In this document: positions 1 through 64,000 of the stretch, piece after piece
How positions within the stretch are numbered: the stretch's first letter is position 1
Layout: the number at the start of each line of letters is the position of its first letter
Origin: Stylophora pistillata
Taxonomy: Eukaryota
Direction: 5' to 3'
Assembly (NCBI RefSeq): GCF_002571385.2
Contig: NW_019218296.1
Span: forward strand, 38,176 to 102,175
DNA: 64,000 nucleotides
Translations under genes and position numbers: made by a program
The notes under the pieces: model-generated
Seen by the model: the letters and a program-made list of their open reading frames with translations, nothing else
Databases searched by the model: none
What the model was told of the DNA's origin: nothing

Positions 1-301
1 GACAATACTGTTCAATATTACAGACAATACTGTTCAATATTACCGACAATACTGTTCAATATTACAGACAATACTGTTCAATATTACAGACAATACTGTT
101 CAATATTACAGACAATACTGTTCAATACTACAGACAATACTGTTCAATATTACAGACAATACTGTTCAATATTACAGACAATACTGTTCAATATTACAGA
201 CAATACTGTTCAATATTACAGACAATACTGTTCAATATTACAGACAATACTGTTCAATACTACAGACAATACTGTTCAATATTACAGACAATACTGTTCA
301 A
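1..301. repeat. 22-bp tandem repeat (GACAATACTGTTCAATATTACA), about 14 near-identical copies, in an ILVBL intron
   Basis: Direct periodicity; array runs off the window start. Confidence 0.95.
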
Positions 302-454
302 TGGCAGTGGTAATCAAAAATGAAAAGCACTGACAGAAATTTATGAGGCTAACAACTCATCTGGTCAAAACAAGATGTAAGATCAGTTTCTGTATTGATT
401 CCACGTCAGTCTACCCTTCTTTGAATCATCTGGGCTGAAAAGTACAAGTCTTAC

Positions 455-3400
455 CTTGTAACTGTAGCACAGTACTTGCACAAAGACTTGAACAAACTCA
501 TATGGTCAATATCTTGTAGTGCTCCACGTCCCTAAAAGAAATCATCAAGATAATAACAGCCAATAATAATTAGTAACTGCAAAGAACTAAATCAGAAGCA
601 AATTAACTTAACCCTTTATTAGAACCAAGCATCTAATTTCTAGATAAAAGAGACATGTATTGCAAGGAAGGGTGTTCTCATGAAAAGGATTCCAATCACT
701 ATTTTAATGTCTGATCAATATTGTCTCCAACAGAGAAGTCTTAAGGAGACTAGGTGCCTTATTGATTAATGAGCTGGGCCCAGTTGTTTGAGGGCTGGTT
801 TATTATTCTTATTTACATTGGCCAGGTTTTTTTAATCACTTGTTCTAAAGCCTTTTTTAGACCATTTTTCTCCATTCTTTTTAAGAGCATCCGATCATAG
901 AACTTTCAGATGCAAAATAAGATGTCACACTAACCCTGGGTTATCTTAACCCATCTTTGAGCAACCCGTCCCTGGCCTGTGGATTGACAGGTCTGGATTC
1001 AAACTCTAATTAGGTCACTGTCTAGTGCTCTTTAACAGGACAGTTTATGTTAAGATTTTTCCAATTTTTGGTTTCCGTGTTCTACGTAGAAGCTAGTGTC
1101 ACGAGACCTGTTTTCCATATTTGGTATTGTACACGAGGTTTTCTGCTTTGATTAAAAACAGTTCTTCCGCCATCTTGATCTGGTTACTGTGTTCCTGGCT
1201 TTTTATTCGGAATACACAACAGTTTACTCTCACAGTGCCTCCATTGGGTAACAGCAAAATACACATTTACAAAATTTATGGAGGTAGCCACATGACTGCA
1301 ATCCCATCCAGCAAAGGGGGTAACAAATAATCCTAGTCACTTCAGGCTGCTGAAACAGACTCTGACAAGATTAGCCTTCTGGCATACAGAGCTCTCTTGA
1401 ACAAGACAGAAATCTAAAGTTATCAATTCAAACAAAGTACAGACCTTCAGGAGTGTAGCAGCAGCTCCACCTAACAACAGCACAGGAGACTCTGCCATTT
1501 GTGCATTCTTCACAGCTGTCACTGTATTTGTTAGACCTGAAATGACGACGAAATATAAATCTACTTGCTAAAACATATACATTTTGACTGAAATATGGGT
1601 CAAGTTTGGCCTCAACTCAAAAGCCATTGAAAACACCATATGATCCAAAACAGAGAAAGAAGGATCCAAAATAAAAAAAGGTAGAGACATCTGGCATTCC
1701 ATTCAGTATCTACTTGCCTGGACCAGCAGTAACAGCTGCCACACCAACAACTCCTGATAACCTGGCAACTGCGTCTGCGGCAAATACAGCTGTCACCTGA
1801 TTACAGAAAGAAAGCAAAAGTATTACTTGTCATCTTTCATTGCATGAGTTTGAAGGCTGTCGTAGCATCATATTTAAAGTTAAACCTGCCATGTTTCCTG
1901 GTGTAATGATCATCTAAAGAATATCACAAAAATTTTTTTTAAGCTTAGTATTTGCTTTCAATGAAAAAATATTTCTTCAGCTGAAAATAATTATTACCTT
2001 TGAACCACATTACCTCATGTCGTGTGTCAATAACTCTGATTCCTAGATTTTGACATGACACTAAAATTGGGGATATGTGGCCGCCACAGAGTGTAAAAAC
2101 ATATTTGACACCATGAGCCTGTAAAAAAAAGAGGCAAAATAATACACAATATTATTAATCCTAAATAATACATAAAAAAGCAGCTTTCATTAGCTGAACA
2201 TCATCAACTACCTCATGGATTTCAGTAACTTATCTACCTGTAACACAAGATGTAGTGGATGGTTCCAAAAAATATCCAAAAAGTTATTTATTATGACAGT
2301 TATCAAATTAAATAAAATCTTGTGTTGTTACATACTTAAGTCCTGTTTCCCACAACCTCAGATATGGACTATCAAATTAAAGTAGTGTCTCAGAGTATAG
2401 ATTATTATCTGCAAATCACTCCAGGTTATTTCATACTAGCCTGAGTGTTACACACCCCTGGGTTTTCAACACCTCTGGGTATTCAACTCCTCTTGGTATT
2501 ACATATCCTGAGTATTACATGCCCCTAGGTATATTTTATATACCCCTGGGCATTATTTACCCTTAGGTACTATATACCCCTGGGTATGACATGCCCCTAG
2601 GTATTACACACTTCTACAACTTTATTATGCAAAACAAGATACCATGTTGGTGATCTTCAGACAATAACCCTACACTTGTAACATCTCGTCCAATGTTCAA
2701 GTAAATAAAATTCAGCAAAAAAAATTGATGTTAGAGCAAGTTCCATTCAGCAGGCAAACCACAACTGTCACATCTTCACTGATTTTTTTCAGATTTTTTT
2801 TTTCGGCTAAAAAGGAGGGACCACTCACAGTCTATATATAACCCTTGCCCAAAGTGTCAGCAATGTTGTTACCTTTTCTTTCCAAGTATCTTAAAAGTTG
2901 ACTTTTCCACAAATCATCATGTATATACCCTGATAATTGTGAAGTACAACACCACAAAGGTTTGTGATCATTATATCCCACTAGACTTATCAACTCTAAC
3001 CTTTAAAACTTCACCGACTAATTCTCCACCATGTCTGTTGCTGTTTTCATCCAGCTACATGGATAAAAACAAAAATGATCTGCATTTCATACCTTTAATT
3101 GCCTTTTTAATACCTCAGCTTCTTGTTTAAAAAAATAAAACAAATTAGAATGTGCAAAATTTCTCATTTTCAGGATTATTTGGAGCGAGGGAAGAAAAAC
3201 GCGGAAATTTCATAAATGATTTCAGAACCATTCTTTCTTATCAAGTTCCCTTAACTATCTAGAGCCAGTTCTTTAATTAACACGATTCTCAGATTTGTGT
3301 GATGACTCAGGTAAGAGACTCAGGGGTACGATTTCCACTCAGCCTCACACTATTTTGAAACAAAAGCGAAATCTCAAAGGTAATCTATCGTTTCCGCTAT

Positions 3401-3764
3401 TTTTTTCTTTCTTCCAAAAGCTGTATGCATAATGGAGAACGGTGCTGTGCAGAAATCCTACCGACTCAGAGGGAGAAGGATCTTCTTAAAACTCAGTATA
3501 AGAATTTCTTGCTTATAAACCCAAATTTTTGAACGTATAGAAAAAGCGCTAGCTACTTGCAAAATTCTGGAAGTCATGTGACACGTCCATGTAGGGGATC
3601 TTAAGCATGATTTTTATATTTACACAATAAAAGACAGTAAATTGTTTTACCTTATAAATTTATCTATGCAAGATTCTTAATTTATACACGAAGAAAATAA
3701 TCCCGACGAGAGCGACTGCAACAACACTGAAAAGTCCCGCGAGAAAAACGTTCGACTCCGCCAT
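455..3764 (-). CDS. ILVBL: Acetolactate synthase-like protein / 2-hydroxyacyl-CoA lyase 2 (ThDP enzyme), 5' six exons; continues left of the window; in-frame TAA in exon 1
   Basis: Exons 3764-3651, 3054-3001, 2118-2014, 1796-1718, 1536-1445, 531-455 with consistent phases. Translation: N-terminal TM anchor, then [29 protein letters not shown]...[20 protein letters not shown]...[22 protein letters not shown]...[10 protein letters not shown], close to vertebrate ILVBL. Confidence 0.9.
775..975. mobile_element. Decayed non-autonomous DNA transposon (MITE, Harbinger-like ends)
   Basis: Imperfect inverted ends GGCCCAGTTGTTTGAGGG ... CTTTGAGCAACCCGTCC; no coding capacity. Confidence 0.4.
1048..1221. 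mobile_element. Putative solo LTR (174 bp) inserted in a decayed SINE
   Basis: TGTT...AACA termini with 5-bp duplication GTTTA (1043-1047, 1222-1226). Removing it rejoins SINE sequence resembling the copy at 63708-63998. Confidence 0.55.
2440..2610. repeat. Degenerate tandem repeat of about 20-22 bp (CCCCTGGGTATTAC-like)
   Basis: Recurring CCCCTRGGTAT motif. Confidence 0.6.
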
Positions 3765-3963
3765 GTTCAATATATCTGCACGAGTAGAACTGAAACTAAT
3801 GGAGTATCTCGCTGACTGAATACTAATGCACCTTCCTAGTGTCCAGTCCATATACGGCCAACATGGCGGCATTAAGACTTCGAAGGGATGGATAGAGTTT
3901 TCACGACATATTCGTGGAGCTCTATGGTGTTTGTTAAGGATTTTTAGCGGCAATAGTTTGAAA
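3765..3963. promoter_or_regulatory. Bidirectional promoter between ILVBL and TYW2
   Basis: Divergent ATGs 200 bp apart; CpG-richer than flanking introns. Confidence 0.6.
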
Positions 3964-6397
3964 ATGTCCTGGGTTTTTGTGACGTCTAAAATCAATGGCC
4001 AGAAGGCAAGGTACGTGTCGCAGGTTTGTTGGTAATAATTACAACGGGTAGCCTTAACTACAATTTGTAATATTACTGCTACTACTAATTACTTAATCCT
4101 CTAGACCGTACAAGCGACCAGCGTGGAATTTCTCCTTACAGTAATGCTTTCGAAACATTTATTAAGACCATGAGAATAAAGGGAATGATCAGAAGCTAAG
4201 TTCTCATTGTAGTACCGAAGAAAAAGTATAGAGTGGAGCACGAGGAAAAAAATTATATGGATACTGATGTAGGCGTGTAAAGGATCAAGTGAAAGACATA
4301 ATGATGAATCAAAGTTTTATTCTGCTTATTTTTATTGTCTTAAGTTCTCAAACTCATATCCTTGGGTGAATTATATATTTTGGCATTATGTAATGCCTAA
4401 TTTTTTTTCAGCCTGTAAATTAACCGTTTTGAGAAAGTATTTATTACAGGTATTCTTCAGTATTGGAAAAAGGATGAAATTTTCAGAGCACTTTTAAATC
4501 ATTGTCTTTTGTAGTGATAATTGTTTTGAATGAATATTAGGTTAAGAACTCTTTCACCTTAGATTTAAATTAGCTTAGCTATATAGATTTAGGAGAAAAA
4601 GGTTGAAGTGCAATTGCTATGGATAATAATTATATTATGATATTGGTTGGAAGAGTTACAGATAAGGGGTAAATTATTCTAATATTCTTAACAATAGGTC
4701 ATTTCTTTCCTCCCAGGAAATATTTTGAAGACAGAGGACAGTATGATATGGAAAGGAAAGTGACAAAGTACTCCACAAATGAAGTAATGATTCCTTTACA
4801 ACAAGAGCTGGCAGAAAAAATTATCAGTGAACAGTCAGGAAAAAGTAAAATATCTTCGCTTGTTCCATTTGAGGGAAGAGTTGAATGCATGGAGGGAGAT
4901 ATTTTGAACACAAGACAGGGAATATTGTCTCCTCGAGAGAAGCTGAAGAATGCTATTGTCAGTTTATTGCACATGAATGCTGGGACATTTGATGAGTTGT
5001 TACCAGAAGATATACCTTCACACTGGGAACAGCATGGAGATCTTATTCTTTTACCAGAGAACAGTTTCACTTCAAATAAGTGGAGAGACTTTGGTGGAGA
5101 ATTATGGAGAATTGTTGCAAAAAGTCTTGGTGTCACAAGACTTGCTAAGAAATCTACCATAAATAATGATGGTTTCAGAACTCCCAAAGTCACTCTGCTT
5201 TTGGGCGAGGATGAATGGGTAACTCACACTGACAATGGCATCAAATATACCTTTGATGTCACGAAGTGCATGTTCTCATCAGGAAATATTACAGAAAAGA
5301 TGCGAGTTGGAAATTTTGACTGTTCTGGTCAAACTGTTGTTGATCTATATGCTGGAATTGGTTATTTTGTCCTACCCTATCTTGTTCATGCAAAAGCAGC
5401 CATGGTTCATGCTTGTGAGTGGAATGAAAATGCTGTAGAGGCCTTGAGAAGAAACCTGAAATTGAATGGTGTTGATAAACAATGTGTCATTCATGAGGGA
5501 GACAATCTGAAGGTAAACAACAGCTCATAAAATTGGTTTTGTAGTGTGAATTGCAATGACTCTGATGACAACCATTCTTTGTACTGTTGAAATGTTGGTT
5601 ACTGTCAGAAATTTGAAAATTTCCGTTACCCATGTAAGTTTTATATTTGCAGGTAAAGGTAAGCAATGTGAACGCCTCCCTTGAGTTAATTGAAATCACT
5701 CCAAATTTGATGCCATTGTCTTATCTGACTTGATATTTAGTTTCCTCTTCAAGGAGTGGCAGATCATGTCAATCTGGGCCTCATCCCCTCTAGTGAGGCA
5801 GGATGGCCAGTGGCTTGTGCAGCACTTAACTCTGATAGAGGAGGATGGTTACATATTCATGGAAATGTTACATCAGGTGTAGTGGACCATAAAGGAAATG
5901 GAAAAACTCAGGATACTTTTCTGCCTTCAAGACAAACAGAGGAAGCAGACATGACAAGCTTCCACGATTCCCTCAATGACAATTGTGGCTTTAGTGAACA
6001 AGACCAACACTCATCAACTTGCTGTCATCCACAGAATACGTCAATGTGTGTAGTAAATCAAGGCCATGAACAAGACAACAATATAGTTTTGACAAAATCA
6101 TCTGAGCTGGAACCTTCATTGATCTCTGCTGAGTCAATTGTAGTTTCATCACAATCTGACCTTGCATTCTTGAAACAATATCATTTACCATCTTGCAACA
6201 AGAAAGTAAAGCAAGAGTGGCTAGATTGGGCAAAATATGTTGCTCATACTCTACTGCATCAATTAAGGAAATTGCATGGCAAACAGGAGTGGAATGTCCA
6301 AGTAGAGCACATTGAACATGTGAAGTCCTATGCTCCTCACGTAGATCACTTAGTGTTGGATGTGAAATGTCATCCACTGTGTGGTTATCAACCCTGA
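3964..6397 (+). CDS. TRMT12: tRNA wybutosine-synthesizing protein 2 (Met-10+/TRM5-TYW2 SAM-dependent transferase)
   Basis: Exons 3964-4010, 4717-5512, 5741-6397 in phase. Motifs WEQHGDL, DNGIKYTFDVTKCMFSSGNITEK, VVDLYAGIGYF, ACEWN, ADHVNLGLIPSSE, VKSYAPHVDHLVLD. Confidence 0.93.
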
Positions 6398-7402
6398 TGC
6401 CCTTAGCTGTGGCTGAATCTTAACCTGTGAATCAGGGTCAAGGCAAAAAAACAGAAATTTATAGCTGTAAAATCAATGATTTATAAGTTAATCAATGAAA
6501 AATAAAGTTTATCAATTATGGGGCTTGTTTTTTTTTAAATTCCCTTAAAAATAATGAGATAAATGTGATCAAAATAAACGGTATCTTTGAAACTATCATT
6601 GTGCATCAAAGTTAACAGGAAAAGGAGATTTGTTTTGGACAATCATGCATACATCATTGATGATGTTATGCTTGAAAATGCATTATTTTAATGGTAACTT
6701 TAGAGTACCCAAGTCTCTGGGAACAGAGCAAGAATTGTAATATGTATCCCATCACATAACATATTTATGATCAACTTCCTTATTCTGGGCATGGAATCAC
6801 AGAACCTTTATTGATATCTTAAAAATTTAGATCTTAAAAATTATAGCTAGGTATAGATACCCTTAGGCTAGTGACCTGTGGAAGAAATGTCTGGAAAAAC
6901 TTTTGAGACTACAAGAACACCAGAGTCCCAACATCTTAAAAAAAAAAAAAACAGACTAATAGACAAAAAGAATTTGCGAAAATATTTACCAAATTAGAAA
7001 CGAATTTTTAAGAATGAAAACTTATCCTTTTTGATAAGGACGTGAGGTATTAACACCACAAGTGATTCACTGTTTGCCACGACATCCACTCAATAACGCT
7101 TAGATCAACAACAGAAAAAAAAAAGAGCTCCATAAATAAGGGCAATAGGCCTCCTTCAGCAGACCTTTAAAACCACCAATGAAAGATCTAATAAGTTATT
7201 TTGTACGCAAAAGCGTTATTACTTATAGTAATTCTGAAATAATGATCGTACACTTGGTTTTACGTTTTAACCCACCCATCCCCTGCCCCTTTCCCTGCCC
7301 ATCCCCTGCCCACATCAAACAAGTAAAGGCTTGGCTACTCAGTTATTAGTTAGCGAAATTTATCTGAACTTTGCAACAGATTCTTCAGACACTGAAATTG
7401 TA

Positions 7403-10400
7403 ATGATGACAGGCCTTGCGCGTCCAGTGTACATCGTAGCGGCTAAGAGAACCGCGTTTGGCTCATTTGGAGGAAAACTTAAGGGTGTAACGGCTACTGT
7501 GATGGGACAACATGCCGCTGTTGCTGCGATGGAAGCAGGAAAAGTCGATCCAGCTATTGTGGACTCGTCTGTGTTTGGTAACGTTATTCAGGTGAAATAT
7601 TTCAACTTGGGTCTAAATATTTTATCAAAAGAAAACTTAGGGCTAGTTCATAGATCAGGAAGGTATTTTTGGGATTTAAAGTTGTAGAAAAAAGCGATCT
7701 GATGGATTAATTTTATTTTCGTCTTTAAGTGGGCTGCTCTCTTGACCTTGTACCGTACTCGTCATGATGGACTTTGTACTTTGTAGCAGAACACTTGCGA
7801 CGTGTAATTCCTGATGACAATTTCACATACTGCATTTTTGCCAAGGTTCAGAAATGACGATAAACTGATGAAAGCAGTCATGTCCTTTAGCTTGTTTTTA
7901 GAGGAACAGATAGACCACGATTGGCTGTCAGACAGACTATTTTAGTCGGTGTTTTTCCTATCGTGTGACAGGTCTGCACCTGTTAGGTTCCCCTGCCTGA
8001 TGTAAGCAGGGTTATACCGAGAATCAATTTTTTTCAGATCTCTTTAAATTTACTTAATATCATTAAATTCAATCAAAATTGCTTGTACGCGCAGCACACA
8101 GTCTTTCTACCAGTGCTCAAAACGTTACTGAAAATTACTCTATCATTATAACGAAAATAAATTTTTTGGCATGTACCAATACTAAGACGTGAAGTGAACA
8201 GAAAGTGTCTTGCTAGCCTATGATGGTTAATCTTTTGATTCCCATTTCCAGAGTGCATCAGATGCAGCTTATCTCTCAAGACATATTGCTCTGAAAGCCA
8301 ATGTTCCTGTTTCAACCCCAGCTTTAACTTTGAACAGACTCTGTGGTTCAGGTTTCCAGGCAGTTGTCACAGCAGCACAAGAGATTCAGTTGGGTGAAAG
8401 TGACGTTGTCTTGTGTGGAGGCTCAGAGAACATGAGTCAAGCACCATATGCCCTTAGAGATGCTAGATTTGGAACAAAATTAGGTCTTGACTTAAAGGTG
8501 AGCTTTCTTCTGGAGACTTTTTCTTCCATTAGATCTTCTTCAAAGTTGAATGGTGTATATTTCTTGATCAATGATGTATACTCAGATGGTCCTGTTTATC
8601 TGTTTTTTTATTCCTTTTCAAGTCTGCACTAATTTGCAAATGTGATTATCATAATTACCTAAACCAATGTTTAAGGTACCAGGCTATAATGATTAATGTA
8701 GGTTAAAAGTCATTTTATTAATACTTCGGTTATTCTTTTATTTCATTCCCTAGCTTGAGGACACTCTGTGGCAAGGTTTGACAGATTTTCATGCTAAAAT
8801 GCCTATGGGTGTCACTGGAGAAAATCTCGCTGAAAAATATAGTATCACAAGGCAAGACTGTGACGAGTTTGCTCTGCTATCTCAAAAAAGATGGGCTGAA
8901 GGTAAATAAAACTCCAAGTCTGAAACTCATTACTAGGCTGTGCCCAGCTCTCAGTTGTGGCCTGGACAGGAATGCAAATGTGGGAGAGCAAACATTACTA
9001 ATTAGAGGGTATCTCATGTTTTTTTTTAACTCCCATGCAGGGCTTATTTTTCACCCACAATTTTCCACAAAGTGATAGCTTGAAACATGCATTACCTCTT
9101 TACACCCTAACATCAGTATCTATATTCTCCTTGCCCATCTTCATACATTTCCTTCGGTACTGATAAGGAGAATTGGATGAACAATCAAAGGTTTTTTTAG
9201 GTTGGTGATCATTTCCTACATTCTCATGATCTTTAATGAATGACTCAGTAATATTATCGTAAGAAGAAATTTAATCCTGGTCACTATAAGGAACCTTAAA
9301 CTCCCAAGATCTCCTTTCTAGTTGCTAGTTATGGAGGCAGCGTGGCTGAGTGGTTAAGGTGCTGGACTTGAAATCCAGTGGCCTGGTTTCAAGTCCTCCA
9401 CCCCGCCACTCACTGGATTTGTTCTCGGTTGCCCCTAGTTCAACTCCTCGGCTGTGCTCTTTAAATAGCTCACTAGTCGCCTCCTGCCAGTGGGGATTTT
9501 TAAGCACTTAGTTAAAACTACATTGTGGCTGAAAAAGCTCCTATGGGGGAGCCTCGATCAATGAATATTATTATGATTATTATTATTATTATCTTCTTGT
9601 AAATTAGTTACTGTTAATAACAGGAATTTGGTTACATCAAGATAGCAACTTCTACTCAATAAGTCTGAGTGTTCTCATAACCTGTTTGTTGGATAATGTA
9701 TGGCTATCATAGGAAGAAGTTACAGGTTGATCATTTCTGGAAGTGAAAGAGTTAAAAGCAAAGTTGCTGCTTTTCTCTATTTCATTTTCTATTTGCTACC
9801 AAAATTTTTCTGTTAGGTTGATAATATATAATTGTAGTTAATCTTATTTTTAGCTCATGCAGATGGCCGATTTGTTGAAGAGATTGTTCCTGTGACTGTG
9901 AAAGGCAGGAAGGGACCGGAGGAATTTAAGGTTGACGAACATCCCAAGCCAGACAGTACTATAGAGCAGCTGGCAAAGTTAGCACCTGTGTTTAAAAAAG
10001 ATGGAACAATCACTGCTGCCAATGCTTCTGTGAGAATCCTTTCGCTGTTGTTTTGTATATGTGTGTATGTGTTTTGTTACTGGAATGCAAATGACTGTCC
10101 TCATCAAGCTGCTCTGAGATTTTTGCTAATTATAAAACTGTAGTTTTAGTTCAATAGCTTGTGATACTTATTTCCACAATAAGGACAAACCAATAGATCA
10201 TTTTGCATATTTTTCCAGAAAATCCCCTTGTTGGTAAGAGGGTAGCATTGTTCTCATCCTGGAATAACATAAACATGAAAAGTTTCCAGATTTGTGACAA
10301 CATCTTTAAAATTTATCCTATAGAAAAGCAAGCAAAAAACCCTCTACATTCCATTCTCTACCTCTGCAGCACGGGCTTTCAACATTTTTCATCAATTTGA

Positions 10401-11949
10401 AAGCAATTTTGAAGACACTTGTCACACAACAAAACTAGTGTGTAGCCTAACTTACTAACAAGTTCTTCATGGTTAAGGTGCTTTGTTTACCTTTGAAAAG
10501 TCTTTTGTTTTGAATTCTTTCTCTTCTTGGTCTCGTGCCCCACAAAACCATTTAAAATCTCTCTTTGTAGGATTTACAATTTATGACTGAAAGTCACTTT
10601 CCCTAGTAGATAGTTATGGAAACTGTTTACAAGCAGTTGATGTAATAATACATTTTAATCTGTTTTTGTTGTTAGGGTATCTGTGATGGGGCTGCAGCAC
10701 TCATTTTAGTCAGTGAGAAAGCCCTGAAGGAACATAACTTCACCCCTCTAGCAAGAATTGCTTCATATTCTGTTGCTGGTGTAGAGCCATCGATCATGGG
10801 AATAGGTCCTGTCCCAGCTATCAAAGCAGCCCTCAATAAAGCTGGAAAGAGTCTACAAGACATGGCTCTTGTTGAGGTACTTGATATATTTGCACAGAGA
10901 ATATCTTGAAAAAGTGTTGAAATTTGCAAACTAATTTTCAAGATATGGATATAGAAGCATGGTAGAGGCTTGAAAAAATGGAAAGCTTTTCTAAGCTGTC
11001 AAGAGTGTTTGATTGCTTGTTGAGTTCGTAAAACCTTAGACCTTTACAACCTCAAACCTTTTCAGAGTGATTAGCATCTAACTTCTCCATACTGTGTCAC
11101 TGCTGAATCAGACACTTCAGTCATGAGAATAAAGAATTTGATCACCACCTTTAGAAGCTCTTGATTGTTGGACAAATTTTCCTTGTCAGAACCATAGGAA
11201 ATGAATGAAGAAGAGTATGGAGAGTACACAAACTGATGATTAAAATGGGGACTAAAGGATTTAAGTTGCTCAACTTAATATTGATGACCTTGGGCAGAAC
11301 ATTTTCTTAGTGTGAAGTATTCAATTATGAGGGCAAAGTTGTGGATACAGCTTTGGTGTAGTTATCAAGCTTATTTTCATACAACATAAAAGAAAATTAG
11401 ACTAAATTCCAAAATTCCCAGTACAGATGTACATAAGCAACATATGAATAAAGGCTGTGGTGCTGCATCAGTGGGGGTTGCCATAAAATATTTGGTTTAA
11501 TCAAATGAGTTGATAATGTAAATTGGCCACTGTAAAGAGTTTTGAAGGCTGACATTTGGAACATTGGTCCTTCGTTCAGAGTAGCCCTTCACTCATGTTA
11601 TTGACTCAAAACCAAACCAAACCAAACCCTAACCCTTAAAGCAACAACCAACCTGAACAAGTTTAAAACTATACCATGGCCTGAAAACAATCTCTTCCAA
11701 TCTTTACAGGTGAATGAAGCATTTGCACCCCAGTTTCTTGCAGTTCAAAGGGAGCTTGACCTTGACATGGACAAGACAAATGTAAATGGAGGAGCAATTG
11801 CCTTAGGGCACCCTGTAGGCACCTCAGGAGCAAGAATTACAGGGCACTTAGTGCATGAGCTGAGACGGATTGGTGCTAAGTATGCTGTTGGGTCTGCATG
11901 CATAGGAGGTGGTCAAGGAATCGCTGTGGTTCTTGAAAATGCTCAATGA
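7403..11949 (+). CDS. ACAA2: 3-ketoacyl-CoA thiolase, mitochondrial
   Basis: Exons 7403-7591, 8252-8497, 8754-8901, 9854-10029, 10676-10876, 11710-11949, all GT-AG and in phase. Catalytic motifs [28 protein letters not shown]. Confidence 0.95.
9332..9595 (+). mobile_element. tRNA-derived SINE with TAT-rich tail
   Basis: Head GGCAGCGTGGCTGAGTGGTTAAGG (A box) ... GGTTTCAAGTCC (B box), body, (TAT)n tail; in ACAA2 intron 3. Confidence 0.7.
11445..11590 (-). mobile_element. Decayed fragment of a Penelope-like pLTR family
   Basis: Similar to 49185-49340 and 60012-60110; hammerhead-like core is eroded. Confidence 0.45.
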
Positions 11950-13333
11950 GTTAAACCTTTGCAGTTCAAGTGGAAAAGAGACTTTCAGTAATATATTTTT
12001 TTTTTGTGGAGTTTTTATGAAGACAAATATTTTTGCTCTGAAAGAGCATATGAATGTGAAGGTTTGCAAAAAACAAATTGGCAAGTGCTAATGAGATATT
12101 TTGGCTTGCTGGCTTCTTCAAAACTTTAGGTATTGATATTTAATTTATAAGCCGCAGAAATCATTTGTCAAAAACCTTTCCAGTCTGAAGTGGAGTTAGT
12201 TATTACTCACTTTATTGCTTGGAAAAAACACCTCAACTCTCCACCTAGTTAATGAGGATTGTTTCCGGTATCATTTCTTCAGCATAAATAGAATTAGATT
12301 TTGAATTGAACTTGCATTATTTTCATTCAAAAACTGTGTTTAATTTTAACCTTTGTCAACTTTGAGCTGTTGAATCAATCAGTGGAAACTGTCAAAAAAA
12401 AGTCATGAATTAATATAATTTCACTGTTAATGAGCCTCTGCAGCACAAAGAAGACAAGTGTTGTGTTTACCACTTTCAAATGGGAATAAAATGAATCAAA
12501 GTCAGTTTTGATATACAAACATTGTTTCATTCTAAGTGAACTGTTCTTACATCTATTCTATTCCCTCTGCCCTGAGAAAGTTCTTGTCCATTTGAATCCT
12601 GAGCCTTGCCCTTTTCTTTTTTTGTGGGTGAACAGTACAATTCTTCTTCTTTTAAGTTGACTCTAAAAAATCTCCCCAGGCCTACCATTTTATTTAATTT
12701 CAAAATCTCAGCATCCAATGCAAATTTGACTGCCACATACCAACCATTTTATTTTAATGAGACCCAAAACTTAATGCAAAATGTACATTTTTATTTGGCA
12801 ATTAGAAGTTGAGTCTACACAAAAGAAGCCTTGTAGTGACAAGAAAGTTTCATACATATAAATACTATTGATGTTGACACCACAATCACAGGTTCTCCTT
12901 GGTCTTGTTTAACAATTCTAGCCTGAAGCACTGACTTGTTTGTTTTTTTTTTAATTAGTAAGAAAAGCCTCCCATCACTTAACCCTTTCACTTCCAAGAT
13001 CTCACTAGCAATTCTCCTAACTGTCTGCTATACAATTCTTGTGACGTTAGTTTGGAGAATTTAGTATTGCATCAACTGATAATCTGACTTTCTTTTTTCC
13101 TTATTCTCATTACTTGTCTGCTTGATACTGTTTAAGGAAAAGGGTTATTTTAAGAAAAATGAACGAGTTCAGGATATTTTGACTTGATTGCATCTCTTTA
13201 CAAAGCAGTCCCTTGACATTAAACAGCTGGCTCAGAAAAGGTGGTTCCCATTTGTGACCTTTACAATATACAGTAGCGACATATCAATCTTTGATTGTTT
13301 TGTTTTTTCTTGAAATCGTTTCAATTTCACCTT

Positions 13334-14026
13334 TCACCTCTCTCCAACATCCTGTGTCTGAAATCAAAAGAATGTTGTCAAAACAAATTCAAATGATACT
13401 TAAATAAGTAAGTTAAACTATTGCATTCGACAGGTGGACCATGAACTCTTGACCATTCACGATTAGGACTCCGTAAACCTCTTCTTTGATAGTAAATTCA
13501 AGTCATCTTTGAGTCCCGGGATTATATTGCGATAAAAAGCTAAATGTAGACAAGAGAAACAACCTCGTCAAGACAGAGATAAAGTCATCAATTGTTTCTC
13601 ATACCTGTAGGGATGCCGCTTCTCTTCGTAACTCCTGTACAACCGAAGCTAGTGCTTCAGGATTCACTCCTGCTTCACACAACTTNNNNNNNNNNNAATA
13701 GAGCAGTTTGCGAGAGAGAGAACACTTCTAAGTTATAAGTTGAAACTAAGACATTCAAGCATTCTAAGATCAATGAACAAAGAGGGTAAGTTTCTAAAGA
13801 AACTGTAGTGCTGCGTCTAAGATCAGTTGTACACGATATCAACCTAAAGAAATATTAGTTTTGTAATTCAATTTTAGTCCAATCCACGAGCTTCCGATTA
13901 CATGGAACTATTAACTGTAGAGAATGATGCGTTTCTGTAACGGAAATGAGTGAAATACACGCCTAAAAAGATGCAACCAATACCTTCCATTGCTTCCCTA
14001 GCCGAAGAAACTCTGCTGTCCGCCAT
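13334..14026 (-). CDS. MZT1: Mitotic-spindle organizing protein 1 (MOZART1); part of exon 2 lost in an assembly gap
   Basis: Exon 1 14026-13984 MADSRVSSAREAME; visible exon 2 13685-13605 KLCEAGVNPEALASVVQELRREAASLQ; exon 3 13357-13334 TQDVGER*. The expected LNTGLD segment falls at the N run 13686-13696. Confidence 0.88.
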
Positions 14027-14439
14027 CTTGGTACTCAACAATCTGTTTGGGGCAGCGGAATTCGGCACAAGAGAACCACAAGTGATCCGTAGGAGAAAAT
14101 AAATGATAATCAATGGTGAACCAATATGTCTTCCATTGACCACAAAAGATTTACCTTTTTTTAGGAACTTTCTTTGAAGTTATTCCAGCAATTTGGTTTC
14201 AAAATTTTCCTTTAGCGAACTACATAAGTAATGACTGACAACCGTAGAACGGGAAGAGCCAAAGAGGCTTTGCTGAGTGTGATCAGTTCTCAAATTCTCC
14301 TCAGCTGCATGATTCTTTTCAACTTCGGCTGGGCGCCAGATTCAAAATTATCCAGTTTCGGAATTTCAAGATTTCATTGTTTAGACCTTAGATTATTTTC
14401 TTTTTATGAGTACTAGGATTTTTTCAAAACGACTGAAAA
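14027..14439. promoter_or_regulatory. Bidirectional promoter between MZT1 and BORA
   Basis: Divergent start codons about 410 bp apart; CpG-rich; CCAAT near 14121. Confidence 0.6.
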
Positions 14440-17400
14440 ATGGTAGACAGTATGTCTTCTTTGTCATGTTCGGAAATTACGCGAAATCCATTCGATAGTG
14501 GGATAGAAAACCGCACAAACTGCCCAGACTTTAGTCCTTCCATGTTCTCCATTCAAGAAACGCCGGGAAGTCAAAAGGTGCGATTTTAAGAAAGCTCTTG
14601 GCGGTATGTTTAGTTTCAAAATCAATGCAGCTACTATTAATACGCCATAGTTAAAATTACTTTTTGTCTGTCACAGAAACGACGAAGTTTTCGATGGTCA
14701 ATTGGGCAGATTTCACGGTTGGTAAGTGACTGTAAGAAGAAATAAATGACTCATGAGCCTCCTCGAACTTGGTCCTTCATGATCCTTTGATAAAAACCGT
14801 AGTAACTCCCTTTTAGGATAATACGGCTTGCATATAGTTAGGAAAATTGACTTACACCATAACTTGACAGTTCTGTTGAATTCTGCGTTCTTTTGAGAAC
14901 GCAGAAATTCAACAGGGTTCTAGTGGCAGTAGTGCTTCAATTCGAGCTCTATTATTTTCCCAATGGTTTTGTGTACATTTGTTTGAAACTATTAATTTGA
15001 TTATCTTACATCCTACAAACACGAAAAGATGAATTTAATCCTTAACCAAGATATGATCTTTATTCAATGAAATTTCTTCTTGTTTCAGTTTTTTCCAATA
15101 CACAAACACCTGTACGATGCTGAATTTTCAGTCAGTAAGAGTAAAGTTTAAGACTTAACGTTAATTTAACAATTTTAATGGCAACATAGTAAACAAAAGA
15201 GAGAAAAAAAAATGCCATAGGGATAGTCCGTAAGAGTCAAAGAACCCATGCTCAGACAGACCACCCAGCTAATGAAAAGATATACATAATAAATATACAA
15301 GGACAAAGAAGATATAAAAGTACAATTTACAATTAAATGGCCTATTCATTTGTTTAATAAGAAATTTATCACACCATGCTTAAAAATTGGAATGCTAGAT
15401 GCTGATCTGACGTGAAATGGAAGCGAGTTCCACATGTCCACAATACGATTGAAAAAACTAAATTTAAACACGTTTGTTCGAGCATAGTTCTTCTTTAAAG
15501 TAAGGCTGTCTTAACCTCTCAGGGGGTACCTATCAGTATCAGAATAGAATTGGACATATGTAGAAATGTCTAAATTAATGTATCCGTTCAAAGCTTTATA
15601 AAAGAAGAGTACATCAAAAAGAAATCGTCTATGCTCTAGAGGCAGTAAATTAAGTTTAGAGATACGAATTTCATAGTCATCATCAGATTTCAGAATGAAC
15701 TTTGTTGCACGGCGCTGTATTCTTTCCAATTTAGTAATATTCTTCGCAGTGAAAGGTGACCAAACAACAGACCAGTATTCCAGCTGTGACTTAACCAGAG
15801 TGCAATATAGAGTTCTGGGTGTTTAAACATCCTTCAAATCTCTGCAATTCCTCCTTATCAAACCAAGCACTCTGTTCGCCTTATCTATGTGAGAGTTCCA
15901 GGACAGCTTGTGGTTAGTTAGCATTAGCTGTTATATATGTTCATAAAGCACATTTAGTGCTTTTCGGTATTGATTTTTTCAAAATATTGGTAATAATTTA
16001 TTATTTAGAATCCCGCTGATATTGAAGAATTTCCAGATCAGGAATACAGCACCACATTTGAAAAGTTAGTTACAAGACCTCTTAACTAATAATCCTTGTA
16101 TTCAACAAGTCAACAATGGTGGTTTGTGCATCGGCATACCATCATCATGATATGAAGCTCATTATTTCTCAATGATATTGTGATCAATCAAATTAACTGG
16201 CTATGCCCCTCTGCATGTCCCCCTTATATTTAAAACTTTCTTGTTCCCAGCGATGTATCATTGATCACCACGCAACCATTCTTAATTTAGAGGAGACGGA
16301 GGATTGAGGAGAATGGGAAAATAAAACGTTTGAATCTCTTGTTCTCTTAAAATTGTGAGTTGAGGTGTCCTAACAACCAAACAAGAATTCCGATTGACTG
16401 GTTTTGGCCTTGAGTTGTGTGTATCATTTGAAGCTGTTCTGCATGAACTAGATATCCTTTTTCCAAACCTGTCAGACGCCTTGTAGAGACATGATAAAGA
16501 TCTTGCTAGTGTTCTCTTTTTGAACCACTGCTGTAAGTTATGGATCCCTATGTTTAAAAATAACCATATAAAAATAATTTTCCCTTTATATATCATGTCA
16601 TAATTTAGGGAAGAAGATGAAATTGCTGCTCAAGAAAAAATAGATGAGGTTGGTTGACATGCTACAGTTTATTCAAATTCAAGCAATACTTCATTAGATA
16701 TGCAACAGTATTAAACTTGAACAAAGGAGATGCCATTTTCTCCTGGTTGGCACTTTGGGCTGTAGACCAAAATGTCTTGATTCTTGGCTAGCGCCATAGT
16801 GTTTCGTTCTTTGAGTGCCTGGAACTGGAAAATTTTAAGGGAGGTAAAGTTTGTGCTCGAACCTTAAATGGCTTATCCTTGTTTCCATAGCATTAAGCAT
16901 AGAGGAGTAACACTACTGCCCCTTGGACAGGAAGCTAATCCATCACAAGATTGCCCTCCCCCCCTAGATTTTCTTCAGGCGTTCCTGACAATTTGACAAT
17001 ACCCATTTATACTCCTGGGTAGAGAGGGGGTACTGTGAGAGTATGAGTGATCAAGACAGAATTTCTCCTTACAAAATCAATACAATATCAAGCAGAAAAT
17101 TGATGAGAATAAAAAAAAAGTATCAATCAGGGGATTGTTAGTTGATCCAATACCAAATTCTCTGAATCAACATCATAAGAATTGTATGCCAGACTGTAAG
17201 GAGAATTACAAATGAGATCTTTGGAGTGAAAGGGTTAAAAGTGTTTTGTCCAGAAACAAACAACACTGACTTGGCGAGGTCTTGCACCTAGACCTCTGTA
17301 CCTGGATTCCTCTGCACTAACCAGAGAGCCATTGTGTCTCCCAAGGGGAAACCCAGCAAAATGCTGCCTAGGTAGGTGGGGAGGGGGTTGTTTGGAGAGA

Positions 17401-20400
17401 TTATCTGTAATACTAGAGAGAGGAAACGAACATTCAAGAAGTGTTGGCAATGCTAACAGTTGCTTCACACTATAGAAATCACATTGGGACAAGCTCTAGC
17501 AGGTATTACAGTCCTTTATTCAGGTTATTTTATTCATTTTTCTTTATTTATTTCAGTATTTCTCTCAAAACTTTATTGTTCCATCTCCATGGACACCAAA
17601 CCATGAAGCTAAACATGTTAAGTTCTCTCCTCTTCCACCTGCTACTGCATGTGAGTATACTTAGGCATTTAAGACAGTTGTATCACTGTAGAAAATCATC
17701 CTCCACTGTCACATAAATATATTAATTTTATTAGACTTCTCAGTTAGTTATGTAATTTCAAATGGTCAATTTAGCAGGCTGTATTCCACTGTAAGACCTG
17801 CCAAGTTCAAATTGAAACCAGAGACAGGGCTTGACATAATAGGACAACTTAGATATTACAACAATTTCAGTTTGTTTGCTAGCCAAACTGGCTAGTGGAA
17901 ATCAAAAACCACCACCCAAAACTGAATTTCTACTAGTAGTAGGTAGGTTGCTCAAAATGCAGAACTTTATAAAGAATCATTGAAACTGAAATTTACGTTG
18001 TCAAAACATTAAGGACTTAATTTTAACAAGATTTTTATTTTTAGCCGATTGAAAAAATAATCAGAAGGCTTTTAAAATATTAGAAATTAAAGTATGATTT
18101 AAATATCACAATTAGAAATTATATTATGAAAATAACTCCATCATACGTAGGATGATCAGAGTCTTTGTGATGCTGTAACCTTTTTTTTTCCCCTTAAGAT
18201 ATTGAGGCTGTAAGTTCAATGGAATCATCCTCTTCATCACCATTGCCATCAACTAGCAAAGTAAAAGCTGATGGTAAGAAAAACAGTTTTAACCTCTTTT
18301 TAATCACTGCATTTCTTTGTAGAGGTTGGATTTGAACAAAAGGGCTCATGAATCTTGAAAACAAAGAGAAATACTTAAAATAACTTCAAACTGGGAAGTA
18401 GCAGTCTCCAGAATTTAAATCTTCTTTAAATTATTTTTTTATCATTTCAGCAAGCTGCCAAACAAAGCTTTCTTTACCACCAGACTTTGATCTACAAAGT
18501 CACATTGGTAAGTGAAATATTTTAAACCAAATTGACACTGGTTTTCTCAACAATTTTTCTGGGTGTCACACAACGCTCCTCCCAAAAGAAGCTTCTTTCA
18601 GAGGGAGGAGCATCGCAAGGACTTCTGCAAAGGTGACTAAATTTAGATGTGATGTATTTTCAAATTGCAGTATGCATGTCATTGATGAGAGCACTAAAAT
18701 GCAGGATTTTTTGAACTGTTATTTTTTGTGTGTAAGTCTTCAAGTACTCAGTTAAGTTCATTCTTTTTAGACTCAGTTCATTATAATCAGGATGGTCTCA
18801 ATGGCAGTAAAGATATTTCATTGTCATCATTGAGACGGAAACTTTTCACACAAACTGAAACAGAAACTGTGCCCGAGAAGGATCATTTGATGGTGCCCAC
18901 CAATATAAAGTAAGTAACTCAGCAATAGTTCCCCCATAATAAAAAACATGTTTATAAGGTAATTAATTAGTGCCATTTCTTAAGTTTAATACAAGATAGA
19001 CTGTGGATTAGGCTTCTGGCTTAGTACTTACAATATAAAAAATAACATCAATCATTTGTAATATATTTCTTATTTCATTTGTTTTAGATCCATCTTAAAG
19101 AGTCCTAAAAGTCCTGTTTTTGTAAGTTATTTAGGCCTTAAGTTTGGTCCAAATATAAACCATTGTTCTGATCAACACATAATGTACTTTTATTGTGAAT
19201 TGATTAAATTTAGTTACATTCGTTTGAGATGGAGTTTAATTGTTGGTGCTGTGGAAGCTGGATTGGAAGCTTCCACTAATTGTCAGAAAAACCTGACAAA
19301 ATGCAACCTTTGGAAGAGGGGGTAACCTATTGAGGATGGGTACAAGAAAATGTTGATAAAACTTGACAAAATGCAAACTGGGATAGACCGCTGAACTCTA
19401 GCATCCTTGACAAGATTTAAGCATCGCTCATTTATAAGCTGCTTCATGCAAAAGAGAGTGAATGTGATTTGGAACTGTAATTTCAGGTGACTTCAAGTCC
19501 GGTATCTGACCAATCAACCCCAAGATACACTCTACGTCAAAGGCATTCCACAGCTAGCACCATGTCCAGTCCAAACATGTCTCCAATAAAACCTTTACCC
19601 ACTCTCCAAGAGACACCCATATCGGCAAGAAGGGGGTGTCTCTCAAGACAAAGCTTTAGCCCGATGGACTGTTCACCAGATGTGTTTGAGTCTTCTGGAA
19701 TTGAAATTATAGGCGATGTTCTTCCGGATCTGTCACCGATAAAAGCCAACAGCCGAGGAAGGTAGTTTCCAGATGGTACGTTATGTAGAATGCATTGCAT
19801 GTCTTTGAAACTCGCTAAAAAAAATGTTGGGGTCTGGGTACCACAACAAACGTTCCGCATCATTTACGTTCGAGTCCTTGACAACATTTTTTCCGCGAAA
19901 GTGATTCGTGTGTGTGTTGACGCTAAGACAGTCCTTTTTATTAGTTTATCATTCCATATTGGTGTTTTTAATCTAGGAATTTCGTGGTTTTACGCTTGAT
20001 AATACGTCAAAGCAAGTTCTTTCGAAAAACAAGTGAAATTCGCGCAGTAAACTTTGGGTAAATAGTGCGATGGAAATCGAGAACGAATTGGAATCATCGC
20101 TATCAGGTAAAAAGAATTTCGGATAATTTCTGCTTTTAATCTCCACTTTTATGTCTGGTTGAAAATCAGATCAACTGCAGTCGTAGAAAAATTGTTTACA
20201 AAATCAACTTTTCATAATTATCGTAGCATCCAGTACTCTACTATCAACAGTACATTTCAAAATGAACAGTCGACTCTTGTTCGAGCAGAAATTAACGTAA
20301 CAAGCAAAGCGTACTTCAGGCTCCAAAAGTCGTTTAATGTTTACTTGTGGGAGCATTTTAGCAATATTACTCTGAGATTTAATCACACAGCTTTTGAGCT

Positions 20401-23210
20401 CGTCGTCAGAAAAAACACTTTGCTAAGACTATTTCAGTTAGAGACATAAGTATACTTTGAGGTAAAGAATTGCTAGTGCTTTGGTTTTAAGTTGAAACCC
20501 CAACCAGAACACCTTTGGATGAACTTACTATAATGACCAAGCTACCACAAATCTCCTTATCTGACTTCACAGCTATAATTGCATCCAAAGTACAGATGGA
20601 ATTCAAAAAAGTGTTAAAAATGTAAGAGCACATAGAAGAACAGTCTTTAAAGACTGCTGCTTAAAATGACTGCAGAATATTCTTCGATGCTGTCAAAATA
20701 TAGCCAGAGAACTCTGCATAGTGGGCAGAGAGTTCTGTACAATAGCCAGAAAATTCTCAAAGAACAGCTTGGCTTAGGTTCAACGTAGGGTGGTAGCACA
20801 GGGATGTCTTTTTTAAAAAAAATTTAGCTGTCTCACCTGTGGAACAAAAAACCTATTTTTAGGTCTCTGCTGTGTTGATTGTGAAATAGAGGACTAAGAC
20901 AGTGAGACACTTAGATACACTTACTTTCAAATTTTGTCATATTCTGTAGACAAAGAAGATCCTAATAATTCAGTTGATGATGGTGGTCCTCTAGAAGTAT
21001 CAGCCCTCTCCACAAAGGAAGACAGTAAAGAAGATGACTTGGAAAAGAAAGAAGAACATGTCATTGATCATGATGATGATGAAGATGAGGAGATGCCACC
21101 AAGGATCACAATGGAGGACTTAGCTGATAATTTAGATTCCACAGATGATGAAAAAGTGAACAATCAAAGCACCGATTCTCCAGAATTACAGTTCACAGAA
21201 TCATCTCCTAAGGTGATATCAGACCTAGGGGAAAACAAAGAGGAAGATTTGGATGCCAAGGGTGATGAAAGGGATGGAACAAGAGTAGAGAATAGTAGAA
21301 CAGAAGTTGAAAAAATAAACCAAGAATCAGAGTTTGATAGACATGGACAGGATGAACATTCAAGGCCAACCACAGACTTTCAGTCGGGACAGCATGAGTC
21401 CTCTACCTATAGAAATTCTCAAGCAATGGATTATAGCCATACCAAGCGCTACCACAGATCTATTCACCTTAACGAACTTGACGAAGATGTGATTATCATG
21501 AGAGCAAAGGTTGCGTTAAGAAGAGCCAATAGGCTATCTCCAACTAAAAGTTTAAGCAGTTTCTCATTTGATCCCCAAAGCTTAACACTGTCTGATTTAA
21601 GTTTGAATGGTTCAGCTGTATGGGACCCAGTCAGAATGTCAACACCTGTAGTTACTGAGTCAGGTATGTCCAATGCATATAGAAATTATACCAGAGATAA
21701 TGACAGTCACCATAGCTACAAATCCTACAGCAGATCACATCAGTATAAAGGTGCTGGAGTAACCTATACTGACGAGTCTGGACTTGGTAGAAGTGAAGGA
21801 GAAATGCCTTTGTATAGCTCCCGTGGAATCTCTGGGAAGAGGCTGTCTCCAGCTCCAGCAGTGGAAGACATACAATGGAGAAAACAACATGGAGATTTTG
21901 AAAGTAAGGAGTAATTATTCTTGTCAGGCATCAGATGATTTTGGAACCATTGATTTGGTACAAATTATAACACCTAAGCTATTACTCAGCAGTCATCTCA
22001 TTTGATTACTTGCTAATGATTTATAAACATTTCATTATTTGGGATTGATTGATGTGCTCCCTGCCAATAAGCATGCTGAAAGATTTTCATGTATATTAAA
22101 AGCACTTCTTCCTATTTTTGGTTTTTATGTTAGACTACTAGAAATCTAAGTCTTGATAATAAGTGCTTGTTAAAATGACGATTGACAAATTCAACATATG
22201 CAAAAAATCAAAAAATGGTACAGTTTATGCTGGATAACTTGATTCTCTGATAAACGTAGACATACTTGATTTCTTGATACCTTGAACCTTTTTACCTCCC
22301 CAGTGATAGTATAAGCTGTGGTAGATCAGCTGAGAAACAGGAAAAGTCAGTGTCAATCCCCAGCAATGTAAACACTGTTCTCATTTTATAGATGATCTTT
22401 CTAACAAGTTAATTTCTTTTTTTTTCTTTTTTACTGTATCCAGGGCACTACCCGTTATTCTATTCCTGGAAAAAGCCCAGTTCTCCATTATTTTCCTCTC
22501 AGAATTACAGAAAATGGCAACTTTCCCAAACACATCCAATGTCGTATGTGGAATGGAAAGCTCTATACTGGAGACCGCCACAAGATGTCTTTGGGTGGAG
22601 AAATGGTCACCCATATCACACTGACCGACATGGTTATGATGCAGACTTCAAGAGGTACATGTAAATCACATCATCATCAGCTGTGTTTGAGCCACAAGTT
22701 ACTCATACCATTAGACTACTTTAAATTCAACTGGTTTTGGCCTTGAGATACCCCTTAAAAAGGTATTCTAAAAGAAAATTTTCATTGTTTTTAATGTTGC
22801 ATGACAGCATTTAACTTTTGCTGCAAGCAACGGATGAAGATCACATTGAATGATATCAACACTACATGAAAAGGAATTTTGAATTGTGGCATTTTGGTAA
22901 AGATGTCTGGGCAGTCACAAACAAACTGGATCTTTCCTTTTTTTTCCATAGATCATCTTGGCCATCAAGACCTGTTTCATCAAAGCTGATCTATGGTTCA
23001 CGCCCTCTGTCCCCCCCTGTGACCTTCCCGCCAGCAAAGTTTCCCAGAGCAGTTCCAGGGGGATTTGTGTCAAAGATTGCCTTGCCTTCCTACCAAGATA
23101 GTGACAGTGGCTACTCTGAATGGTCACGCAGCATCAGTCGGAAGGAGAACATTTTAAAAAGTCAACACAGTTCCTCAGGATTTGCCAGAGATCGCCACTA
23201 TTATTACTGA
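14440..23210 (+). CDS. BORA: Protein aurora borealis (Aurora A activator); joining of exons after 19761 is uncertain
   Basis: Exons 14440-14577, 14677-14721, 16009-16064, 16609-16648, 17557-17650, 18199-18273, 18451-18507, 18771-18909, 19088-19121, 19487-19761, (20066-20106), 20950-21903, 22444-22654, 22952-23210. Bora motifs NPF..SPSMF, FRWSIGQISRLNPADIE, IVPSPW, ASCQTKLSLPPDFDL, SSLRRKLF; DSGYSE in the last exon. Confidence 0.85.
15150..15920 (-). mobile_element. 5'-truncated, decayed CR1/L2-type LINE 3' end in BORA intron 2
   Basis: Minus-strand peptides LVKSQLEYWSVWSPF and ERIQRRATKFIL...LNLLPLEHRR, then FFNRIVDMWNSLP, typical of the post-RT C-terminus. Confidence 0.8.
16860..17345 (-). 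mobile_element. Decayed SINE interrupted by a TTAA-type MITE (about 17045-17237)
   Basis: TACCCATTTATACTCCTGGGT is the reverse complement of the SINE core seen near 63835; the MITE ends GGAGTGAAAGGGTTAA. Confidence 0.55.
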
Positions 23211-23219
23211 AAGAAAAAA

Positions 23220-23396
23220 TAACCCTTTAACTCCAAGGAGTGATTAATTAACATGTAACTTCTTCCCAAAATATCCATATCCAGGTACTAGATTTTAACT
23301 TGATCTGACACCAAATTCTTGCAACCAATTTCTAAGGAAATGTACAGCTGCTAGTGAGGAGAATTTATAATTCGATCTTGGAAGTTAAAGGGTTAA
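23220..23396. mobile_element. About 180-bp MITE with TAACCCTTT...AAAGGGTTAA ends (piggyBac-like); related copies near 4100-4290, 9100-9300, 9640-9755, 11040-11260, 12978-13135, 45570-45770, 48590-48790, 61841-62049
   Basis: Terminal inverted repeat TAACCCTTTAACTCCAAG / CTTGGAAGTTAAAGGGTTAA; shared internal motifs among copies. Confidence 0.7.
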
Positions 23397-24668
23397 GTAA
23401 GACCCATTCGATTATAGTGTAGTGTGTATCCATTTTAGAAGATATATCCTTTCTATCAGGCTCATTCAACAGGACAAAGGCCATGGAATTATAAGCAAAT
23501 AGCTATCACCTACACAGATGGGTGTTACTCTTATAACACGATAATGCATTCATTAAAATGGATCAGTATAAGAAGGTTGTATTAATTTTTATCACACCAA
23601 GTATGTGTTAGTCAAAGATCACACCATTCACAGAAGAATTTTTAATACCCAATATTACACAGTCATGTATGATAACACAACTGAGTGAAAAGCACATGTA
23701 AACCTCATTTACACTACAATTTGTTTTAACTTAAGCCCTCGCCACCTTTGTGTGTTTTCCTGTTGATACATGTATCCTTTTGATCTAAATGCTCCTTGGA
23801 TACTTTCTTGTTGACGTTTGCCAATCTTCACTATGAAAGAGAGGTTTGGGATTTAAATTTGCTATTCTTTCTTAAACATGCAGAAGGTTCTTACCCAAAA
23901 TTTACAAAGAGTATTTGGTACTAATCTTTTGTTTAATATTATTGTTATCATGATTATTATCATTGTTACCATTATTATTATTATCATTATTATGATTTTT
24001 AGCAGCCTTGTATATAGGGTTCTAGATTTGCCATTCACCTTTCTCTTTTCTGTATAGTTTTAGATGCTTTTACTTATCAGATTATTAGACTTTGAATCTG
24101 TTCAGACTTGACTCTGTTATTTATAGTTTTCCAGACACTTTGACAAAAAAAAAGGAGTAGATGTGAGCCGAAAGTGAGTTATTTTGGATCGTTTTTTACG
24201 CTGTTAATATTTTGTATTGTAGAGGATTTTATGGAAATTATTGCTAAATTATTATTATTATTTTATCATTATTATTATAGGCAAATGAATAAGTTTCTCC
24301 ATTTTGTGCCCCACCTTTTATTATCGTTTGGAGGTTTAAGTCCTAAGTGTGAAGAAAAGATGTTAGTAGATTTACTTTGAAATTTATTTTGTATATTAAA
24401 TACAGTACATAAGTCAGTCTTCATCTTAAGTTCCTTTATAATTATTTTACAAGGTTACTAGATATATATCATCCTTATCAAAACATTTTGTAGTAGTCAT
24501 TTTATAGAGAGAAAAAACATTCTTGTTCAAGTTACTTGTAAAAATGTTTGGATAAACCTTCTAGATTCTTGGAAAATATTGACCTGTGACTGAGCAGTTT
24601 TTTTTCTTCTGGTAGGTAAACTAGACAAGTGTAGCAGTATAAAAGTCAGCAAGGGGAATAAAACTATT

Positions 24669-24670
<2 letters not shown>

Positions 24671-24716
<46 letters not shown>
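24671..24716. repeat. Poly-T homopolymer (about 46 nt)
   Basis: Direct observation. Confidence 0.95.
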
Positions 24717-27700
24717 CTGACCACTGACTCTTACACTGCTACATTCACACACTCCCTCTTAGAAAAAGGCCTGAATTCAGATTAGGAAATTATTTGAATG
24801 ATTTTCCTTTTTCATGGGATCTGTTATAGTGATCAAAAGTAACATTTGTAAATATTTTTCAAGAAATTTCACATTCATTTGTTAGGTAATTTACCCTAAA
24901 ATCCAGTTCGTGATTCATTTGTAGCCTTGTACATATGTATAGCATTTTTAAATTGCTGATTTAAGGACATTAATTAAAAAAATCCTTCCATTGTAGTTTA
25001 CATTTTCATCTTTGATAAACAGAAATGTCCATTTTGAAATTATGTTGCAGAACTAGCAAATACAAATCTGAACAAATAAAGGTAATAAATTGCCCCTATA
25101 CAAAGATTGGACTTCATTTTTCCAACTTTCAAGCTCTCAGCCAGCACTAGAGACAGGGTCACCAAATAACTAGTATGCTGTTCTAGACAAGAAAGTTTAC
25201 CCTGATTGTACAAATTTTTAGGAAAACCTGAGATGTTGCCAGGACATGTAGAAGAATGCAGAGAGGGGGGTGGGGTGGGGGAATGAGCTCTGGCATGTGC
25301 TGGCTCTGGAATGTCATTGTGGTTCATTCTCTCAAAAGGATACCATGTTGCTATACATCTCTTCAGATGATAGATCACAGATGATGTCAAATTAGGGAAA
25401 AAATGATTAAGTGAAACACAAGGTGCAGCAAAGAGTGTGATAATCTTACCACATTTTGGCTTCTTGTGCTATATTAATAATAATAATAATAAGGATTTCT
25501 ATGGCACCGTATCCGCAGGCTCATGGCGCTAAACAGATGCACAGTAACATGGAGTTTTTTTAATTTTATCTAAAAAAAGAAGTAAATGTTTGTAATGGTA
25601 ATAACATATGTGTATCTGTCCATCCGTCCTCTGATTACTCAAAAGTAAGAACTGCTCCAGATATGTCTACTTTAGTTTATTATATACTGATAATTGACAA
25701 GTATACAATGAGCTTAACTTCCTGGCTGCATGATAGCTTATGCAGAAGAAAGCCCAAATTGATCATCACAAATAGAAATCAAGAGAAAATAATCTACTCG
25801 TTTTAACACAAATTCACTCACTGCTCTAAACTAAACAACAGGAGGAACTTGTGTTTTTATTATAGTTTGTTTACAATGGCACACCATTAGACTATACACT
25901 ATCACAATAGACTGCAAATACCTTGACCCTGAACAATCAGATTACAGAATTTGCAACAGTCAGGACTAGTTGATTTATACTAAACTCAGTTATACCCCTT
26001 ACATGAATGTCAAAGGTATTTTCTGCCACAACGACCCTTGCCAAGGTTCTGGCCATACACACTAAGTTCCACTGTACAAGCTGCATGTATCATATTGCAT
26101 GCCACTGTCCGGATGCCAAACAATGAACTTGTCTTCCCTACAATTTGTCAAAAGTGAAGATTTAGAGGTTGAATTACTTGTAATTTTCCCCACTTAGGGC
26201 AAGTAAGGAAGATGTTAGTACACATTTCTACAGAGTGATCTAAGCACCAGTTTCAGTTCCCTCGATTTTTTATCCTGAGCAGTGAGTAAAGCTGTTGTGG
26301 ATGATTTACCAGAAGTAAAAATCCAAAAAGCCTTATGTATCTGCCTCAGATTTGCGCAGTGTTTATCATCATCAACTGGTGCAAAGCACATGCTTGAAAA
26401 TATAAGCTTTAACAATATTTACCTAGGAGTACATTATTTGATAAAAATACATAACAACTGACAAACACAAATATTCACTTCGTAAACACAACTTTGACAA
26501 CGTAACATTACGAGTAAAATCATGAAATCTAGCACAACTGCAAAAATAAGTTACCTAAAACATAGAGAGGAAATAGTATGTTAGACACACGCACAAGAAT
26601 TCTGGTAATCACGAGATGGCATCTAAAAACTTTTTTGTCGTCATTTCAAACGAAAGTTCGATCAGATAAGGAAAACACTGACGCATTCATCTGCCCATAC
26701 AGAACATAAAAGCACAAACACATTACAAAGAATAAAACAATCAGAATGGATTACTTGCTCCTCATCGAACACTGAGTTCTCAGACTTAAACTAGATGAGC
26801 AAAAAGAATATTACATTGTGTCCATTCATCATTGAAAAAAGTAATTTTTGCAAGGCGTTCATCTCGAACGCGAAAAAACTGGTTACTAACTGAAACCGCT
26901 GACTACTGATCGTTGAACTTCTCGACCCAGGACCCAAATTTGAACCCAAGTGTCATTTAGTAAAAACCTTCAAACGGCTGTCTCCCCTTTGCAATTTACT
27001 TATATAATCTTTCCAAAAGAAACATGTTACACTTTACTTACCTCAAAATATTTGGACGGAGAGAACTTTCGATATCATTGAAGCACTGCCTTCACAACGT
27101 GTACGCAAGACCAATGTAAACAAAACACTACTGATTACTAACTAGATTAAACCTAAACCACTCCTAGTAACCATGGAAGAAAATATTTGACAGCCAAAGA
27201 TTCCGTTATAAGAGGCATTCTAGCGTGTGTTCATACGTCACAGAACATCATAACGTTTTAAACATTCATTTCATAACATTGTCACACCCTTGGAATTTTT
27301 AAGGGTATAACAGAGAATTCCAAGAATAACTTAAACGCAGCAATTCCATTTCCAAGCATCTGTCTCATTTCTGGCACTTTTAAGAGCCACCAAACGTACA
27401 AAAGCAATGAACAGTACTCCCTTGTAGGTTTGTGTAATATTTGTTTACATACTTTCCATAAAAGTGTCAGTTAACAAATGTTCCCGCAGTTAAGCCGCAC
27501 CCCCAACTTCTAGCGACGATTTTTGGAAAAGAGCTGCGGCTTATCTGCGGGTTTTTGCGGTATTTAAATCTGGAAAATCAGTGAACAATGCCAAAGAGAG
27601 ATAGTGGTCGGAAAGTGTCGCCTGTGCGATATTGTGTTGCTAATCAGATTTCTCCTTTTTCAAGTTTTCCTTTACAGTTTTTCATGGTAACCGGCGGGCC

Positions 27701-28049
27701 TTCATGTTTACGGACGCGACTCAAGCTGAAGTTCTGCACGTCCGCAATTTCTTAGAGGGGAAGTTTTATGTCGTGATTCAGAAAAAAGACAAGGATTCAA
27801 AGAAACATATTTTTGAATAGAGTACGGTCAGATCATCAAACCACTTCACCATTAGCTTTAGTTTGATGCTCTTTATGCATATCTTATATAGGAGCAGTCC
27901 ACGTTCAAGAAAGTAAGGTAGGGTCGGTTGTTTCCTTTTTCGTGTGTTTATCAGAATATCTTTTGCCCTTTCTATTGCTCGTTTAAATTAGTTGGTACTA
28001 CAACTTGATTAGAATAATTTCTTTAATGTTTGGAGGTAAATTCATGTTA

Positions 28050-28590
28050 GTATATTGAAAACTAAATGGTCTATTTAGCCGACAGGGAAGCAAGTGATAG
28101 TCGCGGGCTGATAAACTTGTGGCCTTGCGTAAATCTATAGTTATAGCTAAGAGGAATAGAATAAAATTTTCAAATACGAATACACAAAAACACGCGAATT
28201 AGCTCGATGAACCAAAAAGCCTAAGAATTACTTGATTTAAGTAATTAAAACACATTAACCGAAAGTACATTTCAAAACAAATTACTCTTTCTGGTCCCTA
28301 ACATCCTATTACGTATATTTTTCTTAAAAAGGGCTACAGAATCAACTTTCCTAGTAGATGAGGGTGCAATATTGCAGAGTCTTGCTAATACTGCAAATCT
28401 GCTCCCACCCTCAGTTTCTCTTTGATGTTCAAAGAAAAAAGCGTTAAAATCAGCGTACCGTGTATTCTGTGAATGGCGATTGTGACTGATTACCTGGTGA
28501 TCATCTATGTAGCTTGGTAGAGTCCCATGTACAAGTTTATACAGTACATGAGACAAACGTATTGGTATCAATTAGATAGGCCAAGTTAAA
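28050..28590 (-). mobile_element. Old LINE 3' fragment
   Basis: Peptide LYKLVHGTLPSYI...HSQNTRYA...RETEGGSRFAV...APSSTRK resembles CR1/L2 ORF2 C-termini. Confidence 0.6.
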
Positions 28591-30155
28591 ACAATATGAA
28601 ACAAATTGTCGTATTTTCCGCTTTGAAAGTTCAATAATTACTGCCGAAATAAAGCAGAAATACAGTATTGTTGATCAGCTGTTATCTCCGGCGAGTTAAA
28701 TAATGAGGGATAATGGTAAAATTAGTCAAACGCTGTGGAAGATTTCCGTAGTGTTTGGAAATCATAATGTTAAATTCCGGTAAGCTTTCCTTTTCGCTTT
28801 TTCGAATTCTAAAGAGGTGTTAATTGGCTTCAAATAAAGTGTTAAGCAGATGGTAGTTCGATCATTGTATGCATGCAATGCCGAATAAATCGAATACTCC
28901 TTTTTAAGGCATACCCTTTTAAGGGCTAAGAAAAATGAAGAGGCGGGAAGAAAACCCGTAGTAAAAAGGCGAGAGCCAACAAGGAAGTCACAGCGAGTGC
29001 TAAAGCAATACCGAGAAACTCGACATCACCGCATCACTTGATATAAGTACATAACAACTGACTCACATGATCCCGCCCTATGAGGTCATGGAATACAAAC
29101 AAGGAACGTATTTCTAACTAAATCTCTAGGTCATAAAATACCGCTCGGATCGAAAAATCCCATCTAGGCATGTCAAAATCTCCTACGTTTTTCGCTTTTT
29201 GCTCACAGTAAACCATGTAGGTTTATCGTGAGGAACGAGTTCGATTCCACATTAGAGGAGAAAATTATTTAACAAAGAATGCAAACTAAGTAGCGGATTA
29301 CTGAAACGAAAAATTAAGTTCAAATCTATGCGCATGACTCGTGACAGAGATGCACTGCAAGCACCACAACATTCAAAACCCCTTTTCATCACATAAGCCC
29401 AGTACCTAGTAACCACGCTATGCCGAAATAAAAGGAATAAATCCAACACCGCCAAAGATGCTATCGAATGATGATGATGATGAGGATGATGATAGTTTAT
29501 TAACACTTCTGGCAGTTAAAAAACTGAATAAACAGTGTAATTTTACAAGGACATTAAAAATAATCTTACTAGATACAAATAATAAAGTCTATTTACAATA
29601 ATAAGTCTTAATAATTATAATAATTGTAGTAAGTATTACAATAATAGTAAGTCTACGAATACCTAAAAGTAAAAAACTCATTTGCTCTTTTTGTTCTTTC
29701 ATTGTTGTTGTGGCTTTGGTATTTCCTGATCTTAACTGATAAGGTATACAACTTGTCATAGCTTGAAGAGCTAAGAAAGATATGGGGTGGTCTTCATTCC
29801 TCATTTCCGCCATCAAATTTTTACAAACGAATATCCTGCGATCTACCAACAATGACAATTTTGCCTGGTCTAGGGCTCGTTGATAACTATAATTTGGGAA
29901 TATAATCTTTAAGGCTCTTTTTTGTATGGATTCAATAGCATCAGAGAGGTATGCGGGAATGTCTTGCCACACTTCCGCAGCATACTCTAAGACCGATCTG
30001 ATATTACAAGTGTATACCTTGCGCATGTCTTCTAGCATTACTCCTGCGCGTTTCAACAACCTTAGAGCGTATAATTTCTTAGCTGCCTTGGCAGTCACAT
30101 ATTCAACGTGAGTGTTCCGTTTAAGGTCATCTCTAATTATATCTCCTAAAAGCTT

Positions 30156-30459
30156 GTGAAGGTGTAGTCTGATCGTCCGGGTGAGTGTAGTCCTGAGAAG
30201 GACTGTTGTCGGTGGCAGTGACTGACGTTTCGACAACCTGTGCGGAAGTCATCATCAGAGTCAAGTGAATGATTGTTGTCAGTAGATTGTCAACATTCTA
30301 CTGACAACAATCATTCACTTGACTCTGATGATGACTTCCGCACAGGTTGTCGAAACGTCAGTTACTGCCACCGACAACAGTCCTTCTCAGGACTACACTC
30401 ACCCGGACGATCAGACTACACCTTCACATGTTACCCCCGGGTTCAAACCATTTACTGCA
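30156..30459. mobile_element. Palindromic Penelope-like pLTR-derived insertion with a minimal hammerhead motif in each arm
   Basis: About 130-bp inverted arms; 12-bp TSD TCCTAAAAGCTT (30144-30155, 30460-30471); removal restores RT reading VGTYKLLGDIIRDDLK. Confidence 0.8.
30320..30364 (+). ncRNA. Minimal type I hammerhead ribozyme motif (mirror copy on minus strand at 30219-30263)
   Basis: TGACT-CTGATGA-T-GACTTCCGCACAGGTTGTC-GAAA-CG-TC-AGTTA: stem I, core, stem II, palindromic vestigial stem III, GUC cleavage triplet. Confidence 0.65.
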
Positions 30460-30946
30460 TCCTAAAAGCTTATAAGTTCCTACCCGCTCCACTTCTTGAT
30501 TTCCAACAGTTATAGGTCGTATTGCCGTAATCGAATTCTTCATAAAATTTACGTACATTTCTTTAAAATTTTTTGGGATTTAATTTCATCCTATGTTCTA
30601 TGCAATAATCATGGATTTCTCTGACAACTACATCTAGCATAGTAACGGAGTTCCTTGGAATGATCTCAAATGCAGTAGTGTCATCAACATACTTCGTACG
30701 CATATGCCAATTACTGAGTAGCTTGTTTATCATGACAGTAAAGAGCGTTAATCCGAGTTTTGTTCCCTGTGGGACGCCACCATTGACTTGTTTCCATGGT
30801 GACAGGGAGGAGCCAACGCGTACAGCCTGTGTCCGGTTGGTAAGAAAGGACCGAATCCAAAAAAACAGAGTTTGATCGATGTTGAACGATCTGAGTTCAT
30901 CTAACAATATTGAGTGGTCTATGATATCGAAACCTTTAGTAAAATC

Positions 30947-31531
30947 TTTAGTGTAATAGAAAATATCCGAGCCCCAGATGGGAAGTGAACCCACGACCCT
31001 CCGTGATCTAGTCGGATGCTCTAACCACTGAGCTACTGGAGACTCTATGGTGAGCAAGGGTCAATTTGTGGGCCTCGACTGGAACCGCATCGCGCGGCTA
31101 CACAGCCAAGTATTGGTAAGCACCTGTGAAAACTCACTAACAGCATCACGCTGTCACATTAAGGCATATCAAGATGCGGCCAACCAACCTCCAAAGTGAG
31201 CATGTAAAGATGAAAGAATTTTTAGTGTAATAGAAAANATCCGAGCCCCAGATGGGAAGTGAACCCACGACCCTCCGTGATCTAGTCGGATACTCTAACC
31301 ACTGAGCTACTGGAGACTCTATGGTGAGCAAGGGTCAATTTGTGGGCCTCGACTGGAACCGCATCGCGCGGCTACACAGCCAAGTATTGGTAAGCACCTG
31401 TGAAAACTCACTAACAGCATCACGCTGTCACATTAAGGCATATCAAGATGCGGCCAACCAACCTCCAAAGTGAGCATGTTAAGATGAAACAATTTTAAGT
31501 GTAATAGAAAATATCCGAGCCCCAGATGGGA
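30947..31531 (-). mobile_element. Tandem 2.13-mer of a 274-bp tRNA-like (SINE-like) unit
   Basis: Anchor CCGAGCCCCA at 30967, 31241, 31515; 12-bp TSD TTTAGTAAAATC (30935-30946, 31532-31543); minus-strand A box TAGCTCAGTGG and B-box-like GGTTCACTTCC. Confidence 0.85.
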
Positions 31532-33145
31532 TTTAGTAAAATCGGCAAAAAATATCCGAATAGAACAGTTACCTGAATCAATAGCTTCGTGTATAGCCTG
31601 CATTAAATAAATTTAGTGCGTACACTGTAGAGTGTCCATGACGTGAGTCGATAGAATCAAACACCTGATCTAACAGTCTTTTGTTTGTAAAACCCTCTTG
31701 TACTTTTGCTAAACAGCTTGTGAGTGCAATTGGTCTCAAGTCTGATTGAATGTTTTGAGGAGGGCAAACTTTAGGGACTGGTGAGATAATTGACTGTTTT
31801 AAAGTGTCAGGTACGAGACCTTTTCTCAGTGATTGATTGTAAATATCTTGAATCAATGATGCTAATTCGGGTGCAAATTGCTACAACAATTTGTTCGATC
31901 TTCCAACTGGTCCCACCGCTTTATGTATGGATAATTTGCGTAAGTCAGATGAAACTTCCTCTAAGGAAAACAAGCAACTCTGGTGGAATTACGTTGGGCG
32001 GAGTTTGGATTGGCGTTAAAGGTTCGAACTCTTGGGTTATACTAGTGAAGAAATCATTAATTTGAGTAGCTAGTTCTGCAGGACTGGTGATGACGTCACT
32101 TAGGAATTGATGGTACCGTTCCTGTTTACCAGATGTAACCTGCCCCGTCAGAGATATGATGTCTTTCCACCATTTCTTGGGGTTACTTTCAGCCAGACCT
32201 TTCACTTTGTTGTTGTAATAGGAGCACTTCGCTGTTTTAATAGCACCTTGGACTCTATTCCGCCAGAGTCTATAAATTGGCGATTCTTTCCCAAATTTAA
32301 TAAATGCTGCTTGTCGCTACTGAATCATAGATTTCAGTTTCACTGTGACCAAGGCTTATCGTATACATGGATTTTCACTGTTTTCCATGGAAAAAAGGTT
32401 TCAATAGCTGACTCTCCTAATGTAAGAGCGATTCCTGCCACGATACCGCGAGGTCGTCGTAAAAGGAACTCGGGTGTTGATTCGCACTTTAATTCGTTCC
32501 TTCGAAGTGGTGGTAACATTCTGATGGACTTGCCCTTTTCGGTTTGGAGATTGTTTGCCAGCTCGGACTCCCCTAAACCGGAGAATATCCAGATTTTTTT
32601 AATGTACGGAGCAAATTTTGGGACAGGTTGGATGTAGTATAGCGCCGTAATGAGAAGATGGTTTCTCGTCGATGTAAACAAAAACATCTCGCCGAGGACG
32701 GATGAAGAGTTTGCAAGGATCGAGAATTCTCGATTTCTGAGGGTCCAGGGTTCGTTTCCACATCCAGGAAGACTGTAAGATTGAAGTCTGGGTCTTTTCC
32801 AGGGATTTTAAGACATGTAAAGCCGCGTTTGGTGGATTTCAATCTCGGTTGACGGAAGCGGGTGAAACTTAAATGGCTTGTTAGCGTGTGTTTACAAGTC
32901 ACAGAAGATCACAACGTTTCAAAATGTTTTTATGATCAAATCCTTCCCTCTCTTTCGTTTCGAAAGATTTTGTATCAAATAAAATTCAATGAAAGAGAAA
33001 AAGGAATGTTTTCCGTTTTCAAATTTCTGTGTAGATCTGGAAATACTCACGATTGAATATCAGTAAAATATACGTATAGAGAACGTATGACGTCACTTAC
33101 TCAATCCGTCTTTAAAATACGTCATATATGTTTAAAGGTCTTTAA

Positions 33146-33400
33146 AATGGTCGTGACTTAAATGGATACTCCAAAATCAGGTTTCCGAGTAAGGACTGGA
33201 ACCTATTATTTCCGTTTTATTTCCTAACTGTTCTCGTTCAGGTTCGGCCCTCGTGACGTATTATGGATTAAGTATTACAGATTAAGATGAGGACAAAGAT
33301 CGTAAAAGGTCGGAACCTCATTTTCCGGAGAGTAATTTACTCACTCCCAGTCTCTACTCGCAAAACCTGATTCTGCAGTATCCATTTAAGTCACGACCCT
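33146..33400. mobile_element. MITE with about 40-bp TIRs and TTAA flanks (Kolobok-like)
   Basis: GGTCGTGACTTAAATGGATACTCCAAAATCAGGTTT versus AAACCTGATTCTGCAGTATCCATTTAAGTCACGACC; TTAA on both sides. Confidence 0.7.
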
Positions 33401-34471
33401 TTAAAATAGAGCTGTGTTGGTCAATATGCTGCCTAAACTCGTTCACAGGGTCTCTATCCTTCACATCCAGTAGTAAAATTTTAGTTGACACATAGATTCA
33501 GCAACTGAGCACTTCTCTGCCTAATTACAGGCGACCCTCAATTACTCAGTAAAACGAAACTCGGCCCCAAAATAAAGCCAGCTGACTTCATTTTCAGTCA
33601 GACGTTTAGACGTCTCCAAAAGTTTCACTGGCTTTCGCCGTGATGCATGAGAAGTTGGTTTTATGGCATGGAAGTCGATAGCTAAAACTAGTTAGCCAGG
33701 AAGAAAGAATATCTTGACCTCAATAGGATTTTAAAACAATTACGTCTCAAAAATTACCTGCGATTTCTTGGTCTTGCCTTGAGAATGTCAAACAGCCGTG
33801 GCCGCGGCCCTTCAACTAATGTTCCCAATATCTTGTCAGTTTATAGGGCTTTGTAAGAGAATATGATCTCTTGGGCTTTCTTATTCCATTTGATATAATG
33901 AAATTCGTTTAGCACGGGTGAAAAAATTTATTACTTCACGCGCTCTGAAGTTGTATTTTTGTTATGGTCGAGTAGAGGAGGAGTACATGACAGTGGTGGA
34001 ACGTTGGTTGCGTTGTGTCTCAAAGGAATTATTCAAATCAAACGCTTAGCGTGTTTTCAAAAAGTTAAATAACACTGTGATGTAATATAATATACGTTTT
34101 GCTGTAGTTATGGTTTTTTAAATAAAGTTTTTGGACTTTTTTGTCAATTATCGGACGTATGTCGTGGAAAATATTCAGTCAATAGTCTCCTTTCTAATAG
34201 GTATTCGATGAAATGATGTGAATTTGACTGCGTAACGACGTCATAGTAACAAAACTGAGATATTTTGATTTAATCTCACTCGTGGTCACTCGTGGTCACT
34301 CGTAGGTACTTTTAGACCCTATCTTATAATAATGCCTAACTGGGATTTCTAACAAATGAAAACGGGACAAACACAGTTTTCTTTCCGAGATTTCCATAAA
34401 GCTTTCTGTCGACTGAAATTATTTTTCTGCCATTAACTTCCAATGAATGTATTTTGTTGTAACTTTCAGAC

Positions 34472-36418
34472 ATGAGTGAATCTCTTCCTGGGTACGACAT
34501 CGCGATAGTTGGAGCTGGTGCCTATGGTACAGCGGTGTTGGGCCAGATATCCTTGCAGTCGTTACCCAAAGACCGACAGGAGTGCCGTGTTTTAGTGGCG
34601 GAATCCAGCCAAGAATTAGGACCGGGGATGCCATATGCAAAACACATGACAATTCCCGATCACATCGTTAACATTGCAGGTGGATGTACACAGATAACAG
34701 CAACATACATACCGCTCTCTGAACAATCGGATTTTTTAATTTGGCTCCGCTCACTTTCTACAAAACACCGTGCCAGTCTGGAAATTGACGAGGCTGAAAG
34801 TCCCACCTGGCTGCATAAACCATTTCCCAGATTTGTGGTGGGCCTCTACCTAAGCGACCGCTTCAAACAGTTCGTCGTGGCACTGAAGAAAAAGGGATTC
34901 ACAGTTGATGTGCGTAAACGGACAAAGGTTACTTCTGTTCGTCTAACAGAAGGAAAATTGGATACCCATGGATACGAGCTTTGTCTTGAAAAGGGGAATA
35001 AAGTCTTCGCTAAATATCTCTTTCTTGCCATAGGTCACTGGGCCTACAACAGATTTCCTGACTTTCCACGCTGGCTTCCTTCACCATTTCCACCAAAGGA
35101 AGTGCAAGAAAAGACCCAGCTAGGTTGGAACATTGGAATACTCGGATGCTCCTTATCAGCTATCGACGCGGCACTCACGCTAAGCAAAAAGAACGGATCA
35201 TTCCAAGCCAGTCATCAAAGTGGCGCAAATACCTTGAAGTTTGTTCCCATCAAAGGAGCTGAAGAATTCCAGATGACGATGTATGGACGCAAGGCATTGC
35301 TACCACAGGTCATGGGCGTGGTTGTGAACAAGATCTTTGCCCACAAGTACTTAACACCTTCATCATTTATTCCCATTATAGAAGCCAATGATGGATTTAT
35401 GCCTCTGGATGACTTTTGGAATCTGCTGAAGAGAGAGATTTATGATGAAGTTCCCCACCTTCGCCCCCATTTTCCAGATGACTGGGAGACGGTGTCGCTG
35501 GAAGACGTTGTCTCTAAAATGAAAATGCTGCTTCAAGCAACTGACCCAGTCGACAGATTAAGCCGCGAGCTCGAAGAGGCAAAAGAAAGTTTGATCAGTG
35601 GCGTACCACTACTCCTTCAGAATGTCTTTTATCAGTCCTATGCAATCTTTGACGAGGCTTTTAACTACTTTTCAGCAGAGGATCGCATCAGGTTTGAAGA
35701 AATCAAGACCGAGCTCCATCTGCTAATAGGCCCTTTTCCAGTTCAAAATGCCGAGAAGATCTTGTCTCTAATGAAAGGCGGCTACCTCAAGGTGACAAGG
35801 ATTGGCGAAGATTACAAAATTGACGAAGGAGAAGATAGATGTGGGGTCAAAGTATCGTGGAAATTTAATGAAGAATCTAGTTTTGAAGCCTGTCACGATG
35901 TGATGGTGGATGCTACTGGTCAGAAGGGTGTATTTGAGAAAGATCCTTCCCCACTGACGAAATCGCTGAATGAAGGAAAGCTCATTAGCGAGATTTTGGT
36001 TCCTTTTCGGAACATCTCGGAGTCCGAGAGGCATGAAAATCATCCAAATGTGGTATTAAGGAATGGAGCGAAGTATTTCCGTCCATCTGGTGCTCTCATA
36101 GACATGAATAATTTTTCTCTCGTACCTGCCGCTGAAGATCCTGGTGCACCCCCTATCTATTACATGGGACCGTTTACTATAGGGCAGGTAGCATTTCCTC
36201 AAGACATGAGCGTAGTCACAACCGCCGCTGAACGGTCTGTAGAGGATCTTATAGAGAGAGGTGTGCTGGAACGTGACGACAGTTATTCAGCCGAGCAAGA
36301 TCCGATGCCAATGTATGGATGGTTGCCGAACGCCAAGGGAGACGTGTCTGGACAGATGGGTAAAATGACCAGGATCCTTTCATCCAAAGGACAAAATTCT
36401 CAAACAAAAGAACTGTAG
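34472..36418 (+). CDS. Intronless FAD/NAD(P)-binding oxidoreductase-like protein, bacterial YdhS / NAD_binding_9 family-like (648 aa)
   Basis: Uninterrupted ORF. Ordered motifs IAIVGAGAYG, GPGMPY, NIA, FLIWL, FPRFVVGLYL, LAIGHW, PSPF, IGILGCSLSAIDAA, GRKALLP, GEDYKI, VDATGQ parallel those recalled for E. coli YdhS. Confidence 0.85.
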   Translation: MSESLPGYDIAIVGAGAYGTAVLGQISLQSLPKDRQECRVLVAESSQELGPGMPYAKHMTIPDHIVNIAGGCTQITATYIPLSEQSDFLIWLRSLSTKHRASLEIDEAESPTWLHKPFPRFVVGLYLSDRFKQFVVALKKKGFTVDVRKRTKVTSVRLTEGKLDTHGYELCLEKGNKVFAKYLFLAIGHWAYNRFPDFPRWLPSPFPPKEVQEKTQLGWNIGILGCSLSAIDAALTLSKKNGSFQASHQSGANTLKFVPIKGAEEFQMTMYGRKALLPQVMGVVVNKIFAHKYLTPSSFIPIIEANDGFMPLDDFWNLLKREIYDEVPHLRPHFPDDWETVSLEDVVSKMKMLLQATDPVDRLSRELEEAKESLISGVPLLLQNVFYQSYAIFDEAFNYFSAEDRIRFEEIKTELHLLIGPFPVQNAEKILSLMKGGYLKVTRIGEDYKIDEGEDRCGVKVSWKFNEESSFEACHDVMVDATGQKGVFEKDPSPLTKSLNEGKLISEILVPFRNISESERHENHPNVVLRNGAKYFRPSGALIDMNNFSLVPAAEDPGAPPIYYMGPFTIGQVAFPQDMSVVTTAAERSVEDLIERGVLERDDSYSAEQDPMPMYGWLPNAKGDVSGQMGKMTRILSSKGQNSQTKEL

Positions 36419-37911
36419 GCTTTGGACCATAGGAAAAAAAAGTTAAAACAACTGGGATTTCATAGCCATATGCATTTTATAAGCCAAAATGTGTAGTGTC
36501 GTCAATTATCCCCATATGACAGAGCTGAATAGCATATGCGCACGCGCTAGATTTTGACGCGGCGGGAAAACGGAATTTGAGTCGTTCGCATTGTTGACTT
36601 TCTATTCTGTTGCTTTAATTGAGGCGTTGTTTTCCTTACCGCTTTTCTTTTACAGAACAACTTCCAAGAACGTTGCACACCCACTGAATATTTGATTTTC
36701 TCCTTAAAACCTTTGGAAATAGGAAAATGCCTTCGACATCAACAAAATTACTCGGTTTTAAATGTCAGCTCCTTATTATTTTCGCAAAGTCCACTAAATT
36801 TTAATCCTCTCACGCTTGAGCCCGTGTTGTTTACCGCATACCTTTGACGTAACGTTTCGTTATTTAGCTCTGTCTCCCCATATATGAGATTGTAGTTTTG
36901 TTGATGACAAAATAAGTCATTAGCTTTTTTACATTTGATCTTACTTTGTTTTAGTTGTTTCACGAGATTTTCTACATTCTGAAAAAAAGTTACATGACAC
37001 TGCAGGTTAATTTTTTAATGCTGCACCTTTCCAAAACAAACTAAGAACCTGCTTTGTTCTACGTTCAGATAAAGGTCTCGACTGGGCTGGTCAAAGCACG
37101 ATTGAGTCAATCCAGGTTAGAGGCAGATTTTTAAAGCTTAGCAGGAAGGTTCATTTTTCATTTCTCCTTTCGCCGAGTTTGCCTTACACTAAGTTAAATC
37201 CCACAAAAAAAAAAAAAAAAAAAAAGCTGTTTAAACTAAATAATTAAGTTAAAAAAAAAAAAAAAACTGGCTCAACCAGTGTGCAAGAGAAATGTACACA
37301 CAAGAGAAACATTTACAAAGAGACTTAATATAAATTTTATTTGTTTACTGCTGTCTATAAAGATCTGATGGTTTCCTTTATTAACCTATAATACCAGAAA
37401 CGTCAGGTGTACTTGTGAAGCAAAGAACATCAAGGAATCCTTGTAAAAACTCTAGGCTTCTTAGCTGAAGGCTCAGGTAGTCTGCATGGACATGAAACTG
37501 AATTAGCTGAATGGGAGATAAAGTTTTTAATATACAATATAATTTAAAGAAACTTTGACTGTATAAGTTTTTATTGCATTTTGACTTTCTTGGTTCAGTA
37601 AGTGTGTATTTTTTTAAATATAGCGTAACATTTATACGGTTTGCTTCAAAGGTTACACCTTGTTCCATTTACTTCTATGGATCTTCCGAGTGTCACTGGT
37701 CGCAATATTCTGGCCACTGATTCCGCGCAACTTGAATTCAATTGCTGCATGCCCGCTTGTGTTATCTTTCGAAACAAGAGTGATACCGGCAGGCCAGTTT
37801 TATGTGCTTCTGTCAGCGATGTTGCTATTGTTCAACAGCACTTTTACTCGATCATTCCTAATCGCAGAGATACGCTGGTGCCTATCCACATCTAACTACT
37901 TTCTTTCTTCA

Positions 37912-38161
37912 TGCAGTAAAATAGTTTGAACCCGGGGGTAACATGTGAAGGCGTAGTCTGATCGTCCGGGTGAGTGTAGTCCTGAGAAGGACTGTTGTCG
38001 GTGGTAGTGACTGACGTTTCGACAACCTGTGCGGAAGTCATCATCAAAATCAAGTCACTTGACTCTGATGATGACTTCCGCACAGGTTGTTGAAACGTCA
38101 GTCACTACCACCGACAACAGTCCTTCTCAGGACTACACTCACCCGGACGATCAGACTATAC
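37912..38161. mobile_element. Second palindromic hammerhead-bearing insertion, opposite orientation
   Basis: Near-identical to 30156-30459 with a shorter centre; 13-bp TSD CTTTCTTTCTTCA (37899-37911, 38162-38174); hammerhead motif at 38060-38104. Confidence 0.8.
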
Positions 38162-38489
38162 CTTTCTTTCTTCAATTCCTCTACACTCATTTCGCACCAA
38201 ATCAGGACAACCACTAACTACTGATACCCCGCGCACACTTTCTAAGCAATAACTGAATAGGGAGTCTTCACAGAGGAGGGTCTGTTAATGATGCTAGCAC
38301 TCGACTACGTTAGTTCTCAGGGCCCGGCTGTTTCCTGTGCTGCACAGATTATCCCTTTTTCTGAAGACATCCATTCTGCATCTATCTCCAAAATTCTTTT
38401 AGCAGGAGAGGGGGTCCTATATCGTCCTACAGTCACTCAGGGGTAACATACCAGGGTGTTTAATCATTACAAAATTCACCTTTTCTCGA

Positions 38490-40535
38490 TAAGGAAGGGG
38501 ATGGAATGTGTGCCTTGGGACGCACCTGCGATGGGCGCTTTGTTTCCTTTTCGATTGTGAAAAAAAAAGATAATTTCGAAATTTTAAAATCAAAACACAC
38601 GAGCTTTTAAGTTTCTGTTGGTTTTTCAAACGATGAACTGATTAAAACGGGTTGTTTTTGGATGTGGTCTTTTTTTAATCTAAACATGATTTTTTTCTCG
38701 CTCTACCTTCCGAGATTACTCGACCGCTCGAGACAAGCAAGGAATCTGGAAGCTCTAAATCTCCAGTGCAAGTTTTACAAGATTGTGCGGTTATATCGCG
38801 TGTAACCACAACAGATACAATCTGCTTTGGCATTTCTCAAGGGCTAAGACAAACTGTAAACACTGAAATTCCTAGCTCAATGATGCTGTTTTCTAGACAA
38901 TTTTCCGCCCGTTTGTTTGGTCTGTCGCTCGTTTGTGGTGTGAAAAAAAAGTTATTAAAAATTGAGAGACTTTAAGCTCATCCTGACTTCATCGGTGGCC
39001 AAGCATTGATTTAAAAATAGCTCTTGAATTCGAGAATGTGACCAAGCTAGCCAGCTACTTACGTTAGCGAAAAACCACAACAGAAAACTTAATGAATTTA
39101 CCATGTGTATAAGGCAAATGCATCTTAGCGAGGAAATTCACCCAAAAATGTTTCATCCACTTAAGAACAAGGCAAACAGTAATATCAGGCGTCTCTGCTA
39201 CCTATTCAAATTCTATCAGTGTATTTTGCGAAAAAGAATATGGTTTTACATGATTTCTTCAATAAATAATTTTTATTGAAAATAAAAGGTTTTATGAAAA
39301 TTGAACAAGATTCATGTTATTTCGGAAGAAATTATTAAGTTTTATGGTCAAATAACGAATTAAGAGATCGTTTTTCTCGAATTAAACCAAGGAACCGGAT
39401 TGGGAAGACATTTGTTTTTGTTTTTGTCTTTTTTTATGCGATTTTGCAGAGAGAAAATTGCATCTGCTATTACATATAATTTTTACGGAATAGTGTTAAT
39501 TTCTTTGGCGAGAGAATGACATTTGCGATCTGTTTTTCTTTTACTCTTATTCTAAATAGTTTCATTTCCATTGTTTTTATCGACAATTCGGTTGAGTATA
39601 GGTTATAGTATAATATGGTCTTCCGGTTGTGCGAGAAAATACGAATGCGTCCACTTTGAAAAACACAGTCGCTTATCAAATCTGTGTTGAATGTAATTAA
39701 CCCTATTTCTCTTATGTTGTGTTTGAGCTTCGTTGTGTTTTATTCACAAGATTCTCTCCATTACGAAAACCCAGCACGAACAGCTGGTGTTGGAGACCAT
39801 AAAAGGACGTAGAGGTGCCGCACTGAGCATGCTCAGTGGTGCGACGCTTAACCGTTCGTGCGAGCGATCGGGGGAAAATGGCGTGTAGAGAATTTTGACA
39901 TGACATCGAAATCTGCGACTTTGCCAGTTCTCTTGCGTAGCAACAACTGGCGAGAATGGAATATGAGAAGATGGACGATGATAGGTAAGAAGGCTTTATT
40001 TGTGAAGTGTGAAGAATATGTCGCGACCGCTGTCAAGTTCAAGGAGAATAATCTCGCAAAATTATGAGTATATACTTCTATTAACACCGATCGAAACTCG
40101 GAAACGCATCGATCCTGGCTTAGTTTTCAAAATACTTTTGGGCGCTGGCTCGGTCTGTAAAATATCTTTAAGATCGGTGAGGGGCATTGCCAGAGACGCT
40201 CTTATCTTCAGTTTTGGGGAGAATTATAATTATATTTTCAGCATTTTTCATTTAGAACGAACAAAATGCTCATGTTTACCATTACATCTCAGATCACCTG
40301 TCTTAACATATTTGTTTGGATTCAAATGGTTTTCTCTGGATGACGTCACATACGCTACATATCGAAGGAATTTTGCAAAGTTTGAAAAAAAAACTCACAA
40401 CGCAAAAACATACAAGACTTTGGCTAATTTTCGTCAACAATTAGTCTGCAACAATATTATGCAAATATCGCCGGGCGTCAAGAAAGCAGAATTAATCAAA
40501 AACCAAATATCGATCAGCTAGATTGGCACTTCCTG
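38490..40535. mobile_element. Probable decayed DNA-transposon relic
   Basis: CpG-rich, with a stop-interrupted exon-like stretch (MACREF*HDIEICDFASSLA*QQLARMEYEKMDDD then GTAAG, 39878-39988). No convincing TIR pair found; boundaries approximate. Confidence 0.3.
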
Positions 40536-43500
40536 CATTGATTCGAGAAGGAAAACTTGCCATTTACAATCCCATCGTTGCTTCTAGAGTTCACGCCAGC
40601 GTTTCAGCAGGCGAATTGTCTTATACCCATATAGCACCACTTATCATTTAGTATGTGAGCGATGAATTAGATTTGTCACTATGGACTAGCCGGAATATTT
40701 CATTTTCGAGGTCTTGCTGTTGCGAAAGCAATAAGCTCGCAAACAGCAAATCGCGTTTTCTGTAGTCATGTGAAGTGAAATCCATTCCTGATACAATCTT
40801 GAACTTACCTTTTTGGCATTGTGAAAACATAACAGGTTGTAAAAAGAATTACACCGGATTCATCAACTGGAAAGAAATACACGATTACGCGTTTTCAAAC
40901 CTCTGATCAGACATCAATTACTTTACAAAAATTGATATGCAGCATGTTCGACCGAAAGTGATTCATGACTCGGATAAGCTGACGTTATCTTTCAATAGAA
41001 TGCTGATTTAACACGACTGATTTTCACATGAACCCAACCAGACTCTGACAACAAACCATGCGTTCGTATGATGGATGAATAAAGAATATAATCCAACAAT
41101 TTCTGTTTCACGACCTCACGTCGACTCTGATTGTGTTACGTTTTACTTTTCGAAAGAAATTGACTTTGATTCCCTCGATCAAAGAGGGATTTCGAAAAAT
41201 TTTGCACAGCATTTGAAAGTTTCATATAGATGCAGAAATTTTGCTTTTTTTCTTTTTATGTCCGCGAACCTTGCTCAACTGCAGCGCTAAAGAATTTAGG
41301 CATCAAATTCATTTGCAAAACCATTGAAATTGAATGGAAGGAGGCTGTTAGGCCGATAAAATCATGCGCAATCACAAAGGCGTAAAATGTTTTCTCTCCA
41401 CAAGCACCGTTGAGTATATCGGATCATTTAAGATAGAACAAAATTATACCAGCAAACTTCCAAAGATAGATGCAGCTGAAATGAGTGACACGAGGCTTGA
41501 AACTGTACCGTAAGATTTTGCAAAAACAGTTGGTTCGTCACTGATTTTGAGAAACTGACTATAACCACAGTTCAAGGGTAGGGATGATCCGTTGTCAATA
41601 GCAGCTCTGGACGCGAGAAAGAGGAAAGGAGCCGGTAAGAGCATGAAAGAGATTGGGCCTGTGTAAAACCAAACCTCAAAGCATAACGGAAATATGAGTA
41701 GTCTGTCCATCCCACGAGTCGGGGTTCGTATCATTGAATGATTCTGTATATTAGCGTTCACGAAGAGGACTAAGACTTGTATCAGAGGTTTGTTTACGTG
41801 ATCCACGCCCGTTGAACTCAATTCAATTGTAAATGATATTCGTTGCCTTTCGAACTCATTCACGTTTACACCGTCGTATTTCACGGACTCCGGACGGATG
41901 TTTGTTTCCTTTTTGTATTAATTATTGAATAGAGTGGTTTTATATGTTTGAATTCGCACAGTTCACCCATGAACACCATAAAGCTTTTCTCAAACTGCAG
42001 ATTCAAATAGGAGCAATGTAGTTTAGTTGCCCGCGTGAGCAGCTTGCCTGAGATGGACCCATAAAATTTTGACTTTTTTTTACTTCACCGTTTACCTAAT
42101 CTGGGAGAGTATATATTTCACAAGCGCTACACCCAAGATCATACTTATTTCACGTTGAAACTGAACAGCGCATGAGCGATTGCAATGCCAAATAGATCCG
42201 AAAATGTTACGGGCCAGATGGGCTTAAAGAAAAGATATAAGTAAATTCAAACCTCCAGTGATCCGTATCGTCCAATGGCCTCCGTAAAGTAGGTGCTCCA
42301 CTAAATCAGCCCTTATATGTGATTTAAATTTGTGGGACGTTAAAGAACCCACACACTCCTCGAAAAGAGTAGGGCACGTAGTGCCCGGTGTTGTGGTCTA
42401 TCTTTGTGCAGTGTCTATCCAGGGTGATTTGGGGGGAGGGGTGGTGCCTCGCATGGACCTTGTGTTCCGTTCGCACTAACCCTTCCGGTTCTAGTCACAC
42501 CCGGTAAAGTCATTAATACAAAACAAAACAAAACAGTTTGACACAAACGAGCGAGAAGTCGCCCGAGAACCATACAATCTCTTAGAATCAACTTTTGATC
42601 AAAAATCTAAGGAAGGCAGTTAAGCAATCACAAGTTCTCGATAAAAAAAAAATCTACATTGTTATCGTTCCACTACGTTGTCAATTAACCGCTTAATTAT
42701 CACTTTTCAATCTCTTAGTGACGAATGTTAATTACGATTGAATAATTAGCATAATTTTCTCCCTACCAGTCTGTGCGCGCTGATGTCCATTACAACAATT
42801 ATTCATCCGTGACCTGCTGTCGCATTTTCTCCCCCTAAATGCAGAATACCCAGATACATTGAAATCGGAAACTGAGGTTCTTTTTTTTTTCCTATTTATG
42901 AATAAGATACTATTTAACCTATAATCAATCTGTAATAGCAGGCTTAAGAACACTTTATCAACCTGAGGATCTAAACCAGCACTTAAGGGCTATCCAATGA
43001 TATATTAAGAGCACCGTAAAGAGTTTAGCCTAAAATACTGTGCGATAGAGTAAATGCATTTGCAGTATATGATAGATAGCCGCTCTCAGTTCATTGTGAA
43101 GAATTTGAAGATTCAGTCGTAAAAAAAAACCTTAAGGGAGAAACCTCTTATCAACAGTAATGTTGCACCATTTCCTAAAATTGAGACGGTTGGACTTAAA
43201 ATCACAATTTTTGTAGTGGAAAATGGCAAAGGGAACAAATCTCATCGAGAGTACGAATCATCAAATGTTGATCTTAGCTGCCCGTTATTGGCTTTTGTGG
43301 TTCATTATTAGAGATTCCGTCGGACTCTTTCACGCCATTCGAACGACTTCTTACCGATGCAAAGGAAGTGAAATGCTACTGAATAATTATGAATGACGCC
43401 ACTTTTTGATAAACTTTATTTTTCTTACCCAGATGATTTAATAAAAATGCAATTACATAGCTACTCAATCAAAATATCGAGATCTAGGCGCGCAGAAAAT

Positions 43501-44128
43501 TATCTCAATTTCGGGAACCCAACACCCATAAAGAAGTTTTCTGTGAGATTTCATTTCTTGCTTTTTTCTTTTTCTTTTTCTTTTCCTTTTTTTTGTTTTG
43601 TTTGAAGACTAGGGTTTAAGATACGATTCAGGACTCATGAAATTTTATTTTATTTTCTCGGTGAAGTAATGAATAATTGATCTCTTTTATTTGCTTGAGA
43701 GCTAACTTTTCATGGGTCGTTAAGCTCTTAAATCTACATCGGAATAGATTAAAACAAGTGAGGTACGGCGCTTTCATGAAGCGTTACAATATCTATTATT
43801 ATTATTTTTTCACGGCTCATAGATTCGTCTAGGACCTTAACCAACACTTATTGTTGCAGTCAATTCGTATGGGATCTTTTTGGCGATAAGGTGGGCTAAT
43901 TTATTCGAAAGCTTTATCTTTTATTCCAAAGCTGTATCTTTATCTCGCTATGTTTTTGATGTCCTGAAGTACCCAATTACAATTAAATTGGTCACGTGTC
44001 CTTGGTGCTTCGGGAATGACCCGTGTGTGACGTCACAATTCGCGGGAGTGAAGGGCTTCGTTGAAATGTATTGGTGTGCTGTATAGCATCATCCTAACTG
44101 CCAAATTTTGTTCGGTTTCGCCAGTATA

Positions 44129-47100
44129 ATGGCACCACACTCCGGTGTCAATGGCGAAAGCAAAGGAGAAGGACAGGACCATGCTCTTTCGTAAGCATTT
44201 CATGTTTAAATTGTAGTTTGTGGGGCTTTTAAAATAACCTGAATATGTGAACAGCGTACTTTAAAATACCGTGTGTAAAATCTTTCTCAGAATTCAACGC
44301 AGTTTCAGCGGAATAATACAATTTTCGTTGATGCTTTCAAGGTGGCTTTGTTTCGTTTCAGTCTTGTGTTCTTTGGTCAGTCGGATGAATTCATTATTGG
44401 CACGTTCAGGATGGTTTGCGGTTGTTAAATACAAATACGTTTTTACATTTCTTCTTCGAACCTTTGATCCGAGAGGAAATGAAGTGATTGTTTAGCTATC
44501 TGTCACACGTAGACGATGATTGTTGTTATTTTGTATACATTCTCCCTTTCTGTAAGGTTGCAGTGGCTTCATGTCTACCCAGTGGGATAAGTGTTTTGTG
44601 AGCCTATACATAACGGCTCGTTTGATTTCAATATCTCATAGGCGTGACTACAAATAATAAGCTATTGCATTGATTTTTGTACCCACAACTTTCGAAGGTT
44701 ATTGCAAATTTCAATGTTTTTCGATTGGAGCAAATTAACGTGAAATCAGGCTTCTCTTTCTTTACGTTCAAGTCAGGTTTCCCACATATTTTACCTTCGC
44801 TTGATGGCGATTCGAATCGAATCGAATGTAAGCTTTACTAATGTAAGCACATTTTGGTCGAATAGTGTAAAAGTCTTGTCACTTACAAAATTAGTCATGT
44901 GATCTGCTGAATTACTTGATAATTGTTTCGAGAAAAATCAATTTTTAAGGAACTTCCTGAAGAAGACTGTTACAGTTTCGAGGAAAAAATTCCCGTTAGA
45001 TCAGAAGTTCCAACGCACGGACCGTAAAAATATGTAAATAGCTGTTTCGAGTCTGGCTTTCTTATGTAAACAAAAAAACGATTTGATAAATAAACTAATA
45101 TCGAGTTTTTTTGTTATTTTAAGTAAGATCCTAGTCTGAAAAATCTTTCACTAAATTTTGAGGCATTATTGTAACGGTGAACATCACAGCTATAACATTA
45201 TAAGTACTTGCCTCTTTGCTAAATTGCTTTAACAGTTGAACTCAGGGTAATGGAAAAATCACATTAATACAATTTCCATGAAAAGGCAATATTACAACCA
45301 ACAAAGGCTATCATGACAATATCCTTTTGAAGTATCAGTTGGCTTCTTTTGTCAAATCACAAGTACCATAATGATCCTTAACAGGAAACTTAAATTTCAT
45401 TTTCACAAGTTGAAAAGGTCTGATACAATTATAGGATTTAGTAAGGTATTGTTATGGCAACAAGGTAACCAAACTTGGTCAAGTTTTTTTTCCAGGGGAG
45501 AGTGGAAATCAATTTTGTTGTGCTTAAAGAGTAAGTCAATGACTCAACCCTTTCACTCAACCCTTTCACTCAACCCTTTTGCTCCTGTGATCTTGCTCCT
45601 AACTGTCTGCCATACAATCCTTGTGATGTTACTTTGGATAATTTTGAATTGTAACACCTAATAATTCCCAAATTGATATTTTTCTTTATTCTCATCACTT
45701 GTCTGCTTGATATTGTTTGATATTGTAAGGAGAAATTGAGTCTTGGTCACTCATGCAAGTTAAAGGTTTCAGAACATCTTGGCCAAATGTCATAAGTGAA
45801 ACAATACCTTTGATCAATTTAATTTACTGGTAATGACCTATTTCTTGCAGCAATATGAGAGGTCTAATTCATGCAAATACCAGTTGCATTTTTCTAGAAG
45901 TCTTATTTGCCTTTATCATGATTTGTCATTCATGACAAGTAGTTGTGACGTTTCAACCGTTTGTTTTGCAAATTATTTAGAAAGACCTCAGGCAGAGCAA
46001 ATTCTTATTTCTTTTACCATCAGAAGGTTTTATATAATGTTTTTGCTATTTCAGAAAAGAGGGGGCTTCACTCTATGATGTTCTTGGAGTTGACAAAACT
46101 GCCACGCAAGAGGAAATTAAGAAAGCCTATAGGAAGGTGAGATTTGTTAACTTGTCATGTGATTGTATTGTACATAGACAAAAGGTTTTTAAATTGAAAT
46201 TAAAATTGTGTGTTCAGACATTCAGCCCTTGCCAGCAGCACCTCTCAGTATCACTTCTCATAACTAGGTAATGCACATTTCTGGGAAAGCTGGGTTTGAG
46301 AATTTGGTCTTTGGTCAGTAGTTTTCTTTCTTTTCATCATCTTTGTGGTTTCATAATAAAAGGGAGCATGACATTTTGAAGACAACATGTCACCGTTGTC
46401 AAATGTAAATTATTGGTTCAGTCGAATTATATAAAGAAAGGAGAGTGCAAAACCAAATTAGAATAAAATGAGATGGAGTAAAACAGAATGAATGTACATA
46501 ATGATTGTACATAATGACTTATCAAACCTCATGTTTGTGTTATCTGCTTCAGCCTTCAGCTTCAGCAGATAACTCTGACCTTAGCATTGACTATTCATTT
46601 TCTTTTTTTTGTAATTTCTTTATTTTTTTGGCATTTTACAAAACATTACTCTACTTACAATACACTACTTGACTCAGTTACAGTACATTGCTTACAATAG
46701 TTTACTGAGAACACACCACAAACAAAGTATAGTTTACGATAAACTTGATTACAGTAGATGACTTACTATACTCTACATTTACATTACGTAACAACATGTT
46801 ACACTCCTTTCAATAAATTATGTTACATAAATTACTTACAGTACCTTAATAATAGTATATAGCAAAATTGTGTGCTTTACAATAAAATTAACATCGTAGC
46901 ATTGACTATTCAAGGTATCATGCTCAACCTTATCCAAAAATTTGCTAATTGCATGTGGCTCTGTGTGTATTACACTGTCTGATGACTGGTGCATTTGCAC
47001 ATTTGTTGTTTATTTTTTGTCCATTGTTTCTATTCAATTTTCTACCTTTTTGCATTCTAAAGACACCATGTGTTATCTTGGAATTATGTGGTGTAGTTGA

Positions 47101-50100
47101 AGGCTTACTGTCTACTAGTCTTGTATTGTATTATTATTATTATTATTGTATTATATTATTATAATAATACAATAATTATATTATTATTGTATTATAATAT
47201 TATTGTATTATTATTATTGTATTATTATAATATTGTAATATTACTAAGATATTGCAAGTTTGTACAGTACTGGCCACAGGAATAGCCGGCAGATTCACCC
47301 GCAAATTATGCGTGCATTAAATTTTACTCGGACTATTACATCATGCGCCTTGAATTACACTGTACAGTCAGTCTGTGTGTGATTTGACACAAGTAAAAAC
47401 TGCCATGTCCATTATAGCCACTTGTCTGTATTTTCCACTTGGAAGTGTACAGGAATCTGTGCATTCTCCCATAAATTAACATTGTAAACAGTTACCTGTG
47501 TTGCACATGAAATGGCATGTAGCTAACAAGGTTGGTTTCACTCATCAAATTATCAAATGAAATATATGTTTATTGAACATGCCTATATCCTTAAATTTGC
47601 CACTTACATTGCAGAATACGTGCTTGTTTTATTCCATGAAGAAGGTCTATGGTTAGAAGCTCAGATATAATGTTCTGTGAGCCAACCAAAATCATGGAAT
47701 TTATGAAAGACCACATATTCCATCTTAATGGCTAGTTATTGTGATTTGTTAGTGTAATCAGGATATTGTAAAATAATGTTAGATGTTGATCTTTTAAAGT
47801 GTTTTTGTTCCATCAGATGGCACTGAAGCACCATCCCGATAAAAATCCTGATAATCCTGAAGCGACAGAAAAAGTAAGTCAAACTTTGCTTAAGAGAAAA
47901 AGGAAATGTTTGGGTCAATATAAGTCTTGGAATACTTTGAAACTCCTAGAATGAGGCCATATTACTGTCAGGAATTTTGGGGAGGAGGCATGACTGAAAC
48001 AAATTTTGCATGTTTTGTGCCAAAAGGCTTTTAATGATGTGATGTGGCTGTCATCCTTCATGAAAACAAACTCCAATTATAATTATCTTTTCTGAGTGTA
48101 TCCAAATGTTTGGTCTTTTTCAGTTTAAAGAAGTCAATCATGCACATAGTATATTAGCTGATCCCAGTAAAAGGGAAATTTATGACAAATATGGCTCTAT
48201 GGGTCTCTATATAGCTGAACAATTTGGAGAAGAGGTAGGGTCAAATTGATTGATTTTTGTTTCTAGTGAATTAAGCAATATTTTTTATGACTGTGTTTTT
48301 GCAAGGAATTTTATTGCAGAGCTTTGTTAAAATTTGTCTCAACTGTTTGCTTTGTGAAAGATTATTTTGGAAATAACAACCCTTCATGGAAGACTGAGTT
48401 TACAGATGTCTTTAAAGCAATATCAAACTTAAAAAGAAAAAAATTCCCAGCAACATTACATGACATAATTTCAATTAAAAGGCCATTTGTTTAAAAAACC
48501 TTCACCCTCTGAATGATGCCAACTGCTTTGCCTTTCTCATGAAAATTAGTGGTATATATCTCTTGTACAAACCTCTTAGTCCAGTGATGTTAACCCATGA
48601 GTGACCAAGACAGAACATCTCCTTACTGTAGCAATACAATATCAAGCAGACAAATGATGAGAACAGAGATAAATATCAATGAGGAGATTATTGGTTGATC
48701 CAATACCAAATTCTCCAAACCAACATCAGAAATTGTAGAGCAGACAGTAAGGAGAATTAGGAATGAGATCTTGGGAGTGAAAGCTCTAACCCTAAGACAA
48801 TGCATTTCTTTCTTGGCTAGCTGTGAGAATTTGCTGTTATTATCAACTTAGTACGTGTGTATGACAGTGTATCAAACGTCAAGTAGAATTGATTAATTAT
48901 CACTGGTGAAATGCCTCTTGGTAGAGTTTTACGTCCTTCTCCCCACCCCTCCCCGGTGTGCAGGTATTTGAAAAGGGTAATGGTGACATTTGGTGGAGCA
49001 TACATGTAGCAAATTGAAAAATTTATTTAAAAATGCCAAGTATTGGGTGCCATATAGGACAATATTGTTTGCCCAAAAAATAAAATGCAAAAGTTATGTA
49101 TATATGGCATGGATCAAATAAATATATGAATAGAATATATGTGCAACATATATATGGCATGGACCAAGTCAATATATATGGTTGAATAAAGGCTGATAGT
49201 TTCTAAAGAAACTGTTAGGGGCTGTGTCGGTGGGGGTAACGAAATAATTTGGATATATCAACAAAGTTGAAATGGTAAATTGGCCACCGTAACGATTAGA
49301 AAAGCTGACGTTTCGAGCGTTAGCCCTTCGTCGGAGCGGATAGAGGAATTGTGGGTTGCGTGTGCTTTTAAGGATGGGATACGATCAATTTAGAATACAA
49401 ATTTCAAATAGTTAAGCTTTTTTATAGAGTAAGTAAAGGCAGAAAATGGAGCTACGTTATTGGTGGGAACATGGCAACGAGAAAAACACGAATAAATTAG
49501 TGNNNNNNNNNNNNNNNNNNNNNNNNNNNNNNNNNNNNNNNNNNNNNNNNNNNNNNNNNNNNNNNNNNNNNNNNNNNNNNNNNNNNNNNNNNNNNNNNNN
49601 NNNNNNNNNNNNNNNNNNNNNNNNNNNNNNNNNNNNNNNNNNNNNNNNNNNNNNNNNNNNNTACTCCCACTGTCGACTTACTTGTTCGCCAGATTATTGA
49701 TCAACCTCATTTCAAAAAAGGCTTGCAAGCTAGGTCTTCCGATAGTTCAAGTTCAAACCCTGAAACTTCAACTCAAACAGCAGTTTCTGGAGCAGGAACT
49801 CAGGAAGTTAGCCGTTCTCAAAGTGGAGGAGCCTCGAAGCAGGCAACAAATATTTAGAAACTGACTTTTTAAGCCGATGATTTCTTCATACAAGAGATAA
49901 AGTGGCTCAAGTAAACTTTCGCCAGTGCTTTGCACTTCGCACTCAAATATGAGACACCTTACAACTTATGCAGGATCATCTAATCGGCGTTCAAAATACG
50001 CCAAGACGTTGATGTTTTCAGAGTGAAGATTTCTACGAGCTTGACGAAAAAGGGATGGAATAGAGCTCTCGAAAAATTGCTCTAAATCATCAATCCTGTC

Positions 50101-53100
50101 ACGGGCCGTCATGTTATTTTTTTTATCAATCTTCCGCTTACCAAATTGACAATGGGCACAATAACCATATATAGTTTTCGCGCATTTGCCCCATATTTAT
50201 ATCGTATTTGGTCCATGTCATATATATTCCATTCATATCATATTTATTTCATCCATGACATATATTCAACTTTTGCACTTTATTTTTGCGCCAACAATAT
50301 TGTCCCACGCGGCACGCCATATTGTAACCGGTGGTTTCTCTCTCTCTCTCTCTCTCTTGTTTTTTAATTTTTTTAAATTTTTTTACGAAGGGAGAAAACA
50401 CTCCTCGCAACTGAAAAGTTCGTATAAACCTTTCTGTTACCGAATTAAGTATTTAATTTCTTAAGGATATGAAAGAAAAATTGAGGAGGCCCCCATGATT
50501 ATCGAGCCGCGGTCGATGTTTTATTGTTGTATTCTTGTTTCAAGCTTCACCTTGTATTGTTAAAAGCAATTACAAATAATTTTTTAGGCAAATTAGGGCT
50601 GAAAAGTTCTTTACAGGGAATAAATTGAATGATTTCGTAGTTTTCTTCTCTCTGTGAGTGTTTTATTTTTTCAAGTGCAGCCTGCAAATGATTTATTTAA
50701 CATGACGAAAATTCTTGAATTACACTTAAGCAATTTTAATTATTTATTCAAAAGTCTGACCAATCAAGGTTTTAGTATTTCGTTTTGAAAGAGAAGGAAA
50801 ACAAACTTTGTTCATTGTTTCCAAAGCTAAACATTTTGAAGGAACGTTGCACCTTGGTTGCACGGAGAAAAGGGTAAACTTGTTTTCACACTGAGAAAGG
50901 AACCCCATTCGTACAATGTACAAAAACTAATGTCAATTAGGGCATAATTGAAAGGAAAAGAGCTGATTTACTTTGAAAATGTCCTTGCCTGAAAGAAAAG
51001 AGAGCACTCCAGCTGATAATGAAAGCTCTTTGTTTTGGCGTTGGAATCGGCTTCAAGTAAATGCTATGGAAGATCCTGAATTGCAGAATGTGCAAACATT
51101 TTACAATTCGGCCAAAATAACAAGCCAGTCTCGGTTACTTTTTGGAGCGCAGAGCAGGATTGTTGACGCCGAGAATTCCTTGAAGATGGAAAAAGATCAG
51201 AAGACGAGAGACCCGCAGAAAGATTTGACAGAGAAGTCGACATCAAATGAAAGCCAAGAAAAAGAAATTGAAAATGAAAGAAAAGTTTTAAGGACTGTAA
51301 TAGGCGCTGAGAAAGGGAAATCAAACCCATTCGAGTACTTTAAACAGCATCGATATGATAAAGACCTGGACCTGAATGGATGGGTGCTGGGCCCGATAAG
51401 GGCATATGAAATTGCTTCGGAACTTCTCCCTTCCTCGACTGTTGTCAGTTTGTTTCTTGCAAACAACCGCCTTGGAAATGAAGGGGGCAGGGCCATTGCA
51501 GAAGGACTGCAGAGGAACTGTTCTGTTAGGGAGCTGGATTTGTCTGGAAATATGCTCGGGCGAAACTCAGTCTCCAGTATTGGAGAGATGCTCAGACAAA
51601 ATCGAACTCTGGAAAAGTTGAATCTCTCGAGAAACGATCTTACAGACCAAGACATGGAAGTGTTTCTGGACTTTCTCAGCTCCGAAACTGTCCTAAAAGA
51701 GCTGGACTTATCGCATAATATTTTATGCGATCAATTCGGCGAACATATGTCGCGAGTTTTAAAGAGTAATATTATTCTCGAAAAGCTTTTTCTCAGCTCA
51801 AATCAACTCGAAGTTACGGGCTTAAAAGCCTTGATGCCTGGTCTTCGATGCACGCAATCGCTTCGGGCTTTGAACATTTCGTGGAATTACTTGTACGACG
51901 TCGGAGCCAAAATTCTTGGCGAAATAATCGCTAACAACGAAAGCCTAATTGAAATCTCAGCCTGTGGAAATCTATTCACAGCCAAAGCAGCCAGCTTCAT
52001 TGCTAAGGGTGTTGTTAATAACTCAAATTTGAAAATTCTTCGCATTGGTCAGAATTTGATAAGAAACTCTGGGGCGTATGCATTTCTCGATGTCTTATCT
52101 CAAAGCGGTTCATCTTTGAGCGCGCTGGAGATTTTGGATATCGATGGTACCATTGTTGACCAAAAATTTAAAGAAAGAGTAGACACTGACTTATCTCAAT
52201 GGCCCGGTGCATTAAAGGTTGTCAAAGCTTCAGTAGTTGATGAAATTTCTAACGAGCTGGAACAGTTTGTAGAAAAATCGCCTGAAGATCTTTCGTTCTG
52301 ATTTAAGTCCATCAGATTTTTTGTTAAAGAAAAATGTTATGAAATATTAATTGACTGATAAGGAATAACTTAAAAATTCACAATTTTCATTTTTTCGATA
52401 AAAAAATTACATGTTAGATGTAGATTACCTTGCGCACAGAGTTTTGAAGATTGATTTCTTCATTATACAGTGGAATAAACCGTGTTTACAACTTCTGTAG
52501 AATGTATTTGTTTTGAATACATTCAGTTCATTTCACACTTGCCATTCCTCATGGGCGTTTTAAATTAGCAGGCTACTTTTAATGTAACTAGTTCAATGGT
52601 GAGACCTTGGGCAGATAAATGAAAGAGATTAGTAAACGAATTTTGTGTTCTCTTAACCTCTCCAGCAAATGAGTTGTGTGATATCGAAAGAAACTTTGAG
52701 CAGTCTTCAATTTGGGTGTCGAAAGTAATCCGGCTTTGCATTGGTTGGCTTTACTTCGCTCTGTGATTGGTCCAGAAATCCGGCACCATCCTTTCAACCA
52801 ATCAGATGCTTTAGGCGCCTCGGTTGTTTTTACTTTAAGCCCTCATTGGCTCTTAAAGATATTTTCCTTTCATGTAATTGGCCGTTATGGTCACTTTTCT
52901 TTTGGTTTTACGACACTCAACCGAGAAGCGCTATATTGCCCCTAATTTGGCTATCACAGCAAAGGGGAATATTGGCCATGGATCTGCAGATGTCTAAATT
53001 AGTATATTTTGCGCAATTTTTTCGCTTCGTGAACGGTCCTCTTGTTCAAAGCCTGGCGAATCAGTCGCACACAACCTTACTTTGTCTTTCCCTCTCCATC

Positions 53101-54101
53101 CCACAATCCTCTACTGGGTTTGGGAAAGGTCGTGAAAGGACTGAGACTAAAACCAGTTATTAGAGGATTCCTTGAGAACCCAGAAAGGTCTTTTTTTTTG
53201 CGTATTCAAGAGAAAAAGAATGTGAATCAAAGTTATACTAATTATTTTTTGCTTTTCACCCACAGAATGTCAAATTGTACTTCAGGCTCAACAGTGGCTG
53301 GTGTAAGGTAAGTTCAGTAGAACAACTTATGGTGTCTGATGGCCAGGAACGTGGTCGAAAGCCTGTTTGAAATTGAAATTAGGTCTTTGTTGCTAATGCA
53401 GAAAAATAAAATAGTTTCTAACGTTGATGTTATTGACAACAAGTGTCTTTGGACGTTTTTAAATCATGTGTGGGGTCGAAATGTATATGCGTTGTTATGG
53501 CTCAGAACGGAAATGAATTTAGAACGCTTTGGGTCCGAGTAGGGACAGTTTCAACGCACTGTAGGTTGTCACTGTCTTATCAAAAAGGACTTTCAAGGAC
53601 GAGAACTACCGTGGTTACTTTCTTTATGAAAGGCCTTTGCTAAACATTATTTCTGTTGCATATTCTTCAATACGGTTACTGTTTGTTCTGTGCGCTACAA
53701 GACCATGCCTTTCGAAATGCTGCTCTGTTTAACGAACGCACACGGTAATTTGTCTTGTTGGTTTGGTGACGGTTCTGCAAGGTGACATCACTAATCCTGT
53801 ACGCATGTGTTGATTTGAACAGGCGCTGTTCATGTTCTGCGGCATCATAACGTGCTGTTACTTCTGCTGTTGCTGCTTCTTCTGTTGTAATTTCTGTTGT
53901 GGAAAGTGCAAACCAGTTCCGGACGAGCAGTGGGAGGATTTCGAATTTGACGACGTTAAGGACGAAGAGGATCCGATAACGAAGCAGCCCGGCAGTAATG
54001 GAAACGACACAAGCAGCGAGAAACTCCCCAAGTCACCCGGTCTTGACAGCGCGGCTAGCAGCAATACGGCGAATACCGCTATTCCCATGCCCTCGTCGTG
54101 A
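44129..54101 (+). CDS. DNAJC5: Cysteine string protein (DnaJ subfamily C member 5)
   Basis: Exons 44129-44190, 46055-46136, 47817-47873, 48124-48234, 53266-53307, 53823-54101 in phase. J domain with [23 protein letters not shown] linker, cysteine string [22 protein letters not shown]-terminal PITKQP and IPMP. Confidence 0.95.
47120..47245. repeat. Degenerate (TAT)n microsatellite
   Basis: Direct observation. Confidence 0.85.
49041..50320. mobile_element. Putative IS3EU-like DNA transposon remnant spanning the assembly gap
   Basis: Imperfect inverted repeats 49041-49170 and 50205-50320 (right end ...GGCACGCCATA); stop-interrupted minus-strand frame [28 protein letters not shown]... from 50112. 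No matching TSD. Confidence 0.4.
49185..49340 (-). mobile_element. Penelope-like pLTR fragment with minimal hammerhead-like motif (49304-49337)
   Basis: Minus strand GCT-CCGACGA-A-GGGCTAACGCTC-GAAA-CG-TC-AGC. Confidence 0.6.
50979..52301 (+). CDS. Intronless RNI-like leucine-rich repeat protein, LRRC74-like, nested in DNAJC5 intron 4
   Basis: 440-aa ORF from ATG 50979 with 28-aa RI-type LRRs (LDLSGN, LNLSRN, LDLSHN, LNISWN); LRRC74-like flanks [10 protein letters not shown] and [15 protein letters not shown]; AATAAA at about 52475. Confidence 0.82.
   Translation: MSLPERKESTPADNESSLFWRWNRLQVNAMEDPELQNVQTFYNSAKITSQSRLLFGAQSRIVDAENSLKMEKDQKTRDPQKDLTEKSTSNESQEKEIENERKVLRTVIGAEKGKSNPFEYFKQHRYDKDLDLNGWVLGPIRAYEIASELLPSSTVVSLFLANNRLGNEGGRAIAEGLQRNCSVRELDLSGNMLGRNSVSSIGEMLRQNRTLEKLNLSRNDLTDQDMEVFLDFLSSETVLKELDLSHNILCDQFGEHMSRVLKSNIILEKLFLSSNQLEVTGLKALMPGLRCTQSLRALNISWNYLYDVGAKILGEIIANNESLIEISACGNLFTAKAASFIAKGVVNNSNLKILRIGQNLIRNSGAYAFLDVLSQSGSSLSALEILDIDGTIVDQKFKERVDTDLSQWPGALKVVKASVVDEISNELEQFVEKSPEDLSF
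52698..52935. mobile_element. MITE with imperfect TIRs
   Basis: GAGCAGTCTTCAATTTGGGTGTCGAAA versus TTTACGACACTCAACCGAGAAGCGCT. Confidence 0.55.
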
Positions 54102-56245
54102 ATGACGGAGTATTAGTGTTCAAGGGGAGTTGGGTGGGTAGGGAATTTTTGTTGCTGGCGGCCATGTTGGATTTTTGAAGGCTGGTAGAATGTAGGTAAC
54201 ATGTTCTTGATGATGTCGAGGAGGGTTAAAGATATAAAATGTTCTTTAGATCAGAAGTTTAAATTGTTACAAAGGATGTGCACAAGCCTCTGAGGTTTTA
54301 AGCGAACAGCTCTGAATTGACTTGCTTGCGGGAGTGGAAGACGTTCTTTAATCATTCAATATGGCTGCCAGCACGCATCGGTTGCATGAATTATTAGCTT
54401 AACTTTCTTTGTTCATGGAAAGGAAGTGCACTTTTGTGAAGTTTTGTCTTGTCCTGTTGAATCCTCGTTATGATAATTTAACATATTGTTAAGGGTAGTT
54501 CAAGTTATTTCTATTTTTACGTCGAAATACTTGTTGTAAAGTGTTTTTTTTTTTTCTTCTCAACCGATAATGACCTTATTTAACCAGATAAATGAGTTTG
54601 AATTGTTCACGGAGTAATGACGGGTGGAATGACCAAGTTTGAAAGTTTAGCGTGGAGGTGGAGGTAATCTAACTTGACGTCAGTGTGTAACGAACGTCAG
54701 CTTCAAGACAAATCGTGTGGCTGTAGTAGCATCTCAAGGTTGCTTTTTATCAGTTATTATGAGGAAATGAATTTCTTTCCAATTACAGACGCGTGCTATA
54801 TTCGTTCTTTTTTGTTTTCTCGTTTCGTTTTTTTCCTATTTCATAAATAAATAGGTCATAATCGGCGGTGTCTTGTGGTGGCCCCTTAAATGGATGTCAA
54901 ATTTCATCAGGACTAAGCGATGTACTATTTTTTCAGTCTGTACTTTAAAAACCTTAATGGGTCGATATGATGCATGACGATTTACTTCTGCAAATTGCGA
55001 GGGAACTTTTTTGGTAGCGGTTTATTTCCCAAATATGTCGCTGGTGACTGTTTGCTATATCATTTTCAGTAACAGTAGTGTAGTTTTTTCAGGCCATTTT
55101 CGTTGAATAATAGGTAATATCTACCTTTACTGAAACAAATAACTGTATTAAGTTATATCAGATATGAAATCGATATTTTTTTGGTTAAAATTACAAAGGA
55201 GTATTTTAGTTAGGCGTGTACTGATACACGGAAGAATCTTTGGTTCTTGCGATACACAGTCCTCTTTAAGGTGACTACTCATCTTTAGCTTAATTATGAT
55301 ACCTGGAAGTTGAATGTCCGAATCTAGCAGCTATTGCTTTCCTCTCAGTTTTCTTGCTCTATTGAGACTTGTTTCGAATAAGATCTTGCCTTTCTGTATA
55401 ATAGAAACCCGAGAAAAGTACAGCGATCGAATTACTCAAGAGCATTACTTGCATACTGTGTCTAATGTGGGCTATGCAACTCAACGCTTCCTTCCATTCT
55501 GTGATGTAGCGTGACACGGAGTGAAAACCTTTTTATTCCTTTATTTATCCTATGTGTCTGCATTTTTTTCTGAAATGTTGTATATGGTTTAACGTTACCG
55601 TAACTGTAAATCTTTCGTTCTGCCTCAACTTTCCAAAATATTTACCTTTACTTTTGTAATCTGTGTTAGTTTCAACGAGACAAGATCTCAAAGAGGATTT
55701 TTTTTTTCCACAGGCGAACATTATATGTATCGATATGTTTCAAGTTGTCAATTAAGAAATTGCATTTAGGCTGTATAATAAGTTACTACAGTAACTGTAA
55801 TGAAGAATTTCGCAAATAAAGGTGCGAAAATTTAGATGGTTTGATTCATAATTGTCCAAACGTATTCCATGTGCAGGATTTCTACGCTTAATCGCATAGT
55901 TGATGTGAAATTTCAAGAGGACTGAGTAATCTTTCATTTCCCACCCCTCCTCCCCTACTAAACTTTATCGACTATCTTTAGTGTCGAATTTATGGAGTAG
56001 CGCCCAAATGCTAGCATATTCGAGATAGCTACTTTAATAGCTATTTATAATTATGGTGACTTGACTATATATAATAGATAAACGGGATATAGCAGTGGAC
56101 GATCCACGAAGTGGCTCTCCCTGTTTGCTGTTTCTAAGTCGAAATGGAATTTCGGATGATAGTTTTTGTGGAGGAAGGAAAACCGGAAGACATGGAAAAA
56201 AAAGGCCACAAGAGCCAACACAATGTCAATCCGCATTTAACACCT

Positions 56246-56479
56246 GGGGTCCGTCTTTCTAAGGTCCTTGTAAATTAGCGGGCCCGTAAAGCTGTTCTGT
56301 TTTCATTCAAGATGGAGGTTTACAAAAGTTTTAAGAATTGTACAATAAAACTATCAGCTAAAGAAACAAAATGGACTGGTTAGGGTGCCGTAACCTATTT
56401 CTCTAATCATTAACTTTTGCTTTTAAAATATGGCTTCGGACCCGTTATATAATACCGGGACTTTCGGGAAACGGGCCCC
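56246..56479. mobile_element. Harbinger-like MITE
   Basis: GGGGTCCGTCTTTCTAAGGTCC versus GGACTTTCGGGAAACGGGCCCC. Confidence 0.55.
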
Positions 56480-57269
56480 AGGTCCGGGAATCAAAGCTAA
56501 TAGTGGTGCCGAGGCGAGCGTTCTCATCACTGCGCCATTCCTCTCACGTGACATATCTTTGTCAGCCAGTCCTAATAAACTGAATTCAAAAGTGCATGCA
56601 TCTCTTAGCCTAGATTTCTGTGATTGACAGTGCCACGATTAACGATGAATCCTACTTTATCACGTGATCAGACATGCTTATAGGACTGAATCAAAGGTGT
56701 AAGCTCCTCCCATATTATTGTGAGATCATAAGAGCTGTTAGAGGTTTTGTCTCAGTCCAGCCCTCATCGTCCCCAATCTCCTCCCACTCTACCATGTCTA
56801 CTATGAGATCAACGTCGTTCCAAGGGTCCCCCCCCTGAGAACTTGACCGAAGAATCCAAAGGGTGACTTCTACGCAGCTAACTAAAGCAATGGTGCAAGA
56901 AGAACCCGTGGGGAAGGAAAATGGCCCAAACCTTTATTACATTTGCCAGTCAGTTTGATTTTCATCTGTTTATATATTAATTTTTTTTTTGAAGGAAGAT
57001 TAACATTCCTGTAATAGTTTGTGAGTGTTGAATCTTCTTGAATAATCATTTTTGTTCTCTTCAAAATAACCATGGTGGTTTAGCTCGCACGCAATCCGAG
57101 TACGTAACGAAGACCTCCTGGACACAACATTGTCAGCTACATGACAACATCTTGCTCAGCTGACCAGAATAATTACGGAACACATTTTCAAAACACCCGG
57201 TGTCTTCAGAAAACGTGCGGGTTAGAATGCCCAGTTTTCAACTGCTCTAGCAGCTTGATCCTTTTTCCA

Positions 57270-58513
57270 ATGGATGAAAGGGAAGAGGGAGTTTCCGAGC
57301 GTCCTCTTAAATCATTACACAACAGAATCGAATCGCCAGTTCTGTTTGTAAATCACACAGGACGAAGAGTCAATTTGAAATGGTTTGATTACAGTGGCGA
57401 GGAAAAGTTGTTCGCCACTATTGTAGGTGGAACGAACAATCGCCTTAAAATGAACACATATGTGACGCATCCTTGGATTGCAGTCGACGAAGAAACAAAT
57501 GAAAGACTGTTATTGAACTTTAGGGAAACATTTTTCCCCGACGAGCCTGTTATACAGCGAGTAGACTTTGATGCCCGCAGATTTTATGTAGTGAGAGCGG
57601 AAATAAACATCACAACACCAGGTTAGTTGTTGTTCGCAGATTTTAGCTTCCCTAGGACGTATCCGCCAATCGAAAATACTGTGTGGAAGAGTAAGAGAGT
57701 AACAGACAACAATCATGTGGAGTAATGTAGCAGATAGTCGTTCCAAAGTTTAGAAGACATAAATGTGCTACTGGAAGCTTTAAAGGGGTTGTGTATCCTT
57801 CTAAGTTTCTGATCTAATTCGCAGTTATGAAGTATATACCTTAAAGGATGATGTGGGTATAAAAAATTAGTAATATTCTGTACCATTTTCTATTGATGGC
57901 ATTTAAAAAGGTGTCACAACTGTTTGGTGTTTGGTTCCCTTTTGCCTGATAATGACAGAGTTGCTTGCAATCCCCCCCCCCTCCATTCCAGTCATATACT
58001 GAACATGGAGGGGTGATATTAAGGCTGACATGACCTTTGAAAATGTGAAATATAAAATAAATGAAAAAGTTTTGATAATCACTGAAAATAGGAAAAATTT
58101 TCACAGGGTCACACCTGGCGATTTTATACTCTGACCACTGCAATGGGAAAAAATCGCCAGGTAAGCCAGAGCTGCGATTACGAGTTTTGCCTTTCACTGA
58201 TTTCTGGGGAGTCAGATACCAGCGATTTTATACACCCATTGCAGCAATCAATTTCACTACAATCGCTGAATAAAAAACGCAAGCTAACTTACCTGCTATT
58301 GAAAATTCTTGAAATTGAGGAGATGAAAGTTGACTTGCACTACCTTGACCTTTCTAGCTTATATATGTATTTGAACTGATTAGCTGTCTCTTTGACCTGT
58401 TAAAAATCTCTTGTGTGACTGGCTCAGCTAAAACCTTTAATGTAAGTATCACTACTATTATTTATTATTTATTTTTATCTGCTTGTTTTATTATTTATTT
58501 ATTTAATTGTTGT

Positions 58514-58567
<54 letters not shown>

Positions 58568-59004
58568 CTATACTGTGTGTGAGTGTGAGAGAGAGCCTAT
58601 ACAGTGTTTGTTTAGGTAGCTTGCCTAGAATACCTTTGCTAACTTCAGGCTACAAAGGCCTTTATTTCTGCAATTTCAAAAGTAAAGTCAATGTTGTTGT
58701 TGTTGTTGTTAATAAAACTGCCAGGTGTGTCACTGGCTTTAGATTTAATTTGTGCATATTACTTAAATGTAAAAATTTTATTAGTTAGTAAGTGGTGAAT
58801 AACCATTTTATGTATTGATACACTTTCAAAAAGATAATTATTTATTTATTATCATTAGTAATAAAATATTTTGATTTCTCCACAGTGTACAGACTGGAGG
58901 AGTATTGCACAAGGTTTCTGAGGAAGACTGTTTTGTCACAGAACATTAGAAAGTTACCCCTGCCACAGTCTATTCTCAAAGAGATTCTGCAAAAGGTTTC
59001 ATGA
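57270..59004 (+). CDS. VHL: von Hippel-Lindau-like protein (beta domain plus BC box); an upstream in-frame ATG at 57141 is possible
   Basis: Exon 1 57270-57621 RPLKS...VLFVNHTGRRVNLKWFDYSGE...NTYVTHPWIAVD...INITTP; exon 2 58886-59004 VYRLEEYCTRFLRKTV...IRKLPLPQSILKEIL*. The phase-1 intron at P|V matches the human VHL beta/alpha junction. Confidence 0.85.
58511..58592. repeat. (TG)n microsatellite in the VHL intron
   Basis: Direct observation. Confidence 0.95.
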
Positions 59005-60011
59005 TCCATTTATAGACTACTTGATCTTCCCAATTTATCATGGATAAAAACACATTTGTAGATGTAAAAATGTGGCAAGCAAGTGTAGTTTGGTAAAGAA
59101 TGTGTTTTTGATTGGAGAATACTTGACAATGGAGCTGTACCTATATATTTATGATTTAACATCCACTGATGTCCTCTATGTAAGGTATAGTGTATATGCT
59201 TATTCATCTGTGTGGTGGTTGAAAAAAAAAAATTCTACCAAGAGCAATGCTGTAAACAAATCGCAACATGTAAAGTCACTATATCTAGAATTCATGAATA
59301 ATGTTAGCTGTCAATAAGAATTTATTTGAATATTTATTTGAGAAGCGATAGTTTTGCAGCAATTTTTTGTATTGGTTAACACAAATTGTGAACAAGTTGC
59401 AAACAAAATTCTGCCATTCTCTAAGAATGCTGATACTACTGTATTTGAGTCGCAATAGCATGGCATTTATTACTTGCAAAATAGTTTGTACACACACAGC
59501 AGCTAATGAATAAAATGTATGCAGATTCCTGTCCTAGAGAAAGTTCAGAACTCCTCTCTGTGGTAGAATACTTCTATTAGATATGTGCTGTTGAATTTTT
59601 AAGGTGAGCCTTTTTATATGACTGTGAACTCCCCCCCCCCCTTCCTATTATGTCTGTCGTATTGGGTCTGAATCTTTAAAGTTATATTAAAAATGGTTGT
59701 CAACCTCACATATAGATCTTGTACTCCCAGCCATATATTTATCTCCCTCCCCTCCCCTGACAAAAACCCTTAGAGTTTTTTTTTTTTTTTTCGGCTGAAG
59801 GAGTACATCATTACACAAGTTAAAAAAATTGTTTGTTTACATTAACTGAAAGGAAGTTGAGTTTACCTAAGGACACACTGATTAATTTTAGGGCAGGTTC
59901 CCCTTTTTGAAAATAACATTTAAGTATCAAATTGTTTTATAAATTTTGAAGGATCAAAGGAGATAAACTTTTGTGTGTAAAGTCAGCTAAGGTTTGGATC
60001 AGCCTTCGGAA

Positions 60012-60110
60012 CTTCGCTCCGACGAAGAGCTGACGCACGAAACGTCAGCTTTTGTAATCGTTACGGTGGTCAATTTACTATTTCAACTTTGTTGATATAT
60101 CCAAATTACT
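60012..60110 (+). mobile_element. Penelope-like pLTR fragment with degenerate hammerhead-like motif (60016-60049)
   Basis: Reverse-complement match to about 49245-49338. Confidence 0.55.
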
Positions 60111-60377
60111 TGGGAACTCATGTTTGTCAGCCCACCAGGGTTTCAGTGGAGTTATGATAATAATAACTAACTTATGACCTCTTGTGTGTGGATTTAGCAA
60201 TGAGCTACATGTTGCAGTAGAAAATTAATTTTTGTTACCTTAAATGGAAATCGTAGATATTTGAGACCCTCCCCCTCGTCGCTTTATTCCTCTCGTGACG
60301 AAATGGTCGAATTCCTCCCACCAATGATTGCTTCATTACCACGTGATCTGGAATAACCGGACGATCTTGGAGCCAAG

Positions 60378-63300
60378 ATGGTGGACCGATTAGGTAAGTG
60401 AAGGAATTGCAACGTTTTTCGGTTATTTTTGGGACGGGATTTCTTGCACAAACGTCATAAGGTTCATGTACTTCCTTGAGTTGCGATATTCATGGATGAT
60501 GAGCATTTTCATAGTGTGAAATGCTTTCGATCGCCTTTATCTGAGAACTATTTTAAGTGTGAATGGCGGCCTGACAGCTATTAGTCATGCATATCATACT
60601 TACTTTATGTTACGTGGAAGTGTCTGAAAGCTTTCAGATGAGGTTGTTTCATGATACTGCTTTCCACTCTGCAAACAAGTTGATCGTGATAGAGAGGAAC
60701 CTTTAGATGGGGAATTATTTCTTAGGAGGTGTGCAGCGGGATTGGGAAAGAGTGTAAACCACGGTGTTAGACAAAATTAATGATTTACTTAATATTGAAG
60801 GAAGGACATATTATTTTCGTTATCTGAAGAGTCAAACTTGCATTTTCTTCATTTGAATGGTTTGCTTGAAGAAAGTTTTCATAATGTACCTTTCAAATTT
60901 TACCGATCGCTCAAAAGATCAAGGATACAGATCGTTATGTTATACCACCGACCTGTGGTTTTCACGTCATCGTGTTGTCTCTGCTTGATTGTGTGTGTGA
61001 TTTTGATTCATGATAATTTAAGCCAATACAGAGGCCAACGAGAGAAGAATAACAAATGTGGAAAGCTGTTTCGGCGCATCTGGGCAAGTAAGTCTGTAAA
61101 TCATGTCTTGATGACGTTTCGCTCAATGTGATTTGAATATTTATAGTCTGCCCTTTCTGATAATTTTGGTCTGACCTTACGTGCGTTTTAAAATAATAAG
61201 TTGCATTTGTAATCATATTATGACTTGATTCAAATAGAGTAGGCTAGGTCGGAAACTTTGAAGATTAATCCTAGCAATCGAACAGGCGAGAGTTCAGTTT
61301 GGCGATTTCTTATACAGTCATTTGAATATCAGAATTGGATGACCACAAAGGAGATTTTAGTCTCAATTATTGATCGCAATTGGCAAATTAGAATTAAAGA
61401 CCAAATCAGACACAAATTCCTATTACCAAATAGTAAAAGAAAAAAAAAAAAACCAAATTTAAGAAAGAAAATACCTACCAGGCAGTGGTATTCATTAATA
61501 GATGACTTTTTTCCGTGTTGCAATAAAAACGATGCGGACAAATGAAGTGAACTGTCTGGTTACAGAAGCGTGACCCATTAATTTTTGAAAGATGTTATTC
61601 AATGAAAGACACAGGCATACTCTAAGAAAAGAACTCTGAGTGCCCCTGATTGGTGTCGTACCAAAGACCAACCTTCTTGTAATACTCTGGGTCGTTTGCT
61701 ACTGAATAATAGGAGACTTGTGGCGGGCTAGGCCGTTTAAGAAGGTCCATGATGACAAACTTCCTGTTTACTACTAGACTAGGAATGTCAATATGTGATG
61801 CTTCTCTACAATGATTATGTAAATTATGATGGTAAGCTTGTTAACTCTTAAACACTCAGAAGTGATTAAAATGAAACTTTTCCCTATAATATCCGTACAT
61901 TATCCAGTAAACAGGTAATGAGAGTACGCAGACTTATCAGCTAGTTGTTGTCCTGATCTAACACTTAATTCTCCCAACTAATTTACAAGGAAATGTGCAG
62001 TAGCTTGAGGAGAGAATTAATTATCAGGTCTTGGTAGTTAAAGGGTTAATAGAAAGATATTATTTTGACAGTGGATGACACAGAGATACTCACAGAAAAA
62101 GAATTTGGAGTGCTCCTAGCATTTAATGTTTACATGTATTTCTAACAATTTTTTTGTAATTTTTATTCTGTAGCCATTGCTGGTCCATGGAAGAGTTCTA
62201 GTTGGTGAAGGTGTATTGACTAAACTGTGCCGAAAGAAGCCTAAACCACGTCAGTTTTTTCTGTTTAATGACATTCTTGTTTATGGAAATATTGTCATCA
62301 ACAAGAAGAAGGTAAGTTAGGTTTACCTTGAATTTTCAAAATGTTTAGAGCATAGCAATTTTTTTTTTGTCGCAAATGTGATTTAGACATTGAGCTGCAC
62401 CATTGAAAGGGTTATCAAAGTTAAAGTACAGTACCAATGCAAGCTTGTCATTATTGTATTTTGTGGTCCCTGAGCTAAACTAATTTTAATCATTTGGGTG
62501 ACCATTATTTATTAAGTGTCTATTCTAGTGTGAATGATAAGTTAAATTTGTGAGACATGAATCAATGACAGTTTGGATTTCGTTTCAGTACAATAAGCAG
62601 CATATAATCCCACTGGAAGATATCAAACTACAATCCTTGGATGATGAAGGAAGTGAGTACTGTGTCATTTGTCATAACCCATGATTTTAGAGATGTCAGT
62701 GGGTGTGAAACAGGGGTCTCGATAAAAGGCAGTTACCTGTGGTCTACCACCGCCTGTAGGACCTCTTACCGCCGTCTGTTTGGATTTCAGTAATGAAAAT
62801 AAAAAGTGATTTTAGTGGTCACAGCTGCCTATTAAACCTTCAGTGGCCACTTATAACTAATGTTGTTGAAACCCCTGGTGTGAAAAAATTGAAATGAACT
62901 GTTATTTTAATGGATGATGAAAACAAAAAGAGATGTTGCAATTGACTACTGATAATTTAAGGTAAAAACAAGCAAACTGTGTGAAGTGATTGGTGAAGAA
63001 GGTAATACAAGTTTTTGGCTCTAATCAAAACTCTAACAGAATTCCAAAATGTGATTGGTTATCACTAGCCTCAATTGAGCTCTATTAGGACAGTGTACTT
63101 GTTATGCTTGTAATTGGACATTGTCCATCATTGTCCATCATACCTGTGTTACTGGACTATGCACATCATGTGGATGAGCTGTTGTCGCGCATCTTGTCTG
63201 GTTAACCGTTGTAAGTTGTTTTGTTTTTCATGAACAAGTATTACTAATAGCTTGTTTTGTATGTCAAATTTTGTCGTAGCTTTGACTCATTGGTAGCAGG

Positions 63301-63642
63301 ACTTTATGGTGTCCAGTTCTGTCTGTAATCACAGTGATAAGAAACAAATCCAACATCTGATTTTGTTAATCACTTGACTGAATGATTACGGAGCAATTAG
63401 ACTCCATTCAGTTCTGTTACCATTACTAATCTCACAGCAAAATAAAACAAAACCAATGCAAACATGGATTACTTTTAATTCCCAACTGTTAATCGTTCAA
63501 TGGATTTGCCTTCTAGATTTAAAGAATGGTTGGCAAATCATTAGTGCAAAGAAGTCATTTGCAGTGTATGCTGCCACAAGGACTGAAAAAGCTGAATGGA
63601 TGGCACACATCAACAAGTGTATTGAGGACTTGGTGGCAAAAA
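60378..63642 (+). CDS. PLEKHF2: Pleckstrin homology and FYVE domain protein (Phafin-2), PH-domain exons; continues beyond the window
   Basis: Exons 60378-60393, 61023-61087, 62174-62311, 62589-62652, 63517-63642: MVDRLANTEANERRITNVESCFGASGQPL..GRVLVGEGVLTKLCRKKPKPRQFFLFNDILVYGNIVINKKKYNKQHIIPLE...KSFAVYAATRTEKAEWMAHINKC. Confidence 0.95.
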
Positions 63643-63707
63643 GTGAGAATGAGTGCTTTATCAATTGAATACTTTGTACAAATTTGATTGTGTAGTCTGT
63701 GCATCCT

Positions 63708-63998
63708 GTGGAGGTCCAGTGGCCTCATGGTTAGTGCCCTCGACTCCGGATCGAGTGGTCTGGGTTCGTGCCCCGACCGGGACATTGTGTTGCGTCCTTA
63801 GGCAAGACACTTTACTCTCACAGTGCCTCTCTTCACCCAGGTGTATAAATGGGTACCGGCAGTTTAATGCTGGGGGGTAACCCTACGACGGACTGGCATC
63901 CCAACTAGGGGGGAGTAGAAATACTCCTAGTCACTTCATGCTACAGAAACTGGAGTTAAGCACCGGCCTAATGGGCCACTAGGCTCGTAAACAGACTT
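63708..63998 (+). mobile_element. Near full-length tRNA-derived SINE with Deu/Nin-like core
   Basis: A box TGGCCTCATGG, B box GGTTCGTGCC, core CACCCAGGTGTATAAATGGGTACC; older copies at about 980-1380, 16860-17345 and 19300-19450. Confidence 0.75.
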
Positions 63999-64000
63999 TT

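Follow-up and report, generated by a model that had tools for sequence, protein, structure and literature searches.

The window analysed here is a stretch of 64,000 nt of the coral Stylophora pistillata (contig NW_019218296.1). At 30935-31543 it carries an insertion of tandem tRNA-bearing units that splits the reverse transcriptase (RT) frame of a LINE. Coordinates are window positions; unit positions are counted in the tRNA sense, tRNA position 1 being unit position 179.

30563 to 32807, minus strand: part of the broken host LINE, its RT frame split by the insertion, outside the element
30935 to 30946, plus strand: target site duplication (TSD) copy at the 3' end of the element, TTTAGTAAAATC, 12 bp
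30947 to 31220, minus strand: 3'-most full 274-nt unit, with its 3' end inside the AT-rich linker
31221 to 31494, minus strand: second full 274-nt unit
31495 to 31531, minus strand: 37-nt partial unit; the 5' end of the insertion is tRNA position 60, in the hot spot 57-61 described below
31532 to 31543, plus strand: TSD copy at the 5' end of the element, TTTAGTAAAATC

Two 274-nt units and a 37-nt partial unit bounded by one 12-bp TSD (30947-31531) had been proposed from the sequence alone, and this structure was borne out by the coordinates and by comparison of the units, which differ at three positions plus one N. The restored frame that had been predicted upon removal (IFFADFTKGFD) was also recovered: without the insert and one TSD copy, the sequence reads ...IRIFFADFTKGFDIIDH... 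in frame, and Pfam calls the frame RVT_1. At this position, contigs of three sequencing runs (X8, X2 and X15) lack precisely 597 nt, which marks the site as empty in other copies of the host LINE. A single insertion event, as had been claimed, is supported. Elsewhere in the window were found a 22-bp tandem repeat at its start (1-302) and frames of TYW2/TRM5-type methyltransferase (4673-5530), FAD/NAD-binding (34463-36418) and leucine-rich-repeat (50967-52301) type.

On the minus strand, each unit holds a complete cloverleaf with a T-run and then an AT-rich linker behind it.

30969 to 31042, minus strand: tRNA-like cloverleaf, Ser-AGA-like, mismatched at 1:72 and 31:39 and followed by a T-run (ARAGORN, Rfam RF00005)
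31243 to 31316, minus strand: tRNA-like cloverleaf of the second unit (ARAGORN, Rfam RF00005)
30984 to 30985, minus strand: double variant at tRNA positions 58-59, common to 31258-31259 and found nowhere else in the genome

The two cloverleaves score 43.3 and 40.9 bits against RF00005, above the gathering threshold, and ARAGORN designates them Ser-AGA. The A and B boxes of the tRNA-like part reported by the sequence-only reading are present, the B box of the family being GGTTCAAGTCC, altered at 58-59 in the window copy; the extent given there has to be corrected, since ARAGORN and RF00005 recognise a whole cloverleaf and not boxes alone. The body region said to be closed by a GCCGCATC/GATGCGGT helix did not hold up, with a pairing probability of ca. 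0 in both linear and circular folds. The body is not unusually stable, 18 of 200 shuffles folding as well (z -1.5); the z value for the whole unit is -2.3, and unconstrained folding of the unit in context did not recover the cloverleaf. A motif scan of both strands of the dimer found no hammerhead, HDV or twister and Rfam gave tRNA only, in agreement with the initial reading; weak matches to twister-P1 and snoRNA were below gathering and either outside the element or due to chance. A functional tRNA gene array was rejected on the basis of the mismatches at 1:72 and 31:39, the dispersed, truncated and TSD-flanked copies, and the loss of U33 in two related families (D and E, see below). Coral tRNA gene counts are inflated because ARAGORN and Rfam call these units tRNAs.

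A DNA search of the genome returned at least 100 matches to this family (family A) on 40 contigs, and an exact 18-mer from the 3' end of the tRNA occurs at 209 places. The sample comprised 99 loci, 39 from the DNA-search list, which is biased to full units, and 60 representing all further places among the first 100 of the 209 18-mer matches; before ends were counted, 5 of 125 segments (unrelated matches, a segmental duplicate and an internal fragment) and then all gap-bounded ends were dropped. Most copies are 5'-truncated sub-monomers: in the 60-locus set (n = 71 segments), 60 are shorter than one unit, 9 measure one to two units and 2 reach two or more, and arrays of 8-10 units are present in the 39-locus set biased to full units. 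Among first-pass segments (n = 63), 10 extend past one unit and 2 past two, which matches a constant stop rate of ca. 0.006 per nt. Arrays of 10-20 units are longer than this rate would predict.

The 5' ends of family A are scattered along the unit (n = 105) with no pile-up at the Pol III start, unit positions 171-180 at the tRNA start holding 2 of the 105. By comparison with this scatter, 108 of the 115 gap-free 3' ends fall within a 48-nt AT-rich linker zone (unit positions 254 to 27), mostly beyond the T-run; one of the seven outlying 3' ends, that of a 6.5-unit insertion (L035), lies exactly at tRNA position 37, a predicted splice site. No poly-A, microsatellite or LINE-derived 3' tail occurs in the junction listings of family A. 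The lack of a pile-up at the tRNA start, together with the lack of a ceiling at one unit, indicates that these copies are not tRNA-headed SINEs and points to a template without a 5' boundary of unit length. Ordinary tRNA-headed monomers, which the sequence-only reading had named as the outcome that would speak against it, are absent from the 99 loci, where insertions reach up to 10 units. The window insert is one copy of a young, dispersed, non-coding tRNA-bearing retroelement family, and its RNA template was probably longer than one unit. The 5' junctions of five loci (L044, L074, L107, L108 and L118) contain short stretches of flank or element in repeated form, which suggests that priming restarted several times while the second end was being joined.

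The same LINE copy also carries an insertion of Penelope-like element (PLE) type, and a second one lies further downstream.

30156 to 30459 (30144 to 30471 with its 12-bp TSD): inverted Penelope/Poseidon-type insertion, in the same LINE copy as the tRNA element
30325 to 30359: minimal hammerhead core of that insertion
37911 to 38164: second inverted Penelope/Poseidon-type insertion

A 22-mer of the window Penelope element is found 1,443 times, and longer copies encode a C-terminal GIY-YIG domain. Its anatomy offers a direct comparison for family A, in which half of the gap-free loci (41 of 82) are flanked by TSDs of at least 9 nt (9-15 bp, with a median of 12; 7 of 410 in a mismatched-pair control). 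After 5 segments of family A and 4 of family B had been dropped, 18 of the 99 family A loci proved to be inverted with their 3' ends outward; both outer ends lie in the 3' zone in 13 of these 18, and 10 of the 18 pair one short end (262-269) with one long end (11-21), leaving a tail of ca. 15-30 nt. In a control set of 20 Penelope loci, 17 were inverted, 11 of which had TSDs of 11-15 bp with one short and one long end.

Two further tRNA-bearing families were found, the first of them with this anatomy too. Family B, a 251-nt unit with a Thr-AGU-like tRNA mimic, has 5,103 exact matches of a 20-mer; among its first 40 loci, 22 are inverted, 19 of them with short and long ends and a tail of ca. 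50 nt, TSDs occur in 22 of 36, and two fixed 3' ends lie ca. 50 nt apart (L187, L192-L231). Family C is a 279-nt sister of A with 352 matches of a 20-mer; it agrees with A in the tRNA part and over a large share of the body, and includes arrays of 12 and 20 units (L249 and L234). At L209, both arms of an inverted insertion are multi-unit (3.1 and 3.0 units). A copy of family A was found inside an inverted family B insertion (L064). The hallmarks described for PLEs include partial tandems, a tail on one side and 5' copies in inverted orientation, and non-autonomous multicopy PLEs are known (PMC8557442); animal retrozymes have been argued to depend on PLEs (bioRxiv 10.64898/2026.07.22.740005; PMC7229834). 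Judged by this anatomy, mobilisation of family A is probably of Penelope type, acting in trans through RT and GIY-YIG enzymes.

No tRNA linked to GIY-YIG was found at the best 30 of 90 matches, mostly of two families, apart from one unrelated copy on the opposite strand. Likewise, no autonomous PLE sharing the 3' end of family A was found among these best 30 of 90 matches or in the window PLE, three PLE families in all. The GIY-YIG loci themselves were discarded as autonomous partner since their 3' ends are of hammerhead type and without tRNA. At three loci (L036, L076 and L126), Penelope 3' ends adjoin the 5' junction of the tRNA element and may represent template-switch chimeras; no TSD encloses them and an N occupies the joint in L036, and they were not counted as evidence.

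The anticodon loop of both window units holds a palindrome.

31008 to 31011, minus strand: palindrome CUAG at tRNA positions 32-35 of the 3'-most unit (from sequence and covariation)
31282 to 31285, minus strand: palindrome CUAG at tRNA positions 32-35 of the second unit, predicted partner of 31008-31011 in a swapped fold (from sequence and model)
31006 to 31279, minus strand: predicted unit-length 'intron', from position 38 of one tRNA to position 37 of the next, corresponding to a predicted 274-nt circle

Because a MAFFT alignment across families had placed a gap inside the loop, counts were anchored on motifs. In a script count, for which family labels were assigned by regular expression with 15 matches unassigned and some B, D and E loci had been chosen for lacking T33, CTAG occupies positions 32-35 in 85/92 matches of family A, 31/34 of C and 81/94 of B, CCGG in 9/15 of E, and GCGC or GCGT in 6/16 and 5/16 of D; two ordinary SINE families have a palindrome there in 0/10. 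Family E is an older relative of B, with partial tandems and inversions among its loci, and family D a relative of A with the same leader and acceptor and a second copy at two loci. A search for tRNA-like sequences without U33 gave 306 matches; a hand count of the first 100 found CCGG in 29 of 51 E-type and GCGC in 10 of 19 D-type loops, the remaining tetramers being mostly explained by CpG decay. In both tetramer changes the invariant U33 was given up while the loop stayed self-complementary around one centre, which lies at 33/34 in five families. Since Ser-AGA and Thr-AGU tRNAs naturally have CUAG in this loop, only D and E are informative, with a rough chance of 1 in 27 given that both partners changed. 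Compensatory change within family B was also considered and rejected: 3 of 48 position-33 variants are CCGG, these three being of family E type, and the rest are single changes. A sixth family, F, is represented by one locus (L307:1321-1596), an inverted tRNA-like insertion in which the centre of an 8-nt loop palindrome is shifted by one base in the 3' direction; TCCGGA occurs at 33-38 in one ordinary SINE.

A palindrome at 32-35 means that two tandem units could swap strands, 32-35 of one unit pairing with 35-32 of the next. In silico, the swapped and local dimer folds have near-equal energies of -121.1 vs -121.9 kcal/mol for family A and -109.7 vs -109.3 kcal/mol for family B. Metazoan tRNA splicing needs a C32:G pair and 6-nt spacing (PMC6614914), and the modelled dimer contains a C32:G proximal pair, a distance of 6 nt between position 32 and the 5' cut, and an anticodon-intron helix of 4 bp. 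On the 3' side, the 31:39 mismatch leads at the splice site of family A to a 1x4 loop and not to a clean 3-nt bulge of a bulge-helix-bulge; the modelled helix is of 6 bp in B and E, and the bulge is longer in D. Fully paired helices are reported to reduce the yield of tRNA intronic circular RNA (tricRNA) (PMC6614914), and PLE hammerheads act as dimers in which a palindrome forms the cutting site when copies lie in tandem and not otherwise (PMC4209133).

These elements can be assembled into a route by which a circle might be made and copied. In a read-through transcript of two units, both palindromes would pair, and the 5' half of one tRNA would join with the 3' half of the next in a pre-tRNA that has an 'intron' of one unit at a site resembling a bulge-helix-bulge. 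The splicing endonuclease TSEN would cut after position 37, leaving ends of a kind that are RtcB substrates, and RTCB would close a unit-length circle. RT would then prime in the unpaired linker at a staggered nick, proceed around the circle, for 2.1 rounds at the window site, and often stall in the T-loop, possibly at m1A58. A circular RNA intermediate is an evenly balanced proposition, and its production by TSEN and RTCB, the best specific mechanism at hand, is put forward as a tentative and rather doubtful step. The inverted and tailed anatomy and the covarying anticodon palindrome were both absent from the sequence-only reading.

The unit or part of it is present in 13 runs on record as RNA, and contigs were examined from seven RNA runs plus one unlabelled run. 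In three of the seven RNA runs, from two studies (X1, X4 and X3), the unit assembles into a single closed-cycle contig (299-301 nt), with a linker variant that differs from run to run and with no cover of flank or host LINE; in the others (four of the seven RNA runs; X2, X5, X7, X8 and X15 with the unlabelled run) it occurs in several to many pieces. The closed contigs hint at a dominant circular or multimeric RNA, two forms that contigs do not separate, and may derive from library DNA. They would fit multimers equally well, which is one point in favour of the strongest alternative to a circle: a linear RNA transcribed through a genomic array, or RT jumping between monomers, again mobilised in the Penelope manner, with the palindrome acting as a kissing loop that dimerises the RNAs so that both DNA ends prime, and with neither circle nor TSEN cut. 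Arrays of 8-20 near-identical units could be the masters, inverted insertions need two template copies, a kissing-loop dimer accounts for palindromy without any cut, and family F keeps a palindrome in another register. This strong rival, a serious possibility if on balance an improbable one, encounters a T5-T7 run after every tRNA, where Pol III should stop upstream of the 3'-end region. The palindrome moreover keeps its centre at 33/34 throughout five families, which is the register required for splicing, and private variants present in all units would require a matching master, none of which carries the window variant.

Such variants also bear on whether the multimers were made at insertion or afterwards. 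The units of one insertion carry private variants in common: besides the double change at 58-59, multi-segment loci hold 34 variants shared by every unit that covers the site, 6 shared by a subset and 156 limited to one unit. This pattern fits a circle read several times and fits local duplication as well, the latter being favoured at L044, where three subset-shared variants are nested. A second alternative accordingly has at most one unit plus a partial repeat inserted, with multimers generated later by unequal recombination, so that the window dimer would be a local duplication. The very long arrays in excess of the stop-rate expectation can be counted for it, as can the ability of short-read assembly to homogenise arrays. 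It is improbable, given that segment lengths continue beyond one and two units with no change in the stop rate, that both arms of the inverted insertion at L209 are multi-unit, and that subset-shared variants are rare (6/196).

The distribution of 5' ends was further inspected for stops within the tRNA. Unit positions 235-239 (tRNA 57-61) hold 9 ends vs 1.8 expected from the rate elsewhere (Poisson P ca. 1e-4), for an interval that was picked after inspection and is adjacent to the 18-mer used for sampling. In family B, the excess of T-loop stops is not significant (4 vs 1.6, P 0.08; two duplicate loci left out), and family A has no m1A58 misincorporation signal, with 13 changes at A58 vs 9 at A57; most of the 58-59 double changes derive from sister family C, which has A59. 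The modification m1A58 blocks RT, and stops at this position, if real, would mean that the template was folded and modified as a tRNA. Eukaryotic tRNAs commonly carry it (PMC10275265). The 5' ends gather a second time at tRNA positions 29-30 (L050, L092, L097, L098 and L118), which counts against this reading.

Eight of the 105 5' ends of family A fall at unit positions 251-260, just past the discriminator, and this, with the full cloverleaf, is what would be expected if RNase P or RNase Z cut once per unit to yield monomers and circles. Both enzymes acting jointly would excise the tRNA, leader and trailer pair as an extended acceptor stem in families A, C and D, and the palindrome would be left unexplained, which makes such processing quite unlikely; the suggestion of the sequence-only reading that these enzymes are involved found no specific support, in contrast to tRNA splicing, for which there is support at the sequence level. 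Least probable of all is a permuted tRNA SINE moved by a LINE (CR1/L2/RTE/L1-type) with twin priming, since the A and B boxes, the LINEs present in the genome, and the 9-15-bp TSDs and 5' truncation common to LINE-type target-primed insertion have to be set against the missing poly-A or microsatellite tail, the missing fixed head, and inverted arms that overlap one another, each reaching its end in the 3' zone and with tails of different length, as at PLE loci.

These data are best explained by trans mobilisation of a tRNA-bearing family by Penelope-like enzymes, likely copied from a unit-length circular RNA, a reading to which we assign a probability of roughly 0.45. With regard to the initial proposal that one insertion copied a circular or multimeric RNA, the single event, the multimer family and the missing 5' boundary at one unit all stand; the circular form does not share this standing, as linear read-through or local duplication would explain much of the same data. 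Rolling-circle copying is a plausible proposal. In its fullest version, thousands of coral elements would be retrozymes without a ribozyme, in which a dimer-only splice site feeds TSEN and RTCB circles to rolling-circle copying by a Penelope RT, and this whole chain is speculative and would have to be considered unlikely at present. If true, a mobile element would have swapped a self-cleaving ribozyme for a host tRNA-processing signal, tandem repeats would naturally yield circular RNA through endogenous tRNA splicing, and selfish DNA would have a new means of spreading. Should the TSEN step fall away, these small abundant families, one with more than 5,000 exact matches, still record the start and stop points of a Penelope-type RT and offer a compact substrate for asking how tandem and inverted Penelope insertions are formed.

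No description of this class was met in the literature searched; Repbase, Dfam, subscription journals and supplements were outside that search, and the families may be deposited under other labels. Several known systems share part of its features. With tRNA-derived SINEs the coral element has in common A and B boxes, TSDs and 5' truncation, but its unit has no fixed head or tail and is circularly permuted relative to the insertion ends, a terminator immediately follows the tRNA, and copies include multimers and insertions with inverted arms. The Helenus and Cassandra TRIMs with Pol III promoters likewise combine a small-RNA-derived sequence within a repeated unit and tandem arrays; the coral element differs from them as described in PMC10886601 by the absence of an LTR pair, PBS/PPT or fixed ends and by TSDs of 9-15 vs 4-5 bp. 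The modelled dimer resembles intron-containing pre-tRNAs that give rise to tricRNAs in its C32:G pair, the 6 nt to the 5' cut and the 4-bp helix (PMC6614914), except that a complete repeat unit serves as the 'intron', which arises only where two copies lie in tandem, that the element is mobile, that 31:39 is mismatched, and that cleavage is predicted.

Likeness is also found with PLEs and non-autonomous derivatives such as MRC1/Chlamys, for which 5' truncation, partial tandems (pseudo-LTR), an inverted 5' copy, a tail at one end and head-to-tail multicopies are described (PMC8557442, PMC4209133). The TSD length equals that of the co-resident Penelope element, and the logic of a dimer formed by a palindrome is that of PLE hammerheads (PMC4209133); the coral tRNA element has no ORF or hammerhead, its core is tRNA-derived, and its 3' end is unlike those of the three PLE families inspected. 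Finally, animal non-LTR retrozymes are reported, in corals among others, as non-coding units of 150-450 nt occurring as monomers to multimers with TSDs of more than 4 bp, with a proposed dependence on PLEs and with circular intermediates closed by RtcB (PMC7229834; bioRxiv 10.64898/2026.07.22.740005). Circles are shown for the retrozymes in these two sources and predicted for the coral tRNA element. The family behaves like a non-LTR retrozyme yet lacks the hammerhead by which these are defined: a type I hammerhead is found there in every unit, whereas the coral units carry in its place a cloverleaf with a palindromic anticodon loop.

What the first reader, a model, noticed from the sequence alone, without database searches (positions are those of the whole stretch)
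34472..36418. Intact bacterial-type YdhS-like flavoprotein gene in an animal genome: candidate horizontal transfer
Seen: a 1947-nt intronless, stop-free ORF amid decayed repeats, contiguous with animal-type elements and with no assembly gap nearby. Known (from recall): the motif series GAGxxG, GxGMPY, PRxxxGxY, AxGH, GxSLSxxDAA, GEDYK, DAxGQ follows E. coli YdhS and related bacterial FAD/NAD(P)-binding proteins of unknown function; I know no standard metazoan ortholog. Inference: an acquired, maintained redox enzyme giving the host a new metabolic or chemical-defence activity. Substrate unknown.
Basis: partly seen in the sequence, partly recalled or inferred. Interest (0 to 1): 0.82.

Follow-up and report, generated by a model that had tools for sequence, protein, structure and literature searches.

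The report
Ancient bacterial flavin monooxygenase gene in corals
This coral (very probably Stylophora pistillata) carries an intact, expressed, selectively maintained gene for a bacterial-type FAD/NADPH monooxygenase that the ancestor of corals most likely took from a bacterium long ago; the gene is already in public annotation, and its substrate is unknown.

Summary
It matches Pfam PF13454 (E 5.5e-17). It also matches the E. coli YdhS model, but far below that model's ortholog cut-off (103 against 783 bits).

The genome is very probably Stylophora pistillata. The gene is already deposited as hypothetical protein PFX16854.1.

It is not a contaminant:
- It is single-copy.
- Animal genes flank it (TYW2, LRR, VHL).
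- The locus is colinear over 13 kb with an independent assembly of a related coral.
- Orthologs sit on a 64-Mb Oculina chromosome and on octocoral scaffolds.
- Transcript contigs from two studies break at a canonical splice acceptor 2 nt before the ATG.
- dN/dS is 0.11-0.24.

In trees the anthozoan sequences form one clade (100/99). That clade is nested among bacterial proteins. Its nearest kin (35-40% identity) lie on contigs with bacterial gene content.

The predicted structure (pLDDT 91) matches the aspartate N-hydroxylase FzmM over its full length (Z 26.3). The alignable aspartate-binding arginines are replaced.

Verdict: an old bacterium-to-anthozoan transfer of a class B flavin monooxygenase. 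Substrate unknown. Moderately interesting, and a new member of a known kind.

The parts
28026..28035 (+). Putative end of exon 1 (ATGTTTGGAG, followed by a GT donor at 28036-28037). It would supply the four extra N-terminal residues (MFGD) of the deposited S. pistillata model. The 5' limit of the exon is not determined; it must be at least ~105 nt long if it is the only upstream exon.
   Evidence: The deposited protein P0246 (PFX16854.1) equals MFGD plus the window ORF. The 12-nt pattern derived from it occurs once in the window, against 0.03 expected by chance. The sequence was read. This is inferred; it was not seen directly in reads.
28036..34469 (+). Putative 6.4-kb intron. It has a GT donor, and a polypyrimidine tract plus CAG acceptor ending at 34469. 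It holds a reverse-transcriptase fragment and two tRNA-like elements.
   Evidence: Contigs of runs X1 and X2 (two different studies) cover the whole ORF. A canonical acceptor, tattttgttgtaactttCAG, lies just before AC-ATG. The same acceptor is conserved in the 88% relative.
34472..36418 (+). Conserved single-exon reading frame of 648 codons plus stop: a PF13454 FAD/NAD(P)H flavoprotein.
   Evidence: single copy in the 397.6-Mb genome. (the only PF13454 match in the genome). dN/dS 0.11-0.24.
34502..35038 (+). N-terminal FAD-binding dinucleotide fold (Pfam PF13454 hit, residues 11-189). It includes GAGAYG (34511-34528), the invariant Asn67 (34670-34672) and the (L)A(T/I)GHW motif (35027-35041).
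   Evidence: Conserved columns. Asn67 aligns with FzmM Asn62.
35129..35173 (+). Second dinucleotide-binding motif (IGILGCSLSAIDAAL, residues 220-234), the presumed NADPH domain. The near-invariant Arg273 (35288-35290) follows it and aligns with FzmM's Ser-Arg-Arg.
   Evidence: Conserved columns G225, L228, S229, D232 and R273. Alignment to 8cp2. That Arg273 contacts the NADPH phosphate is inferred from class B monooxygenases.
35357..35776 (+). All-helical domain (residues 296-435) wedged between the two dinucleotide-binding domains. This is the presumed substrate-binding domain.
   Evidence: Secondary structure of the model. Full-length superposition on FzmM. FzmM's architecture as described in PMC10404684.
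36419..36724 (+). Minimum 3' untranslated region seen in transcript contigs. It may run on to about 37650.
   Evidence: The X1 contig reaches 36616 and the X2 contig reaches 36724. Further contigs cover 36698-37653. No AATAAA or ATTAAA occurs before 37900.

Best explanation
This is a genuine nuclear gene of a stony coral, very probably Stylophora pistillata. It descends from a bacterial gene that was transferred once into an early anthozoan. The transfer most parsimoniously predates the split of Hexacorallia and Octocorallia. Since then the gene has acquired eukaryotic features: a 5' intron and host-like base composition. It is transcribed and has been kept by purifying selection.

The product is a three-domain flavoprotein of the PF13454 family, which also includes YdhS, HpyO, CreE and FzmM. 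Its most likely mechanism is that of a class B flavin monooxygenase:
1. NADPH reduces the bound FAD.
2. O2 adds to give a C4a-(hydro)peroxyflavin.
3. One oxygen atom is passed to a small nucleophilic substrate held by the helical domain. An amine nitrogen (N-hydroxylation) is the most probable target.

The substrate is not L-aspartate.

Shown: the ORF, the family, the fold, integration in the host genome, the distribution, the tree position and the selective constraint.
Inferred: the direction and date of transfer, the chemistry and the substrate class.
For: Integration in the host genome:
- The gene is single-copy in a 397.6-Mb genome.
- Animal genes lie in the same window.
- The locus is colinear with an independent coral metagenome scaffold from 32.9 to 46.3 kb. 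Identity is 87.5% in the ORF and 72-81% in the flanks.
- Orthologs lie on a 64-Mb Oculina chromosome next to a GPCR, and on Dendronephthya scaffolds of 416 and 462 kb.

Identity of the genome: cluster member PFX16854.1 of Stylophora pistillata equals the window ORF plus 4 residues.

Eukaryotic features and expression:
- Contigs from two small runs (92 and 115 million letters, under 0.3x of the genome if they were DNA) cover the ORF at depth 12-20.
- The same runs show zero depth in the upstream stretch 33288-33878.
- Both contigs break at the canonical acceptor.
- GC3 is 0.45, against 0.33-0.43 in neighbouring host exons.

Selection: dN/dS is 0.17, 0.11 and 0.24.

Bacterial origin:
- An exhaustive HMMER search of 1.84 billion representatives gave only 532 hits. 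Apart from the two coral-type representatives and short fragments of coral-like identity, the full-length hits scored about 22-40% identity.
- The nearest relatives lie on bacterial contigs. P0040 (40%) sits next to a MocR-type regulator and an MFS pump. P0041 (35%) sits in a dense operon. P0189/P0031 sit behind a Shine-Dalgarno site in a P450/ACP/adenylase cluster.
- Trees: anthozoan clade 100/99; with the P0040/P0041 lineages 94/73; with P0031 100/99. All of this is nested among bacterial rows, including named Bacteroidota.
- The nearest ESM Atlas clusters are 100% Bacteria.

Function:
- The AlphaFold model has pLDDT 91 and pTM 0.91.
- Foldseek's top hit is FzmM (8cp2) at E 1.5e-23.
- VIA-align gives Z 26.3, rmsd 3.4 A and 523 of 600 residues aligned. 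N-hydroxylases follow (KtzI, PvdA, DesB, SidA) at Z about 19-20.
- A profile search of the PDB hits 8cp2 at E 2e-15.
- The cofactor motifs, Asn67 and Arg273 are conserved.
Against: - No eukaryote outside Anthozoa was identified among the named hits. However, most database entries carry no name. The host of the deepest eukaryote-like branch (P0030, on a 5.7-Mb contig) is unknown.
- The donor lineage was not identified. 401 sampled Bacteroidota genomes gave at most 30% identity.
- The gene tree is not fully congruent with the species tree. The cluster holding a Paramuricea (octocoral) protein groups with hexacoral sequences.
- The raw-read RNA run X24 (2% of it read) put no read on the ORF. The runs that do cover it are labelled RNA only by guess.
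- The exon 1 to exon 2 junction was not seen directly.
- No biochemical data exist for any close relative. The family also holds a C-hydroxylase (HpyO) and members of unknown function, so N-hydroxylation is only the likeliest of several chemistries.
Confidence: 0.75

Rival explanations
1. Same gene and same origin, but a different chemistry. The enzyme could hydroxylate carbon (as the urate hydroxylase HpyO does), oxygenate sulfur, or act as a plain NAD(P)H-dependent oxidoreductase rather than as an N-hydroxylase.
For: - PF13454 is named after both HpyO and CreE (cluster name).
- E. coli YdhS itself has no known function (one search gives the family only).
- Two-dinucleotide-domain reductases (Bdr/YpdA, thioredoxin reductases) also score Z 15-19.5.
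- The alignable Asp-binding arginines of FzmM are absent: R13 aligns with Y18, R266 with M281, and R276 lies in an FzmM-only insertion.
Against: - The full-length match is to an N-hydroxylase: 523 residues, helical domain included, Z 26.3. The next tier of hits, at about Z 20, is almost entirely amine N-hydroxylases.
- There is no CxxC pair as in thioredoxin reductases (sequence).
- The nearest bacterial relatives sit beside amine-handling genes: a MocR regulator, and gamma-glutamyl ligase and hydrolase families.
Confidence: 0.25
2. The gene is an ancient eukaryotic or metazoan gene, inherited vertically and lost in every lineage except Anthozoa. No transfer took place.
For: - The gene is old within Anthozoa, and octocoral sequences branch outside the hexacoral ones.
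- Most database proteins are unnamed, so other eukaryotic holders could be hidden.
Against: - The exhaustive search found only two eukaryote-type representative clusters, P0018 and P0030.
- Every named eukaryotic hit is an anthozoan.
- The anthozoan clade is nested within bacterial diversity, with bacterial sister lineages at 35-40% identity while the rest of the family is at 22-32%.
- This scenario would need many independent losses.
Confidence: 0.08
3. The ORF is a relic that merely happens to be still open. It was transferred or retained but no longer functions.
For: - No function is known.
- Run X24 gave no reads on the ORF.
- No canonical poly(A) signal occurs within 1.5 kb of the stop.
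Against: - The frame is open at full length in Stylophora, its 88% relative, Oculina and two Dendronephthya loci.
- dN/dS is 0.11-0.24.
- The ORF is more conserved (87.5%) than its flanks (72-81%).
- Cofactor motifs are intact.
- Transcript contigs exist in several studies.
Confidence: 0.03
4. Bacterial contamination or a chimeric assembly join.
For: - The protein is of bacterial type.
- A single N lies 3.2 kb upstream.
Against: - The same flanks appear in an independent assembly of another species.
- Orthologs lie on chromosome-scale or large scaffolds of other corals.
- The splice acceptor sits 2 nt before the ATG, and transcripts break there.
- Composition is host-like.
- The best bacterial relative is only 40% identical.
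Confidence: 0.01

Closest known systems
FzmM / CreE L-aspartate N-hydroxylases (nitrosuccinate-forming flavin monooxygenases; PDB 8cp2, 8cp5; PMC10404684)
   Same: - Same Pfam family.
- Same three-domain build: two dinucleotide-binding domains with a helical domain wedged between them.
- Superposes over 523 of 600 residues at Z 26.3.
- The Asn in front of the flavin (FzmM N62 / coral N67) and the Ser/Gly-Arg after the NADPH-domain strand are conserved.
   Different: - Only 16% identity.
- The arginines that hold L-aspartate are not kept where they can be aligned: R13 aligns with Y18, R266 with M281, and R276 sits in an FzmM-only insertion.
- The helical-domain arginines (R409, R412, R416) could not be mapped here.
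- The coral protein has a conserved C-terminal tail (NAKGxxxGQMxxMT) that is shared only with its nearest bacterial kin.
- No nitrosuccinate-lyase partner lies nearby.
E. coli YdhS (NCBIfam PRK09897, COG4529), function unknown
   Same: Same family and the same N-terminal motif series. The profile matches residues 10-491 at E 9.4e-30.
   Different: - 103 bits against an equivalog cut-off of 783, so it is not an ortholog.
- The coral protein is about 110 residues longer.
Amine N-hydroxylases of siderophore pathways (SidA, PvdA, KtzI, DesB, DfoA, NbtG; class B flavin monooxygenases)
   Same: Both dinucleotide-binding domains superpose, at Z 17-20 with about 353-409 residues aligned. They share the NADPH/FAD/O2 logic and the ATG(H/Y)-type motif.
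   Different: They lack the large helical domain. Identity is 12-15%. They belong to a different Pfam family.
Other bacterium- or alga-derived genes of Anthozoa (41 cases in Bhattacharya et al. 2016, eLife, PMC4878875; mycosporine pathway genes)
   Same: - Shared by many anthozoans.
- Nested in non-metazoan clades.
- Located among host genes.
- Metabolic or stress-type enzymes.
   Different: No flavoprotein of this family is named in that paper's Table 1. Three entries there are only 'predicted' or 'hypothetical' protein, so overlap cannot be excluded.

Membership tests
Pfam PF13454 NAD_binding_9 (YdhS / HpyO / CreE-type FAD-NAD(P)-binding proteins) | Profile match above the curated gathering score | tested here: met
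   62.6 bits against a cut-off of 21.8, residues 11-189. A genome-wide family search gave 66.2 bits at the same place.
Pfam PF13454 NAD_binding_9 (YdhS / HpyO / CreE-type FAD-NAD(P)-binding proteins) | N-terminal GxGxxG and the family's invariant columns | tested here: met
   G14, G16, E44, G50, G52, N67, R120, G124, G188, H189, G225, D232 and P278 are conserved across 102 sequences.
YdhS proper (NCBIfam NF007381 / PRK09897 equivalog) | Whole-protein score above the equivalog cut-off (783 bits) | tested here: not met
   103.3 bits. The nearest bacterial kin P0040, P0041 and P0189 also fail it.
Aspartate N-hydroxylases (FzmM/CreE) | Three-domain fold with a helical substrate domain between two dinucleotide-binding domains | tested here: met
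   Z 26.3, rmsd 3.4 A, model residues 7-599 on chain residues 2-601. Helices span 296-435 in the model. Architecture as in PMC10404684.
Aspartate N-hydroxylases (FzmM/CreE) | Arginine cluster that binds L-aspartate (R13, R266, R276, R409, R412, N413, R416, R577) | tested here: not met
   R13 aligns with Y18. R266 aligns with M281. R276 falls in an insertion with no counterpart. The helical-domain arginines could not be aligned with these tools.
Class B flavoprotein monooxygenases | FAD and NADPH bound by two Rossmann-type domains; C4a-hydroperoxyflavin chemistry | tested here: inconclusive
   Both domains and their motifs are present, and the fold matches N-hydroxylases, FMOs and BVMOs. Cofactor binding and catalysis are not testable here.
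Horizontally acquired gene in an animal | Nested with support inside a clade of the donor domain | tested here: met
   Careful tree: anthozoans 100/99; anthozoans plus bacterial P0040/P0041/P0031 lineages 100/99; all inside bacterial rows. Same result in the 105-row tree.
Horizontally acquired gene in an animal | Physically linked to host genes in independent assemblies | tested here: met
Horizontally acquired gene in an animal | Absent from other eukaryotes | tested here: inconclusive
   None was found among named hits or representative clusters. Most entries are unnamed, and no eukaryotic genome set could be searched directly.
Horizontally acquired gene in an animal | Transcribed and processed as a host gene | tested here: inconclusive
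   Contigs of small runs cover the ORF and break at a canonical acceptor. The deposited two-exon model fits a unique upstream site. The runs' RNA label is a guess, and raw-read run X24 gave nothing.

The most novel reading that the evidence does not exclude
Anthozoans gained bacterial-type N-O chemistry through this transfer. Under this reading, the enzyme N-oxygenates a host or symbiont amine (not aspartate) to a hydroxylamine, N-oxide, nitroso or nitro compound. It would thereby feed a coral-made metabolite used in defence, metal binding or nitrogen exchange with the symbionts. No such pathway is known in any animal.
Probability: 0.15. Interest if true: 0.7.

Novelty: new member of a known kind. 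Interest (0 to 1): 0.45.

Why it matters
Corals are known to carry several dozen genes of bacterial or algal origin. Many of these extend stress and small-molecule metabolism. This gene adds a flavin monooxygenase of a family whose few studied members make N-hydroxy or nitro building blocks, or hydroxylate urate, in bacteria.

It is conserved in stony corals and octocorals and is under clear constraint. It therefore probably performs a reaction that animals otherwise lack.

Finding its substrate could uncover an animal-encoded step in coral natural-product or nitrogen chemistry that is now credited to the microbiome. It would also give the first functional handle on the clade formed by this gene and its rare, uncharacterised bacterial sisters.

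Tried and rejected
- Sequence search of the PDB with the single protein: blank. Only the profile searches reached 8cp2.
- The search for related loci with the 14-sequence alignment failed for lack of a conserved stretch. The 4-sequence alignment found only distant Bacteroidota genes at 24-28% identity.
- Donor hunt, part 1: 401 sampled Bacteroidota genomes gave at most 30% identity to P0040.
- Donor hunt, part 2: the glutamine-synthetase-like neighbour of P0041 found nothing in 201 Bacteroidota genomes. The donor phylum stays unknown.
- Viral vector: no relative in IMG/VR contigs.
- Logan contig L003 was hoped to be a transcript of the 88% relative. It is colinear with the metagenome scaffold, so it says nothing about splicing.
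- Raw-read RNA run X24: no read on the ORF in the 2% that was read. This is no evidence either way.
- The hosts of P0030 and P0024 could not be named.
- Literature: no paper holds the gene's accession numbers, 'PF13454', or 'YdhS' with coral in a relevant sense. Bhattacharya et al. 2016 do not list it by name.
- Synteny between Stylophora and Oculina or Dendronephthya flanks: none detectable within +/-10 kb.
- Contamination, a chimeric join and a dead relic were considered and rejected (see rivals).
Full report
OBSERVATION

It runs 34472..36418 on the + strand, starts with ATG, and has 648 codons plus a stop. The next-longest ORF in the 64-kb window has 442 codons.

Pfam PF13454 (NAD_binding_9) matches residues 11-189 at E 5.5e-17, 62.6 bits against a cut-off of 21.8. 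The NCBIfam model of E. coli YdhS (PRK09897) matches residues 10-491 at E 9.4e-30. That is only 103 bits against an equivalog cut-off of 783. 'YdhS-like' is therefore correct for the family and wrong for orthology.

The window holds three runs of N: 13686-13696, a single N at 31238, and 49503-49661. None touches the gene. I filled in none of them.

WHOSE GENOME

The genome has 397.6 Mb in 5513 contigs. The gene occurs once in it, and it is the only PF13454 match there. A member of the 90% protein cluster is PFX16854.1, 'hypothetical protein AWC38_SpisGene18842 [Stylophora pistillata]'. It has 652 residues, identical to the window ORF except for four extra N-terminal residues. So the window is very probably S. 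pistillata, and the gene is already public as an uncharacterised protein. An earlier follow-up in this scan on another piece of the same genome reached the same species.

NOT A CONTAMINANT

- The same window carries a TYW2/TRM5 methyltransferase exon, an LRR ORF and a VHL beta-domain ORF. A reverse-transcriptase fragment lies upstream of the gene.
- An independent scaffold from a Tara coral metagenome encodes an 88%-identical protein. It is colinear with the window from 32.9 to 46.3 kb. Identity is 87.5% in the ORF and 72-81% in the flanks.
- Orthologs lie as single open frames on a 64-Mb chromosome of Oculina patagonica, 5.5 kb from a GPCR gene, and on two Dendronephthya gigantea scaffolds of 416 and 462 kb.
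- ORF GC3 is 0.45. Neighbouring host exons have GC3 of 0.33-0.43.

GENE STRUCTURE AND EXPRESSION

Runs X1 and X2 come from two studies and hold 92 and 115 million letters. That would be under 0.3x of the genome if they were DNA. Each has one contig covering the whole ORF, at depth 19.5 and 12.2. Both have zero depth over 33288-33878.

The orientation of minus-strand records was checked on record 6 of the same table. It places the unmatched letters upstream of 34468.

The genome at that point reads: polypyrimidine tract, CAG, then AC-ATG. This is a canonical 3' splice site ending at 34469. The same site is kept in the 88% relative. Oculina and Dendronephthya have pyrimidine-tract-AG sites 20-43 nt before their ATGs.

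The deposited model starts MFGD. That requires an upstream exon ending ATGTTTGGN-G followed by GT. This 12-nt pattern occurs once in the window, at 28026-28037, against 0.03 expected. It implies a 6.4-kb intron. Exon 2 was always used by reference.

A genuine metatranscriptome (X9) covers the ORF thinly, at depth 2-7. It also covers parts of the intron, so it is weak evidence. The raw-read run X24 gave nothing in the 2% that was read.

My reading is that the gene is transcribed and spliced. This is likely, not proven.

SELECTION

Nei-Gojobori dN/dS values:
- 0.17 against the 88% relative (dS 0.35).
- 0.11 against Oculina (dS saturating).
- 0.24 between the two Dendronephthya paralogs.

DISTRIBUTION

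The word-indexed search returned about 30 close proteins at 48-88% identity. All named ones are anthozoan (lineages):
- Oculina, Montipora, Desmophyllum and Stylophora, covering both suborders of Scleractinia.
- Dendronephthya (two genes) and Paramuricea, both Octocorallia.

The exhaustive HMMER pass over 1.84 billion representatives gave only 532 hits at E <= 0.001. Full-length eukaryote-type hits fall into only two representative clusters, P0018 and P0030; some short fragments of coral-like identity were also listed. P0030 sits on a 5.7-Mb contig of an unnamed assembly. It is equidistant (41-50%) from all corals and has no named close kin.

ORIGIN

The next-best hits are P0040 (640 aa, 40%, E 1e-118), P0041 (728 aa, 35%) and P0031/P0189 (about 820 aa, 31-35%). 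Their contigs are bacterial:
- P0040 lies beside a MocR-type PLP regulator and an MFS exporter.
- P0041 lies in a dense one-strand array. The array includes tsaE, kinase/nucleotidyltransferase genes, an O-methyltransferase, four Peptidase_C26/GATase genes and a glutamine-synthetase-like gene.
- P0189 follows an AGGAG ribosome-binding site. It precedes PNPOx, P450, carrier-protein, adenylase and acyl-CoA dehydrogenase genes.

These proteins align end to end with the coral protein. P0040, and loosely P0041, also share its C-terminal tail.

Support values (ultrafast bootstrap / SH-aLRT) in the careful 52-row tree (LG+C20+F+G4 PMSF):
- Anthozoan sequences form one clade: 100/99.
- That clade joins the P0040/P0042 and P0041/P0043 lineages: 94/73.
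- P0031 is added: 100/99.
- The whole group sits among bacterial rows, including named Mucilaginibacter, Terrimonas and Olivibacter genes.

The 105-row quick tree agrees. The nearest ESM Atlas clusters are 100% Bacteria.

Within the anthozoan clade, the Dendronephthya genes branch outside the hexacoral group (91/94). This fits vertical descent from a common anthozoan ancestor. The cluster that contains a Paramuricea protein groups with hexacoral sequences, which I cannot explain.

The donor phylum is unknown. 401 Bacteroidota genomes gave at most 30% identity, and IMG/VR holds no relative.

WHAT THE PROTEIN IS

The AlphaFold2 model, built on a 102-sequence alignment, has mean pLDDT 91 and pTM 0.91. 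It shows two beta/alpha dinucleotide-binding domains and an all-helical block at residues 296-435.

- Foldseek's best PDB match is the L-aspartate N-hydroxylase FzmM of Streptomyces sp. V2 (8cp2, 8cp5): E 1.5e-23, TM 0.66-0.72.
- VIA-align gives Z 26.3, rmsd 3.4 A, and 523 residues aligned over model 7-599 and chain 2-601.
- That is clearly above the next tier at Z about 19-20 and about 390-410 residues. This tier consists of the amine N-hydroxylases KtzI, PvdA, DesB, DfoA and SidA. Small FMOs and thioredoxin-reductase-like proteins follow.
- A profile of the family finds 8cp2 at E 2e-15.

[quoted passage not shown] It also describes an arginine cluster that holds L-aspartate (PMC10404684).

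In the HMMER alignment:
- FzmM Asn62, which sits in front of the flavin, aligns with the family-invariant Asn67.
- FzmM Ser257-Arg258-Arg259 aligns with the near-invariant Arg273.
- Arg13 aligns with Tyr18.
- Arg266 aligns with Met281. This position is Arg in most bacterial members, but Met or Thr in corals and their nearest bacterial kin.
- Arg276 lies in an FzmM-only insertion.

So the cofactor machinery looks intact while the aspartate site is not kept.

MECHANISM (INFERRED)

1. NADPH reduces FAD.
2. O2 adds to form the C4a-(hydro)peroxyflavin.
3. Oxygen is transferred to a nucleophilic atom of a small substrate bound by the helical domain.

An amine nitrogen is the most likely target, on three grounds: the full-length structural kinship, the second tier of hits, and the amine-handling neighbours of the bacterial sisters. 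Hydroxylation of carbon (as by HpyO) or another redox role is not excluded.

The N-terminus shows no obvious signal-peptide-like hydrophobic stretch by eye, so a cytosolic location is my guess. No prediction tool was run.

COMPARISON WITH WHAT IS KNOWN

Horizontal acquisition of bacterial and algal genes by anthozoans is well documented. Bhattacharya et al. 2016 list 41 cases, 28 of them dating to the anthozoan ancestor. No flavoprotein of this family is named there, although three entries are unnamed proteins. No paper in the searchable library mentions this gene's accessions, or PF13454, or YdhS in corals.

The scan itself has already flagged other bacterial-type genes in this genome.

This is therefore a new, well-supported member of a known kind. 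It is not a new kind of thing, and the gene itself is already annotated.

VERDICT

- Observation: confirmed.
- Interpretation: supported, with the corrections that the transfer is ancient and anthozoan-wide, and that the nearest characterised relative is FzmM rather than YdhS.
- Interest: moderate (0.45). The case for transfer is clean, and the enzyme family is chemically intriguing. But the phenomenon is familiar and the function is open.

Noticed in passing
window 37948-38164: A near-perfect palindrome: two 108-nt arms, 95% complementary, 1 nt apart. In RNA-type runs this stretch has a summed contig depth of thousands to tens of thousands. Even raw-read run X24 shows 80-130x here with many strand-switch joints. 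It looks like an abundant, transcribed, hairpin-forming repeat (MITE-like).
   Followed up: partly
window 30970-31042 and 31244-31316 (- strand): Two Rfam tRNA matches (43 and 41 bits) lie inside the putative intron. They flank the single N at 31238. The first overlaps the ORF with the reverse-transcriptase fragment (30566-31057). They could be tRNA-derived SINE heads or real tRNA genes.
   Followed up: no
L009:5154-6330 (Dendronephthya gigantea scaffold RSEI01000850.1): A second, partial copy of the gene lies about 4.8 kb upstream of the intact paralog P0020. This suggests tandem duplication in the octocoral, possibly with one decaying copy.
   Followed up: no
L011:9295-20431 (bacterial contig with P0041): The bacterial sister gene sits between an O-methyltransferase and a run of four Peptidase_C26/GATase genes plus a 668-aa glutamine-synthetase-like gene. 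The set is reminiscent of gamma-glutamyl-amine carrier pathways. It may hint at the substrate class of the whole clade.
   Followed up: partly
Protein cluster of P0017 (member CAB4007518.1, Paramuricea clavata): A protein deposited for an octocoral groups with hexacoral sequences rather than with the Dendronephthya genes in the tree. Possible causes are ancient paralogy, a rate artefact, or foreign DNA in that assembly.
   Followed up: no
window 36419-37900: No AATAAA or ATTAAA occurs within 1.5 kb downstream of the stop codon, although transcript contigs run on to about 37650. The 3' end of the mRNA is undefined.
   Followed up: partly
window 4748-5527, 50973-52298, 57141-57623: Host-type coding pieces: a TYW2/TRM5 methyltransferase exon, a leucine-rich-repeat ORF of 442 codons, and a VHL beta-domain ORF.
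   Followed up: partly
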